From Antedon mediterranea (lineage: Eukaryota; Animalia; Echinodermata), in NCBI RefSeq assembly GCF_964355755.1, contig NC_092677.1, positions 4,300,101-4,364,100 on the forward strand: a DNA stretch of 64,000 bases. Direction: 5' to 3'. A program made the position numbers and the translations under genes. Positions 1 through 64,000 of this stretch are shown piece by piece (position 1 is the first letter of the stretch; each line of letters starts with the position of its first letter). The notes under the pieces were generated by a model, which was given only the letters and a program-made list of their open reading frames with translations, ran no database searches and was not told the DNA's origin.

Positions 1-487
1 TTGGTATTCCAATCTCATAACAGAGAATATCTTGTAGGCCTACTGAAAAAAGAAATTAAAACAAGGTCATATCATGCAGTCGCGTGCTCAAGTTAGTGTT
101 CACTAAGTGGCGTTGCACGTGACTAAAAATTGACAGGTTATTAGGTGTTTATCACAAAATATTGACGAGTTTCCATGCATGTTTTCGAACCATCAAGAAA
201 ATAAACTATAAAAAAACATTTGACATGTTTTTTTGTGTTGATCACAAACGTTTCATATAAAATGTATACAAATATATATACAGTATTTGTTTAAAACATA
301 TGAACAGATATGGAAGCCATTTTTATCTTCTGACCATCTTCATTGTTACTGTGTCGACTCTGCCTTCAGGAACTGTACATAATATCTATGTCAACAAAAC
401 TTGATGTACGTCCGTCACTTGTACCTCAGCGGCCGGCACTCGTCTGAAATGATCACTCAGCAAATGTTACAATACAGTAGAACCCAT

Positions 488-770
488 CTTCTTTTAATGC
501 GGGTTCTTTGTACCTTCATTTTCTCAGCTTCAAAACATTTTGACTTTGCTTAAATTTCCTGCTTGGGACACCTCTACTGAGTAAACACTTTGTTGGGTCA
601 TGAAGGTGTCCCTTCTTTTAATGCGGGTTCTTTGTACCTTCATTTTCTCAGCTTCAAACCATTTTGACTTTGCTTAAATTTCCTGCTTGGGACACCTCTA
701 CAAGGAGACACTTTGTTGGGTCATGAAGGTGTCTCTTTTGATGTGGGTTCCCTATACCTTCATTTTCTCA
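488..770. repeat. ~124-bp direct tandem repeat, ~2.3 copies
   Basis: Unit ttttaatgcgggttctttgtaccttcattttctcagcttcaaa...gggtcatgaaggtgtc starts near 492 and 616, with a degenerate third copy near 736. No sustained ORF. Confidence 0.8.
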
Positions 771-1184
771 AAACATCTTTACTTTATTTTTCTGCTTTTG
801 ACTTTTTGTATGTCACTTTTAAGGCATTGTGACATGTGTTCATTTTCAAGCATTGTTTATTCATTGCAAGTTTGAGAACACTTTGTACTGGTACTATTCG
901 ACCATGGAGGCATTAATTGTTATGATCGTATTATTGTTTGGTAATATAGTACAGTACATTAACATACAAACAAAACATAAAATACAGTATGAACTGTAAA
1001 AAATGTGAATATGATAAAAATGTGAAAATCTATGTGATTAAAAAAGTCACCGCAATCTAAAATTTCTTGTGCTTGATATGCATATCATTGGATTACTTTC
1101 ATTTTTTACATAATTATGGTTAAAAGTATACATAAATACAGAATATTTTTTACAATTATTTTTACAAAGTATTATTATTGCAAG

Positions 1185-1725
1185 TCAGTTTTTGAACAGG
1201 ATGGGTATGACATAAATGACCTCTACGACAACCTCTTCTTTAAAAAAACTAGAACTGTAGAAAGAAATTATTATTGAGTCAGATTTGACCAACTGCCAAA
1301 ACCAGGATGGATACTGCATAAATGACCTCTCTGGCCACCTCTTCTTTAAACTGGTACCACTCTCTTTGTTAGAAGAAATTATCAGGTTTGACCAACAGAC
1401 AGCCACACCCAGATTGGATACTGCATAAATGACCTCTACGGCTACCTATTCTTTCAAAAACTGGTACCACTCTCTCTGTTGGCAGAAATAATTCAGTTAG
1501 ATTTGACCAACCGCCACACCCAGGATGGATACTGCATAATGACCTCTACGGCCACATCTTCTTTAAATGGTACCACTCGCTCTATTGGAAGAAATTATTG
1601 AGCCAGATTTGACCAACTGCCACACCCAGGATGGATATTGCATAAATGACCTCTACGACCACCTCTTGTTTAAACTGGTACCACTCTCTCTATTGGAAGA
1701 AATTATTGAGTCAGATGTTGATCAC
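1185..1725 (-). repeat. ~105-115 bp tandem repeats (~5 copies) derived from the end of the CNBD1 last coding exon
   Basis: Units begin with cagatttgacc-like motifs at ~1280, 1383, 1498, 1604 and 1712. They contain cacccaggatggatac...tttaaactggtaccactctct, matching coding sequence at 1790-1890. Confidence 0.85.
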
Positions 1726-1785
1726 TTGACCTTTTATAATTATTGACATTTACGACCACTCCTTGTGTACCACTCTTGTCAATAA

Positions 1786-4700
1786 TTATTGTGAACCAGA
1801 TTTAGACCATTTGCCGCACCCAGGTTGGATACCACTTGAATTAATTACATCCACAACCACACCCTGTTTAAACTGGTACCACTCTCTCTGTAACTCTTGC
1901 TCAATGTATTCTGTGTAAATCTCATCTTTTGACAAGTTTCCGAATGTCTTTTTATTCGTCTGTAGTAGCAATGACCGTGTTGTTTCATCCAATTCTGAAA
2001 GATTAAGAAATTTGTGAAAATAATTAAATTTTAAACTTTACCATAGAATAGAGTATTCTTTATCATTTATTATACCTAGCCTCTTTGATAATACTAAAAT
2101 ATGAACATTACCACTTATTTTTTCTGGTGTTATTATTCCTAAAGTGACATCTGTAGCAGTTACTATTGAACATGTGATCGTGTCTTCTTCTAAAACACTG
2201 ATCTCACCAAATGATTGCGATGTTGTCAATTTACCCATCACCACTTGTTTCAAACGCTTTTCCTGCAACAACAACATTTTGTTAATATCGACAAAGGTTA
2301 AAATCGTTCTCATTTAAGGTTTTGTTAAGGGTGGTTGGCAATCTAACGAAGCTGAAGATCAAAGGGTTTATGTGTGGCTGCGACATGATCAGTTCAACAC
2401 CTCTTAAATCGATACTGCTCGTCGTGGAGAATATGTATATAGTACTGTACTGTTGGTATTTGTCGCAGCAAGACATAAGATCAAAGGACTATTATGAGTT
2501 CCTATCTTGGCAAGGCCTTGATTTTTATTTTTTTCAGTAAGCAGTAATAATTCTTTTTTTCCCTCTTTTTTTGGCTTTTACTTGAATCAACCATTTGAAT
2601 ATGTCTGTATTTCTTTAAAATCTTTTTTTGGCTTCTTTCATTTTTGATGTACTGTATGTATACTATATCTCTGTATAAAGTCTGTTTTCCTGTCAACGTT
2701 ATTCAACGCTATCGTCGTTCAACGACGATCGTTCGTGAAAACAATCAAGTTGAAATGATAACGATAGCGGGTACCTTACCTCTTTTCCATTTCTCAGTTT
2801 GTGATTCACTTCTACTTGTCTCAATACGTGACATTCACCAGATTTAATGAAACCAATAAACGGACAAAGTACACCCTCTGTCACGAGGACTAAAACAAAA
2901 TCAAAGTGACATTGTTGCTTAAACACAACTGTAACATGAGCTGACACTAAGTACCTGTAGCAATATAATTACACCTGGAATATGATCATACATGGTTAAA
3001 AGTGACATACAATATGTTCTTTAAGTGTCATATTGATTTTAGCAAATTGTAACATATTGCATTTTAGATGCAGAAACAATGTAAAAGTATCGCATATGGT
3101 TAAGTACAAATTTTTCCATCACGATATTAATTACAGTATAAAGTATCTTATATAACTTTAATACAAGTAAATGGCTGTACTGTAATTTGATGACTTTGAC
3201 AGCTCAGCTAAAGGCAAGAATTTCAAATATAATATTTTGAAATGTTAAATAAATGTTTAAAGATGTATTGTCCCCCAAAAACATGAAAAGTGAAGATTAA
3301 TAAATAAACCATTTTGCAGTTTTAATAAAGTTATTCACTTTTTTAAAAATTTCACTTATAAAAAGACAAAGTAAAGTAAATTTTAACCAAAAACCATTGT
3401 CAAACAATTTTGCTTTAGATTACATTTTTTTCAGTTAAAGAAATAATTTTCAATCCAGTTTTTGGTCAAAGTGAATAACTATTAGGTGACATTAAAATGA
3501 CATATTCAACAAAAAATGCAAAAAAATGCGACAATATATCTTTAATAAATGAAATGAACTAACCAGTGTTTTCAGGAAAAAAAGCCCACTCAATAAGTTC
3601 AGCTAATTTCAATAGTGACTGTCTTGGCCATAGTTTGTATGACTCACAAGGCTGTACTAAGTTACACTTCTCCGTTAAATCTTTCTCTTTCAGTTGCTAT
3701 ACATATAAAATAAATGGGTTTTTTTTTCACACATTGAAACAATATTGATATAAAAATGCGAAGAGTGACAGAGAGTGTTCTCTTTATATTTCAGCAGATA
3801 GCACATTATAGATAATTTTAGATTTTATTAAATTCTTAAAACATTATCAATGTTATAAGTTATCTAGCTGCAACATTATGGAGCTGTCCATGCGTGTTTG
3901 ATCCAATTACCGGGGCTAATATAATGTGAAATGCAAGGATTAACATATTATTATCCTAAAAATCAACAGGCATGGTATATAGCAAAAAATAATAATGGGG
4001 GGTATAACCTGCAACTTGTAGCCTACTGGCCTGAATTGTGCACAGGTGTGGACGACACATACCACAACTTTCCACTCCCCTAAGGTTCCCTTCATGTCGA
4101 GTTCTGCCACCAAACAGCACCCGGGAAAAGTTGTACTGGGTTCTTTAAAGTGCACACGAACCAGATGTGTACACTGGACTTCCAGTTTTAAGTCCTTAAC
4201 CAAGAGATTTGTTCTACCGGTACCAAAAAAATGGTCGAGGAGTGACTTGAACCTGTGCCAATTCTATAGCTATGGTTCGCGGCAGAGCCCCTGCCTTAAC
4301 CGCTTGGCCACTTGAAATCGAAGCACCAAGTTATAGTTCTACAATTTAATTTTAATAACTCACTTGTGATATTCGTTTGTAGTCGTTACTAGACACTTTC
4401 AGAAACTCACACGGCAGTGTATTAGTTTTTACTGTCAATATTCTGAAAATAATTATTGATATTATTTGTGTAATATTCAACTAATACCCTTTTCACATCT
4501 GCAAAATGTAGCCAGTTGTAACCAGGCTTGCATACAGTAGTGTGAATACTATTTTGTGGAAAATCTCCCGAGATTTCACAGGGGACCTCTCGGGAGAAAA
4601 ACACACTGATGAGAGGCAAATTTTTGTTCCGCGATGTTCCCGTGTATTGCCCTGGTATTAAACTTACCAATCATAGTAATCAAATAGCGTGCAACTACAC

Positions 4701-7700
4701 TATCCTTTTGAGATTGCTCAGTGTTCACGTATGAAAATGTGTAATAAGTCAGGCGATCAACCTGGTTACACGTTGTTACAAGTTGTACAAATTTATATGA
4801 AAGAGGTATTATTCTGATCAACTGGAGTAGCAACATTTTACAACATATCTAGAATGTACCACTGTTTCAAAAGGTAAGTACAACTGATTGCATTCTGGAT
4901 GATTGACAACATCCTTTCAAAACAAGTACTTACTGTGAATTAACTTCCTCCCCTTCAATCCCCTCTAAGCAGCCAAAACAATCACCAACCCCGAGCTAAA
5001 ATGACACATTAGAATTACAATAACAAAGTTATATACAAAATGCATGACACTAAAAACAGCAATAAAATTTAATTATAAATTAATAATAATAGTAAAACAA
5101 TCTCGATCTCAAAATTGTTACAGAATAATTATTTTTTATATGTATTTTGGTTGTACTTGAGCAGTAATAACATGAATACAGTACTACAAATACTAATTAA
5201 TACACAAATGTTAATTAATATTAACACATTATTATTTTCCCATTAAGTTTTTACCTCAGGCAAGTCTCTTTCTAAGAGAAAAGTTGTATTCCTGGTTGGT
5301 TTAACCTCATTCTTAGCCTTCAAACGTATCCATGGGTCAGTCTGGGCCACTACACTTCCCTTTAGTACGATGTAAAATCCAGTATTTCCAAAAACTACAC
5401 AAGCAAGCGTACATAATGAGATAATATAAAATAAATGTATATGTGTATGTTAATATTTTTATGTATTTTGTTTATAAGACCATGGAAAATGCATTGGAAA
5501 CACAGAAAATGTGTTGGCAACACAGAAAATGCGTTGGCGATACGGAAAATGGGTTGAAAACAAAGGAAATGCATTGGCAAAAACGAAGAATGCGTTGGCG
5601 ACACGGAAAATGCATTGGCAACACGGAAAATGCATTGGCAACACGGAAAATGCGTTGACAACACAGAAAATGCGTTGGCAACAAAGAAAATGCGTTGGTT
5701 ACACAGACAATGCAGTGGCTACACGGAAAATGCATTGGCAACAAGGAAAATGCGTTGGCTACACAGACAATGCAGTGGCTACACGGAAAATGAGTTGGCT
5801 ACACGGAAAATGAGTTGGCAACACAGAAAATACATTGGCATAATGGAAAATACATCGGCTACACGGAACATGTGTTGGCAACACAGAAAATGCGTTGACA
5901 ACACAGAAAATGCATTGAGATAACTGAAAATGCGTTAGCAACACGGAAAATGCCTTGGCAAATGGAAAATGCGTTGGCAAAATGGAAAATATGTTGGCTA
6001 CACGGAACATACGTTGGCTACATGGACAATGCATTTACAACACAGAAAATGCGTTTACAAAATGAGGGAAACTTGGGTGTTCTTCACAGTCACACCTACC
6101 TGTGTAGTCGTCATCCTTCCATACATCTAATGTGACTACAGAACAGATTTCCTTTAGTTCCTTAGTTGTAGTCTGACTTGATAACACGGGAAATGCTTTC
6201 AGGTGCTTAAAAATTACTTTATTGTCTTCTGATGACCTCTCAAACGGTCTGAAAATATAATAACACACCATGATGGCTTTCAAGATGCAAATGTCGGGGT
6301 TCATTCATGAAATGGAAAGGAGGTATGGTTGGGGTGACAGGTTTAAATGTATTTACTGTAAATGGATCTTCATATAAAAATATTGTTTTTGTACAACCTA
6401 CCAAGATTTTTAGGGGTTTGTATTTGACGCTGTTGAGATCAGGTCAATCAATGTTTTTCAAATTTAGTGAAATGTTGATAATTTGTATACACCGTGCATG
6501 TGTAGGGAAGTGTACAATGGCACAATATGTATAGTGAACAAATGTACAAACTTTATAATAGATAGTGTATATCACTGGGTGGTTTAGAATTTTTGTTCAT
6601 GTAAATTGTTAATACATAGATACACTTACAGTTTTCTAAGCAATCTGCGGAGGTCTTTGATTCTGTTTTTCTTAATGACCTCTGGGTCAGCTATCTTGCG
6701 TTCCTTATGAAGCAGCGCCATATGATCTTTGATTTCATGACTGATGACCTCTGCTGGTGGTGTCTCTTTCTTTTCATGGTTTGAAAGTGTACTCAAACAG
6801 CCTTGTAAATTACAAAATAGACAATGGTAATCAAGTTTATAGTAAAATACATTCATGTCAAAAAAATCAAAAAAAAATCTTTATGTTTAAAAAATGGTTG
6901 TATTTATTAAATAAATGGCCACTGAACATAATACCCTTTTCACAGGTTTGCAGAGTATAAAGACAATTTTGTCACACTAATACAGTTTATTATGAAACAT
7001 GTAATCAATTGGGAGATCAAACCTGGTTACAACTTGTAACAATTTATGCAGATGTCAAAAGACTACATTCCCACGTTTTCTATGTTACAATTTAGCTATC
7101 TAATTATTAGCAGAAATTCTTTTATTTTTGACCTGATTGGTGATGTTTTAATGCAAATAAATTGACTTGGTGCCCATCCCAGCAGACTTGACGGACTTCA
7201 ATGATGGACCTCCATTCTTTCCTCCATACATGTAATGTCTCTATTCCTTCAACAGCGAAGCCTGAACCTTTTTGCAGCAGACGATCTTTTGCAGTACAGA
7301 ATAAATCGGTAAAAATTACCGAAGTTTAAAAATAAAGGGTTTTTAAACAATATTTACCAGTAGATATGTTCGTTGCGGCCAATAGTGAGTGTGTATCACC
7401 TTGTTCTACTACCGTCTTTGGTGTAGCTTTTGCATTCACAAACATTTGGTGGTAATATTGCATAAACAAAGAATGATCACATACAGATGGTGTGCTGAAA
7501 AGTAAAAACATCACAACTCTTAAAATCAAAACAATAAATAGGCTACAGTAGCCTAGGACTTACTTATATTTAACCAAAAAGTTTTGTTGAAAATGTTATT
7601 TAAAAACACATTCCTTGCAATTGTTGAGGTTTTGTGAGTGAGTGAGTGGCCGAGCGGTTAAGACAGTGGAACCGTAATTACGTAGCCATAACATCGGCAG

Positions 7701-10700
7701 GGGTTCGAGGCTCAATCACTCCATGGTTCTGGCGGTAGAACGAGTCTTCTCGGATAAGGACTACAAACCGTAGGTCCAGTGTACACATCTAGCTCGTGTG
7801 CACTTTAAAGAACCTAGTAGTACATCTTTCGAGACGAGTAGGGGGTTACCCCGGTGTATTAGTACATCACAGCCACTGATCATAACTGGGCTCTCTGGGA
7901 GACCAGTCTTTGACTGAAGAGGTCACCCAGTATAAATATAAATTTCAATTTAAATTGTAAAAAATAATACAGTTACATACTTGTAATCAGGGAGTTGTAA
8001 ACAACTCCCTGCTTGTAATGTTGTGTAGGCTTTATCTTTAAAAACATTAAATCAGGTCATTCCTTGTCTTCAATGAATTTTTTCTATCTATTAAATTAGA
8101 CTTTTTAATTTTATGTTGTGCTCTTTATATGCCTATATTTATACAGTCTTAGTATTTTATTGTTCGTTATGGCTAAAGATTTGGTACCGTATCCATACTT
8201 CTAAAAAATAAAGGTATGATAATAGAGGGCGTAATGTAAGATAGATGTTAACCAAATAGGTTATGGCAATGGTTTTCAGCAAGCCAGCTGTGTAGCTTAG
8301 TTGGCTGATGAGGCTATGGTTTAAGGGGTTGGAGGTTGGATTCTCTAATTTTTTTTTTTTTTTAGTTTTTAATTTAAGAGAGATTATTTAGGCCTAGCGG
8401 GTTAGGTTTTTAATATTTAGGAACGAGTTTTAATATTTAGGAACAAGTTTTATATTTAGGTACGAGTTTTAGGAATGCAATTTTACCGTACCTTTATCAA
8501 ACGGAAGCGCCCTTTATAATTACCGTACCTTTAGTTTTTATTTAGACGTATAAATATGGTACCGTATCTTTAGCCACGGCATTTATTGTTTGTTACCAAC
8601 CTACTATCCTTATCACCCGATGGCTCATCTTGACAGCATAACCACCTCAGCTTGTCATAATCAATAACTTGATCATTTAATTCTTCACGTCCATCATGAT
8701 TAGATGAGATGACTACAATTTTGTAAAAAATAAAAAAAAATATTAAAATTTATTATTTAAAGAAAATGGCCTTTAAAATATTATTAGCCAACCAAGCCTA
8801 GCCTAGCCGCCCACTCCTAGCTAGGCGGTTTACGATGAAATCGGTCGCGTCTGAAATCGGTCGCGTTTGAAATCGGTCGCGATAAAATCAACTTCCGGTA
8901 TTTTGTATGGCGCGCCGCTAGAGCTATAATATTGATGATATCGGTCGCGTTTGAAATCGGTCGCGTTTGAAATCGGTCGCGCTATTTTGAATGGATCGAG
9001 CGGGATGCATGCTAGAGCGGGATATACATTTTTCGTTTATATAGATTTAATTGATATTTTTTAGGAACTAGATTAGTTATGTGGATATTTTTTACTTGGT
9101 AATATTTATTATCAATCAATAAATTAATTTTTTTTTTGTATTTCACAGGTCTCGGAGAAGGACTGTGTCTTTTCAAAATGGCCATTTCTAAACACGTTTA
9201 AATATTATATTAGGCATAATGTTATATTAGGCATATAATAATTCACCTCTATTTATATGTACTGTAATTAATATATTATATAGAGAATATACGTCTGTCG
9301 TGTCTTTTATTATGCAAACAATTACGTATGGTTTTAGGATATTAATAAAATATATAGATAATATGTCGTTATAAATCAATCTACCGGCCTACAGTAGGAG
9401 TATGATGTACAATGATAGATAAAGGTGAACACGATTCTCAAAGAGGTAATCTGCACTGATATTTAAACATTTAGGCCTAGATTTACCGAGACACTGAGTT
9501 GCACTTACTTAATTATTTACATTAAATGATTATTATAAATGAAGAAATAAAAGATATTCAAATTAAAATCTATAGTATTGCCGACTTTTTTACGTAAATT
9601 ATATATAAATCATACTGTCAAATTATAGAAACAGTACTTTATTCGGAATTATTATGGATATATAGCAAGCCTGTGAGCTACAGCGACTTTAATTGCTTTT
9701 GCTTATCCTTGCCTCCTTAGATTTCCACGTGTCTTGATTTTGTTACCTATGTTTTAAATGTATTTCTATTTTAAAGGCTAAATAATGAATGAATGAACAT
9801 AATCTCATAATCGCGTCGAGCATCTATAGCTCATTGAATCGTTTCACAAAAACCGTGCAGGAGGCCTATAGACGTTTCAAACGTATGGTTATTAGTAATA
9901 GACGTCATCATATCTCGCCATCGACAACGATCGTCGTGTTTTGTCCATGAGTTGACATACTAACAAGTGCGTGTTTTTTAAAAAGGGGAAACCCCGTCAG
10001 CAAAATAACGTATTGTTAGAGGAAACAGCTTCACGATCATAGAAGGCGCATCTCCGTCGATATGGCTTATTCGGGGGTTTATTTCAGTAACTCGCCTTTT
10101 AACCATCAGCATATAATGATCATTTTACTAAAAACTATTTTAAACATTAGAAATAAAAATATACACGTGATTTGCCTCAACAATAATCATTATAAGCTTA
10201 ATATTATCCTACATAACGGATAGAAATAAAAATAAGGTGATCGAATAGTATGTTGATAACGACATGGATATGATATAATCTGCCACATATATGCACAAGT
10301 ATAAAAATGGATACGCTGGCTTTACGGGCTATATTGTAAAAATTATTGTTTTTAAATAAATTGTTCTCTTTTACGTAATTGTTTGCATAATAAAAGACAC
10401 GACAGACGTATATTCTCTATATAATATATTAATTACAGTACATATAAATAGAGGTATTTTATTTTTTTTTTATTTCTTTATTCTGATATAAAATCAATAG
10501 GATAAAAACACAAAAAAGTACCGAGACGGCAAACTTATTTCCATTGTGGTCCTAAATTTCCATTGTGGTCCTAGGTAAATTATTATATGCCTAATATAAC
10601 ATTATGCCTAATATAATATTTAAACGTGTTTAGAAATGGCCATTTTGAAAAGACACAGTCCTTCTCCGAGACCTGTGAAATACAAAAAAAAATTAATTTA

Positions 10701-11338
10701 ATGATTGATAATAAATATTTATTAACCAAGTAAAAAATATCCACAAATAATCTAGTTCCTAAAAAATATCAATTAACTATATAAACGAAAAATGTATATC
10801 CCGCTCTAGCATGCATCCCGCTCGATCCATACAAAATAGCGCGACCGATTTCAAACGCGACCGATATCATCAAAGGTACAGCTCTAGCGGCGCGCCATAC
10901 AAAATACCGAAAGTTGATTTTATCGCGACCGATTTCAAACGCGACCGATTTCAAGCGCGACCGATTTCATCTGACACCAGCTAGGCTAGCCTAGGGCCTA
11001 CTAGGCTAGATAGGCCTATCTATGACATATAGGCCTAGGCCTAGGCCTAGGCCTAGGCTAGGCCTAGACTTTTTAGTCGGAACTTTAATCATGACAGTAT
11101 GTAGGCCTATGCCATGCATGGCATAGAGTAGAGGCCTTTAGGTACGAAACGACTCGACTGGAATTATTACTTATCATATCGAGCCACTTTGCTCCTGTCC
11201 TGTCAGACAGTGGTGTGGCATTCAAAAAAAGAGGGCCTAAAAATAGGCTTACTCACTTTTGTGACGTGTTTGCCGAGGCTTTCTACTGCTCCAAGTTCCA
11301 TCATTTGCCTTTTTATCTGTAGATTTCAGAATTGACAT
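1786..11338 (-). CDS. CNBD1: Cyclic nucleotide-binding domain-containing protein 1-like, 12 exons, ~511 aa
   Basis: Hand-built exons (all GT-AG, phases consistent, 1536 nt): 11338-11257, 8712-8601, 7494-7358, 6801-6630, 6248-6100, 5394-5255, 4995-4934, 4442-4364, 3696-3564, 2889-2780, 2262-2112, 1994-1786. Peptides IDYDKLRWLC, GFYIVLKG, CESYKLWP, GFIKSGEC, MGKLTTSQSFGEISVL..TCSIVT and ELDETTRSLLLQT match my recollection of vertebrate CNBD1. Exon 1 is the least certain. Confidence 0.85.
3986..4313 (-). mobile_element. Diverged tRNA-derived SINE sharing its core with the SINE at 7636 but with a different 3' part
   Basis: On the - strand: A-box-like tggccaagcgg, B-box-like ggttcaagtca, then gtccagtgtacacatctggttcgtgtgcactttaaagaacc, shared with 7770-7815. 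Confidence 0.7.
5480..6062. repeat. 21-bp minisatellite (acacggaaaatgcgttggcaa-like), ~27 copies, CNBD1 intron 5
   Basis: Clear 21-nt periodicity. It explains the overlapping spurious repetitive ORFs on both strands. Confidence 0.95.
7636..7956 (+). mobile_element. tRNA-derived SINE with Nin/Deu-domain-like core, ~320 bp
   Basis: Pol III A-box tggccgagcgg (~7647) and B-box ggttcgaggct (~7702). Core ggataaggactacaaaccgtaggtcc...cactttaaagaacc...gagtagggggttaccccggtgt resembles the Nin/Deu SINE domain. AT-rich tail. A near-identical inverted copy lies at 37474-37800. Confidence 0.85.
7988..8011. mobile_element. 24-bp palindromic micro-insertion with 8-bp TSD (hAT-like ends)
   Basis: cttgtaat [cagggagttgtaaacaactccctg] cttgtaat. 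Confidence 0.7.
8170..8579. mobile_element. ~410-bp MITE-like element with imperfect terminal inverted repeats
   Basis: Left end tggctaaagat..ggtaccgtat...taaaggtatgataatagagggcg is inverse-complementary to right end cgccctttataattaccgtacctttag...ggtaccgtatctttagcca. Confidence 0.6.
8827..10978. mobile_element. 2.15-kb non-autonomous foldback/MULE-like DNA transposon with ~500-bp TIRs and 8-bp TSD
   Basis: Left arm 8827-~9328 is the reverse complement of right arm ~10372-10978 (the right arm has a ~120-bp extra segment at ~10456-10572). Subterminal repeats gaaatcggtcgcgttt. TSD agctaggc at 8819-8826 and 10979-10986. No transposase ORF. Confidence 0.9.
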
Positions 11339-11509
11339 TACTAATTTGATATCCTGACCTGGACGAACTAAAAATTAAAAAAACAAACAATATACAACTG
11401 CCTACTTCTCCCCCCATGCGATTTATCGTCTGCGCTGGCTACGTCACACAAACGCAACACAACTTTGGGTACCGATTTGAGGCCGTTTTAACCCCCCAGA
11501 TTATGCTAT

Positions 11510-12436
11510 CGCCCGTATTCTTAAACCGGACTTTAGTCGTAGTTCGAAGTTCGACTTGGAAAAGTCGTAGTTCGAGCTATTACTTCAAATTCGATTCAAA
11601 AACGAAGTAGTCGAAGTTTGCAGTTCGACTTAATGAAGTCGAGCTTTTAGTCGAGTTGCACACGTCTGGGTAACAAAGGCTATACATTGGCCAATGACAA
11701 GAGAGTATTTGAGGAGCAGACGAAATTTTGCGCATTGATATCACTTTCCATTTCTTACAACACTTTTTACGCATCAGGACTATATACATGAAAAATAATT
11801 TTAATCGTTAATTATTAGAACAATATCAGTATTAATTTAACAGTGAAGTATATTTGATTAACAACAAATAAAATCTTAAAAATATATTTAGGAACCATGG
11901 CGGTACGGTAACTTTTATATTTTCTAGGCCCCCAACAAAGTATGATCGCCACGAACCACGCACTTCATAGCGTGACAAGAAAGCGCTAGGCCCCCTAAAC
12001 ATTCCATCGCGTGGTGAATTGCCGCATCTCCCATTGTCGCTATGGCGTGACGTAGCTCAAGTCGGACTTGCGCGAAGAAAATAATGTAATTTGTATACAG
12101 TTGTAAATAAAGATGATTTTCATTACTATAATTTATACCAATGTATATTTAATTAAGCTAATATAAATATAGATATTTCATTCTTCAATATCTGGCCAAT
12201 ATAACAACTCAATGACTGTTACGTTTTTTATAAACATCGTTTAAAAACCATTTAGTCGACCATTTAGTCTGCCCCCTCCAGGACTAAAAAAATCGATCAA
12301 AATCCGTCTCGATTTAGTCGAGGTTGGCCTGATTTAGTCGGTGATTTAGTTGAAGTTCGGTTTATGAATTAAAATGACGTCATTTTTTTAGTTTTAGCTC
12401 GAACTACGACTAAAGTCCGGTTTAAGAATACGGGCG
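11510..12436. mobile_element. 927-bp MITE, ~38-bp perfect TIR, 3-bp TSD (PIF/Harbinger-like)
   Basis: tat [cgcccgtattcttaaaccggactttagtcgtagttcga ... tcgaactacgactaaagtccggtttaagaatacgggcg] tat. Confidence 0.85.
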
Positions 12437-13187
12437 TATATCTTCATTGCTATGGCGCGCTTTCAGAGCATAAAAATATACGTCATTATCATTATTTTGT
12501 CGATACTGTATTTTTGTAATGAATTGAACGTGGAAATGAATGCATAGTTATAATATAATTTTTTTGTCACTATCATATTTGGCCACACACACCCTTTTGT
12601 GTAGTGTAGACAGAGCTTTAGCGTCGTACTATACTGTATTTACGGTTTTTTTACATTATTAACAGGATACTTAATTTGAACAAAATTCAGATGAGTGTTG
12701 ATATTGAGTTACCTTAAATTACGCAATGTCAATCATGCCAACGACAAAATACAAAATCGATTACAGACATGCGTAATAGTAATACGTACGCGACGTATAA
12801 TTTAGCAATCAACCAAAAAAACAAATTCTGATTTAATATAGTATTATATTACACACTTCAATGGTACAATATTTTTATTAAAAATATAATGTTTACAACA
12901 CTATCTAGGCTTAGCCTAGCTATTTTATTTTCATTAAAAACAAAGAAGTGCCTTGTCACACCAGTGGTGTATCTCACACAACAATACCTTTGTGTTTCGT
13001 TTCGTGTTTATCTTCAAATTCAAAATCAACATTTATTTCCAAAATGGTGGCGTCACCAAAAAAGCAAAAACTTGTGCCAGGGACGCCAAAACAAAACATT
13101 CAAAAGCAAACAAAACATATATATATAAGACACAGAAATGAAAATAACAATAAAACTTAAAGCGGTATATCTTTATCATAATGTAAG

Positions 13188-13556
13188 TTAAGGACCCATT
13201 TACACTAGGACGATAACGATCGACGATAAATATATAAGCATAAAACAAAAGACATTAGAAAGGTTTTCGTTCTAGAACTATTATGATAATCATTTTTGAT
13301 AAAATAATATTTTTAAAACTCCAATCAAATGACGTCATGATTAATAAAAACAATAAAATGTTTGTATTTTCATGATATTATTGCTCTTACTAATCATGAC
13401 GTCATTTGATTAGACGTGTGAAAATATCATTTTTATCAAAGAAAGCATAGATGGTGGTTATCCTATAGTTCTAGAATGAAATGTTTTTATAGTTTTTTTG
13501 TTTATGTATGAACAATGCATATTTGTCTATTATCGTCGATCGTTATCGGACCTTAA
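13188..13556. mobile_element. Palindromic MITE flanked by TTAA (Kolobok-like)
   Basis: gataacgatcgacgataa pairs with ttatcgtcgatcgttatc, with internal symmetric blocks (ttctagaacta, aatcaaatgacgtcatgatta). ttaa-agg at the left end, cct-taa at the right end. Confidence 0.6.
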
Positions 13557-13648
13557 ACCTGCTATAATACTATGTATGAAATTATTACGTAGATTGACAA
13601 AATCGTCAAATTGTGACTTGCGTTGCGCTAACGTCTGCGTTACGCTCC

Positions 13649-14184
13649 AAAGTGTGGTCTCCACTAGAGGCACAATGCAATGACGTACGCACAACGCAAG
13701 CGAGTTGACCAAAGACAAGCCATGGTGGTTCAAATAATCCATCGCTTGTGATTGGTTAAATCACTTACGTTGCGTTACGTCCTTGCGTTGCGTCGCTAGT
13801 GGGAACCTGAGCTTAATAGTGTTTAATCAAGCCTTCAGTTTGGTTCCATTAACGCAAAAGGGAATCACACGTGCAAAATATCATAGCATGCGCGTGTTGC
13901 GTCTACGTCCTCTTGTAGGACTATAATTACTGAAAAACATCGACTCGTCCATAATAAAAACAACAATCAAGTACAAAATAATGAGATGAAGTCATTCACT
14001 TTTAAAGCTTGGTTCCCACTAGAACGTAACGCAAGGACGTAAACGCAACGCAAGCGTTTTAACCAATGACAAGCGAAGTTATAGACAGTTAGCAATCACA
14101 AGCGAATAAGCCATCGCTTGTGATTGGTCAATTCCTTTGCGTTGCCTTACGTCCTTGCGTTGCGTCGCTAGTGGGAACCACGCT
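13649..14184. mobile_element. Two copies of a ~170-180 bp MITE (13649-13814 and 14005-14184), Harbinger-like
   Basis: TIR aagcttggttcccactag ... ctagtgggaaccacgctt with T(T/A)A-type flanks. Shared interior ccatcgcttgtgattgg...cttgcgttgcgtcgctag. Confidence 0.7.
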
Positions 14185-14992
14185 TTATTAAACGATTGTC
14201 TTTGTTTCGTGTTTATTAAACTATATATCGATTTTTAGAGTAACCAGCTAAAGCCATCAATCACTTGTTATAGGCCTGTGTTGATTTGTGCACCACGAAG
14301 CGATGATGTCATCAGATTACGAAGACAAATAAGCAACCTTTTTAAGTTACTAGATAAACAATATTCGTTATACAAAAGTTCATGTCTCGAACAGAAGTGA
14401 ATTCAAAATCAAATTATCTACGATACATCAAAAAAAATGTGCATCATTTCATTTAAATACTGACGTACCTATCGCAACCTATCATTACCAAACGTTTCTT
14501 GGTAGTAGAGTACCAGCATAATAGAATAGACTGTCCAGACTTTATCTGCTACACCGGTTACGCGCATTATACTCTTAGGCCTAAATTTGAATAACTTAGA
14601 GATACTTTTATTTATCTGGCTATCTAGAATTCCTTATCGAATGATCTCCGAAGTTTCATAGATTTCCTTTAACTTTAATCCAGAGATAGGCCTACTATAT
14701 TCTAGTAAGGATTTTTTTATATAAGATCTTGATCCGTTTTGGATCTTTGTGGGTTTATCTGTGTTAGTATAATTTGAATATTTTTATATATTTATATAAT
14801 TTATTTTATTTGAAATGATAGAAGACCTCTTGATATCAGTTCTGTACAATGAAGAATCTGTACGGGTTATCTTCGGTAATGATGGTAAATAATATATAAA
14901 AATAATAATAATATAGAAATATGTAACTCACAGCTTGGCCCAATAATATATACATTAAAAAAATGATTTATGTAAATCACCAATTCACAGGA

Positions 14993-15838
14993 TCATGTAA
15001 ATAACTTGAAGCAAGTAGTTTGCTTAACTGCATTTCTGAATTCAGTAAGTCGAAACCAGTAAATGATTGGATTTGAAAGCGAATTGATAGTCATAAAAAC
15101 GATATTTATGCAATAGATTATTAAATAAACATCCATATTTTGATCAAGAAAAACCCCAATAACGGAGTTTATTACAACCACTCCATTTGTTATATTAAAC
15201 ACAAACACTATAACACAAAAAGTTATAATCATTTTCATGTACCTTTCTTCTTTTTGTGTCGATTGAGGTGTGTCCCGTTTGTTACAAATACTTCTGTATA
15301 TGAAAGTATAAATACCTGTATTGACAAATATATACACTAGTATAGCACTGTATACAATCACATTCGACTCTGATAAAAATACGAGAACAGTTTTAAATAA
15401 TATAACGGCGATTACGGCAATAGTGTATTTTGTTTTCGTGACAATAAGATGGTATTTCATCGGTGCCCAAACAAGTGCGATGTACCGATCTACGGCGATG
15501 CAAGAAATTGAGCAAGCGGATACTAAATAAGATATATCTAATAGATAGTACGAGAAAATGAATATGTTTACGTTCAGTTGCCACATAATTGTTACGCTAC
15601 ACGTTGCAACTGAAAGTGAACTTGTAGCATCGGAAAAAGCTAGTAAGCAGACGAAAACATGTTTCTTCTTTCGTAAATTCTTGTTGGTGAGTATCAACAA
15701 TATTACAAGCGCATTAGTTAAAATAGAAGATGCCCACATTATGTACAGTATCGGTGTTGCATATAGGACCGGTTCGGTTGTGAGCAAATTATGTAACTGT
15801 TGTAAATTATGTAAACTTACATTTTTAATGTCTTCCAT
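14993..15838 (-). CDS. Intronless rhodopsin-type (class A) orphan GPCR, 281 aa
   Basis: Single ORF with seven hydrophobic segments. TM2 LAFSD, TM3 IAVDRY, TM7 NSLSNPIIY followed by helix-8 FRLTEFRNAV. Very short TM4-TM5 loop. Confidence 0.9.
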   Translation of the reverse strand: MEDIKNVSLHNLQQLHNLLTTEPVLYATPILYIMWASSILTNALVILLILTNKNLRKKKHVFVCLLAFSDATSSLSVATCSVTIMWQLNVNIFIFSYYLLDISYLVSACSISCIAVDRYIALVWAPMKYHLIVTKTKYTIAVIAVILFKTVLVFLSESNVIVYSAILVYIFVNTGIYTFIYRSICNKRDTPQSTQKEERYMKMIITFCVIVFVFNITNGVVVINSVIGVFLDQNMDVYLIIYCINIVFMTINSLSNPIIYWFRLTEFRNAVKQTTCFKLFT

Positions 15839-16371
15839 AATTCTTATTTAATTGGAAACAAAATTGTATCCGATAAAAAGTTATTTTCAAGCGATGTATT
15901 ACAATTGTAGTTTTAATCCAAAACGGTACTGAAGTCACTCTGGTTGAAAAACAGCTGATGAAGCGTTTATGCACTCTCGGAATAGCCTACGTGGTTTTCT
16001 GATAGTCAGTAAAAAAGCCAAATAAAATGTCTTTGTTCGTGGCACTTTTCGTATTTTAAATTTGTTTTCCAATAAAGTAGGAAAACTCTAAATTTTACAG
16101 ATACAGAATTGTATTTAAAAATAGAACAATATTGCCTGCATGTCCCTTTCTAGTCTCTCAACGAAAATGTGTTTTGCAGTCATGCCATACACACACTAAT
16201 CTAAAAACAGCAACACAATAATTAACTACGTGAGTTGTTGTGCCAAATTTCCGTTTCGTATACAGTATATTATTAGTAAAACAAAAGGTGCCAAAACGGT
16301 TCTTTTTTGCATGCTCTTAATTGTCAGAATGCCTGTTGTTGGTGGATCTTTTCTAATCCAATGTTTGCTTG

Positions 16372-16385
16372 GTTACCATGGTCGT
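16372..16385 (+). promoter_or_regulatory. Possible RFX X-box upstream of CCDC113
   Basis: gttaccatggtcgt has a perfect GTTACC half-site and an imperfect second half, ~270 bp before the ATG of a ciliary gene. Confidence 0.35.
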
Positions 16386-16642
16386 TGTGTAAAAGAAAAC
16401 ACTCATTAATCAACTAATAATATCAAAATTAGTATAAATGTAATGGACATATACATTTAAAGTAATGCGAAAATGGCATTTAACTTGAATAAAGATTGAA
16501 TTTGCTATACTGATAATTGTTTCAGCCTTAGTAACTACAAACTAAGTTATATCGCATCCGTCATGGGAATGTACAAACAAAACGTAAGGCGGCTAGGCTA
16601 GCCCATCACATTTGTTTGCTCTGTTTCTTTCTTTCTTTTAAA

Positions 16643-19600
16643 ATGGCAGATTCTGAAAGTATTGCAGCATCTTCTCAGATGGATAATCAAGATGACCCAT
16701 TGAATGAGTATTCGTCGGAAGAAATTGATCGAATGGTAAAGGAATTGCTGTAAGTTATTCATTTTATTCAAATAAATACAACCACCCCACCAGGGCCTAC
16801 CCAACCCATCATGTCATGCCACCCAGGCCTAGTAGAAGTAGGCCTAGGCTAGGCCTACTGTCTAGTGAACGTGAAGGCCTAGTGAGACCCTAGGCTAGTT
16901 AGGTGGTCCTATTATACAGTAGTAGTAGTGGTAGTAGGTAGGCCCCTATTAACTTTTAAATTCCAAACAGGTGGCTACTCTCTGGTGGTATGATTTATTG
17001 CTCTAGGCCTAGCCTAGTAGGCCTAGCTAGCCTAGTAAGTAGGTATCTGGTGGTGTTTAGTAGGACCCTAGCCTAGGGCCTAGCTTTAGGTTTAGCGCCT
17101 GTTCTATACTAGCCTAGGCCTAGTAGTAGTAATAATTTAATATAGGCCTAGCTAGGCCTAGGCCTAGTAGTAGGCCTAGGCCTAATAAATATTCCAATAA
17201 ATAAAATAAAATGAGAATAAATTCATGTTGCTGATAATATCTAGGCCTACAAGTAGTTAGGCCTATGCCCTAGGCCTATTATTAAAGACTCTAGACCTAA
17301 TAATTCAAATTAATTTGCTTTAATATTCTTGTTAATGTCAATGTCATTCATGAATCATACATAGAACTGGAAATGAAGTTATTGAAAATGAGACGCTCAT
17401 GTTCGTTAAATATTTGAAACGAGTTGACCCAAATGTAACCGGAGCACCATTCGCAGTACCGGTACCCAGTCAGTCATCACACGACACACGAGTAATGCGA
17501 AAGCGTTCACGTTCAAAAGGAAGTGGTGTTGATAAACATCTAAAACTGACAGCAGAACAGAAATGTGACATCGCTCAAAGAGAAATTGAAGAACTTCGAG
17601 AAGATATTGCAAAACTGAAAGAGGATTCTGAGAAGAAAATGGATAGTTTTAAGGTATAAACAACATATGGAAAAAAAAGATTAAGTAATCAAATTTGCAG
17701 TTTGAAAGTAGTACGTTTCACTGTCCACTTTTCTTTAATTTTATCACGGCAGGCTATTATAGAAGAAGCAGATCTTAGGTTTTCGGAGTTAAAGAAGTCA
17801 TCATACGAATTTGAAAGAGACATAGTAAAGGGTTCAGTGAATACCAGAATTAACCGAGTGATAGCTGAAAAGGTTACGCGCTATTTTGAAGATAAACAAA
17901 GGGCGCGCGACACATTGATTGAGAAGTTACGACTTAAGAACTCTACTCTGAAAGTCCAGAAGAAAAAACTACATCTGCAACTTAAGCAGGTTAGTATTTA
18001 GTCTTTAGTATTTTAGGTTAGTTCAAGTCTTGTATATCATTATTAATATTAGGGAGCTTAACTTTAACGTTATTTCCCAACTTGCAACGTGCAAGCTCCG
18101 CCCACTTTGTATGCAAATCGATCTGTGTGTGACCATCGCGAAAAAAATAATATATTTTCTCCATGGTGAGACAAAAACTTTAATGTGTGTCGATACTGAC
18201 TTTCTTTTTTTGTTCAAAATAACGACAGAAATCCTCTTTCTTCTTTCTCTCCAAACTATTATGCTGTTGAAAACCCCATACTTTCTTCCAACTACTGCAG
18301 AAGACATTTATTTTTCTTATCTCTTATCCAACTTTTTCACAAAATTAAGTAAGATAATTGTTTTATTTTTCAGAAAGAGGAAATGGGTGAAGTGTTACAC
18401 GAGGTTGATTTCCAGCAGCTAAAGATTGAAAACAGTCAGTATTTGGAAAAAATTGACGAGCGTAACCAAGATTTGCTAAGACTTAAACTAATGTCCGGCA
18501 ACACTCAGCAAGTTCTCAATTCATACAAGGTAACTTGGTTTTCTATTTTATTGTTATTCTTATTCAATACATAAACTTCTTGCAATGCTAATGCATTCAA
18601 ATACCCTAGCATTATAAATGTTATAGTATAGTATACAGCAACTCTGAGAGATAAAGAATTCATGCATATTATAAATGTTACTAGTTTTGGAAGAAAATTT
18701 GACAATAATCACATTAGTAATAACATTTTATGAAACTTGGAACCAATTCATTTTTCTTTAAAACAAAATATCCTACATGTGCATTCTGACATAATTCAAA
18801 TGAAAAAAGGAAAAGTTGGTCACACTTTTCCCAACATGTCTAATCTCAACATCCCCCCCCCCCACACAAATTCCATCTCCATCACTTCCATCCCCTGTCA
18901 CTTACATCCCCACAACTTCCCTCTCCTCCCTCTCATCCAATTCCCCCTGGCCCATATACCCATGTGGTCCTTCGTCAGTATTCATCCAGATCCAGAAGAC
19001 AGAGAAATATATAATTAATTTTTACATTTTTATAAATTTAATTTAAAGAAAAAGCTACAAACGTTGACGCTTGAGTCGGATCGTCTTCATTCTGAAATCA
19101 CTTCCAGGAATGATCTGCTTGGAAAAATCGATACAGAGACGGAAACGGTTGAAGCTGTAAGTTCAATAAGTTGTGTTTTACTTCTCGTTGTTTTATTTCA
19201 GCATAGAACCTAACTTTTAATTACGTTGTCAAAATTCTGTTTTTAAAAAGGAGAGAGCAAAAGCGGAGGAAGTAAATCGTAAACTACGCCAACAACTTGA
19301 TGATTTTAGAGTTCCAGAAGTTGTCGAGTATGTCCAAGAAAAAGCGGACTTGTATGAAATGAACAAAACTGTTAAAAGTTGGGAGAGAAAAGTGGAGATT
19401 GCAGAGGTATTTCATTTTTGGAACTTAAAGCATAGATAAAAAATACAAAAGTAACATGCAAACATTATTGGTAATTGGTACCACTTTGTTACTCTCCCAA
19501 AACAGAACTTCCTTGGTCCCAATTTATAGCAAGGTTGTACATATACACAGCGATAATTATATAATCATCAGAATGGTACAAGTAATTGCCTTCTACATCA

Positions 19601-20253
19601 AAATGTCAATAATTTAAAGATCGATAAAGATCTGAATAAGATAGAAAAACAAAATCCAATAATTGTAACTTTGTACATATTAGTTTTTTTCTTCACATTA
19701 ATACAAAATTGTTTAAAATTCCTTTTGGGTTAATCTAATGGACATTCTATAGACCTTATTATTATATTACCTTGTTTTATCGTTGTTTGTGTGATTTATA
19801 CTGTAGCTAGTTAGGATTAGTACGTTCAATTAAAATATGTTTACATGATCAAAAAAAAAACTTTCATAATATAGAATAATACAGGTTACATTCCAATTTA
19901 ATCAAGTACAATATATACTATAATTTTAGTAGCATCTCTTTGCATCCTTAAATAGTAGCTATAATAAAAAAAAAAGTCGATATGTAATCTAGGATCATAG
20001 TAAAAATATGCATTGTCACCAAAAATGTTTATTATTGACAAATGTGTAAAATGAGGACGACTAGTACTATTTTATTGTTTGAACTTAGAAATGGAAAAAA
20101 AAAATCGATCATTTTAATCAAATTTATTTTCGAAATTCTTTTTCATTATAGATGGCCTTGAGAGCTAACCGAAAGACATGGCAACAATTGAAGGCAGCTA
20201 GTCACCAACAGCAACAGCAACTATGGAACATGGAACCAATCAAAATGTCCTAA
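16643..20253 (+). CDS. CCDC113: Coiled-coil domain-containing protein 113 (cilia- and flagella-associated protein 263), 7 exons, ~384 aa
   Basis: Exons 16643-16749, 17365-17653, 17753-17989, 18374-18529, 19049-19156, 19251-19406, 20152-20253 (1155 nt, phases consistent). Peptides LTAEQKCDIAQRE, AIIEEADLR, EKLRLKNSTLKVQKKKLHLQLKQKEEMGEVLHEVDFQQLKIEN and WERKVEIAEM are characteristic of CCDC113. Confidence 0.93.
16820..17300. repeat. CCTAGG/TAGGCCTA-rich low-complexity tract in CCDC113 intron 1
   Basis: Dense imperfect repeats of ctaggcctag. A similar tract sits in CNBD1 intron 1 (8795-8826, 10979-11070). Confidence 0.8.
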
Positions 20254-20513
20254 GCAAGTAATGTCGTCTGCTGAAGATACAGTTACATCAATTGGTGTTT
20301 ACTCCCTCTTCCAAAATTATTGATTTTTCTTTTACTAAATTATGAATTATATTTGTCAGACAAACATTTATTGTGTATTTAGATAAAGTGTAAATAAACA
20401 AACATGTTGTAATTGAAATGCTGTATTTTGTGTATTTAATATAATATAGACTTCTTTCTATGTATAAAATTACCTTTACTCATTTTGTTCTTTCAATATA
20501 AGTTTTAATATAA

Positions 20514-20720
20514 ACTAGAAAGGCACTTCGAGAGTGCAAACCTCGCCTAGCCTAGGCATATGAAAATGTATGTTTCCATACAGCTATGAAACCATCCTTT
20601 AACATTTTATGTATTTATAACCTTTTGACTAATCTTCCTAACAAATATAGAAAGAAACGAACAAACAAATGCACACACGTGATCGACCACATAACCTCTC
20701 GCCATTTTGGGCGAAGGTAA
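20514..20720 (+). mobile_element. Short Helitron/Helentron-like non-autonomous element (second copy ~41443-41649)
   Basis: Starts actagaaaggcac and ends with a hairpin ctctcgccattttgggcgaagg-taa. Family assignment is from pattern resemblance only. Confidence 0.4.
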
Positions 20721-21748
20721 CAACAATTACATACGAGAAACATTAATATCAACTGTTAAAAGGGTAATATCAACAGACCGAACACGTTATTTGATTGGCT
20801 TGGTCATGATCAGCGCGCGGAAGCATGATTAACGGTGAATGTGAATCTACCTATGTGATTGGTCACTTGTGCGTTGCGCGTACTTTAATTCTTGCATATC
20901 ATTATACCGTAGTGTCTACAATCATAATCGCAATATACAATACAAGTACTCGTATAGTATTCGTATTTTATGCGTTGTTGCTGTAAAGTATTTAGTAAAA
21001 CCAGAGATAGAGTATAATTACATTTACATATTGTAAGAAAGTGTGATGAACAATGAATATGTCTTCTAATTAATTGGCAAATGTTAGGCTTAGGAAATTC
21101 TCAAATGATTAGAAATATCGATCGGATTTCGAATAAATATCTTCTTAAATAATGTTACAATAATCTGGAAGACGCTCATTTTAAATTTTTTTGCAGATGA
21201 CAAGCATCGTTCTATCGCAGACTAGTAATTTATTATAAAACATAACAGGTTTCCATTTTTATTTTGCCTTTCCGTTTACGAAAAAAGTATCACGACCTAT
21301 GCGGGAAAAACGAATATTGTCTGTGATATCTATATATTTTCGTAACTTTACGAATTGTACGTCCACGCATTATTAAGAGACAGATAGATGCATTGGTTGA
21401 TACAACTAGGGCCAATTAAGAAACGAAATCAACATTGAAATTGGCCTAAGAAAATATGGCTCAAGAAGAGGACTCTGTACTTGGAATAAGTCGAAAGTTC
21501 GGAGAAAACACTTCTTCACATGGTATACCACGGGTAGTAGCGTCAAAATCGTATTTTGGAAAGATCTTCTGGAGTTGTTTGTATGTTGCTTCTCTAGTGG
21601 CGTTCACTTGGCAGGCCTATGTCCTCATCGATACATACTTCAAGTGGGAAGTTTCTATCAAAGTAAGTCGAATTTAAAAGGTGTATAGTTTAACTTCACT
21701 CAAGGGCTATACATACAAAATCGAGGTTTACACTTTTGTACATTTAAA

Positions 21749-21886
21749 GCTCTGTCTGCACCATCAATTTTTGTGAAAAAAAAATGTGATGTGCCCATGT
21801 ATAGACACGATGATGTCATATCCCTACCATAGTGGACACATCACATTATTTTTGTTGTCTAAGTAGTTTGATAGTGTAGACAGAGC
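21749..21886. mobile_element. ~140-bp MITE in intron 1 of A-type channel copies
   Basis: TIR gctctgtct(g/a)cac ... gtgtagacagagc. Related fragments at ~12565-12620 and ~22417-22485; duplicate at ~42676-42813. Confidence 0.6.
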
Positions 21887-24476
21887 CCAAGGAACTGCAT
21901 TCATACGGCCCTTTTGTGGTCAATTGAATAATGACCCGATATTCCTTTATAATAGGCCTATAGTACCTTCTACATTTAGGCCTAACATCAAATTCATACA
22001 TTTGCAGGGCTTTAACAGTAACGTTTGACTTATTTCCATTTTTGTAGAACTGAAATAGCAATTCTTTATAAAAGATTAAATCAAATTATTAATTACGCAC
22101 ATTTATATTAGAAAAGAAATGAATTTCTTGAAATATTTCTTGTTTTGATTTTATTCGTTCAGTAATTAATTAATGAAACGGATATTTCTTGCTTTGCTTT
22201 TATTTATTTTTGTCAGTACGTCGTTGAAAACTCAGACGCCAGACCCTTGCAATTTCCCGCCGTTACCTTGTGCAATACAAATCAAGTTCGCCGGTCTGTT
22301 TTGGCGTTACGTCATGAGTATGAGATACTATCGTCCATTGAAAACTACACAAATCATTTACAATATTACGGTAAAACATTTTTTATTAGTATTTTGCGTC
22401 AATGTTTTGTTTTGTCAGCTCTGTCTTTATGGGACCCGATGATGTCATATCAGTATCATCACTTTTTTTTACACAAACTAGTTTGGCCCTGTTCCATTCT
22501 ACCATTAAGGACCTAATAATTGTTTAGTCAGAGCGAATACATCTCTATGGTAAGACTTCTTTTTTTCCCAAACCTAACGCCTTATCTTTGCTTCTCTATC
22601 TGAAAAAAACATCGATGTGTGTATGTAGGCCTAAATATGTATTCACATTTGTTTCTGCAGCTCCGTGTAAGGCTGGAGATTTTCATTGCGACAACAACAA
22701 GTGTGTTAAAGATTACAGGGTGTGCAACGGTATTGATGATTGTGGTGATAAGTCAGATGAACAAGACTGTCTACCTGAAAGTAAGTATTGGAATTGTTAT
22801 CCACCCGTAAAATGATGGAACACACGAGTATTATTGATAATTTATTAATAACACCACCGCCATTGTTTTCTTTCTGTAATGGCGCTAGTTACACTCCGTC
22901 ATGCATGAGTAATATGATGGAACGCACGAGTATTATTGATAATTTAGTAATAATTATCACCACCGCCATTGGCTTTCTGTGATGGCACTAGTTACACTCC
23001 GTTATGTGTGAGTAATGAATGACGTAATACATAAGCAGTAAGATTGTATTCGTAGTCCACGTGACTGCGAATTCCGGTAAATGCGTCTTGATTTTAAAAA
23101 GACAGTGTGTCTAAATAAAGTACGACGAATGCATTTAGCTGAGTATCATTGTTTTGTACTTGTCGTCAGAAAAGAGTATTGACCGACATAATATTTCATT
23201 ACTAATCATTATTATATTTATTTTGCATAAATACATTTTTTTTTGTTATAAAAAGTTCCGTGTCGATCTGGGTACAAGCGGTGTCAAATTGGAGGAGAAT
23301 CCGGTTATTGTATTAGCGAAGACAGATGGTGTGATAGAAATGTAGATTGTTACGACGGAGAAGACGAAGTTTGTACAGCGAATGACAGTGGGTAACATTA
23401 AGTTAAAGAACATTAAATTACCCAACTTCCTTAACATAATTACTCCTTAAAATCAGAATAACAATGGAATATATATGAGGAAGAAGTATAAAATCATTGT
23501 ATTTATCATTTCAAAATGAAATTAATAAAAGTAGTGGTTAATGCCACAAAAAAGAGGAAAAAAACATTTCTTACCGTACGAGGTAATAGTCATAGCCCAA
23601 AGTATGAGTTGGACTAGAATTACTATCAAAATTGAAAAGTTCCCATGCGTTGGATTATGCGAATTCATTATCATGTTTTGCCATCTACGATAAGAGTTCA
23701 TGACATTTACGCGAATATATTCGATTAGTTAAAAGCAAACTTTATGCATTTATTTCAGTTAAGTGCAAGGACGATGAATTTTCATGTAAAAGCGGGGTAG
23801 AGGCGTCTTTTGAAACTGAATTTGTTGAAAAATATGGGAATAAGTATTGCATTAATGCCAAGCTAAAATGTGATGGTATTAGACATTGTGCGAATGATGC
23901 TGACGAAGCAAATTGTCCAGGTGATGTAATAAAATGTTGTCTTGGTAATTTGAGTATGTTCAAAATATCGATATTTATTAATAGCGATAGCGCTTTTGTA
24001 TAAATGCACCAAAACCATAGCCATACAATCTAAACGCTCTACTTTACATTTTTGGTAGGCCTATTAATGTATATGCATCCTCAACATAACCCAGGACCTG
24101 CTTGTATAGGAAGAATGGTTCTTGGGACAGGAGGTGTAAGTGGTAGGCCTAGATAAAATGTCACTGCCAATCTAGTACAAATTGATACTCGTTGTTTTTG
24201 TAGCAGGACAATGTAATGAGAATGAATTTACATGTGGAGATATCATTTGCATCCCGAATGATTATAAGTGCGACGGGTTTTGTGACTGCGCAGACTGCAG
24301 GGACGAGTCTTCAGACATAGTTTGTGTATTTACATGAACGAATGGTAAACAAATCCCAAAAGAGGAAACGTGCGATTATAAAAACCAATGCGGTGATAAC
24401 AGTGATGAAGAAGGATGTACAGTATTCCCAAGTATAGTTATTTTAATTTTTGTCAAAACATTTAATAACTACGGTG

Positions 24477-24979
24477 GCTGATTTCCGCCAAAGAAAAAAA
24501 TTATTTTATAATAATACGGCATTACGGGGTAATTAGGGCGTTATAATGCCGTAATTAGGGCGTTATAACGCCCTAAATACGGCGTAAATATATATTTTTT
24601 TGGTAGGCCTATTAATGTATATGCATCCTCAACATAACCCAGGACCTGCTTGTATAGGAAGAATGGTTCTTGGGACAGGAGTTGTAAGTGGTAGGCCTAG
24701 ATAAAATGTCAATCTAGTACAAACTGGACTAAATATATAATCTGTTCACACGTACATGCCCCCCTCTCGGCGCATTCACAGATTTTAGAAAGTCACGTGG
24801 TACATTACTGGCCATCTTTGTGTCCAACTATGCCTGTGTAGTGTATGGAGTCGAGTTATGTGCTTAAAAAATGATAAATAATAAAAAATTCACAGGGTTT
24901 TAAATATCCAATTTAATATCAAAACAATCAACTAATACGTATTTTTATAAACTAATTTTTTTCTTTGGCGGAAATCAGC
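24477..24979. mobile_element. ~500-bp TIR element in intron 6 of A copies, carrying a copy of neighbouring intron-5 sequence
   Basis: TIR gctgatttccgccaaagaaaaaaa / ttttttctttggcggaaatcagc. Interior 24596-24722 duplicates 24048-24180. Duplicate at 45387-45889; absent from B copies. Confidence 0.8.
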
Positions 24980-27553
24980 TTTCAAATAAATTACAAAGTA
25001 TAAAATTAAAGTAACGTCTTTTAAGAAGAATTTTTTTCTCTTTACAGATTGCACTGATGAGTTTAAATTCCAATGTGATAATAAGCAGTGTATTGACAAG
25101 ACTGACCTTTGTAACGATAAAGAAGACTGTTATGATTATAGCGATGAACGTTCATGTAGGTTATTTATAATCTGTTAGCCTGTGTGTCCTAGGACTGTGT
25201 TTAACATGTAAAGACAAAAAATGTTTGTTTCAGTGCTATATACTCTCAACATTATGCTTCATTTAATTTTAGGTAATTGCTCAAGAATTCTTTGTAATAA
25301 CAAGAAATGTGTTAACATTTACGCTGATTGTAACGGATTAGACGAATGCGGCGATGGCTCTGATGAAATGTTCTGTAATGAAACAAGTGAGTCCCTAAAC
25401 GGCCTAATCTAAGTCGGCTCTAAACCAACTCTCCCCGAGTAAATTAAACCCCAATCAGTCAACACCGTTCCCAATAAAGTTACTAACAACTATAAGTCTA
25501 TTCGGCAGTTGTGACAACGTGTTGATAAATGATGCAGATAAGATAGATTTAAGTTAATATGCCTATATTTGTTATTTTATGTAATTAGTATTGTTTTTTT
25601 ATATAGTAATTCATTATCAAGCACACGATCCTTCAAATTGGACAGATGACTGGTATTTCCAATACGCAGACAAATTAGACATAGGTTCTGATACATATGT
25701 GCTTGAGACAGCAGTAAAATTATTTAAGGAATACTTCAAAGATTGGGGATTTGAGCGAGTTTCAGGAGAGTTTCCACCAGACTGGATTAGATTCCTTGTC
25801 TTCAGTAGCACGGCAGACTATAGTGACCTACAGAATGTTCTAAAACTTACCCAAGAAGAATTATCGGAACTAGGACATCAGGCTCACCAGATGATTTTAC
25901 AGTGTACTTATGGTGGTACGAAGTGTGATATTGAAAAGTACGTGAAAATGGTTTGACAGTTTTATTAATGATAACACCTACAGTAGTTTTTGTTAATATA
26001 AAACAAATATAAACAAATCCTCAAATTATTTCTGTTTCTGTTTTTTATTTTCCATCTCTCAATTTAGAATATATAACATATCATTTAAATGGAAAGTATG
26101 ACCAAAATAGCAAAGCAACTACTGTAGATGTCTACAAAAAAAGTGGGAATAGACCGTCCTTACCTGCACACGTTTTTTTTTCATTCAGTTAGGTGTCACA
26201 AATGAATTTAAGCTTATTTGATTTCAGGGATTTTCACTTATTTCAACATGACAAATACGGTAACTGCTACACATTTAACAGTCATAAGAAGGAAAATGCG
26301 ACAAAACACGATGTATCACAACCAGGTGCCGAAAAAGGTAAGTTGGTAACCGATTGTAAGAATCCAAACGAAGATTTGAGAAAGAGCCGAAGTTTTTCAA
26401 AATACAAACTAACATAGCATTATATTCGATTCGTAGTTTGAATCTCTTTTCACCCATTTACTTTTTGGTAATAAAGGTTTAAAGCTAACGCTGTACACAG
26501 AACAACATGAATATGTTAGTATCTTCGGACAAGAGAGTGGCATCAAAGTGTCGGTGCATAATCAGTTTGAAACACCGTTTCCAGAAGAAAATGCCATTAC
26601 CGTCTCACCAGGCAGAGCTACGTCATTAGGCATAAACAAGGTAAACGTCAATGCAATCATTTTTCTTATCATTGAGAGATGTAATGCAATTGATGAAGAA
26701 GCTCTTTGACATGATTTACACTTGCTTTGCTTCGTTGGTTGCAAAGTAACTAGTTCCTTATGTCTTAGGTTTTTGAAAATCAATAGTTCCCTATATCACG
26801 ATCGTTATAATCGAAACGTGTATTTTGAAATGTATACAATGTTTTATTTGCAGCACGAACTGATTCGGAAAGGCCAGCCATATGGTAACTGCACAAGTGA
26901 AAATGCAACCGTGAAGAACTTGATTTACAAGGGAGACACAGTGTACACAGCTACTGTAAATAACAATGATGTCATTCATGTTTATTTTACTCCATGAATT
27001 GATTTAAAAATTGAAAGGTTTCCATGTATTGTCTGTTTGTACATTGCTCTGTATTCAAATTATTCCTAATCAGCAGATCCATGTTAAAAATATAAATATT
27101 ATCATCATTATCATATAATTGCTGTAATGGTAGGTCTACGTCATGATCAATTCTTTCCTATTTAGTATCTATTAACCCAATCATTATTTCATTTTTTATC
27201 TTCTATAGGCTTGCCAAAAATCGTGTTTACAACTAAAGTTACTAGAAGTTTGCGACTGTGTGGACACATTGCGTTATAATGGTTCCCAGCGTTGCCAACT
27301 ACTGGATCTTGAACAAGGCTAGTTTAACCAAATGAACATACAACATTAGCAAACATTGAAGCCACTGCTGGCGCGAAAAAAAAATTCTTTCTTCAATTCT
27401 TTTCGTAATTTTTATTCAGCCAAAATAAATATTTAACATGTAGGCTATACTACAAAAAGTGATTTTACTGATTAAGCGAAAACTCAAGGGACTATAATTC
27501 GCATATGTGGACAATGAAAATACGAATACACATGTACATAGGCTAAACCAGCC

Positions 27554-27642
27554 TAGCTTTACCTACAAGATCTATTCACTCATTTTAGAAGTACATTATT
27601 TGTACCTTTAAACTGAGTGAATAGATCTTGTGAGTAAAGCTA
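27554..27642. repeat. 89-bp near-perfect hairpin (TA-flanked MITE-like) in intron 13 of A copies
   Basis: tagctttacctacaagatctattcactca pairs with tgagtgaatagatcttgtgagtaaagcta. Copy at ~48473-48561. Confidence 0.75.
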
Positions 27643-29271
27643 AACATTTGTATAGACCTATATCATTGCAACATTATTTCTAAAAGCTCAACATATTCCA
27701 TTAGTACGCATCACAACATTAATATAAGGCGTACAACATACTAGATTCAATTTACCCGTAATTGCAGTGAAATATTATATTTCTAAAGCCTATACTTTTT
27801 TTTTACCAATTAGAACGTTGCCGCCAATTTGTGAATTTTCTTCATTCTCAATATTTAATCAAATGTGATTGTCCAGTTGCTTGTCGGTAAGTTAATGTAT
27901 CTTTCTAAAACTGAAACTAAATTCGCTTCTTGACTGGACTGGTAACATGTATGGTGAATTATTGTGTTAAGTTGTAACAAATTAAACAAAACCATTGTAT
28001 TGGTGGAAAGTCATGGACTATTATGTTGTGACGTCTTCTTGTAGCAAAAGAATAATTTCTATTTTTTTTTGTTTTTAGTGAAATTACATATGAAAAGACC
28101 GTATCACAATCACTTTGGCCTTCTGATAGATATGTGGTAAGTTTGCTGGTACGGTGAAGGAACTGAGAACTCGTGCCAAGGATTTAATAATATAAGATTA
28201 TAACATTATTACGAATGGACTATACCTAATAAACTGATTTCGAAATAAGTTACAATAACATTTTTAATCTTCCAGAAAACTTTGCTTGACAGTATTTACG
28301 TCCTTGAGCCAAGATACAGTGAACATTTATACGATCTCGAAACGGCACAGTAAGTAGCATGTTTAAAAAAGAGGCAATGTTTTCGCGCCAATAGAAAGCG
28401 TCAGCTTATACGCATGCGTAGAGACCGATTTTAAAGATGGAAACATGAATACGCATGACGCTTTCGATTCGTGTGAACAAATTCGCCTAATGGAAATCGG
28501 CTTTACACATTATTAACTGTAATGATCAGATTTGCCAGACGCCTTTTAAAATTAGAGATATTCAGTCTTCAATGTATAAATTGTATTTGTATAATAACTA
28601 TTTTTCTATAATTACTTTTGAAATGTGTGTAAACAGAAGAAATCTTGCTCGTCTGAACGTGTATTATGAGGATCTTTCGTACGTCTCCATATCCGAACTC
28701 CCTGCTTATACAGTAAGTATACACAGACACGTCTAGTTAGTATTACTTTCAAGGACCTTTTGGACGTCAATAATATCACAAAAAAATCGATCAAAAATTC
28801 CGAACCTTTAACTTCAATCATCCTATATGCCTATTCTGTGAAAAATCGTGATTGAGTGAGAAAATTGACCCGGTGATAAAATAATCCGATATTTCAACGT
28901 AATTTACTTTATAACCAATTTTTCTGAATTTCAGTGGCAAAGCCTCTTCGGTGACGTAGGAGGAACTCTAGGGCTGTATATTGGTCTTTCATTGCTAACT
29001 GTTGTCGAATTCTGCGAATTCTTCATTGATATTCTTCTTTATTGTTGTAACAAAATGATGAAGAGGAACAAAGTACAAAGTATACCGGGCATGTAGTTTA
29101 TAAGATGCAACCAGGGAAGAATTGTAATTTAACTCTTCCCTGATGCAACACAATTTCCCATTTTTGTGTATATATGGCCCAAGACTTAATTATATATTAT
29201 GACGAGTAAATTATAGTTTATACGCAACAAGCACGTTTTTGTTGTTAAGTCTAGGTAGATTTAGAGGTAGT

Positions 29272-29754
29272 AGGGAGGTTTCGCAACCTTACGAATACGA
29301 TAACGAAAACGGATACGTCATACATTTGTGAAACTTTTGAGCTGATCCCCATTTCATATTCGTAAAGCGTATTCGTGTTGACGAATATCACCAATCATAT
29401 TCGTAACTACAAAACGAGTATAATTTTTGATCTATTTTGCACAGTTTGCATTTGAATCAGGAATGATTCATGATTATAATATAATTATAGATTTATTGAA
29501 TGTAATTTACTAAAATGCCATGTCAATTTGATAAATAGCACTTTTTAAAGTCCTCACTCGCTTTGGTGTTACGCTAGGCCTAGGCAGCCGGCCAAGCACC
29601 TGCACTTCGCTCAAATTTACCGCAGTCATATTTTGGACGCGCCTCAATATTTCGTTGCCATGCGAAACAGATTTTTTATGGCTTACGAAAACGAATACGT
29701 GTGCGTGACGTATCGTATTTCGTTATCGTATTCGTAAGATTCCGAAACCTCTCT
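29272..29754. mobile_element. ~480-bp MITE downstream of A copies (duplicate ~50182-50687)
   Basis: TIR agggaggtttcgcaaccttacgaatacgataacgaaa / tttcgttatcgtattcgtaagattccgaaacctctct. Confidence 0.75.
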
Positions 29755-32013
29755 AATGGCATCATATGTCCTGGTAAATGATCGGTGTTGGACCTGTTGG
29801 TAACTATAAATAGAAGGTAGTCCATGTAGTATGTATAAACTAATTAAATGGAAACAGCCATAATTTTGTAAAACGGCGGCGTGTCGAGCAAAGCAAAGTA
29901 CTTTGATATTATATGATTGTAATTGATTGAGCTTGACAGTGATATGATTATTTAGAAAGATGCTATATACATAAATATTTTCCATTTCTTGGACTTGTAA
30001 ATCTAGTTATATGTCTATTCAAAATATAAACCACAAATAAATAAACTAATAAATAAATAATGCATGTTTTGAAAGGTTTTAAAATAATGCACAGTTGGAT
30101 TTACATTTTAACCAGCTTACTGTTAGTGTGTGGTTATTTATTAGCTATGATTAATAGAATAAATAAAGATTGTAGCACAATATTCATTTACATAATTTAC
30201 TCATTATGAATCAAAAAGGAAAACCTTCATAAAATTATATTATTTCCCATGCGCGGATTGACAAAACAATTGAGTAAATAAATAGTAGGCGTGGTTTCCA
30301 CTATTACGCAAATGACGTAGGCCTACAACGCAAGTAATAACAACAACTCATGTGATCTCTCGCTTGCGTGTATATGCGTTGCGTCCTACTTTAGAAATCA
30401 TTTTGACTTAAATATCAACGACTAGGCACTGAGAAAAAAAATATAACAAGTATTCGAACATCGACATTTAAATTACCTTGCTGTAAATTGAAAACATTAT
30501 TACGTTAATTAAAACCAGAATCGTGTTTTCATTTAGGTATTGTATTGTGAATCACATAAAGAAAGTACATTTTTATAGTAATATAATAGTAATAAGAACA
30601 ATTACATATTGATAGCCAATATGCTTTACACTCTCAAATAGAAAAATCGATCGGATTTGGAATGAATATCGTCCTAAATAATGTTACAATAACCGAAAGA
30701 CGCTCATTCTATCACCAACTAACACTGCATTGTCGTCGTGAGTAAAAAATGTCGGACTTGTGATCAAGTTGAGATTTTGTATCAGTATTTGCATTTCCGC
30801 GCTCATATACGGAAGAAGTACCACAAACTGGCAAGCTACGCGGGAACGAATTTACTAACAAATATTTTCGTAATACGTACATCCACGCGCGCATAATTCA
30901 GAAACTTATCCGAGATCAAGATTGATGCAAGAATATTAGGAAACGATTCGATGTTGTCATTGAGAACATGGCTCAAGAAGAAGAGGAAACTGTACTTGGA
31001 ATAAGTCGAAATTTCGGAGAAAACACTTCTTCACATGGTATACCACGGATAGTAGCGTCAAAATCGTATTTTGGAAAGATCTTCTGGAGTTGTTTGTATG
31101 TTGCTTCTCTAGTGGCGTTCTCTTGGCAGGCCTATGTCCTCATCGATACATACTTCAAGTTTGAAGTTTCTATCAAAGTAAGTTAAGAATGTATCTATCA
31201 TTTAATTTTACAAAGAAAATTTAAGAAAACAAGCTTACTGATGGCTACACAAATCATTCCAATCAAAGAATGTTTATATTTTTATAACTAATTTAGAAAT
31301 CACATCCACACGGCCAATCGTAGACTTTTCGATGTTTGTCTGAAATAAAAGCTCAAGTAGTATACGTATGAAACGCCATATGTGCCAAAATATTAATCTT
31401 TTTACTAATAATTAAGTCAAAAGGCCTCGTTAAAAGTGATTAGGAATTAAATTGTAACTTTTGACTTACAGTATTTCCATTTTTGTTTAAACTAATATAG
31501 CAATTAAATTACCGAAAATTAGGCATAATGAAAATAATAATTATATTATAAAAAATTAATAAAACGAATATTTCTTGCTTTGCTTTTATTTATTTTTGTC
31601 AGTACGTCGTTGAAAACTCAGACGCCAGACCCTTGCAATTTCCCGCCGTTACCTTATGCAATACGAATCAAGTTCGCCGGTCTGTTTTGGCGTTACGTCA
31701 TGAGTATGAGATACTATCGTCCATTGAAGACTACACACATAGTTTGCTATATTATGGTAATAATGTTTTAGTTAATAATGTTGCGTCGTCAGAAGATTTC
31801 CCTGATATGTAGGCATACCGTAGTGCAAGATAAGGGGGTCGTAGTGGGAGAGATGAGAGAATTACAATGAATGCAATATACCGGTTTGTGACCATGCAAA
31901 GCTTATTTCGGCGTTTTTAAAATGATGGTCAAAAAGGTTTTTTATCTGCATTTATCTCTCCTTAAATAATATGGTCTGCACTAATTCTGTCCTCTAATTC
32001 TGCTTCTCTTTGA

Positions 32014-32292
32014 CTCTGTCCATTCTGTAGGCTACCTAGCCCTGTCTCTGTCCATTCTGTAGGCTACCTAGCCCTGTCTCTGTCCATTCTGTAGGCTACC
32101 TAGCCCTGTCTCTGTCCATTCTGTAGGCTACCTAGCCCTGTTTCTGTCCATTCTGTAGGCTACCTAGCCCTGTCTCTGTCCATTCTGTAGGCTACCTAGC
32201 CCTGTCTCTGTCCATTCTGTAGGCTACCTAGCCCTGTCTCTGTCCATTCTGTAGGCTACCTAGCCCTGTCTCTGTCCATTCTGTAGGCTACC
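32014..32292. repeat. 32-bp minisatellite (ctctgtccattctgtaggctacctagccctgt), ~8.7 copies; ~4.7 copies in the paralogous site 52997-53154
   Basis: Exact 32-nt period (32014, 32046, 32078...). No spacers. Confidence 0.95.
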
Positions 32293-35200
32293 TGAATGGT
32301 TCTTTTGCTTTCCTATCGTTCTTTTGACAGTTTATTCGGTATGTACAGATGTATTCAATAGATTTACAGCATTTTATATTATAAATGCTTCCGCAGCTCC
32401 ATGTAAGGATGATGATTTTCATTGCGACAACAATAAGTGTGTTAAAGACTACAGGGTGTGCAATGGTATTGATGATTGTGGTGATAAGTCAGATGAACAA
32501 GACTGTCTACCTGCTAGTAAGTATTGGAATTTTTATCCACCCGTAAAATGATGGAACACACGAGTATTATTGATAATTTAGTAATAATTATCACCACCGC
32601 CATTTTTGTCTTTCTGTAATGGCGCTAGTTACAATCCGTTATGCATGAGTAATTAATGAATGACGTAATGCATAAACGGGCAAAGGTAATTAAGTTTGTA
32701 AAATGATGGAACGCGTGGGTATTAGGCATATATTTAAAATTTAAAGTAATAATTATTACCAATCATTATTATTTTTATTTTGCATAAATATATTTTGGAT
32801 TGTTTTATATACAGTTCCGTGTCGATCTGGGTACAGGAGGTATTAAATGGGAGGAGAATCCGGTTATTGTATTAGCGAAGACAGATGGTGTGACAGAAAT
32901 ATAGATTGTTACGATGGAGAAGACGAAGAATGTTCAGCAGATGACAGTGAGTAGAATCGGACATACCAAAGCTATTTCAGTTTAAGGGAGAAAACAAAAA
33001 TTCAAACAGCAATACATATTATAATAAAAAACTATTTAAATAAGCAGCTGCTTGTCTGTTAAATTGCCATTTATAAGCATGGTTACCTATTGGGGAAAGT
33101 ATTAGGTCTATACGTATTGATATGTACTTACAATTGCGAACTAACCACTGAGAGTTCATTGATGATTCGGCCAGTTAAAAACAGGCTTATAATGTATATA
33201 TTTCAGTTAAGTGCAAGGAGGACGAATGTTCATGTAAAAGCGGGGTAGAGGCGTCTTTTGAAACTGAATTTGTTGAAAAATATGGGACTAAGTATTGCAT
33301 TAGTGCCAAGCTAAAATGTGATGGTATTAGACATTGTGCGAATGATGCTGACGAAGCAAATTGTCAAGGTGATGTAATTTGTGTATGTTCAAAATATCGG
33401 TATTTATTAATAGCGCTTGTATAAATGCACCGAAACCATAACCATACAATATAAACGCTCTACTTTACATTTTTGGTAGGCCTATTGATGTATAATTTAT
33501 GCATCCTCAACATAACCCAGGACCTCCTGGTATAGGAAAAATGGTTCTTGGGACAGGAGCTGTAAGTGGTAGGCCTAGATAAAATGTCACTACCAATCTA
33601 GTACAAATTGATACTCGTTGTTTTTGTAGCAGGACAATGTAATGAGAATGAATTTACATGTGGAAACATCATTTGCATCCCGAATGATTATAAGTGCGAC
33701 GGGTTTTGTGACTGCGCAGACTGCAGGGACGAGTCTTCAGACATAGTTTGTGTATTTACGTGCACGAATGGTAAACATATTCCAAAAGAGGAAACGTGCG
33801 ATTATAAAAACCAATGCGGTGATAACAGCGATGAAGAGGGTTGTACGAATTTTCAAAGTACAGTAATTTTACTTTTATTAAACATTTATTTACAGACTGA
33901 TACAAAATACATTAATGAATGAATCTATTGATTGATTCAAAGAATGACTGGTAGATCTTCATAGATCTACCACTATCACCGACACAATTCTAAGCAATAC
34001 ACACATTATCAATTATCCTATACATTTAATTTTTCCCTATATGTTGATCTTCAATTTCTTTTGAAAGTTTAAGTTAGCCTACTTAGGTAAAATTTGTTTT
34101 CAAATAAATGACATAAGTATAAATTAAAGTAACGGCTTTTAAGAAGTGTTATTTTTTTCTCCTTACAGGTTGCAATGAAGAGTTTGAATTTCAGTGTGAT
34201 AATAAGCAGTGTATTCACAAGGCTTACCTTTGTGACGATAAAATAGACTGTTATGATTATAGCGATGAACGTTCATGTAAGTTAAATTTTTTTTTAAATT
34301 TAGAATTTAAAAATCTTTTTGTGTCTTAAGACTTTGATAAACATGTAATGACAAATGTGTTTGTTTCATTGCTATTTACTCTCAGCATTATGCTTCATTT
34401 GATTTTAGGTAATTGCTCAAGATTTCTTTGTAATAACAAGAAATGTGTTAACATTTACGCTGATTGTAACGGATTAGACGAATGCGGAGATGGCTCTGAT
34501 GAAATGTTCTGTAATGATACAGGTTTGTGTAGTCTTTCTACACCAATTTGGTCAAACTCGGCCCTAAACCAACTCGGCTCTTATCAACTCGGCTCCAGGT
34601 CTCGGTCTCAAATTAACACTTCTCAAGCCAACTCGACCCCTTGTCAACTCGGCCCCCAAGTCAAATTGGCCACAAACTATTCTGTCTTAATGAAGTGATT
34701 GATTAAGATTTTGAAGCAAATAAAATTATTTTCGGCAGTTGTATCAAGGTATTGACAATTCGGCAAGTGATGTTAGATTTAAATTTATATATTTATATTA
34801 TTATATATGTATTAGGCCTATAACTTAAGTAATTTTTTTGTAGGAATTCATTATCAAACACACGATCCTTCAAACTGGACGGATGACTGGTTTTTGCAAT
34901 ACGTAGACAAATTAGACATAGGTTTTGATATAACTACAGCAGTAAAATTGTTTAAACAAAACTTTAAAAATTGGGGATTTGAGCGAGTTTCAGGAGAGTT
35001 TCCACCAGACTGGATTAAGTTCCTTGTCTTCAGTAGCACAGCAGACTATAGCGACCTACAGAATGTTCTAAAACTTACCCAAGAAGAATTATTGGAACTA
35101 GGACATCAGGCTCAGCAGATGATTTTACAGTGTACTTATGGTGGTACGAAATGTGATATTGAAAAGTACGTGATACTTATAAAAACACCCAGTTTTTGAC

Positions 35201-37473
35201 GAAACTGAAATATTTAAAAATAATTATAAAAAATAAATATAAACAAGTTTGTGTTTCAGTTTTATTTTTTTCATTTTTCATTTCTAAAATATTATGGAAA
35301 TGGAAATGATAACCAACAAATTCAAAGCCTGTACACAGTTTATCAAATTTAAATAGAAAACAATTTAAAAGACAATAAAATGTTCAAACATGACATTACA
35401 GTCAAAATCTGAAACAAAAAATGTTGGTGAAACTAGACTGTGGTTTACATATAAATAGATTAATTCCACAAAACACAAAGCAATATATTTGTTGTGACTA
35501 GTAGTGACAGGCCTGATCGCAAATGAATTCCTTATTTGATTTCAGGGATTTTCATCTATTTCAACATGACAAATACGGTAACTGCTATACATTTAATAGT
35601 CATAAGGTGGAAAATGCGATAGTTCACAATGTAACACAACCAGGTGCCGAAAAGGGTTAGTTGATTATCCGATTATAAGAATTGTTTCAAAGGATTTTAA
35701 AAAGATCCAAAGTGTATGTATAATTATAACGAACAAAACATTTAGATTCTATTCGTAATTTGAATATATTACGTGCGTTTATGTTGGGTATTTTGTGATC
35801 GATATCCTTCTTCATTCATTTTATTTAATACCTATTTACTGTTTGATGATAAAGGTTTATGGCTAACGCTGTACACAGAACAACATGAATATGTTAGTAT
35901 CTTCGGACAAGATAGTGGCATCAAAGTGTTGGTGCATAATCAATTTGAAACACCGTTTCCAGAAGAAAATGCCATCACCGTCTCACCAGGCAGAGCTACG
36001 TCATTAGGCATCAAAAGGGTAAACATCATCTTTCTCATCCGTGGCAGAATGTTTTTCTTCATACCATTTGGACAACATAGGACATACTACCTAAAATCGT
36101 GACTGAAAAACATGACTGTCAAGAAAAGAGCGAGGAAGCGAGCCCCAACGTCCCCGCATGCGCACAGTGAATTAAAACGACTTATGTAACCTTAGCTTCT
36201 AGATCTTCTGTAGCTCCTTATAATATTAAGATTGATACACCTTTTTTCAAATTACCTTCGAAGTTCTACAGAAAGTCAAACAATATTTTTGTTTACAGCA
36301 CGAACTGATTCGGAAAGGTCAGCCATATGGTAACTGTATAGGTGAAGATGCAAGAGTGAAGTACTTGATTTACAAGGGAGACACAGTGTACACAGCTACT
36401 GTAAATATAACTATATCATTCATGTTTATTCTAAAGCACACCTTTTGAACGCCATTAAATGATTTTAAAACTGGAAATTAACCATAACACGCGCTGCAGC
36501 ATTTACATCGTTTAGTTGTCTTGCCTGAACTCTACTGTTATAACAGGCCTAAGCAGCATATATCTTTGTTAAAAATAATATACTTATTTTTATAATTGCT
36601 GTAAATGGTAGGCATACGTCACAATTTGTATTAATATGTGTAGTCATCGTTATCACCATCTTCTTCATACAACACCAACATGATTACATCATTACCTTAA
36701 TTTTAATTGATTTTCTATAGGCTTGCCAAAAATCGTGTTTACAACTAAAGTTACTAGAAGTTTGCGACTGTGTGGACACATTGCGTTATAATGGTTCCCG
36801 GCGTTGCCAACTACTGGATCTTGAACAAGGCTAGTTTAAACAATAGTTAACACCTTAAAGCCTGTTTTCCACTAAGAGAGTATTCGTTTGAATCGAAAGT
36901 ACTCATTATTCAGATTCCAAATCACTTTATGCGACGAATTCTATAGTTCCTTGAGTTCATCGAACTGTTTGAACTAGAATCCGCAGTATTTGTAAGATGC
37001 AAATACACATGTGCATTAATAACAATAATACTTCATTCATAAACACTCATTCCGTTAGCCGAGGAGTAAGCACATTTTAGGCCTAATTGCTATTTTTCAA
37101 AATCTCAACATATTCCCTTATTACCTATTAAAACATTGATATACAATATGAATACTGGATCCAAACGCGCTATTTTCCTTTTTATTTGCAGTAAAATATT
37201 ATATTTTTAAGGTCTATACATTTTGTTTTACCAATAGAACGCTGCCGCCAATTTGTGAATTATCTTCATTCTCAATATGTGATGCAATGTGATTGCCCAG
37301 TTGCTTGTCGGTAAGTTAAACTCGCCTCTGGTGATAACACTATGTTGAATTGAATTATAGTTATCACAAATTAAACAATATCATTGTACTGAAACGTATG
37401 GCATATTATGTAGGTGAGGTCCTCTAATAATTCCTATTTTTGTTATTTTTAGTGGAATTACACATGAAAAGAC

Positions 37474-37800
37474 TGAATTGAATTGATATTTATATTTATA
37501 CTGGGTAACCTCTTCAGTCAAAGACTGGTCTCCCAGAGGGCCCAGTTGGTGATCAGTGGCTGTGATGTACTAATACACCGGGGTAACCCCCTACTCGTCT
37601 CGAAAGATGTACTAGGTTCTTTAAAGTGCACACGTGCTAGATGTGTACACTGGACCTAAGGTTTATAGTCCTTATCCGAGAAGACTCGTTCTACCACCAG
37701 AACCATGGAGCGAGTGAGCCTCGAACCCTTGCCGATGTTATGGCTACGTAATTACGGTTCCACTGTCTTAACCGCTCGGCCACTCACTCACTCGAGTGAC
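37474..37800 (-). mobile_element. tRNA-derived SINE inserted into exon 15 of channel copy B1
   Basis: Reverse complement of 7636-7956 with few differences. It interrupts gaaaagac|cgtatcacaatc, with gac on both sides. The empty site is present in B2 (~62245-62260). Confidence 0.92.
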
Positions 37801-40292
37801 CGTATCACAATCACTTTGGCCTTCTGACAGATATGTGGTAGGTTTGCTGGTGGTTCTTCGTGCGAAGTATTTAATAATACAGTATAGAATAAAACATTAT
37901 TACGAATGGACTATAACTAATGCTGATTACTGGGTTACTATAACATTTTAAATTTTCTAGAAAACTTTGCTTGACAGTATTTACGTCCTTGATCCAAGAT
38001 ACAGTGAACATTTATAAGATCTTGAAACGGCACAGTAAGTAGCATGTTTAAAAAAGAGGCATTGTTATGCAATTGTTGTAATGATTTGATTATCTCTGAA
38101 AAACAAATTTTGTAGCCTTTTTTGTATAATACGGTAACTATTTATTATAATTATTTTTTAAATGTGTGTAAACAAACGAAATCTTGCTCGTCTGAACGTG
38201 TATTATGAGGATCTATCGTACGTCTCCATATCTGAAGTACCAGCTTATACAGTAAGTATACACAGTCAAATCTAGTCGGTCTTTCGACGTTTGCATATAT
38301 CACAAAATGGCAAAATACACAAACATCCATTTCTAGATCTCTGGAAATTGAGATAGTACTTCCATTGATAGTTGGGGTTGGGTGAAGTGTATGGAACATT
38401 TAAAGTTTCTATGTCAACATACAGCCTACGTTGATAGCCTATTGTATTCTGAATTTCAGTGGCAAAGCCTCTTCGGTGACGTAGGAGGAACTCTGGGGCT
38501 GTATATTGGTCTTTCATTGCTAACTGTTGTCGAATTTTGCGAATTCTTCATTGATATTCTTCTTTATTGTTGTAACAAAATGGTGAAGAGGAACAAAGTA
38601 CAGAACTCACCCGAGTTGTAGTTTCTTTGATGCAACCGCATGGAAAACACATATTTCCTATTTTCTTGTATATAACTTCAGTCTTATAGACAAGAAGAGT
38701 AGGCTTAACACAGTAGATTTAAATTATTAGATTATGTAATTTATACACACCAACTTTTATTTTAGGGAATTTTACAGCTTACTATGTCGGTCGGTTGGTC
38801 GGTAAACTTGAGCACGCGACTGCAGCCATGCATATGGCCTTGTTCTATGAACTAGCACAATATATTTTCCTCTTTTATAGAACTTTAAAGTAACACTGTA
38901 TACCAAATTAAATTTAATAAATTGCTACATAGTTTATAAGTACTTTCTTTTAGGGAAGGATGCGGTTTATTTATGTGTGTATATTTCATAGTAAAGGAAC
39001 ATGGAGATGACTAAAGTACACAATTTGTTCGGCAATTAAAAATAGCACGTCAATAGAATAGTCAATCTTGTGACGATCAAGTAATAGAAATCATTATTAA
39101 ATACAACACAATATAATCAAAGAAAAGAGTACTTTTGTCCACTTTGAAGTGTATTTAGTACAATGATTTATTGTGCTTGATATCAATTTTAGACTGTATA
39201 CTAGAATTTTTACAGGTCTTTTTTTGCATAGTTAATTTAGATTGTAGAGATTATTATGCCTTATATCAACCTACCTGTTTGTCTTGAACTATTTACAAAT
39301 TGTAAATTAAAAAATCAATCGATGCATGTTTTTTATTTTTTTTTAAATACACAATTCTGCAATACTAAATAACGTTTTAGTTTTATTATTATTTAGCATT
39401 ATTTTTCTTTATTTATTTATACTACAAATTTTATGAATATGTATTGTTATATTCCAAGATGTATTTTAAGTGGAGAGAGGCACTATATGTCAACATATCA
39501 TATTCATGGTCCTCTTCCCACGACGGTTGTTACATAATGCTTTGCATTTCTTTTTATTTTTTCAAAATTGTATTTATATGATTCATATGGACATTTTGTC
39601 TGAAATAAAGTTGAATTGAATAGTAAGCCTATTCTAATTGTTAAGCTTAGTATTCATAATAAAATTTACTTGTGTTTTTAAGTCCTGATGATAACTTATT
39701 ATCTTAATAAATAAATTAGCCTAAATTTTAGAGACCTACCAAAAATCAAACGATGTATGCATTAGCATATAAACTTTCAAAACTTTCTAGTGTGCATGCG
39801 CAGTTTAATACAATATAGTGCCCTCTATTAATTTTCCAGTCAAGGGCTGTTGGCGCGTTCTCTATTATGTCATAATTAATCATGAATTATTCATGATTTC
39901 TGCCCACGTTCGTCCTGGAAAAAAAAATTACGCGGGCTGTTGCAGTGCAGTTAGAAACAGTGTTTTTCAGGACACAGTAAATTGCTTAGTTTTAAAGCAT
40001 TAGGCTAGCAAAGACACGCTATCGTATTGATCTGCTACCGTACCATCAGTACATTGGCCAATTTGTCTTAATCTCACATAAGTGGCGTTGATTAAGTGGG
40101 CCTATCCAATACATAATTATGAATTCCCTAATCAAATTAGCAAACCTCAAAGTCAATAGTATAATAGCATTTTGTATTAATGTACATGTACGCTTGATGT
40201 GTGTTGATCGTCGCAATTTGTTCATTTTGTTGCTACTGCGCTGCTTGATACAACGATTACTAATAAGTTCTCGTAATTGGACGCCCACAACC

Positions 40293-40306
40293 GTATCCAT
40301 GGAAAC
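40293..40306 (+). promoter_or_regulatory. RFX X-box-like motif
   Basis: gtatccatggaaac closely fits the X-box palindrome GTTNCCATGGNAAC. It lies ~150 bp upstream of the ATG at 40456. Confidence 0.45.
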
Positions 40307-40455
40307 GCATCAACTATTTAAAAAAATTGTCGCGTTATGTATTATGGCTTTTAAGAATGCGATATCTTAGAAAGACGACACATCTCAATAATTCTGTTAC
40401 AAACAAAATCTAAATCTACCCGACAATAATGGAAGATTGTTGTTGAAAACACAAG

Positions 40456-40499
40456 ATGAGTGATAAAGAAACGTTTGAAGAGATAACTTCTAAATTAGG
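40456..40499 (+). pseudogene. Probable truncated first exon of a further DEG/ENaC paralogue, cut by the duplication breakpoint
   Basis: MSDKETFEEITSKLG aligns loosely with MAQEEEETVLGISRNFG (the segment before ENTSSHG). The sequence switches to CCDC113 intron 6 exactly at the Gly codon. Confidence 0.45.
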
Positions 40500-41074
40500 T
40501 ACAAGTAATTGTCTTCTACATCAAAATGTCAATAATTTAAAGATCGATAAAGATCTGAATAAGATAGAAAAACAAAATCCAATAATTGTAACTTTGTACA
40601 TATTAGTTTTTTTCTTCACATTAATACAAAATTGTTTAAAATTCCTTTTGGGTTAATCTAATGGACATTCTATAGACCTTATTATTATATTACCTTGTTT
40701 TATCGTTGTTTGTGTGATTTATACTGTAGCTAGTTAGGATTAGTACGTTCAATTAAAATATGTTTACATGATCAAAAAAAAAACTTTCATAATATAGAAT
40801 AATACAGGTTACATTCCAATTTAATCAAGTACAATATATACTATAATTTTAGTAGCATCTCTTTGCATCCTTAAATAGTAGCTATAATAAAATAAAAAGT
40901 CGATATGTAATATAGGATCATAGTAAAAATATGCATTGTCACCAAAAATGTTTATTATTGACAAATGTGTAAAATGAGGACGACTAGTACTATTTTATTG
41001 TTTGAACTTAGAAATGGAAAAAAAAAATCGATCATTTTAATCAAATTTATTTTCGAAATTCTTTTTCATTATAG

Positions 41075-41176
41075 ATGGCCTTGGGAGCTAACCGAAAGAC
41101 ATGGCAACAATTGAAGGCAGCTAGTCACCAACAGCAACAGCAACTATGGAACATGGAACCAATCAAAATGTCCTAA
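41075..41176 (+). pseudogene. CCDC113: Orphan duplicate of the CCDC113 last exon
   Basis: Copy of 20152-20253 with an AGA>GGA change. No upstream CCDC113 exons in this unit. Confidence 0.9.
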
Positions 41177-42382
41177 GAAAGTCATGTCGTCTGCTGAAGA
41201 TACAGTTACATCAATTGGTGTTTACTCCCTCTTCCAAAATTATTGATTTTTCTTTTACTGAATTATGAATTATATTTGTCAGACAAACATTTATTGTGTA
41301 TTTAGATGAAAATGTAAATAAACAAACATGTTGTAATTGAAATGCTGTATTTTGTGTATTTAATATAATATAGACTTCTTTCTATGTATAAAATTACTTT
41401 TACTCTTCACATTTTGTTCTTTCAATATAAGTTTTAATATAAACTAGAAAGGCACTTCGATAGTGCAAACCTCGCCTAGCCTAGGCATATGAAAATGTAT
41501 GTTTCCATACAGCTATGAAACCATCCTTTAACATTTTATGTATTTATAACCTTTTGACTAATCTTCCTAACAAATATAGAAAGAAACGAACAAACAAATG
41601 CACACACGTGATCGACCACATAACCTCTCGCCATTTTGGGCGAAGGTAACAACAATTACATTCGAGAAACATTAATATCCACTGTTAAAAGGGTAATATC
41701 AACAGACCGAACACGTTATTTGATTGGCTTGGTCATGATCAGCGCGCGGAAGCATGATTAACGGTGAATGTGAATCTACCTATGTGATTGGTCACTTGTG
41801 CGTTGCGCGTACTTTCTTGCATATCATTATACCGTAGTGTCTACAATCATAATCGCAATATACAATACAAGTACTCGTATAGTATTCGTATTTTATGCGT
41901 TGTTGCTGTAAAGTATTTAGTAAAACCAGAGATAGAGTTATAATTACATTTACATATTGTAAGAAAGTGTGATGAACAATGAATATGTCTTCTAATTAAT
42001 TGGCAAATGTTAGGCTTAGGAAATTCTCAAATGATTAGAAATATCGATCGGATTTCGAATAAATATCTTCTTAAATAATGTTACAATAATCTGGAAGACG
42101 CTCATTTTAAAGTTTTTTTGCAGATAACAAGCATCGTTCTATCGGAGACTAGTAATTTATTATAAAACATAACAGGTTTCCATTTTTATTTTGCCTTTCC
42201 GTTTACGAAAAAAGTATCACGACCTACGCGGGAAAAACGAATATTGTCTGTGATATCTATATATTTTCGTAACTTTACGAATTGTACGTCCACGCATTAT
42301 TAAGAGACGGGTAGATACATTGGTTGACACAGCTAGGGCCAATTAAGAAACGAAATCAACATTGAAATTGGCCTAAGAAAAT

Positions 42383-45300
42383 ATGGCTCAAGAAGAAGAC
42401 TCTGTACTTGGAATAAGTCGAAAGTTCGGAGAAAACACTTCTTCACATGGTATACCACGGATAGTAGCGTCAAAATCGTATTTTGGAAAGATCTTCTGGA
42501 GTTGTTTGTATGTAGCTTCTCTAGGAGCGTTCACTTGGCAGGCCTATGTCCTCATCGATACATACTTCAAGTTTGAAGTTTCTATCAAAGTAAGTCGAAT
42601 TCAAAAGGTGTATAGTTTAACTTCACTCAAGGGCTATACATACAAAATCGAGGTTTACACTTTTGTACATTTAAAGCTCTGTCTGCACCATCAATTTTTG
42701 TGAAAAAAAAATGTGATGTGCCCATGTATAGACACGATGATGTCATATCCCTACCATAGTGGACACATCACATTATTTTTGTTGTCTAAGTAGTTTGATA
42801 GTGTAGACAGAGCCCAAGGAACTGCATTCATACGGCCCTTTTGTGGTCAATTGAATAATGACCCGATATTCCTTTATAATAGGCCTATAGTAACTTCTAC
42901 ATTTAGGCCTAACATCAAATTCATACATTTGCAGGGCTTTAACAGTAACGTTTGACTTATTTCCATTTTTGTAGAACTGAAATAGCAATTCTTTATAAAA
43001 GATTAAATCAAATTATTAATTACGCACATTTATATTAGAAAAGAAATGAATTTCTTGAAGTATTTCTTGTTTTGATTTTATTCGTTCAGTAATTAATTAA
43101 TAAAACGGATATTTCTTGCTTTGCTTTTATTTATTTTTGTCAGTACGTCGTTGAAAACTCAGACGCCAGACCCTTGCAATTTCCCGCCGTTACCTTGTGC
43201 AATACAAATCAAGTTCGCCGGTCTGTTTTGGCGTTACGTCATGAGTATGAGATACTATCGTCCATTGAAAACTACACAAATCGTTTACAATATTACGGTA
43301 AAACATTTTTTATTAGTATTTTGCGTCAATGTTTTGTTTTGTCAGCTCTGTCTTTATGGGACCCGATGATGTCATATCAGTACCATCACACTTTTTTTTA
43401 CACAAACTAGTTTGGCCCTGTTCCATTCTACCATTAAGGACCTAATAATTGTTTAGTCAGAGCGAATACATCTCTATGGTAAGACTTCTTTTTTTTCCCA
43501 AACCTAACGCCTTATCTTTGCTTCTCTATCTGAAAAAAACATCGATGTGTGTATGTAGGCCTAAATATGTATTCACATTTGTTTCTGCAGCTCCGTGTAA
43601 GGCTGGAGATTTTCATTGCGACAACAACAAGTGTGTTAAAGATTACAGGGTGTGCAACGGTATTGATGATTGTGGTGATAAGTCAGATGAACAAGACTGT
43701 CTACCTGAAAGTAAGTATTGGAATTTTTATCCACCCGTAAAATGATGGAACACACGAGTATTATTGATAATTTATTAATAACACCACCGCCATTGTTTTC
43801 TTTCTGTATTGATGCTAGTTACACTCCGTCATGCATGAGTAATATGATGGAACGCACGAGTATTATTGATAATTTAGTAATAATTATCACCACCGCCATT
43901 GGCTTTCTGTGATGGCACTAGTTACACTCCGTTATGTGTGAGTAATGAATGACGTAATACATAAGCAGTAAGATTGTATTCGTAGTCCACGTGACTGTGA
44001 ATTCCGGTAAATGCGTCTTGATTTTAAAAAGACAGTGTGTCTAAATAAAGTACGACGAATGCATTTAGCTGAGTATCATTGTTTTGTACTTGTCGTCATA
44101 ATATTTCATTACTAATCATTATTATATTTATTTTGCATAAATACATTTTTTTTTTGTTATAAAAAGTTCCGTGTCGATCTGGGTACAAGCGGTGTCAAAT
44201 TGGAGGAGAATCCGGTTATTGTATTAGCGAAGACAGATGGTGTGATAGAAATGTAGATTGTTACGACGGAGAAGACGAAGTTTGTACAGCGAATGACAGT
44301 GAGTAACATTAAGTTAAAGAACATTAAATTACCCAACTTCCTTAACATATTACTCCTTAAAATTAGAATAACAATGGAATATATATGAGGAAGAAGTATA
44401 AAATCATTGTATTTATCATTTCAAAATGAAATTAATAAAAGTAGTGGTTAATGCCACAAAAAAGAGGAAAAAAACATTTCTTACCGTACGAGGTAATAGT
44501 CATAGCCCAAAGTATGAGTTGGACTAGAATTACTATCAAAATTGAAAAGTTCCCATGCGCTGGATTATGCGAATTCATTATCATGTTTTGCCATCTACGA
44601 TAAGAGTTCATGACATTTACGCGAATATATTCGATTAGTTAAAAGCAAACTTTATGCATTTATTTCAGTTAAGTGCAAGGACGATGAATTTTCATGTAAA
44701 AGCGGGGTAGAGGCGTCTTTTGAAACTGAATTTGTTGAAAAATATGGGACTAAGTATTGCATTAATGCCAAGCTAAAATGTGATGGTATTAGACATTGTG
44801 CGAATGATGCTGACGAAGCAAATTGTCCAGGTGATGTAATAAAATGTTGTCTTGGTAATTGGAGTATGTTCAAAATATCGATATTTATTAATAGCGATAG
44901 CGCTTTTGTATAAATGCACCAAAACCATAGCCATACAATCTAAACGCTCTACTTTACATTTTTGGTAGGCCTATTAATGTATATGCATCCTCAACATAAC
45001 CCAGGACCTGCTTGTATAGGAAGAATGGTTCTTGGGACAGGCGGTGTAAGTGGTAGGCCTAGATAAAATGTCACTGCCAATCTAGTACAAATTGATACTC
45101 GTTGTTTTTGTAGCAGGACAATGTAATGAGAATGAATTTACATGTGGAGATATCATTTGCATCCCGAATGATTATAAGTGCGACGGGTTTTGTGACTGCG
45201 CAGACTGCAGGGACGAGTCTTCAGACATAGTTTGTGTATTTACGTGCACGAATGGTAAACAAATCCCAAAAGAGGAAACGTGCGATTATAAAAACCAATG

Positions 45301-48300
45301 CGGTGATAACAGCGATGAAGAAGGATGTACAGTATTCCCAAGTATAGTTATTTTAATTTTTGTCAAAACATTTAATAACTACGGTGGCTGATTTCCGCCA
45401 AAGAAAAAAATTATTTTATAATAATACGGCATTACGGGGTAATTAGGGCGTTATAATGCCGTAATTAGGGCGTTATAACGCCCTAAATACGGCGTAAATA
45501 TATATTTTTTTGGTAGGCCTATTAATGTATATGCATCCTCAACATAACACAGGACCTGCTTGTATAGGAAGAATGGTTCTTGGGACAGGAGTTGTAAGTG
45601 GTAGGCCTAGATAAAATGTCAATCTAGTACAAACTGGACTAAATATATAATCTGTTCACACGTACATGCCCCCCTCTCGGCGCATTCACAGATTTTAGAA
45701 AGTCACGTGGTACATTACTGGCCATCTTTGTGTCCAACTATGCCTGTGTAGTGTATGGAGTCGAGTTATGTGCTTAAAAAATGATAAATAATAAAAAATT
45801 CACAGGGTTTTAAATATCCAATTTAATATCAAAACAATCAACTAATACGTATTTTTATAAACTAATTTTTTTCTTTGGCGGAAATCAGCTTTTAAATAAA
45901 TTACAAAGTATAAAATTAAAGTAACGTCTTTTAAGAAGAATTTCTTTCTCTTTACAGATTGCACTGATGAGTTTAAATTCCAATGTGATAATAAGCAGTG
46001 TATTGACAAGACTGACCTTTGTAACGATAAAGAAGACTGTTATGATTATAGCGATGAACGTTCATGTAGGTTATTTATAATCTGTTAGCCTGTGTGTCCT
46101 AGGACTGTGTTTAACATGTAAAGACAAAAAATGTTTGTTTCAGTGCTATATACTCTCAACATTATGCTTCATTTAATTTTAGGTAATTGCTCAAGAATTC
46201 TTTGTAATAACAAGAAATGTGTTAACATTTACGCTGATTGTAACGGATTAGACGAATGCGGCGATGGCTCTGATGAAATGTTCTGTAATGAAACAAGTGA
46301 GTGTACCCTCGTCCCTAAACGGCCTAATCTAAGTCGGCTCTAAACCAACTCTCCCCGAGTAGGCCTAAATTAAACCCCAATCAGTCAACACCGTTCCCAA
46401 TAAAGTTACTAACAACTATAAGTCTATTCGGCAGTTGTGACAACGTGTTGATAAATGATGCAGATAAGATAGATTTAAGTTAATATGCCTATATTTGTTA
46501 TTTTATGTAATTAGTATTGTTTTTTTATATAGGAATTCATTATCAAACACACGATCCTTCAAATTGGACAGATGACTGGTATTTCCAATACGCAGACAAA
46601 TTAGACATAGGTTCTGATACATATGTGCTTGAGACAGCAGTAAAATTATTTAAGGAATACTTCAAAGATTGGGGATTTGAGCGAGTTTCAGGAGAGTTTC
46701 CACCAGACTGGATTAGATTCCTTGTCTTCAGTAGCACGGCAGACTATAGTGACCTACAGAATGTTCTAAAACTTACCCAAGAAGAATTATCGGAACTAGG
46801 ACATCAGGCTCACCAGATGATTTTACAGTGTACTTATGGTGGTACGAAGTGTGATATTGAAAAGTACGTGAAAATGGTTTGACAGTTTTATTAATGATAA
46901 CACCTACAGTAGTTTTTGTTAATATAAAACAAATATAAACAAATCCTCAAATTATTTCTGTTTCTGTTTTTTATTTTCCATCTCTCAATTTAGAATATAT
47001 AACATATCATTTAAATGGAAAGTATGACCAAAATAGCAAAGCAACTACTGTAGATGTCTACAAAAAAAGTGGGAATAGACCGTCCTTACCTGCACACGTT
47101 TTTTTTTCATTCAGTTAGGTGTCACAAATGAATTTAAGCTTATTTGATTTCAGGGATTTTCACTTATTTCAACATGACAAATACGGTAACTGCTACACAT
47201 TTAACAGTCATAAGAAGGAAAATGCGACAAAACACGATGTATCACAACCAGGTGCCGAAAAAGGTAAGTTGGTAACCGATTGTAAGAATCCAAACGAAGA
47301 TTTGAGAAAGAGCCGAAGTTTTTCAAAATACAAACTAACATAGCATTATATTCGATTCGTAGTTTGAATCTCTTTTCACCCATTTACTTTTTGGTAATAA
47401 AGGTTTAAAGCTAACGCTGTACACAGAACAACATGAATATGTTAGTATCTTCGGACAAGAGAGTGGCATCAAAGTGTCGGTGCATAATCAGTTTGAAACA
47501 CCGTTTCCAGAAGAAAATGCCATTACCGTCTCACCAGGCAGAGCTACGTCATTAGGCATAAAAAAGGTAAACGTCAATGCAATCATTTTTCTTATCATTG
47601 AGAGATGTAATGCAATTGATGAAGAAGCTCTTTGACATGATTTACACTTGCTTTGCTTCGTTGGTTGCAAAGTAACTAGTTCCTTATGTCTTAGGTTTTT
47701 GAAAATCAATAGTTCCCTATATCACGATCGTTATAATCGAAACGTGTATTTTGAAATGTATACAATGTTTTATTTGCAGCACGAACTGATTCGGAAAGGC
47801 CAGCCATATGGTAACTGCACAAGTGAAAATGCAACCGTGAAGAACTTGATTTACAAGGGAGACACAGTGTACACAGCTACTGTAAATAACAATGATATCA
47901 TTCATGTTTATTTTACTCCATGAATTGATTTAAAAATTGAAAGGTTTCCATGTATTGTCTGTTTGTACATTGGTCTGTATTCAAATTATTCCTAATCAGC
48001 AGATCCAAGTTAAAAATATAAATATTATCATCATTATCATATAATTGCTGTAATGGTAGGTCTACGTCTTACCTATTTAGTATCTATTAACCCAATCATT
48101 ATTTTCATTTCTTATTTTCAATAGGCTTGCCAAAAATCGTGTTTACAACTAAAGTTACTAGAAGTTTGCGACTGTGTGGACACATTGCGTTATAATGGTT
48201 CCCAGCGTTGCCAACTACTGGATCTTGAACAAGGCTAGTTTAACCAAATGAACACACAACATTAGCAAACATTGAAGCCACTGCTGGCGCGAAAAAAAAA

Positions 48301-50016
48301 ATTCATTCTTCAATTCTTTTCGTAATTTTTATTCAGCCAAAATAAATATTTAACATGTAGGCTATACTACAAAAAGTGATTTTACTGATTAAGCGAAAAC
48401 TCAAGGGACTATAATTCGCATATGTGGACAATGAAAATACGAATACACATATGTACATAGGCTAAACCAGCCTAGCTTTACCTACAAGATCTATTCACTC
48501 ATTTTAGAAGTACATTATTTGTACCTTTAAACTGAGTGAATAGATCTTGTGAGTAAAGCTAAACATTTGTATAGACCTATATCATTGCAACAGTATTTCT
48601 AAAAGCTCAACATATTCCATTAGTACGCATCACAACATTAATATAAGGCGTACAACATACTAGATTCAATTTACCCGTAATTGCAGTGAAATATTATATT
48701 TCTAAAGCCTATACTTTTTTTTTTACCAATTAGAACGTTGCCGCCAATTTGTGAATTTTCTTCATTCTCAATATTTAATAAAATGTGATTGTCCAGTTGC
48801 TTGTCGGTAAGTTAATGTATCTTTCTAAAACTGAAACTAAATTCGCTTCTTGACTGGACTGGTAACATGTATGGTGAATTATTGTGTTAAGTTGTAACAA
48901 ATTAAACAAAACCATTGTATTGGTGGAAAGTCATGGACTACTATGTTGTGACGTCTTCTTGTAGCAAAAGAATAATTTCTATTTTTTTTTGTTTTTAGTG
49001 AAATTACATATGAAAAGACCGTATCACAATCACTTTGGCCTTCCGATAGATATGTGGTAAGTTTGCTGGTACGGTGAAGGAACTGAGAACTCGTGCCAAG
49101 GATTTAATAATATAAGATTATAACATTATTACGAATGGACTATACCTAATAAACTGATTTCGAAATAAGTTACAATAACATTTTTAATCTTCCAGAAAAC
49201 TTTGCTTGACAGTATTTACGTCCTTGAGCCAAGATACAGTGAACATTTATACGATCTCGAAACGGCACAGTAAGTAGCATGTTTCAAAAAGAGGCAATGT
49301 TTTCGCGCCAATAGAAAGCGTCAGCTTATACGCATGCGTAGAGACCGATTTTAAAGATGGAAACATGAATACGCATGACGCTTTCGATTCGTGTGAACAA
49401 ATTCGCCTAATGGAAATCGGCTTTACACATTATTAACTGTAATGATCAGATTTGCCAGACGCCTTTTAAAATTAGAGATATTCAGTCTTCAATGTATAAA
49501 TTGTATTTGTATAATAACTATTTTTCTATAATTACTTTTGAAATGTGTGTAAACAGAAGAAATCTTGCTCGTCTGAACGTGTATTATGAGGATCTTTCGT
49601 ACGTCTCCATATCCGAACTCCCTGCTTATACAGTAAGTATACACAGACACGTCTATTTAGTATTACTTTCAAGGACCTTTTGGACGTCCATAATATCACA
49701 AAAAAATCGATCAAAAATTCTGAACCTTTAATTTCAATAATCCTATAGGCCTATTTTGTGAAAAATCGAGATTGAGTGAGAAAATTGACCGGGTGATAAA
49801 ATAATCCGATATTTCAACGTAATGTACTTTATAACCAATTATTCTGAATTTCAGTGGCAAAGCCTCTTCGGTGACGTAGGAGGAACTCTAGGGCTGTATA
49901 TTGGTCTTTCATTGCTAACTGTTGTCGAATTCTGCGAATTCTTCATTGATATTCTTCTTTATTGTTGTAACAAAATGATGAAGAGGAACAAAGTACAAAG
50001 CATACCGGGCATGTAG
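42383..50016 (+). CDS. Intact DEG/ENaC/ASIC-family cation channel with 7 extracellular LDLa modules, copy A2, 18 exons, ~827 aa
   Basis: Exons 42383-42589, 43144-43297, 43591-43710, 44167-44298, 44669-44830, 45114-45341, 45958-46065, 46183-46296, 46533-46863, 47154-47263, 47403-47566, 47780-47881, 48125-48233 (GC donor), 48734-48806, 48999-49056, 49196-49269, 49557-49632, 49855-50016 = 2484 nt, open. ENaC motifs: TSSHG, TM1, FPAVTLCN, LGHQ..MILQC, YGNCYTFN, Cys-rich thumb, WPS, LNVYY, TM2 LFGDVGGTLGLYIGLSLLTVVEF. LDLa motifs such as CNGIDDCGDKSDEQDC. Confidence 0.9.
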
Positions 50017-53000
50017 TTCATAAGATGCAACCAGGGAAGAATTGTAATTTAACTCTTCGCTGATGCAACACAATTTCCCATTTTTGTGTATATATGGCCC
50101 AAGACTTAATTATATATTATGACGAGTAAATTATAGTTTATACGCAACAAGCACGTTTTTGTTGTTGCGTCTAGGTAGATTTCAAGGTAGTAGGGAGGTT
50201 TCGCAACCTTACGAATACGATAACGAAAACGGATACGTCATACATTTGTGAAACTTTTGAGCTGATCCCCATTTCATATTCGTAAAGCGTATTCGTGTTG
50301 ACGAATATCACCAATCATGTTCGTAACTACAAAACGAGTATAATTTTTGATCTATTTTGCACATTTTGCATTTGAATCTGGAATGATTCATGATTATAAT
50401 ATAATTATAGATTTATTGAATGTAATTTACTAAAGTAATTTACTAAAATGCCATGTCAATTTGATAAATAGCACTTTCTAAAGTCCTCACTCGCTTTGAT
50501 GTTACGCTAGGTCTAGGCAGCCGGCCAAGTACCTGCGCTTCGCTCAAATTTACCGCAGTCATATTTTGGACGCGCCTCAATATTTCGTTGCCATGCGAAA
50601 CAGATTTTTTATGGCTTACGAAAAGGAATACGTGTGCGTGACGTATCGTATTTCGTTATCGTATTCGTAAGATTCCGAAACCTCTCTAATGGCATCATAT
50701 GTCCTGGTAAATGATCGGTGTTGGACCTGTTGGTAACTATAAATAGAAGGTAGTCCATGTAGTATGTATAAACTAATTAAATGGAAACAGCCATAATTTT
50801 GTAAAACGGCGGCGTGTCGAGCAAAGCAAAAGTACTTTGATATTATATGATTGTAATTGATTGAGCTTGACAGTGATATGATTATTTAGAAAGATGCTAT
50901 ATACATAAATATTTTCCATTTCTTGGACTTGTAAATCTATTTATATGTCTCTTCAAAATATAAAAGACAAATAAATAAATAATAAATAAATAAATAATGC
51001 ATGTTGTGAAATTATGTACACTTCTGTATAAGCCTAGATAAAGCTATTTATATGTGTATTCAAAATATAAAACACAAATAAATAAACTAATAAATAAAAA
51101 ATGCATGTTTTGAAAGGTTTTAAAATAATGCACAGTTGGATTTACATTTTAACCAGCTTACTGTTAGTGTGTGGTTATTTATTAGCTATGATTAATAGAA
51201 TAAATAAAGATTGTAGCACGATATTCATTTACATAATTTACTCATTATGAATAAAAAATGAAAACCTTCATAAAATTATATTATTTCCCATGCGCGGATT
51301 GACAAAACAATTGAGTAAATAAATAGTAGGCGTGGTTTCCACTAATACGCAAATGACGTAGGCCTACAACGCAAGTAATAACAACAACTCATGTGATCTC
51401 TCGCTTGCGTGTATATGCGTTGCGTCCTACTTTAGAAATCATTTTGACTTAAATATCAACGACTAGGCACTGAGAAAAAAATATAACAAGTATTCGAACA
51501 TCGACATTTAAATAACCTTGCTGTAAATTGAAAACATTATTACGTTAATTAAAACCAGAATCGTGTTTTCATTTAGGTATTGTATTGTGAATCACATAAA
51601 GAAAGTACATTTTTATAGTAATATAATAGTAATAAGAACAATTACATATTGATAGCCAATATGCTTTACACTCTCAAATGGAAAAATCGATCGGATTTGG
51701 AATGAATATCGTCCTAAATAATGTTACAATAACCGAAAGACGCTCATTCTATCACCAACTAACACTGCATTGTCGTCGTGAGTAAACAATGTCGGACTTG
51801 TGATCAAGTTGAGATTTTGTATCAGTATTTGCATTTCCGCGCTCATATACGGAAGAAGTACCACAAACTGGCAAGCTACGCGGGAACGAATTTACTAACA
51901 AATATTTTCGTAATACGTACATCCACGCGCGCATAATTCAGAAACTTATCCGAGATCAAGATTGATGCAAGAATATTAGGAAACGATTCGATGTTGTCAT
52001 TGAGAACATGTCTCAAGAAGAAGAGGAAACTGTACTTGGAATAAGTCGAAATTTCGGAGAAAACACTTCTTCACATGGTATACCACGGATAGTAGCGTCA
52101 AAATCGTATTCTCTTGGCAGGCCTATGTCCTCATCGATACATACTTCAAGTTTGAAGTTTCTATCAAAGTAAGTTAAGAACGTATCTATCATTTAATTTT
52201 ACAAAGAAAATTTAAGAAAACAAGCTTACTGATGGCTACACAAATCATTCCAATCAAAGAATGTTTATATTTTTATAACTAATTTAGAAATCACATCCAC
52301 ACGGCCAATCGTAGACTTTTCGATGTTTGTCTGAAATAAAAGCTCAAGTAGTATACGTATGAAACGCCATATGTGCCAAAATATTAATCTTTTTACTAAT
52401 AATTAAGTCAAAAGGCCTCGTTAAAAGTGATTAGGAATTAAATTGTAACTTTTGACTTACAGTATTTCCATTTTTGTTTAAACTAATATAGCAATTACCG
52501 AAAATTAGGCATAATGAAAATAATAATTATAACAGAAAAAATTAATAAAACGAATATTTCTTGCTTTGCTTTTATTTATTTTTGTCAGTACGTCGTTGAA
52601 AACTCAGACGCCAGACCCTTGCAATTTCCCGCCGTTACCTTATGCAATACGAATCAAGTTCGCCGGTCTGTTTTGGCGTTACGTCATGAGTATGAGATAC
52701 TATCGTCCATTGAAGACTACACATATAGTTTGCTATATTATGGTAATAATGTTTTAGTTAATAATGTTGCGTCGTCAGAAGATTTCCCTGATATGTAGGC
52801 ATACCGTAGTGCAAGATAAGGGGGTCGTAGTGGGAGATGAGAGAATTACAATGAATGCAATATACCGGTTTGTGACCATGTAAAGCTTATTTCGGCGTTT
52901 TTAAAATGATGGTCAAAAAGGTTTTTTATCTGCATTTATCTCTCCTTAAATAATATGGTCTGCACTAATTCTGTCCTCTAATTCTGCTTCTCTTTGACTC

Positions 53001-56000
53001 TGTCCATTCTGTAGGCTACCTAGCCCTGTCTCTATCCATTCTGTAGGCTACCTACCTAGCCCTGTCTCTGTCCATTCTGTAGGCTACCTAGCCCTGTTTC
53101 TGTCCATTCTGTAGGCTACCTAGCCCTGTCTCTCTGTCCATTCTGTAGGCTACCTGAATGGTTCTTTTGCTTTCCTATCGTTCTTTTGACAGTTTATTCG
53201 GTATGTACAGATGTATTCAATAGATTTACAGCATTTTATATTATAAATGCTTCCGCAGCTCCATGTAAGGATGATGATTTTCATTGCGACAACAATAAGT
53301 GTGTTAAAGACTACACAGGGTGTGCAATGGTATTGATGATTGTGGTGATAAGTCAGATGAACAAAACTACTGTCTACCTAAAGGTAAGTATTGGAATTTT
53401 TATCCACCCGTAAAATGATGGAACACACGAGTATTATTGATAATTTAGTAATAATTATCACCACCGCCATTTTTGTCTTTCTGTAATGGCGCTAGTTACA
53501 ATCCGTTATGCATGAGTAATTAATGAATGACGTAATGCATAAACGGGCAAAGGTAAGTAAGTTTGTAAAATGATGGAACGCGTGGGTATTAGGCATATAT
53601 TTGAAAATTTAAAGTAATAATTATTACCAATCATTATTATTTTTATTTTGCATAAATATATTTTGGATTGTTTTATATACAGTTCCGTGTCGATCTGGGT
53701 ACAGGAGGTGTCAAATGGGAGGAGAATCCGGTTATTGTATTAGCGAAGACAGATGGTGTGACAGAAATATAGATTGTTACGATGGAGAAGACGAAGAATG
53801 TTCAGCAGATGACAGTGAGTAGAATCGGACATACCAAAGCTATTTCAGTTTAAGGGAGAAAACAAAAATTCAAACAGCAATACATATTATAATAAAAAAC
53901 TATTTTAATAAGCAGCTGCTTGTCTGTTAAATTGCCATTTATAAGCATGGTTACCTATTGGGGAAAGTATTAGGTCTATACGTATTGATATGTACTTACA
54001 ATTGCCAACTAACCACTGAGAGTTCATTGATGATTCGGCCAGTTAAAAACAGGCTTATAATGTATATATTTCAGTTAAGTGCAAGGAGGATGAATTTTCA
54101 TGTAAAAGCGGGGTAGAGGCGTCTTTTGAAACCGAATTTGTTGAAAAATATGTAACTAAGTATTGCATTAGTGCCAAGCTAAAATGTGATGGTATTAGAC
54201 ATTGTGCGAATGATGCTGACGAAGCAAATTGTCCAGGTGATGTAATTTGTGTATGTTCAAAATATCGGTATTTATTAATAGCGCTTGTATAAATGCACCG
54301 AAACCATAACAATACAATATAAACGCTCTACTTTACATTTTTGGTAGGCCTATTAATGTATAATTTATGCATCCTCAACATAACCCAGGACCTCCTGGTA
54401 TAGGAAAAATGGTTCTTGGGACAGGAGCTGTAAGTGGTAGGCCTAGATAAAATGTCACTGCCAATCTAGTACAAATTGATACTCGTTGTTTTTGTAGCAG
54501 GACAATGTAATGAGAATGAATTTACATGTGGAAACATCATTTGCATCCCGAATGATTATAAGTGCGACGGGTTTTGTGACTGCGCAGACTGCAGGGACGA
54601 GTCTTCAGACATAGTTTGTGTATTTACGTGCAGGAATGGTAAACATATTCCAAAAGAGGAAACGTGCGATTATAAAAAACCAATGCGGTGATAACAGCGA
54701 TGAAGAGGGTTGTACGAATTTTCAAAGTACAGTAATTTTACTTTTATTAAACATTTATTTAGAGACTGATACAAAATACATTAATGAATGAATCTATTGA
54801 TTGATTCAAAGAATGACTGGTAGATCTTCATAGATCTACCACTATCACCGACACAATTCTAAGCAATACACACATTATCAATTATCCTATACATTTAATT
54901 TTTCCCTATATGTTGATCTTCAATTTCTTTTGAAAGTTTAAGTTAGCCTACTTAGGTAATATTTGTTTTCAAATAAATGACATAAGTATAAATTAAAGTA
55001 ATGGCTTTTAAGAAGTGTTACTTTTTTTCTCCTTACAGGTTGCAATGAAGAGTTTGAATTTCAGTGTGATAATAAGCAGTGTATTGACAAGGCTTACATT
55101 TGTAACGATATAGAAGACTGTTATGATTATAGTGATGAACGTTCATGTAAGTTATTTTTAATCTGTTAGCCTGTGTGTCCTATGACTGTGTTAAACATGT
55201 AATGACAAATGTGTTTGTTTCATTGGTATTTACTCTCAACATTATGCTTCATTTGATTTTAGGTAATTGCTCAAGATTTCTTTGTAATAACAAGAAATGT
55301 GTTAACATTTACGCTGATTGTAACGGATTAGACGAATGCGGGGATGGCTCTGATGAAATGTTGTGTAATGATACAGGTTTGTGTAGTCTTTCTACACCAA
55401 TTTGGTCAAACTCGGCCCTAAACCAACTCGGCTCTTATCAACTCGGCTCCAAGTCTCGGTCTCAAATTAACACTTCTCAAGCCAACTCGACCCCTTGTCA
55501 ACTCGGCCCCCAAGTCAAATTGGCCACAAACTATTCTGTCTTAATGAAGTGATTAATTAAGATTTTGAAGCAAATAAAATTATTTTCGGCAGTTGTATCA
55601 AGGTATTGACAATTCGGCAAGTGATGTTAGATTTAAATTTATATATTTATATTATTATATATGTATTAGGCCTATAACTTAAGTAATTTTTTTGTAGGAA
55701 TTCATTATCAAACACACGATCCTTCAAACTGGACGGATGACTGGTTTTTGCAATACGTAGACAAATTAGACATAGGTTTTGATATAACTACAGCAGTAAA
55801 ATTGTTTAAACAAAACTTTAAAAATTGGGGATTTGAACGAGTTTCAGGAGAGTTTCCACCAGACTGGATTAGATTCCTTGTCTTCAGTAGCACGGCAGAC
55901 TATAGCGACCTACAGAATGTTCTAAAACTTACCCAAGAAGAATTATTGGAACTAGGACATCAGGCTCAGCAGATGATTTTACAGTATACTTATGCTGGTA

Positions 56001-56531
56001 CGAAATGTGATATTGAAAAGTACGTGATACTTACAAAAACACCCAGTTTTTGACGAAACTGAAATATTTAAAAATAATTATAAAAAATAAATATAAACAA
56101 GTTTGTGTTTCAGTTTTATTTTTTTCATTTTTCATTTCTAAAATATTATGTAAATGGAAATGATAACCAACAATATCAAAGCCTGTACACAGTTTATCAA
56201 ATTTAAATAGAAGACAATTTAAAAGACAATAAAATGTTCAAACATGACATTACAGTCAAAATCTGAAACAAAATATGTTGGTGAAACTAGACTGTGGTTT
56301 ACATATAAATAGATTAATTCCACAAAACACAAAGCAATATATTTGTTGTGACTAGTAGTGACAGGCCTGATCGCAAATGAATTCCTTATTTGATTTCAGG
56401 GATTTTCATCTATTTAAGCATGACAAATACGGTAACTGCTATACATTTAATAGTCTTCTTTCCCTTTTCAGGGAATTTATTGGTTCAAAATATATTGGCT
56501 TTTGGCCCTAATACAAACAAATAAAAATTAA

Positions 56532-59500
56532 CTATAACTTAAGATAATGGTTTCTTCTTTCAAAAGCAAAGTAGACGTATTTTCCTAAATTATAAGTAAA
56601 ATTTGTGTTGGAAAGTAATAAACAAAGCTTATTAATAGAAAGAAAAACACGAATAAATCTTGGAATAAAACTTTTTCTTAAATCATTGTAAAATGTGCAT
56701 TGCAAAATAAAATGATATTCATCCTCAACAATGTTCTTTTTACATAATTTACACGTTCTCTTATATCTTTCTACACCCTCCCATCTGCCCTTTTCAATTT
56801 CTAGCTCTAATATCCCTAAACGTAACTTAGTTAATAATCTTCTTTGTTTAAAATTAATGATGTTGGTCAAGTGATAACTTAAACATATTTCTTTTTTATA
56901 AAGAGAAAAGAGCCTTAACTTATTATGTAAACTAAATTTTTGAATGCATTTTTGTTTTTCAATATCACATAAGCGCAACTTAAATTCTCTCAAAAATAAA
57001 CCTTTACTATTAACATATTGTTGTAACCATATATAACCAAAAGCAGTAGAAAAGAGTAAGTGTTTGACCTGTTGTGCCCAACAATTCTCATTACGGTTAA
57101 CTTTTCTAAGTTGAAATTCATAACACTTAAAAATGAATCTGTCATGATCTAAAGTAATAATGTGTAACCAAAATCTTATAACTGTAACTAAACAATCCAC
57201 AGAAAGTGGTAATCTACCTAACTCAGAAGTAACAGCGGCATTTGGTGCATTTTTTCCAACTTGCAATAAATATCTACAAAATTTAGTGTGTGTTTTTTCT
57301 ATAATGTTTGTGCTATCTGACATTCCCCAGATTTCGCTTCCATACGTTAAAATAGGAAGTATTTTCACATCAAAGATATGGTTCCATGTATTAATTGGAA
57401 GAAAAGATAAGTTACGATAAATGAATGATTTTAAGCAGAATAAACTTTGATTTGCTTTTTGTTGATTATGTTGCATTGAGTTGTTCCATGCACCATTTGA
57501 ACTAAAAATAACACCAAGATAATTATACGAATTAACAATTTTTAATTGAATATTTTTATACTTCCATTTTTCAATGTTCCTTAAATTGCGGCCATTTTTA
57601 AAAACCATAATTTTGGATTTTGTAGTGTTTACAGTAAGTTTCCAAGTATCACAATAAAGTTCAAGTTTATTTATTAATTTTTGGAGACCTTTCACCGTAT
57701 CACTAACAAGCACTAAGTCATCTGCATAAAGAAGATGATTCATATGACAATCTCCAATTTGAATGAAATCGTTTACCTGATTAAGTATACCACTCAAATC
57801 ATTAATGTAAATATTAAAGAGTAAAGACGACAACGGAGAACCTTGTTGTACTCCAATCGAACAATTAAAAGATGGACTAAGTTTGTTGCCAATTTTAACA
57901 TGAGCAGATAAGTTTTGGTATAAGGAATTTATTATGTGTAACATTCTGCCTGAAACACCGATACATTTCAACTTATGTAGTAAAAGTGTATGATTTATAG
58001 AGTCAAAGGCACGTTTAAGATCAACAAAACAAACAAAAATCCTACCCCGCTTTTTATCTAAGTATTTAGAGATGAGGGTATCTAAAATGAATATATTATC
58101 TGTCGTTCTATATCCCTTACGAAAGCCTGCTTGTTCCTCATGAATTAACTTTTTACTATTTGTAAATTGTGTTAACCTAGAATTAAGAATATTTAAAAAT
58201 ATTTTTCCTAGGATTGGAATTAAAGAAATACCTCTATAATTTTCAGGTTTGTTTTTATCTCCATTTTTAAAAATTGGAACGATTAAGCTTGTTGCCCATT
58301 GTTTGGGAAATTTTTCAACTAAAAATATGGCGTTAAAAAGAATTTTTAAAATATCAAAAATAATGTTGGGGGCGTTTAGCAAAAATTCAAAATTCATTCC
58401 ATCAATGCCGGGAGCTTTTCCACTATTTTGAGAATTAAATGCTTTTTTTATTTCATCCAACGTTATGTCGTGGTCTAAATAATCATCGTCTTCATTCTGT
58501 TGGCATTCTGTGATTTTTGGCAACTCAGCGCTACCAATAGACTCATCGTTTTTAAATAGGTTCTTAAAATGAATATAACATTGATTAATAGAAAGTTCGC
58601 AAGATAATTTCTGTTTTGTCTTCAACTTCATCCAAAACGTTTTGCTATCCTTTGTATTGAGTGAATCGATAATTTGTTTGCGTATTCTTTTATGAAAGTT
58701 ATTTTTTTTGCATTTTAATAGCGATTTATATTGCTTTTTTATCTGAATATAATTATTTAAAAAAGGTTGAGTGCGCATAATTCTAAATCTCTTTAATGAC
58801 TGTTTAACCTGCATTTTAAGGTTCTTACAATCTTTATCAAACCATTCGTTTCGTTTTGTAGAAGTTGAAGATTTACTTGTTTGTGTATACTTAATTCCTT
58901 TACATACGTATTCAAAAATTTTACATAAATGTGAAACTGCCTCATCAATTTTATTTTGAGAGATAGCATTCATAAAATCATTATCAATAGTTTCAATGAT
59001 ATCATGTTCCCATCTGACTTTGGATGCATTAATGTAACTGTTGGACCATTTGAACGTACTCTGGGTAAACGTGTCATCTTCATTGACAATCATTTTGGTG
59101 TGTTCTTTGTCTTTGAATTGAATACTAAAGGCAATTGGCATATGATCCGATTCAACACGGTCATCAATTCTTAAATAAGATATTAGTTTAAAGTTGTTTG
59201 AGTTAGTAAGAAGGTAATCACATACACTTTTACCTTGTGAACTGATAAATGTAAAACCACTGGATGATTCTTTATCAATTCTACCATTTGTGATTCGCAT
59301 ACCAGTTTCTTTGCAAAATTCTAATATATCTTTACCGTAGCAATTTAGTATACAATCAGAATTCGTTCTACTTTCAATCCGGATGTTGTCTTCCAGAAAA
59401 AGATTATTGTTCCATGTGTCATTTTCGTCAGCAGATATGTAATCGTCCTCCGAACCAGTTCTACCATTAAAGTCGCCAACTACATATACTATGTCTGATA

Positions 59501-59921
59501 TTTGGGAGCTGTAATGCAAATATTCGTTAGATAAAATGTCAAAAAAGTCAGTTGTCGCGTAACTGGATGTACTTGGTGGTCTATACAAAAAACCGATTAC
59601 AACAGTGTCGGTTGGGGATAGAGTAATCCTTAACCAAATAATGTTATTCGATGCACTTGGCAGTTCTTCAACGACGAGATTTAATTTATAATATACCATT
59701 ACGCCTCCACTATTTCTTCCATGTCGACTTGTTTTATCTGGTAATTTTGATATGCAAGTAAAACCTTTAATATTGTAATCGTTCCGATATTTATCCCATG
59801 TTTCACTAAAACAAATTATGTCAAATTTGTTAACATACTCAATAAAGTCAGAATCAGCGAATTTGTTATTAATACCATTAATATTCCAAGAAATACAATC
59901 AATGTGTTTAGTGACTTTCAA
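56532..59921 (-). CDS. LINE ORF2: AP endonuclease, reverse transcriptase and C-terminal CCHC, 1129 aa, uninterrupted
   Basis: Endonuclease motifs SWNING, SETW, GDFN, CDY, SDH. RT motifs KAPGIDG, YRGISL, QAGFR, FVDLKRAFD, GVQQGSPLS, LYADD, YLG. Zinc knuckle CKLCKKNIVEDEYHFILQC. The listed start is TTG, not ATG. Confidence 0.95.
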   Translation of the reverse strand: MKVTKHIDCISWNINGINNKFADSDFIEYVNKFDIICFSETWDKYRNDYNIKGFTCISKLPDKTSRHGRNSGGVMVYYKLNLVVEELPSASNNIIWLRITLSPTDTVVIGFLYRPPSTSSYATTDFFDILSNEYLHYSSQISDIVYVVGDFNGRTGSEDDYISADENDTWNNNLFLEDNIRIESRTNSDCILNCYGKDILEFCKETGMRITNGRIDKESSSGFTFISSQGKSVCDYLLTNSNNFKLISYLRIDDRVESDHMPIAFSIQFKDKEHTKMIVNEDDTFTQSTFKWSNSYINASKVRWEHDIIETIDNDFMNAISQNKIDEAVSHLCKIFEYVCKGIKYTQTSKSSTSTKRNEWFDKDCKNLKMQVKQSLKRFRIMRTQPFLNNYIQIKKQYKSLLKCKKNNFHKRIRKQIIDSLNTKDSKTFWMKLKTKQKLSCELSINQCYIHFKNLFKNDESIGSAELPKITECQQNEDDDYLDHDITLDEIKKAFNSQNSGKAPGIDGMNFEFLLNAPNIIFDILKILFNAIFLVEKFPKQWATSLIVPIFKNGDKNKPENYRGISLIPILGKIFLNILNSRLTQFTNSKKLIHEEQAGFRKGYRTTDNIFILDTLISKYLDKKRGRIFVCFVDLKRAFDSINHTLLLHKLKCIGVSGRMLHIINSLYQNLSAHVKIGNKLSPSFNCSIGVQQGSPLSSLLFNIYINDLSGILNQVNDFIQIGDCHMNHLLYADDLVLVSDTVKGLQKLINKLELYCDTWKLTVNTTKSKIMVFKNGRNLRNIEKWKYKNIQLKIVNSYNYLGVIFSSNGAWNNSMQHNQQKANQSLFCLKSFIYRNLSFLPINTWNHIFDVKILPILTYGSEIWGMSDSTNIIEKTHTKFCRYLLQVGKNAPNAAVTSELGRLPLSVDCLVTVIRFWLHIITLDHDRFIFKCYEFQLRKVNRNENCWAQQVKHLLFSTAFGYIWLQQYVNSKGLFLREFKLRLCDIEKQKCIQKFSLHNKLRLFSLYKKEICLSYHLTNIINFKQRRLLTKLRLGILELEIEKGRWEGVERYKRTCKLCKKNIVEDEYHFILQCTFYNDLRKSFIPRFIRVFLSINKLCLLLSNTNFTYNLGKYVYFAFERRNHYLKL

Positions 59922-59963
59922 AGATGGTTCAGATTGTTCTTCATTAGGACCACGGCCAAAACC

Positions 59964-60371
59964 CTATTTTGTGAGGTTTATGATTTTGTTGTCTTCTACG
60001 TTGAATGTATATACTTCGTCGCCTATAAACAGCTTATCATATCTGAGCCGAAAACGATCGTTGTTTTTGATTGCTTGTTGTATCCTTGGTTGTAGGCCTT
60101 TTCTAATTTTACGGACTCTGAAAGTATAATCTTCACCCATGTTAATTTTTGATTTATTTCCAGTCATTTTCCTTTTGAGTGCTCTATTTTTGGACATTAT
60201 TTCATCTTTTTGTTTGTAGCTAGTAAGTTTTGCTATGATTGGTCGTGGGTTACTTTTGCTGTGCAATCTATGCGCTCTCTCGAAAGCGACCTCTTCGATT
60301 TCTAAATTTGTTGTTATATAATCCTTTACCTTTCGTTCGCAGTCAAGCCACGTTTCATTTCTATCATCTTT
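59964..60371 (-). CDS. LINE ORF1, C-terminal part (5'-truncated), L1-ORF1-like RRM/CTD region
   Basis: Open from the insertion edge: KDDRNETWLDCERKVKDYI...FERAHRLHSKSNPRPIIAKL...EDYT...RYDKLFI...TK*. RAHR and PRPII motifs are typical of this ORF1 type. Confidence 0.8.
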   Translation of the reverse strand, partial: KDDRNETWLDCERKVKDYITTNLEIEEVAFERAHRLHSKSNPRPIIAKLTSYKQKDEIMSKNRALKRKMTGNKSKINMGEDYTFRVRKIRKGLQPRIQQAIKNNDRFRLRYDKLFIGDEVYTFNVEDNKIINLTK

Positions 60372-62338
60372 CCATAAGGTGGAAAATGCGATAGTTCACA
60401 ATGTAACACAACCAGGTGCCGAAAAGGGTTAGTTGATTATCCGATTATAAGAATTGTTTCAAAAGATTTTAAAAAGATCCAAAGTGTATGTATAATTATA
60501 ACGAACAAAACATTTAGATTCTATTCGTAATTTGAATATATTACGTGCGTTTATGTTGGGTATTTTGTGATCGATATCCTTATTCATTCATTTTATTTAA
60601 TACCTATTTACTGTTTGATGATAAAGGTTTATGGCTAACGCTGTACACAGAACAACATGAATATGTTAGTATCTTCGGACAAGATAGTGGCATCAAAGTG
60701 TTGGTGCATAATCAATTTGAAACACCGTTTCCAGAAGAAAATGCCATCACCGTCTCACCAGGCAGAGCTACGTCATTAGGCATCAAAAGGGTAAACATCA
60801 TCTTTCTCATCCGTGGCAGAAAGTTTTTCTTCATACCATTTGGACAACATAGGACATACTACCTAAAATCGTGACTGAAAAACATGACTGTCAAGAAAAG
60901 AGCGAGGAAGCGAGCCCCAACGTCCCCGCATGCGCACAGTGAATTAAAACGACTTATGTAACCTTAGCTTCTAGATCTTCTGTAGCTCCTTATAATATTA
61001 AGATTGATACACCTTTTTTCAAATTACCTTCGAAGTTCTACAGAAAGTCAAACAATATTTTTGTTTACAGCACGAACTGATTCGGAAAGGCCAGCCATAT
61101 GGTAACTGTATAGGTGAAGATGCAAGAGTGAAGAACTTGATTTACAAGGGAGACACAGTGTACACAGCTACTGTAAATATAACTATATCATTCATGTTTA
61201 TTCTAAAGCACACCTTTTGAACGCCATTAAATGATTTTAAAACTGGAAATTAACCAAAACACGCGTTGCAGCATTTACATCGTTTAGTTGTCTTGCCTGA
61301 ACTCTACTGTTATAACAGGCCTAAGCAGCATATATCTTTGTTAAAAATAATATACTTATTTTTATAATTGCTGTAAATGGTAGGCATACGTCACAATTTG
61401 TATTAATATGTGTATAGTCATCGTTATCACCATCTTCTTCATACAACACCAACATGAGCACATCATTACCTTAATTTTAATTGATTTTCTATAGGCTTGC
61501 CAAAAATCGTGTTTACAACTAAAGTTACTAGAAGTTTGCAACTGTGTGGACACATTGCGTTATAATGGTTCCCGGCGTTGCCAACTACTGGATCTTGAAC
61601 AAGGCTAGTTTAAACAATAATTAACACCTTAAAGCCTGTTTTCAACTAAGAGAGTATTCGTTTGAATCGAAAGTACTCATTATTCAGATTCCAAATCACT
61701 TTATGCGACGAATTCTATAGTTCCTTGAGTTCATTGAACTGTTTGAACTAGAATTCGCAGAAAAAGTATTTGTAAGATGCAAATACACATGTGCATTAAT
61801 AACAATAATACTTCATTCATAAACACTCATTCCGTTAGCCGAGGAGTAAGCACATTTTAGGCCTAATTGCTATTTTTCAAAATCTCAACATATTCCATTA
61901 TTACCTATTAAAACATTGATATACAATATGAATACTGGATCCAAACGCGCTGTTTTCCTTTTTATTTGCAGTAAAATATTATATTTTTAAGGTCTATACA
62001 TTTTGTTTTACCAATAGAACGCTGCCGCCAATTTGTGAATTATCTTCATTCTCAATATGTGATGCAATGTGATTGCCCAGTTGCTTGTCAGTAAGTTAAA
62101 CTCGCCTCTGGTGATAACACTATGTTGAATTGAATTATAGTTATCACAAATTAAACAATATCATTGTACTGAAACGTATGGCATATTATGTAGGTGAGGT
62201 CCTCTAATAATTCCTATTTTTGTTATTTTTAGTGGAATTACATAATGAAAAGACCGTATCACAATCACTTTGGCCTTCTGACAGATATGTGGTAGGTTTG
62301 CTGGTGGTTCTTCGTGCGAAGTATTTAATAATACAGTA

Positions 62339-64000
62339 CACTGTAAAAAATATATGCTTAGTTTTCCCCTAAAAGTGGGTGCTACCAGGCTGCCACCAAT
62401 TAGTGGAGTAAACTCTGATTTCCCCCTTTGGGAAATGTTACCCAAAATTGGGAAAGTGAATGTTTCCTTGGCCAGGGAAAGCTAAGTTTACCCGGGTATT
62501 TCGGGTTACATTACCCAACTTTTAATGAAATGTTTTTTTACACCAGTTTTTGGTGGCAGCAAAGTAGCAACCAACTATTTTGGGTAATCTGGTTACACCA
62601 AAATGTCGGTTTAAGTTGGTTTTCCTCAAAAACAGAAACAAAATAGAAAAGTATATTTAAGAAATCACATGATTTTTTATTGATCAAAATTAAACATAAA
62701 TTTGCAGAGGTACCAAATTGATTCAAACAAAAATGTTTATTAAATATAGCCACCATGTACTATTCTATTCTAAAATATTATTTCAAAATCTTTTATTTTT
62801 AATGAAAATGTATTAGGCCTACTTGCATAAAAAAACACAGAAATTAACGTGGTCTGCATTAAAGTGAGCTGGCCATTTGTTTTTTTTTGTCTTGTGTGAG
62901 TTCTTCTCACGTTTATTTAAATTCTCATTGATGAATATATTATATACATATAAGTACATTTGTGACAATTAAAAGTAAGTGTTTAGAGAGTTAAAATACC
63001 GGTATATTTACATAATAAGATGCCAGAATTCATTATATTAACCATATATTTTCTCATTTAAAATTTTAGATACGATGTTAATTAAAATGTAGAAATGAAA
63101 AATGGCGGTAAAATACATGATTAAAATTGTCTTGTTAAACTATCTTATTTGTGATCTTATTTGTGTTCGAGTTTGTGTTCGAGTAGAGAGGCTATAAACT
63201 CAGGGGAGGAAAATGTAGTATCCTCCCTTTTCACCAAGATAAGATGGATGGTATGAAAAAAGAGGAATGCAGTAGGTTGAAAGTTAGTTATTTAGAATGA
63301 TAGCATGAAATGGTATATTTAATGGAAACCGTAAGGTTAGAGTCCATACACGATGCAAGTCCAAGATGCAATTTTGGCTCTGTGTGTATGTGAGACGCTT
63401 CATACCCGATGTCATCTTAGTACAACTACTACTTACAATTTGTATTTACGGTATAACATATTATAGTAGTATAGAAGTATATATATTGAACAAATACACA
63501 TACCTATAGATTAAATTGACATGTATACGATATAAAATAATGCAAATATAGAAAGATATATATGTTAAACAAATACCAATACATACAGATTATATTGACA
63601 TGCTACATGTATTTGAACTATTGTCATCTTAAAAAGGTATACTGTATGTGATGCTTATAAACAGATTTTACGTTGATATGCAGGATTTGTGTCCATTATG
63701 ATAAGGTAAGAAAGAAAAAGGAATCGATAAAATAATTAAATTATTAACATCAAGTCTTTAGATAGTTTTAATAATTTATCTTTTAGGTTATTCGTCCATT
63801 TCTTCTGAGCCTTATGTAAATTATTCATAAATTCATTTGTTAATAAATGCTTTAATTCATAGTAAAATAATCTCAAAATTATTTTTGATTCCTGATTTTG
63901 TTTCTTTTCTTTTCTTATTACTAAACACGATTTATAGATGCAAAAAGTAAATATTGAAATAAGTTCATTTACAGTTTTCGTTTCCGATCCTTTAACAATA
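62339..64000. mobile_element. Insertion in B2 intron 15 beginning CACTGTAAAAAA (CMC/EnSpm-like DNA element), running off the window
   Basis: Similarity to B1 (taatacagta|tagaat, ~37885) stops abruptly at 62338 and is replaced by cactgtaaaaaa.... The other end is not visible. Confidence 0.55.

Follow-up and report, generated by a model that had tools for sequence, protein, structure and literature searches.

Organization of the locus

The window analysed here, a stretch of 64,000 nucleotides of the Antedon mediterranea genome in which positions are counted from the first letter, contains four gene copies in the order A1-B1-A2-B2, derived from a repeat of ~21 kb. A2, which encodes a DEG/ENaC channel with seven LDL-receptor class A (LDLa) modules, is the only intact copy, and the other three are broken.

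21456..29096, + strand: copy A1, with 18 coding differences from A2 in 2484 nt and a stop in exon 6 (codon 303)
30968..38636 (end approximate), + strand: copy B1, a paralogue (about 90-97% per exon) with stop codons in exons 4 and 16, an exon 15 insertion and loss of the exon 17 acceptor
42383..50016, + strand: copy A2, the seven-module channel gene
52008..62291, + strand: copy B2, with frameshifting indels in exons 1, 3, 6 and 15 and a LINE in exon 10

For B2, exons 16-18 were not found within the window. The A1-B1 and A2-B2 repeats share 98.2% identity over 10.5 kb and may either have arisen by genuine tandem duplication or be two haplotypes that the assembly placed one after the other. The LDLa exons of A2 and B1 differ by 17 silent and 36 replacement changes as split by our script, counts that are uninformative because B1 is dead.

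Joining the A2 exons by coordinate (six-frame reading and splice-site joining) gives a 2484-nt frame of 827 aa plus stop in 18 exons, and the gene model with its full set of channel landmarks is as an earlier note on this DNA had described it; the three broken copies had escaped that note. The introns are GT-AG in 16 of 17 cases, intron 13 being GC-AG.

42383..42589, + strand: exon 1, start, HG re-entrant motif (42446-42451) and TM1 (ASC E 2e-9)
43144..43297, + strand: exon 2, FPAVTLCN strand, first finger helix (from the orthologue model) and phase-1 donor
43591..43710, + strand: exon 3, LDLa1, the constant base module (Pfam; joined to exon 4 in X5 contigs)
44167..44298, + strand: exon 4, LDLa2, position-conserved across the clade (Pfam)
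44669..44830, + strand: exon 5, LDLa3, with a long loop common to Anneissia (Pfam; joined to exon 6 in X5 contigs)
45114..45341, + strand: exon 6, LDLa4 (8 Cys) and LDLa5 (4 Cys) (Pfam)
45958..46065, + strand: exon 7, LDLa6 (Pfam; X5 contigs)
46183..46296, + strand: exon 8, LDLa7, the return base module (Pfam; X5 joint 46296 to 46533)
46533..46863, + strand: exon 9, remaining finger, clade segment PPDW...DYSDL and LGHQ..MILQC strand (translation, relatives)
47154-47263, 47403-47566 and 47780-47881, + strand: exons 10-12, palm, beta-ball and YGNCYTFN (Pfam, X5 contigs)
48125-48233 and 48734-48806, + strand: exons 13-14, Cys-rich thumb, with the GC-AG intron between (translation, X5 contigs)
48999-49056, 49196-49269 and 49557-49632, + strand: exons 15-17, knuckle and last palm strands (translation, X5 contigs)
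49855..50016, + strand: exon 18, TM2, short tail and stop (ASC above cut-off)

Splicing was assessed with sequencing run X5, which is taken as RNA solely because its contigs skip GT-AG introns, and which provides separate contigs rather than one full-length molecule. The contigs splice exactly introns 3, 5 and 7-15, the GC-AG intron included (11 of the 14 introns wholly inside 42900-49300), and a loose contig end runs from exon 16 into exon 17. The joint of exons 8 and 9, which connects LDLa7 to the channel, has a depth of 6 and a short side of 30 letters, one below the bridging threshold. Introns 2, 4 and 6 (junctions 2-3, 4-5 and 6-7) are not seen spliced among the X5 contigs. Two of these run into introns, one covering 94 bases of intron 2 and the other 67 of intron 6, and the read-ins may be unspliced RNA, DNA or genuine short forms.

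Exon 9 is identical to the corresponding part of RefSeq XP_071958809.1 (A. mediterranea, 502 aa, 'degenerin unc-8-like'), a model that covers exons 7-18, begins inside intron 6 and lacks the HG motif, TM1 and five modules. We prefer the 18-exon model because a full-length orthologue, Anneissia japonica XP_033126039.1 (839 aa), aligns with it end to end, with the seven modules matched 1:1. The start of the RefSeq model in intron 6 and the three unseen junctions could mean that the full seven-module channel is not made and that a short form replaces it, either the product of exons 7-18 or one in which exon 2 is joined to exon 9. We consider this extremely improbable: the RefSeq form has neither HG nor TM1, exons 3-4 and 5-6 are spliced, models from echinoderms and hemichordates keep a YY-x-PC motif that lies across the exon 2-3 junction, and no exon 2-to-9 joint is listed among the X5 contigs.

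The channel core and its LDLa insert

The A2 product has the features of the DEG/ENaC family (PF00858), with two TM helices flanking a large ectodomain, HG before TM1, and FPxVTxCN. Its landmarks lie at aa 22-23 (HG), 82 (FPAVTLCN), 496-507 (LGHQAHQMILQC), 529 (YGNCYTFN) and 780-793 (GDVGG..GLYIGLS), and ASC matches are above the Pfam cut-off in exons 1, 2, 11 and 18 and weaker in exons 10, 13 and 17 (16 of the 18 exons scanned). TM2 contains a Gly at the degenerin position (aa 780; 49870) followed by an Asp, and a G-x-S filter, GLS, at aa 791-793 (49903-49911). An AlphaFold2 model of the Anneissia orthologue, computed from an 89-row alignment, is of high confidence throughout (pLDDT 87.6, pTM 0.77) and shows TM helices at residues 40-69 and 787-828, a palm and beta-ball fold, and a Cys-rich thumb whose cysteines are nearly invariant. 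It matches ENaC, ASIC and FaNaC structures with Z scores of 25-32, ENaC beta being the closest (Z 31.6, rmsd 3.5, 345 aligned), with ASIC and FaNaC less than or equal to 2 Z units behind. ASICs are described as having a His just after TM1 (H73 in mouse ASIC1; PMC10507113), and there is no His in aa 59-82 of the Antedon protein; its C-terminal tail is also without the PPxY of the ENaC PY motif. Antedon and Anneissia are identical at 64/107 positions of the N-terminal core, 162/288 of the LDLa block and 239/351 of the C-terminal core. We conclude that this is a real, conserved and mostly splice-confirmed gene for a true DEG/ENaC protein that is neither an ENaC, an ASIC nor an LDL receptor.

Exons 3-8 each exceed the Pfam curated cut-off for LDLa (PF00057; E 8e-13 to 2.6e-5), and exon 6 holds two LDLa stretches, so that the six exons yield the seven modules counted earlier. 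The block spans aa 121-408 and contains 42 Cys, with six in each of five modules, eight in LDLa4 and four in LDLa5. The first and third Cys of an LDLa module are disulfide partners, and these are the two that LDLa5 lacks in both crinoids, which also share the extra Cys pair in LDLa4. The LDLa exons are all phase 1-1, a signature of shuffled exons, and omission of all six leaves an open 539-aa channel frame. As proposed in the earlier note, the insert lies in the finger, where it takes over the interval matching residues about 108-229 of human ENaC beta. Docking of the LDLa block onto the ectodomain (three orthologue fragments, without alignment) gave an uninformative score of 0.00, and all ESM Atlas matches are either ASC clusters (scores 0.85) or LDLR clusters distinct from them.

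Some of the acids of the Ca2+ motif are replaced, with D to N in modules 1, 6 and 7 and D to H or Q in modules 3 and 5. The terminal D-E pair is kept in all seven modules and the block is acidic (66 D+E vs 31 K+R), features that would suit sensors of extracellular Ca2+, but sea-water Ca2+ would saturate such sites and the inner LDLa modules are swapped for other kinds of module in other members of the clade; we regard a role in Ca2+ sensing as very improbable. The aromatic-plus-acid pattern of a lysine-binding site, at what we take to be its exact residue positions, is present in one of the seven modules, LDLa4 (YKCDGFCDC at 45173-45199), and both crinoids have the aromatic there and the pattern in LDLa4 only. 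The principle of this site comes from PMC8239462, in which RAP-type binding is described as requiring two neighbouring site-bearing LDLa repeats; with one site in seven modules, the Antedon block contains no adjacent doublet. The suggestion that a trimer would display ~21 modules as ligand sites, or bind lipoproteins, is unlikely on these grounds.

The slot is topologically identical to that of the ENaC GRIP, which is described as lying between finger helices 1 and 2 and acting on gating through finger and thumb (PMC6197857). The loop could by analogy be an autoinhibitory lid that is cut away by proteolysis, and an R-x-K/R-R site is indeed present within the insert of 23 of 52 LDLa-bearing channels. 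However, R-x-x-R is absent from the whole of the Antedon protein and its Anneissia orthologue, and the modules are disulfide-bonded, which makes such a lid improbable in this channel. Of the earlier idea of modulation by proteolysis, furin-type activation is therefore unsupported, and cleavage by other proteases could still occur.

A module slot in related channels

The combination of ASC and LDLa domains is present in 14 of 42, 27 of 33 and 30 of 51 of the nearest sequences scanned in three hit sets. A custom LDLa profile finds it in 46 of the 150 best representatives of a set whose query itself carries two LDLa modules, favouring LDLa-bearing relatives. The carriers, all of which are predicted proteins, come from Anneissia, Acanthaster, Amphiura, Ptychodera, Saccoglossus, Glandiceps, the acoel Symsagittifera, the shrimp Penaeus japonicus and five gastropod genera, and the architecture does occur among unannotated invertebrate predictions, as the earlier note had supposed. 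In the clade to which the Antedon channel belongs, made up of echinoderm and hemichordate proteins with related forms in an acoel and a shrimp, LDLa shares the finger slot with kringle, PAN, CUB, TSP1, SRCR, F5/8C (F-type-lectin-like), ShK or HYR modules, and in amphioxus the members carry F5/8C, kringle and Xlink but no LDLa; all of these are extracellular binding modules. Loops among the relatives are 2 to 13 modules long, and certain clade members have a long insert without a recognised module (P0072). Ten hemichordate-type proteins contain H-x26-R-x-D-x4-R, the spacing of which is two residues off the fucose-binding motif given as HX24RXDX4(R/K) in PMC5712786. Judged from these predicted sequences, the earlier note under-called the insert, which is no one-off: a whole clade has this slot filled with shuffled modules.

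A tree was built from 46 chosen channel cores, with the insert removed and no characterised channel included. In it, 14 LDLa channels of ambulacrarians group together (98/96), nested in a 29-row group (100/99) that also takes in channels of the acoel, the shrimp, amphioxus and Owenia as well as ambulacrarian channels without modules. Most of the 29-row group share a finger segment, W..F...S...D(Y/F)SDL. The five gastropod LDLa channels lie elsewhere in the tree among LDLa-free rows, lack this segment, and have their first module 51-52 aa after FPxVTxCN. LDLa presence requires at least four state changes on the 46-row tree. The hypothesis that LDLa arose only once for the ambulacrarian and the gastropod channels was rejected (AU p 1.2e-6), the group tested having been named post hoc from this tree of chosen rows. 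Placement of the clade relative to known channels comes from PDB similarity alone, with ENaC ranked first.

The loop has a recognisable internal order. Its first module is 40-47 aa past FPxVTxCN in 38 of the 50 relatives with two or more modules, and Antedon module 2 is the best match for 22 of 35 second modules versus 9 of 106 middle modules. The aromatic-plus-acid site is found in none of 64 first or last modules versus 27 of 132 inner ones (32 related and non-independent proteins, four near-duplicates having been dropped). These positions and site counts fit a loop with a fixed base and a variable, putatively ligand-facing middle.

Proposed function and relation to known systems

The reading that we tentatively favour, plausible and somewhat short of probable, is that a protein ligand binds the tip of the loop and thereby modulates a sodium channel. 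The seven LDLa modules would act as an antenna for an extracellular protein, the binding of which would shift channel opening; trimeric assembly and Na+ conduction would be as expected from knowledge of the family. LDLa1, LDLa2 and LDLa7 would form the fixed base that attaches the loop to the finger helices, and LDLa4, near the tip, would supply the putative lysine-binding site, three per trimer giving avidity. Motion would be relayed by way of the finger and then the thumb to the gate, on the pattern of ENaC and FaNaC; in the latter, FMRFamide is described as bound at the same finger corner, which is called important for gating superfamily-wide (PMC11026163). At the level of the clade, the middle of the loop would be an exchangeable cassette setting ligand specificity, and from their module content the Antedon channel and its module-bearing relatives are likely to respond to extracellular proteins or sugars. 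Against the antenna reading stand the single site in seven modules, the altered Ca2+ acids, the unseen junctions, the RefSeq start inside intron 6, the open frame left if the LDLa exons are skipped, the lack of oocyte currents reported for EGAS-1 to -4 (PMC10424705), the three broken copies, the module-free long inserts and the deviating spacing of the lectin motif.

Two other roles for the loop merit consideration. Variation in its length, and the matrix-type character of the TSP1, CUB, Xlink and HYR modules in relatives, would suit a loop that ties the channel to the extracellular matrix and makes it a tethered mechanosensor, and the same finger corner is described as the proposed tethering site of mechanosensitive DEG/ENaCs (PMC11026163). 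We think this unlikely, given that lectin-like, kringle and PAN cassettes and a fast gene turnover (one of four copies intact) better fit varied soluble or surface ligands. Alternatively, the loop could be non-gating and serve to anchor, cluster or traffic the channel or to recruit a partner subunit or protease, with gating left to the conserved finger segment of exon 9. The ligand site is missing from six of the seven modules and the DYSDL segment is common to module-free clade members, which favours such a role, but the modules are always placed in the gating-control interval and at fixed spacing, and we rate it as slightly less likely than the matrix tether.

Extension of the antenna reading to the whole clade is more doubtful than for the Antedon channel itself. 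It would hold that 'modular-antenna' DEG/ENaCs, a bilaterian clade not named before, serve as ionotropic macromolecule receptors, in which proteins or glycans (mucus, gamete, microbe or wound signal) bind to LDLa, kringle, PAN, CUB, SRCR or fucose-lectin-like modules shuffled into the finger and open the Na+ pore directly, LDLa having been recruited at least twice. DEG/ENaCs are known to respond to protons, short peptides, ions, force and proteolysis, and if the proposal is true the clade would add direct electrical sensing of macromolecules. Echinoderms and hemichordates would then offer a wealth of orphan receptors whose modules hint at their ligands, and nature would have supplied a chassis for ligand-gated channels of modular design. 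Should the slot have no part in gating, it still represents recurrent domain shuffling at a single structural hot spot, and it is this clade-wide exchangeable slot that is of main interest. Automatic annotation splits or misnames such genes (degenerin-like, LRP2-like).

As the earlier note had surmised, our literature search, which covered listings and abstract openings with subscription journals outside its range, found no functional description of the ASC and LDLa architecture and no publication on it. The term 'LDL' was not found in the main texts of the DEG/ENaC phylogenies PMC9822975, PMC10507113 and PMC9949801, of an ENaC cleavage paper (PMC8791634) or of a pair of papers on hemichordate genomes (PMC4729200, PMC11175523). 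Acanthaster, Ptychodera and Branchiostoma are described as sampled in the tree of 700 sequences in PMC9949801, which may include clade members without comment.

Among known systems, vertebrate ENaC (PDB 6WTH, 9BLR) is the best PDB sequence match of the core (E 1.8e-42) as well as the top structural match, but where ENaC has the GRIP with its polybasic cleavage sites between the finger helices the Antedon channel has the LDLa array, with neither a furin site nor a PY motif. FaNaC (PDB 8ON7, 7YVB) has the same fold (Z 25-30) and a ligand that acts at the finger, although this is a short peptide in a helical pocket, whereas the Antedon modules are separate and inserted. The LDLR/LRP clusters likewise consist of tandem LDLa on phase 1-1 exons, and in the PDB the block matches LRP2 best; these receptors have EGF repeats, a YWTD propeller and a single TM, in contrast to one site-bearing repeat rather than doublets and two TMs in the Antedon channel, and ASC and LDLa are the only domains in the Anneissia orthologue, with no EGF or YWTD. 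In the CUB-LDLa auxiliary proteins Neto, SOL-2 and LEV-10, LDLa acts on the gating or clustering of ligand-gated channels; they work in trans, as distinct proteins, on unrelated channels, whereas the Antedon LDLa modules are within the channel itself. The ASC and LDLa channel is apparently undescribed, and its nearest published precedent is the C. elegans group EGAS-1 to -4, reported to give no oocyte currents (PMC10424705), in which a DEG/ENaC sequence is also combined with extracellular repeats, these being EGF rather than LDLa (PMC5203786, PMC10424705).

Insertions and splicing in the channel copies

Two insertions lie within exons of broken copies of the studied channel gene:

56456-60372, minus strand: LINE, within exon 10 of copy B2
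37474-37793: ~320-bp element that interrupts copy B1 in exon 15

The LINE contains an uninterrupted endonuclease and reverse transcriptase frame of 1143 aa (59963-56535) with a second frame of 143 aa upstream of it, and is probably a young insertion. The ~320-bp element has an inverted second copy upstream (7636-7953; 95% identical). All four channel copies have a GC donor at intron 13 (window positions 48234, 27318, 36830 and 61604 in A2, A1, B1 and B2 respectively), and splicing of this intron is seen in X5, a sequencing run treated as RNA only because its contigs skip GT-AG introns.

Other genes in the window

15847-14996, minus strand: single-exon rhodopsin-family GPCR frame, 284 aa, with a DRY motif
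1789-6880, minus strand: exons from a gene with a weak Pfam match to the cyclic-nucleotide-binding domain
17354-17998, plus strand: exons of a coiled-coil gene without a Pfam match, similar to CCDC113

Related channels

The predicted proteins P0002 and P0045 form an additional paralogue pair in crinoids, the Antedon member of which is annotated as a fragment and shares a 28.6-Mb contig with the predicted protein P0001. The sister channels P0072, P0074, P0080 and P0234 lack the modules and have long, low-complexity finger inserts; the several polybasic sites of P0072 suggest protease processing. The F5/8C domains of the hemichordate-type channels P0003-P0007, P0010-P0012, P0014, P0067 and P0227, several Ptychodera copies of which lie on one contig, contain a near-canonical F-type lectin fucose motif (H-x26-R-x-D-x4-R in ten hemichordate-type proteins; published form HX24RXDX4(R/K)). 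These channels are candidates for glycan gating.
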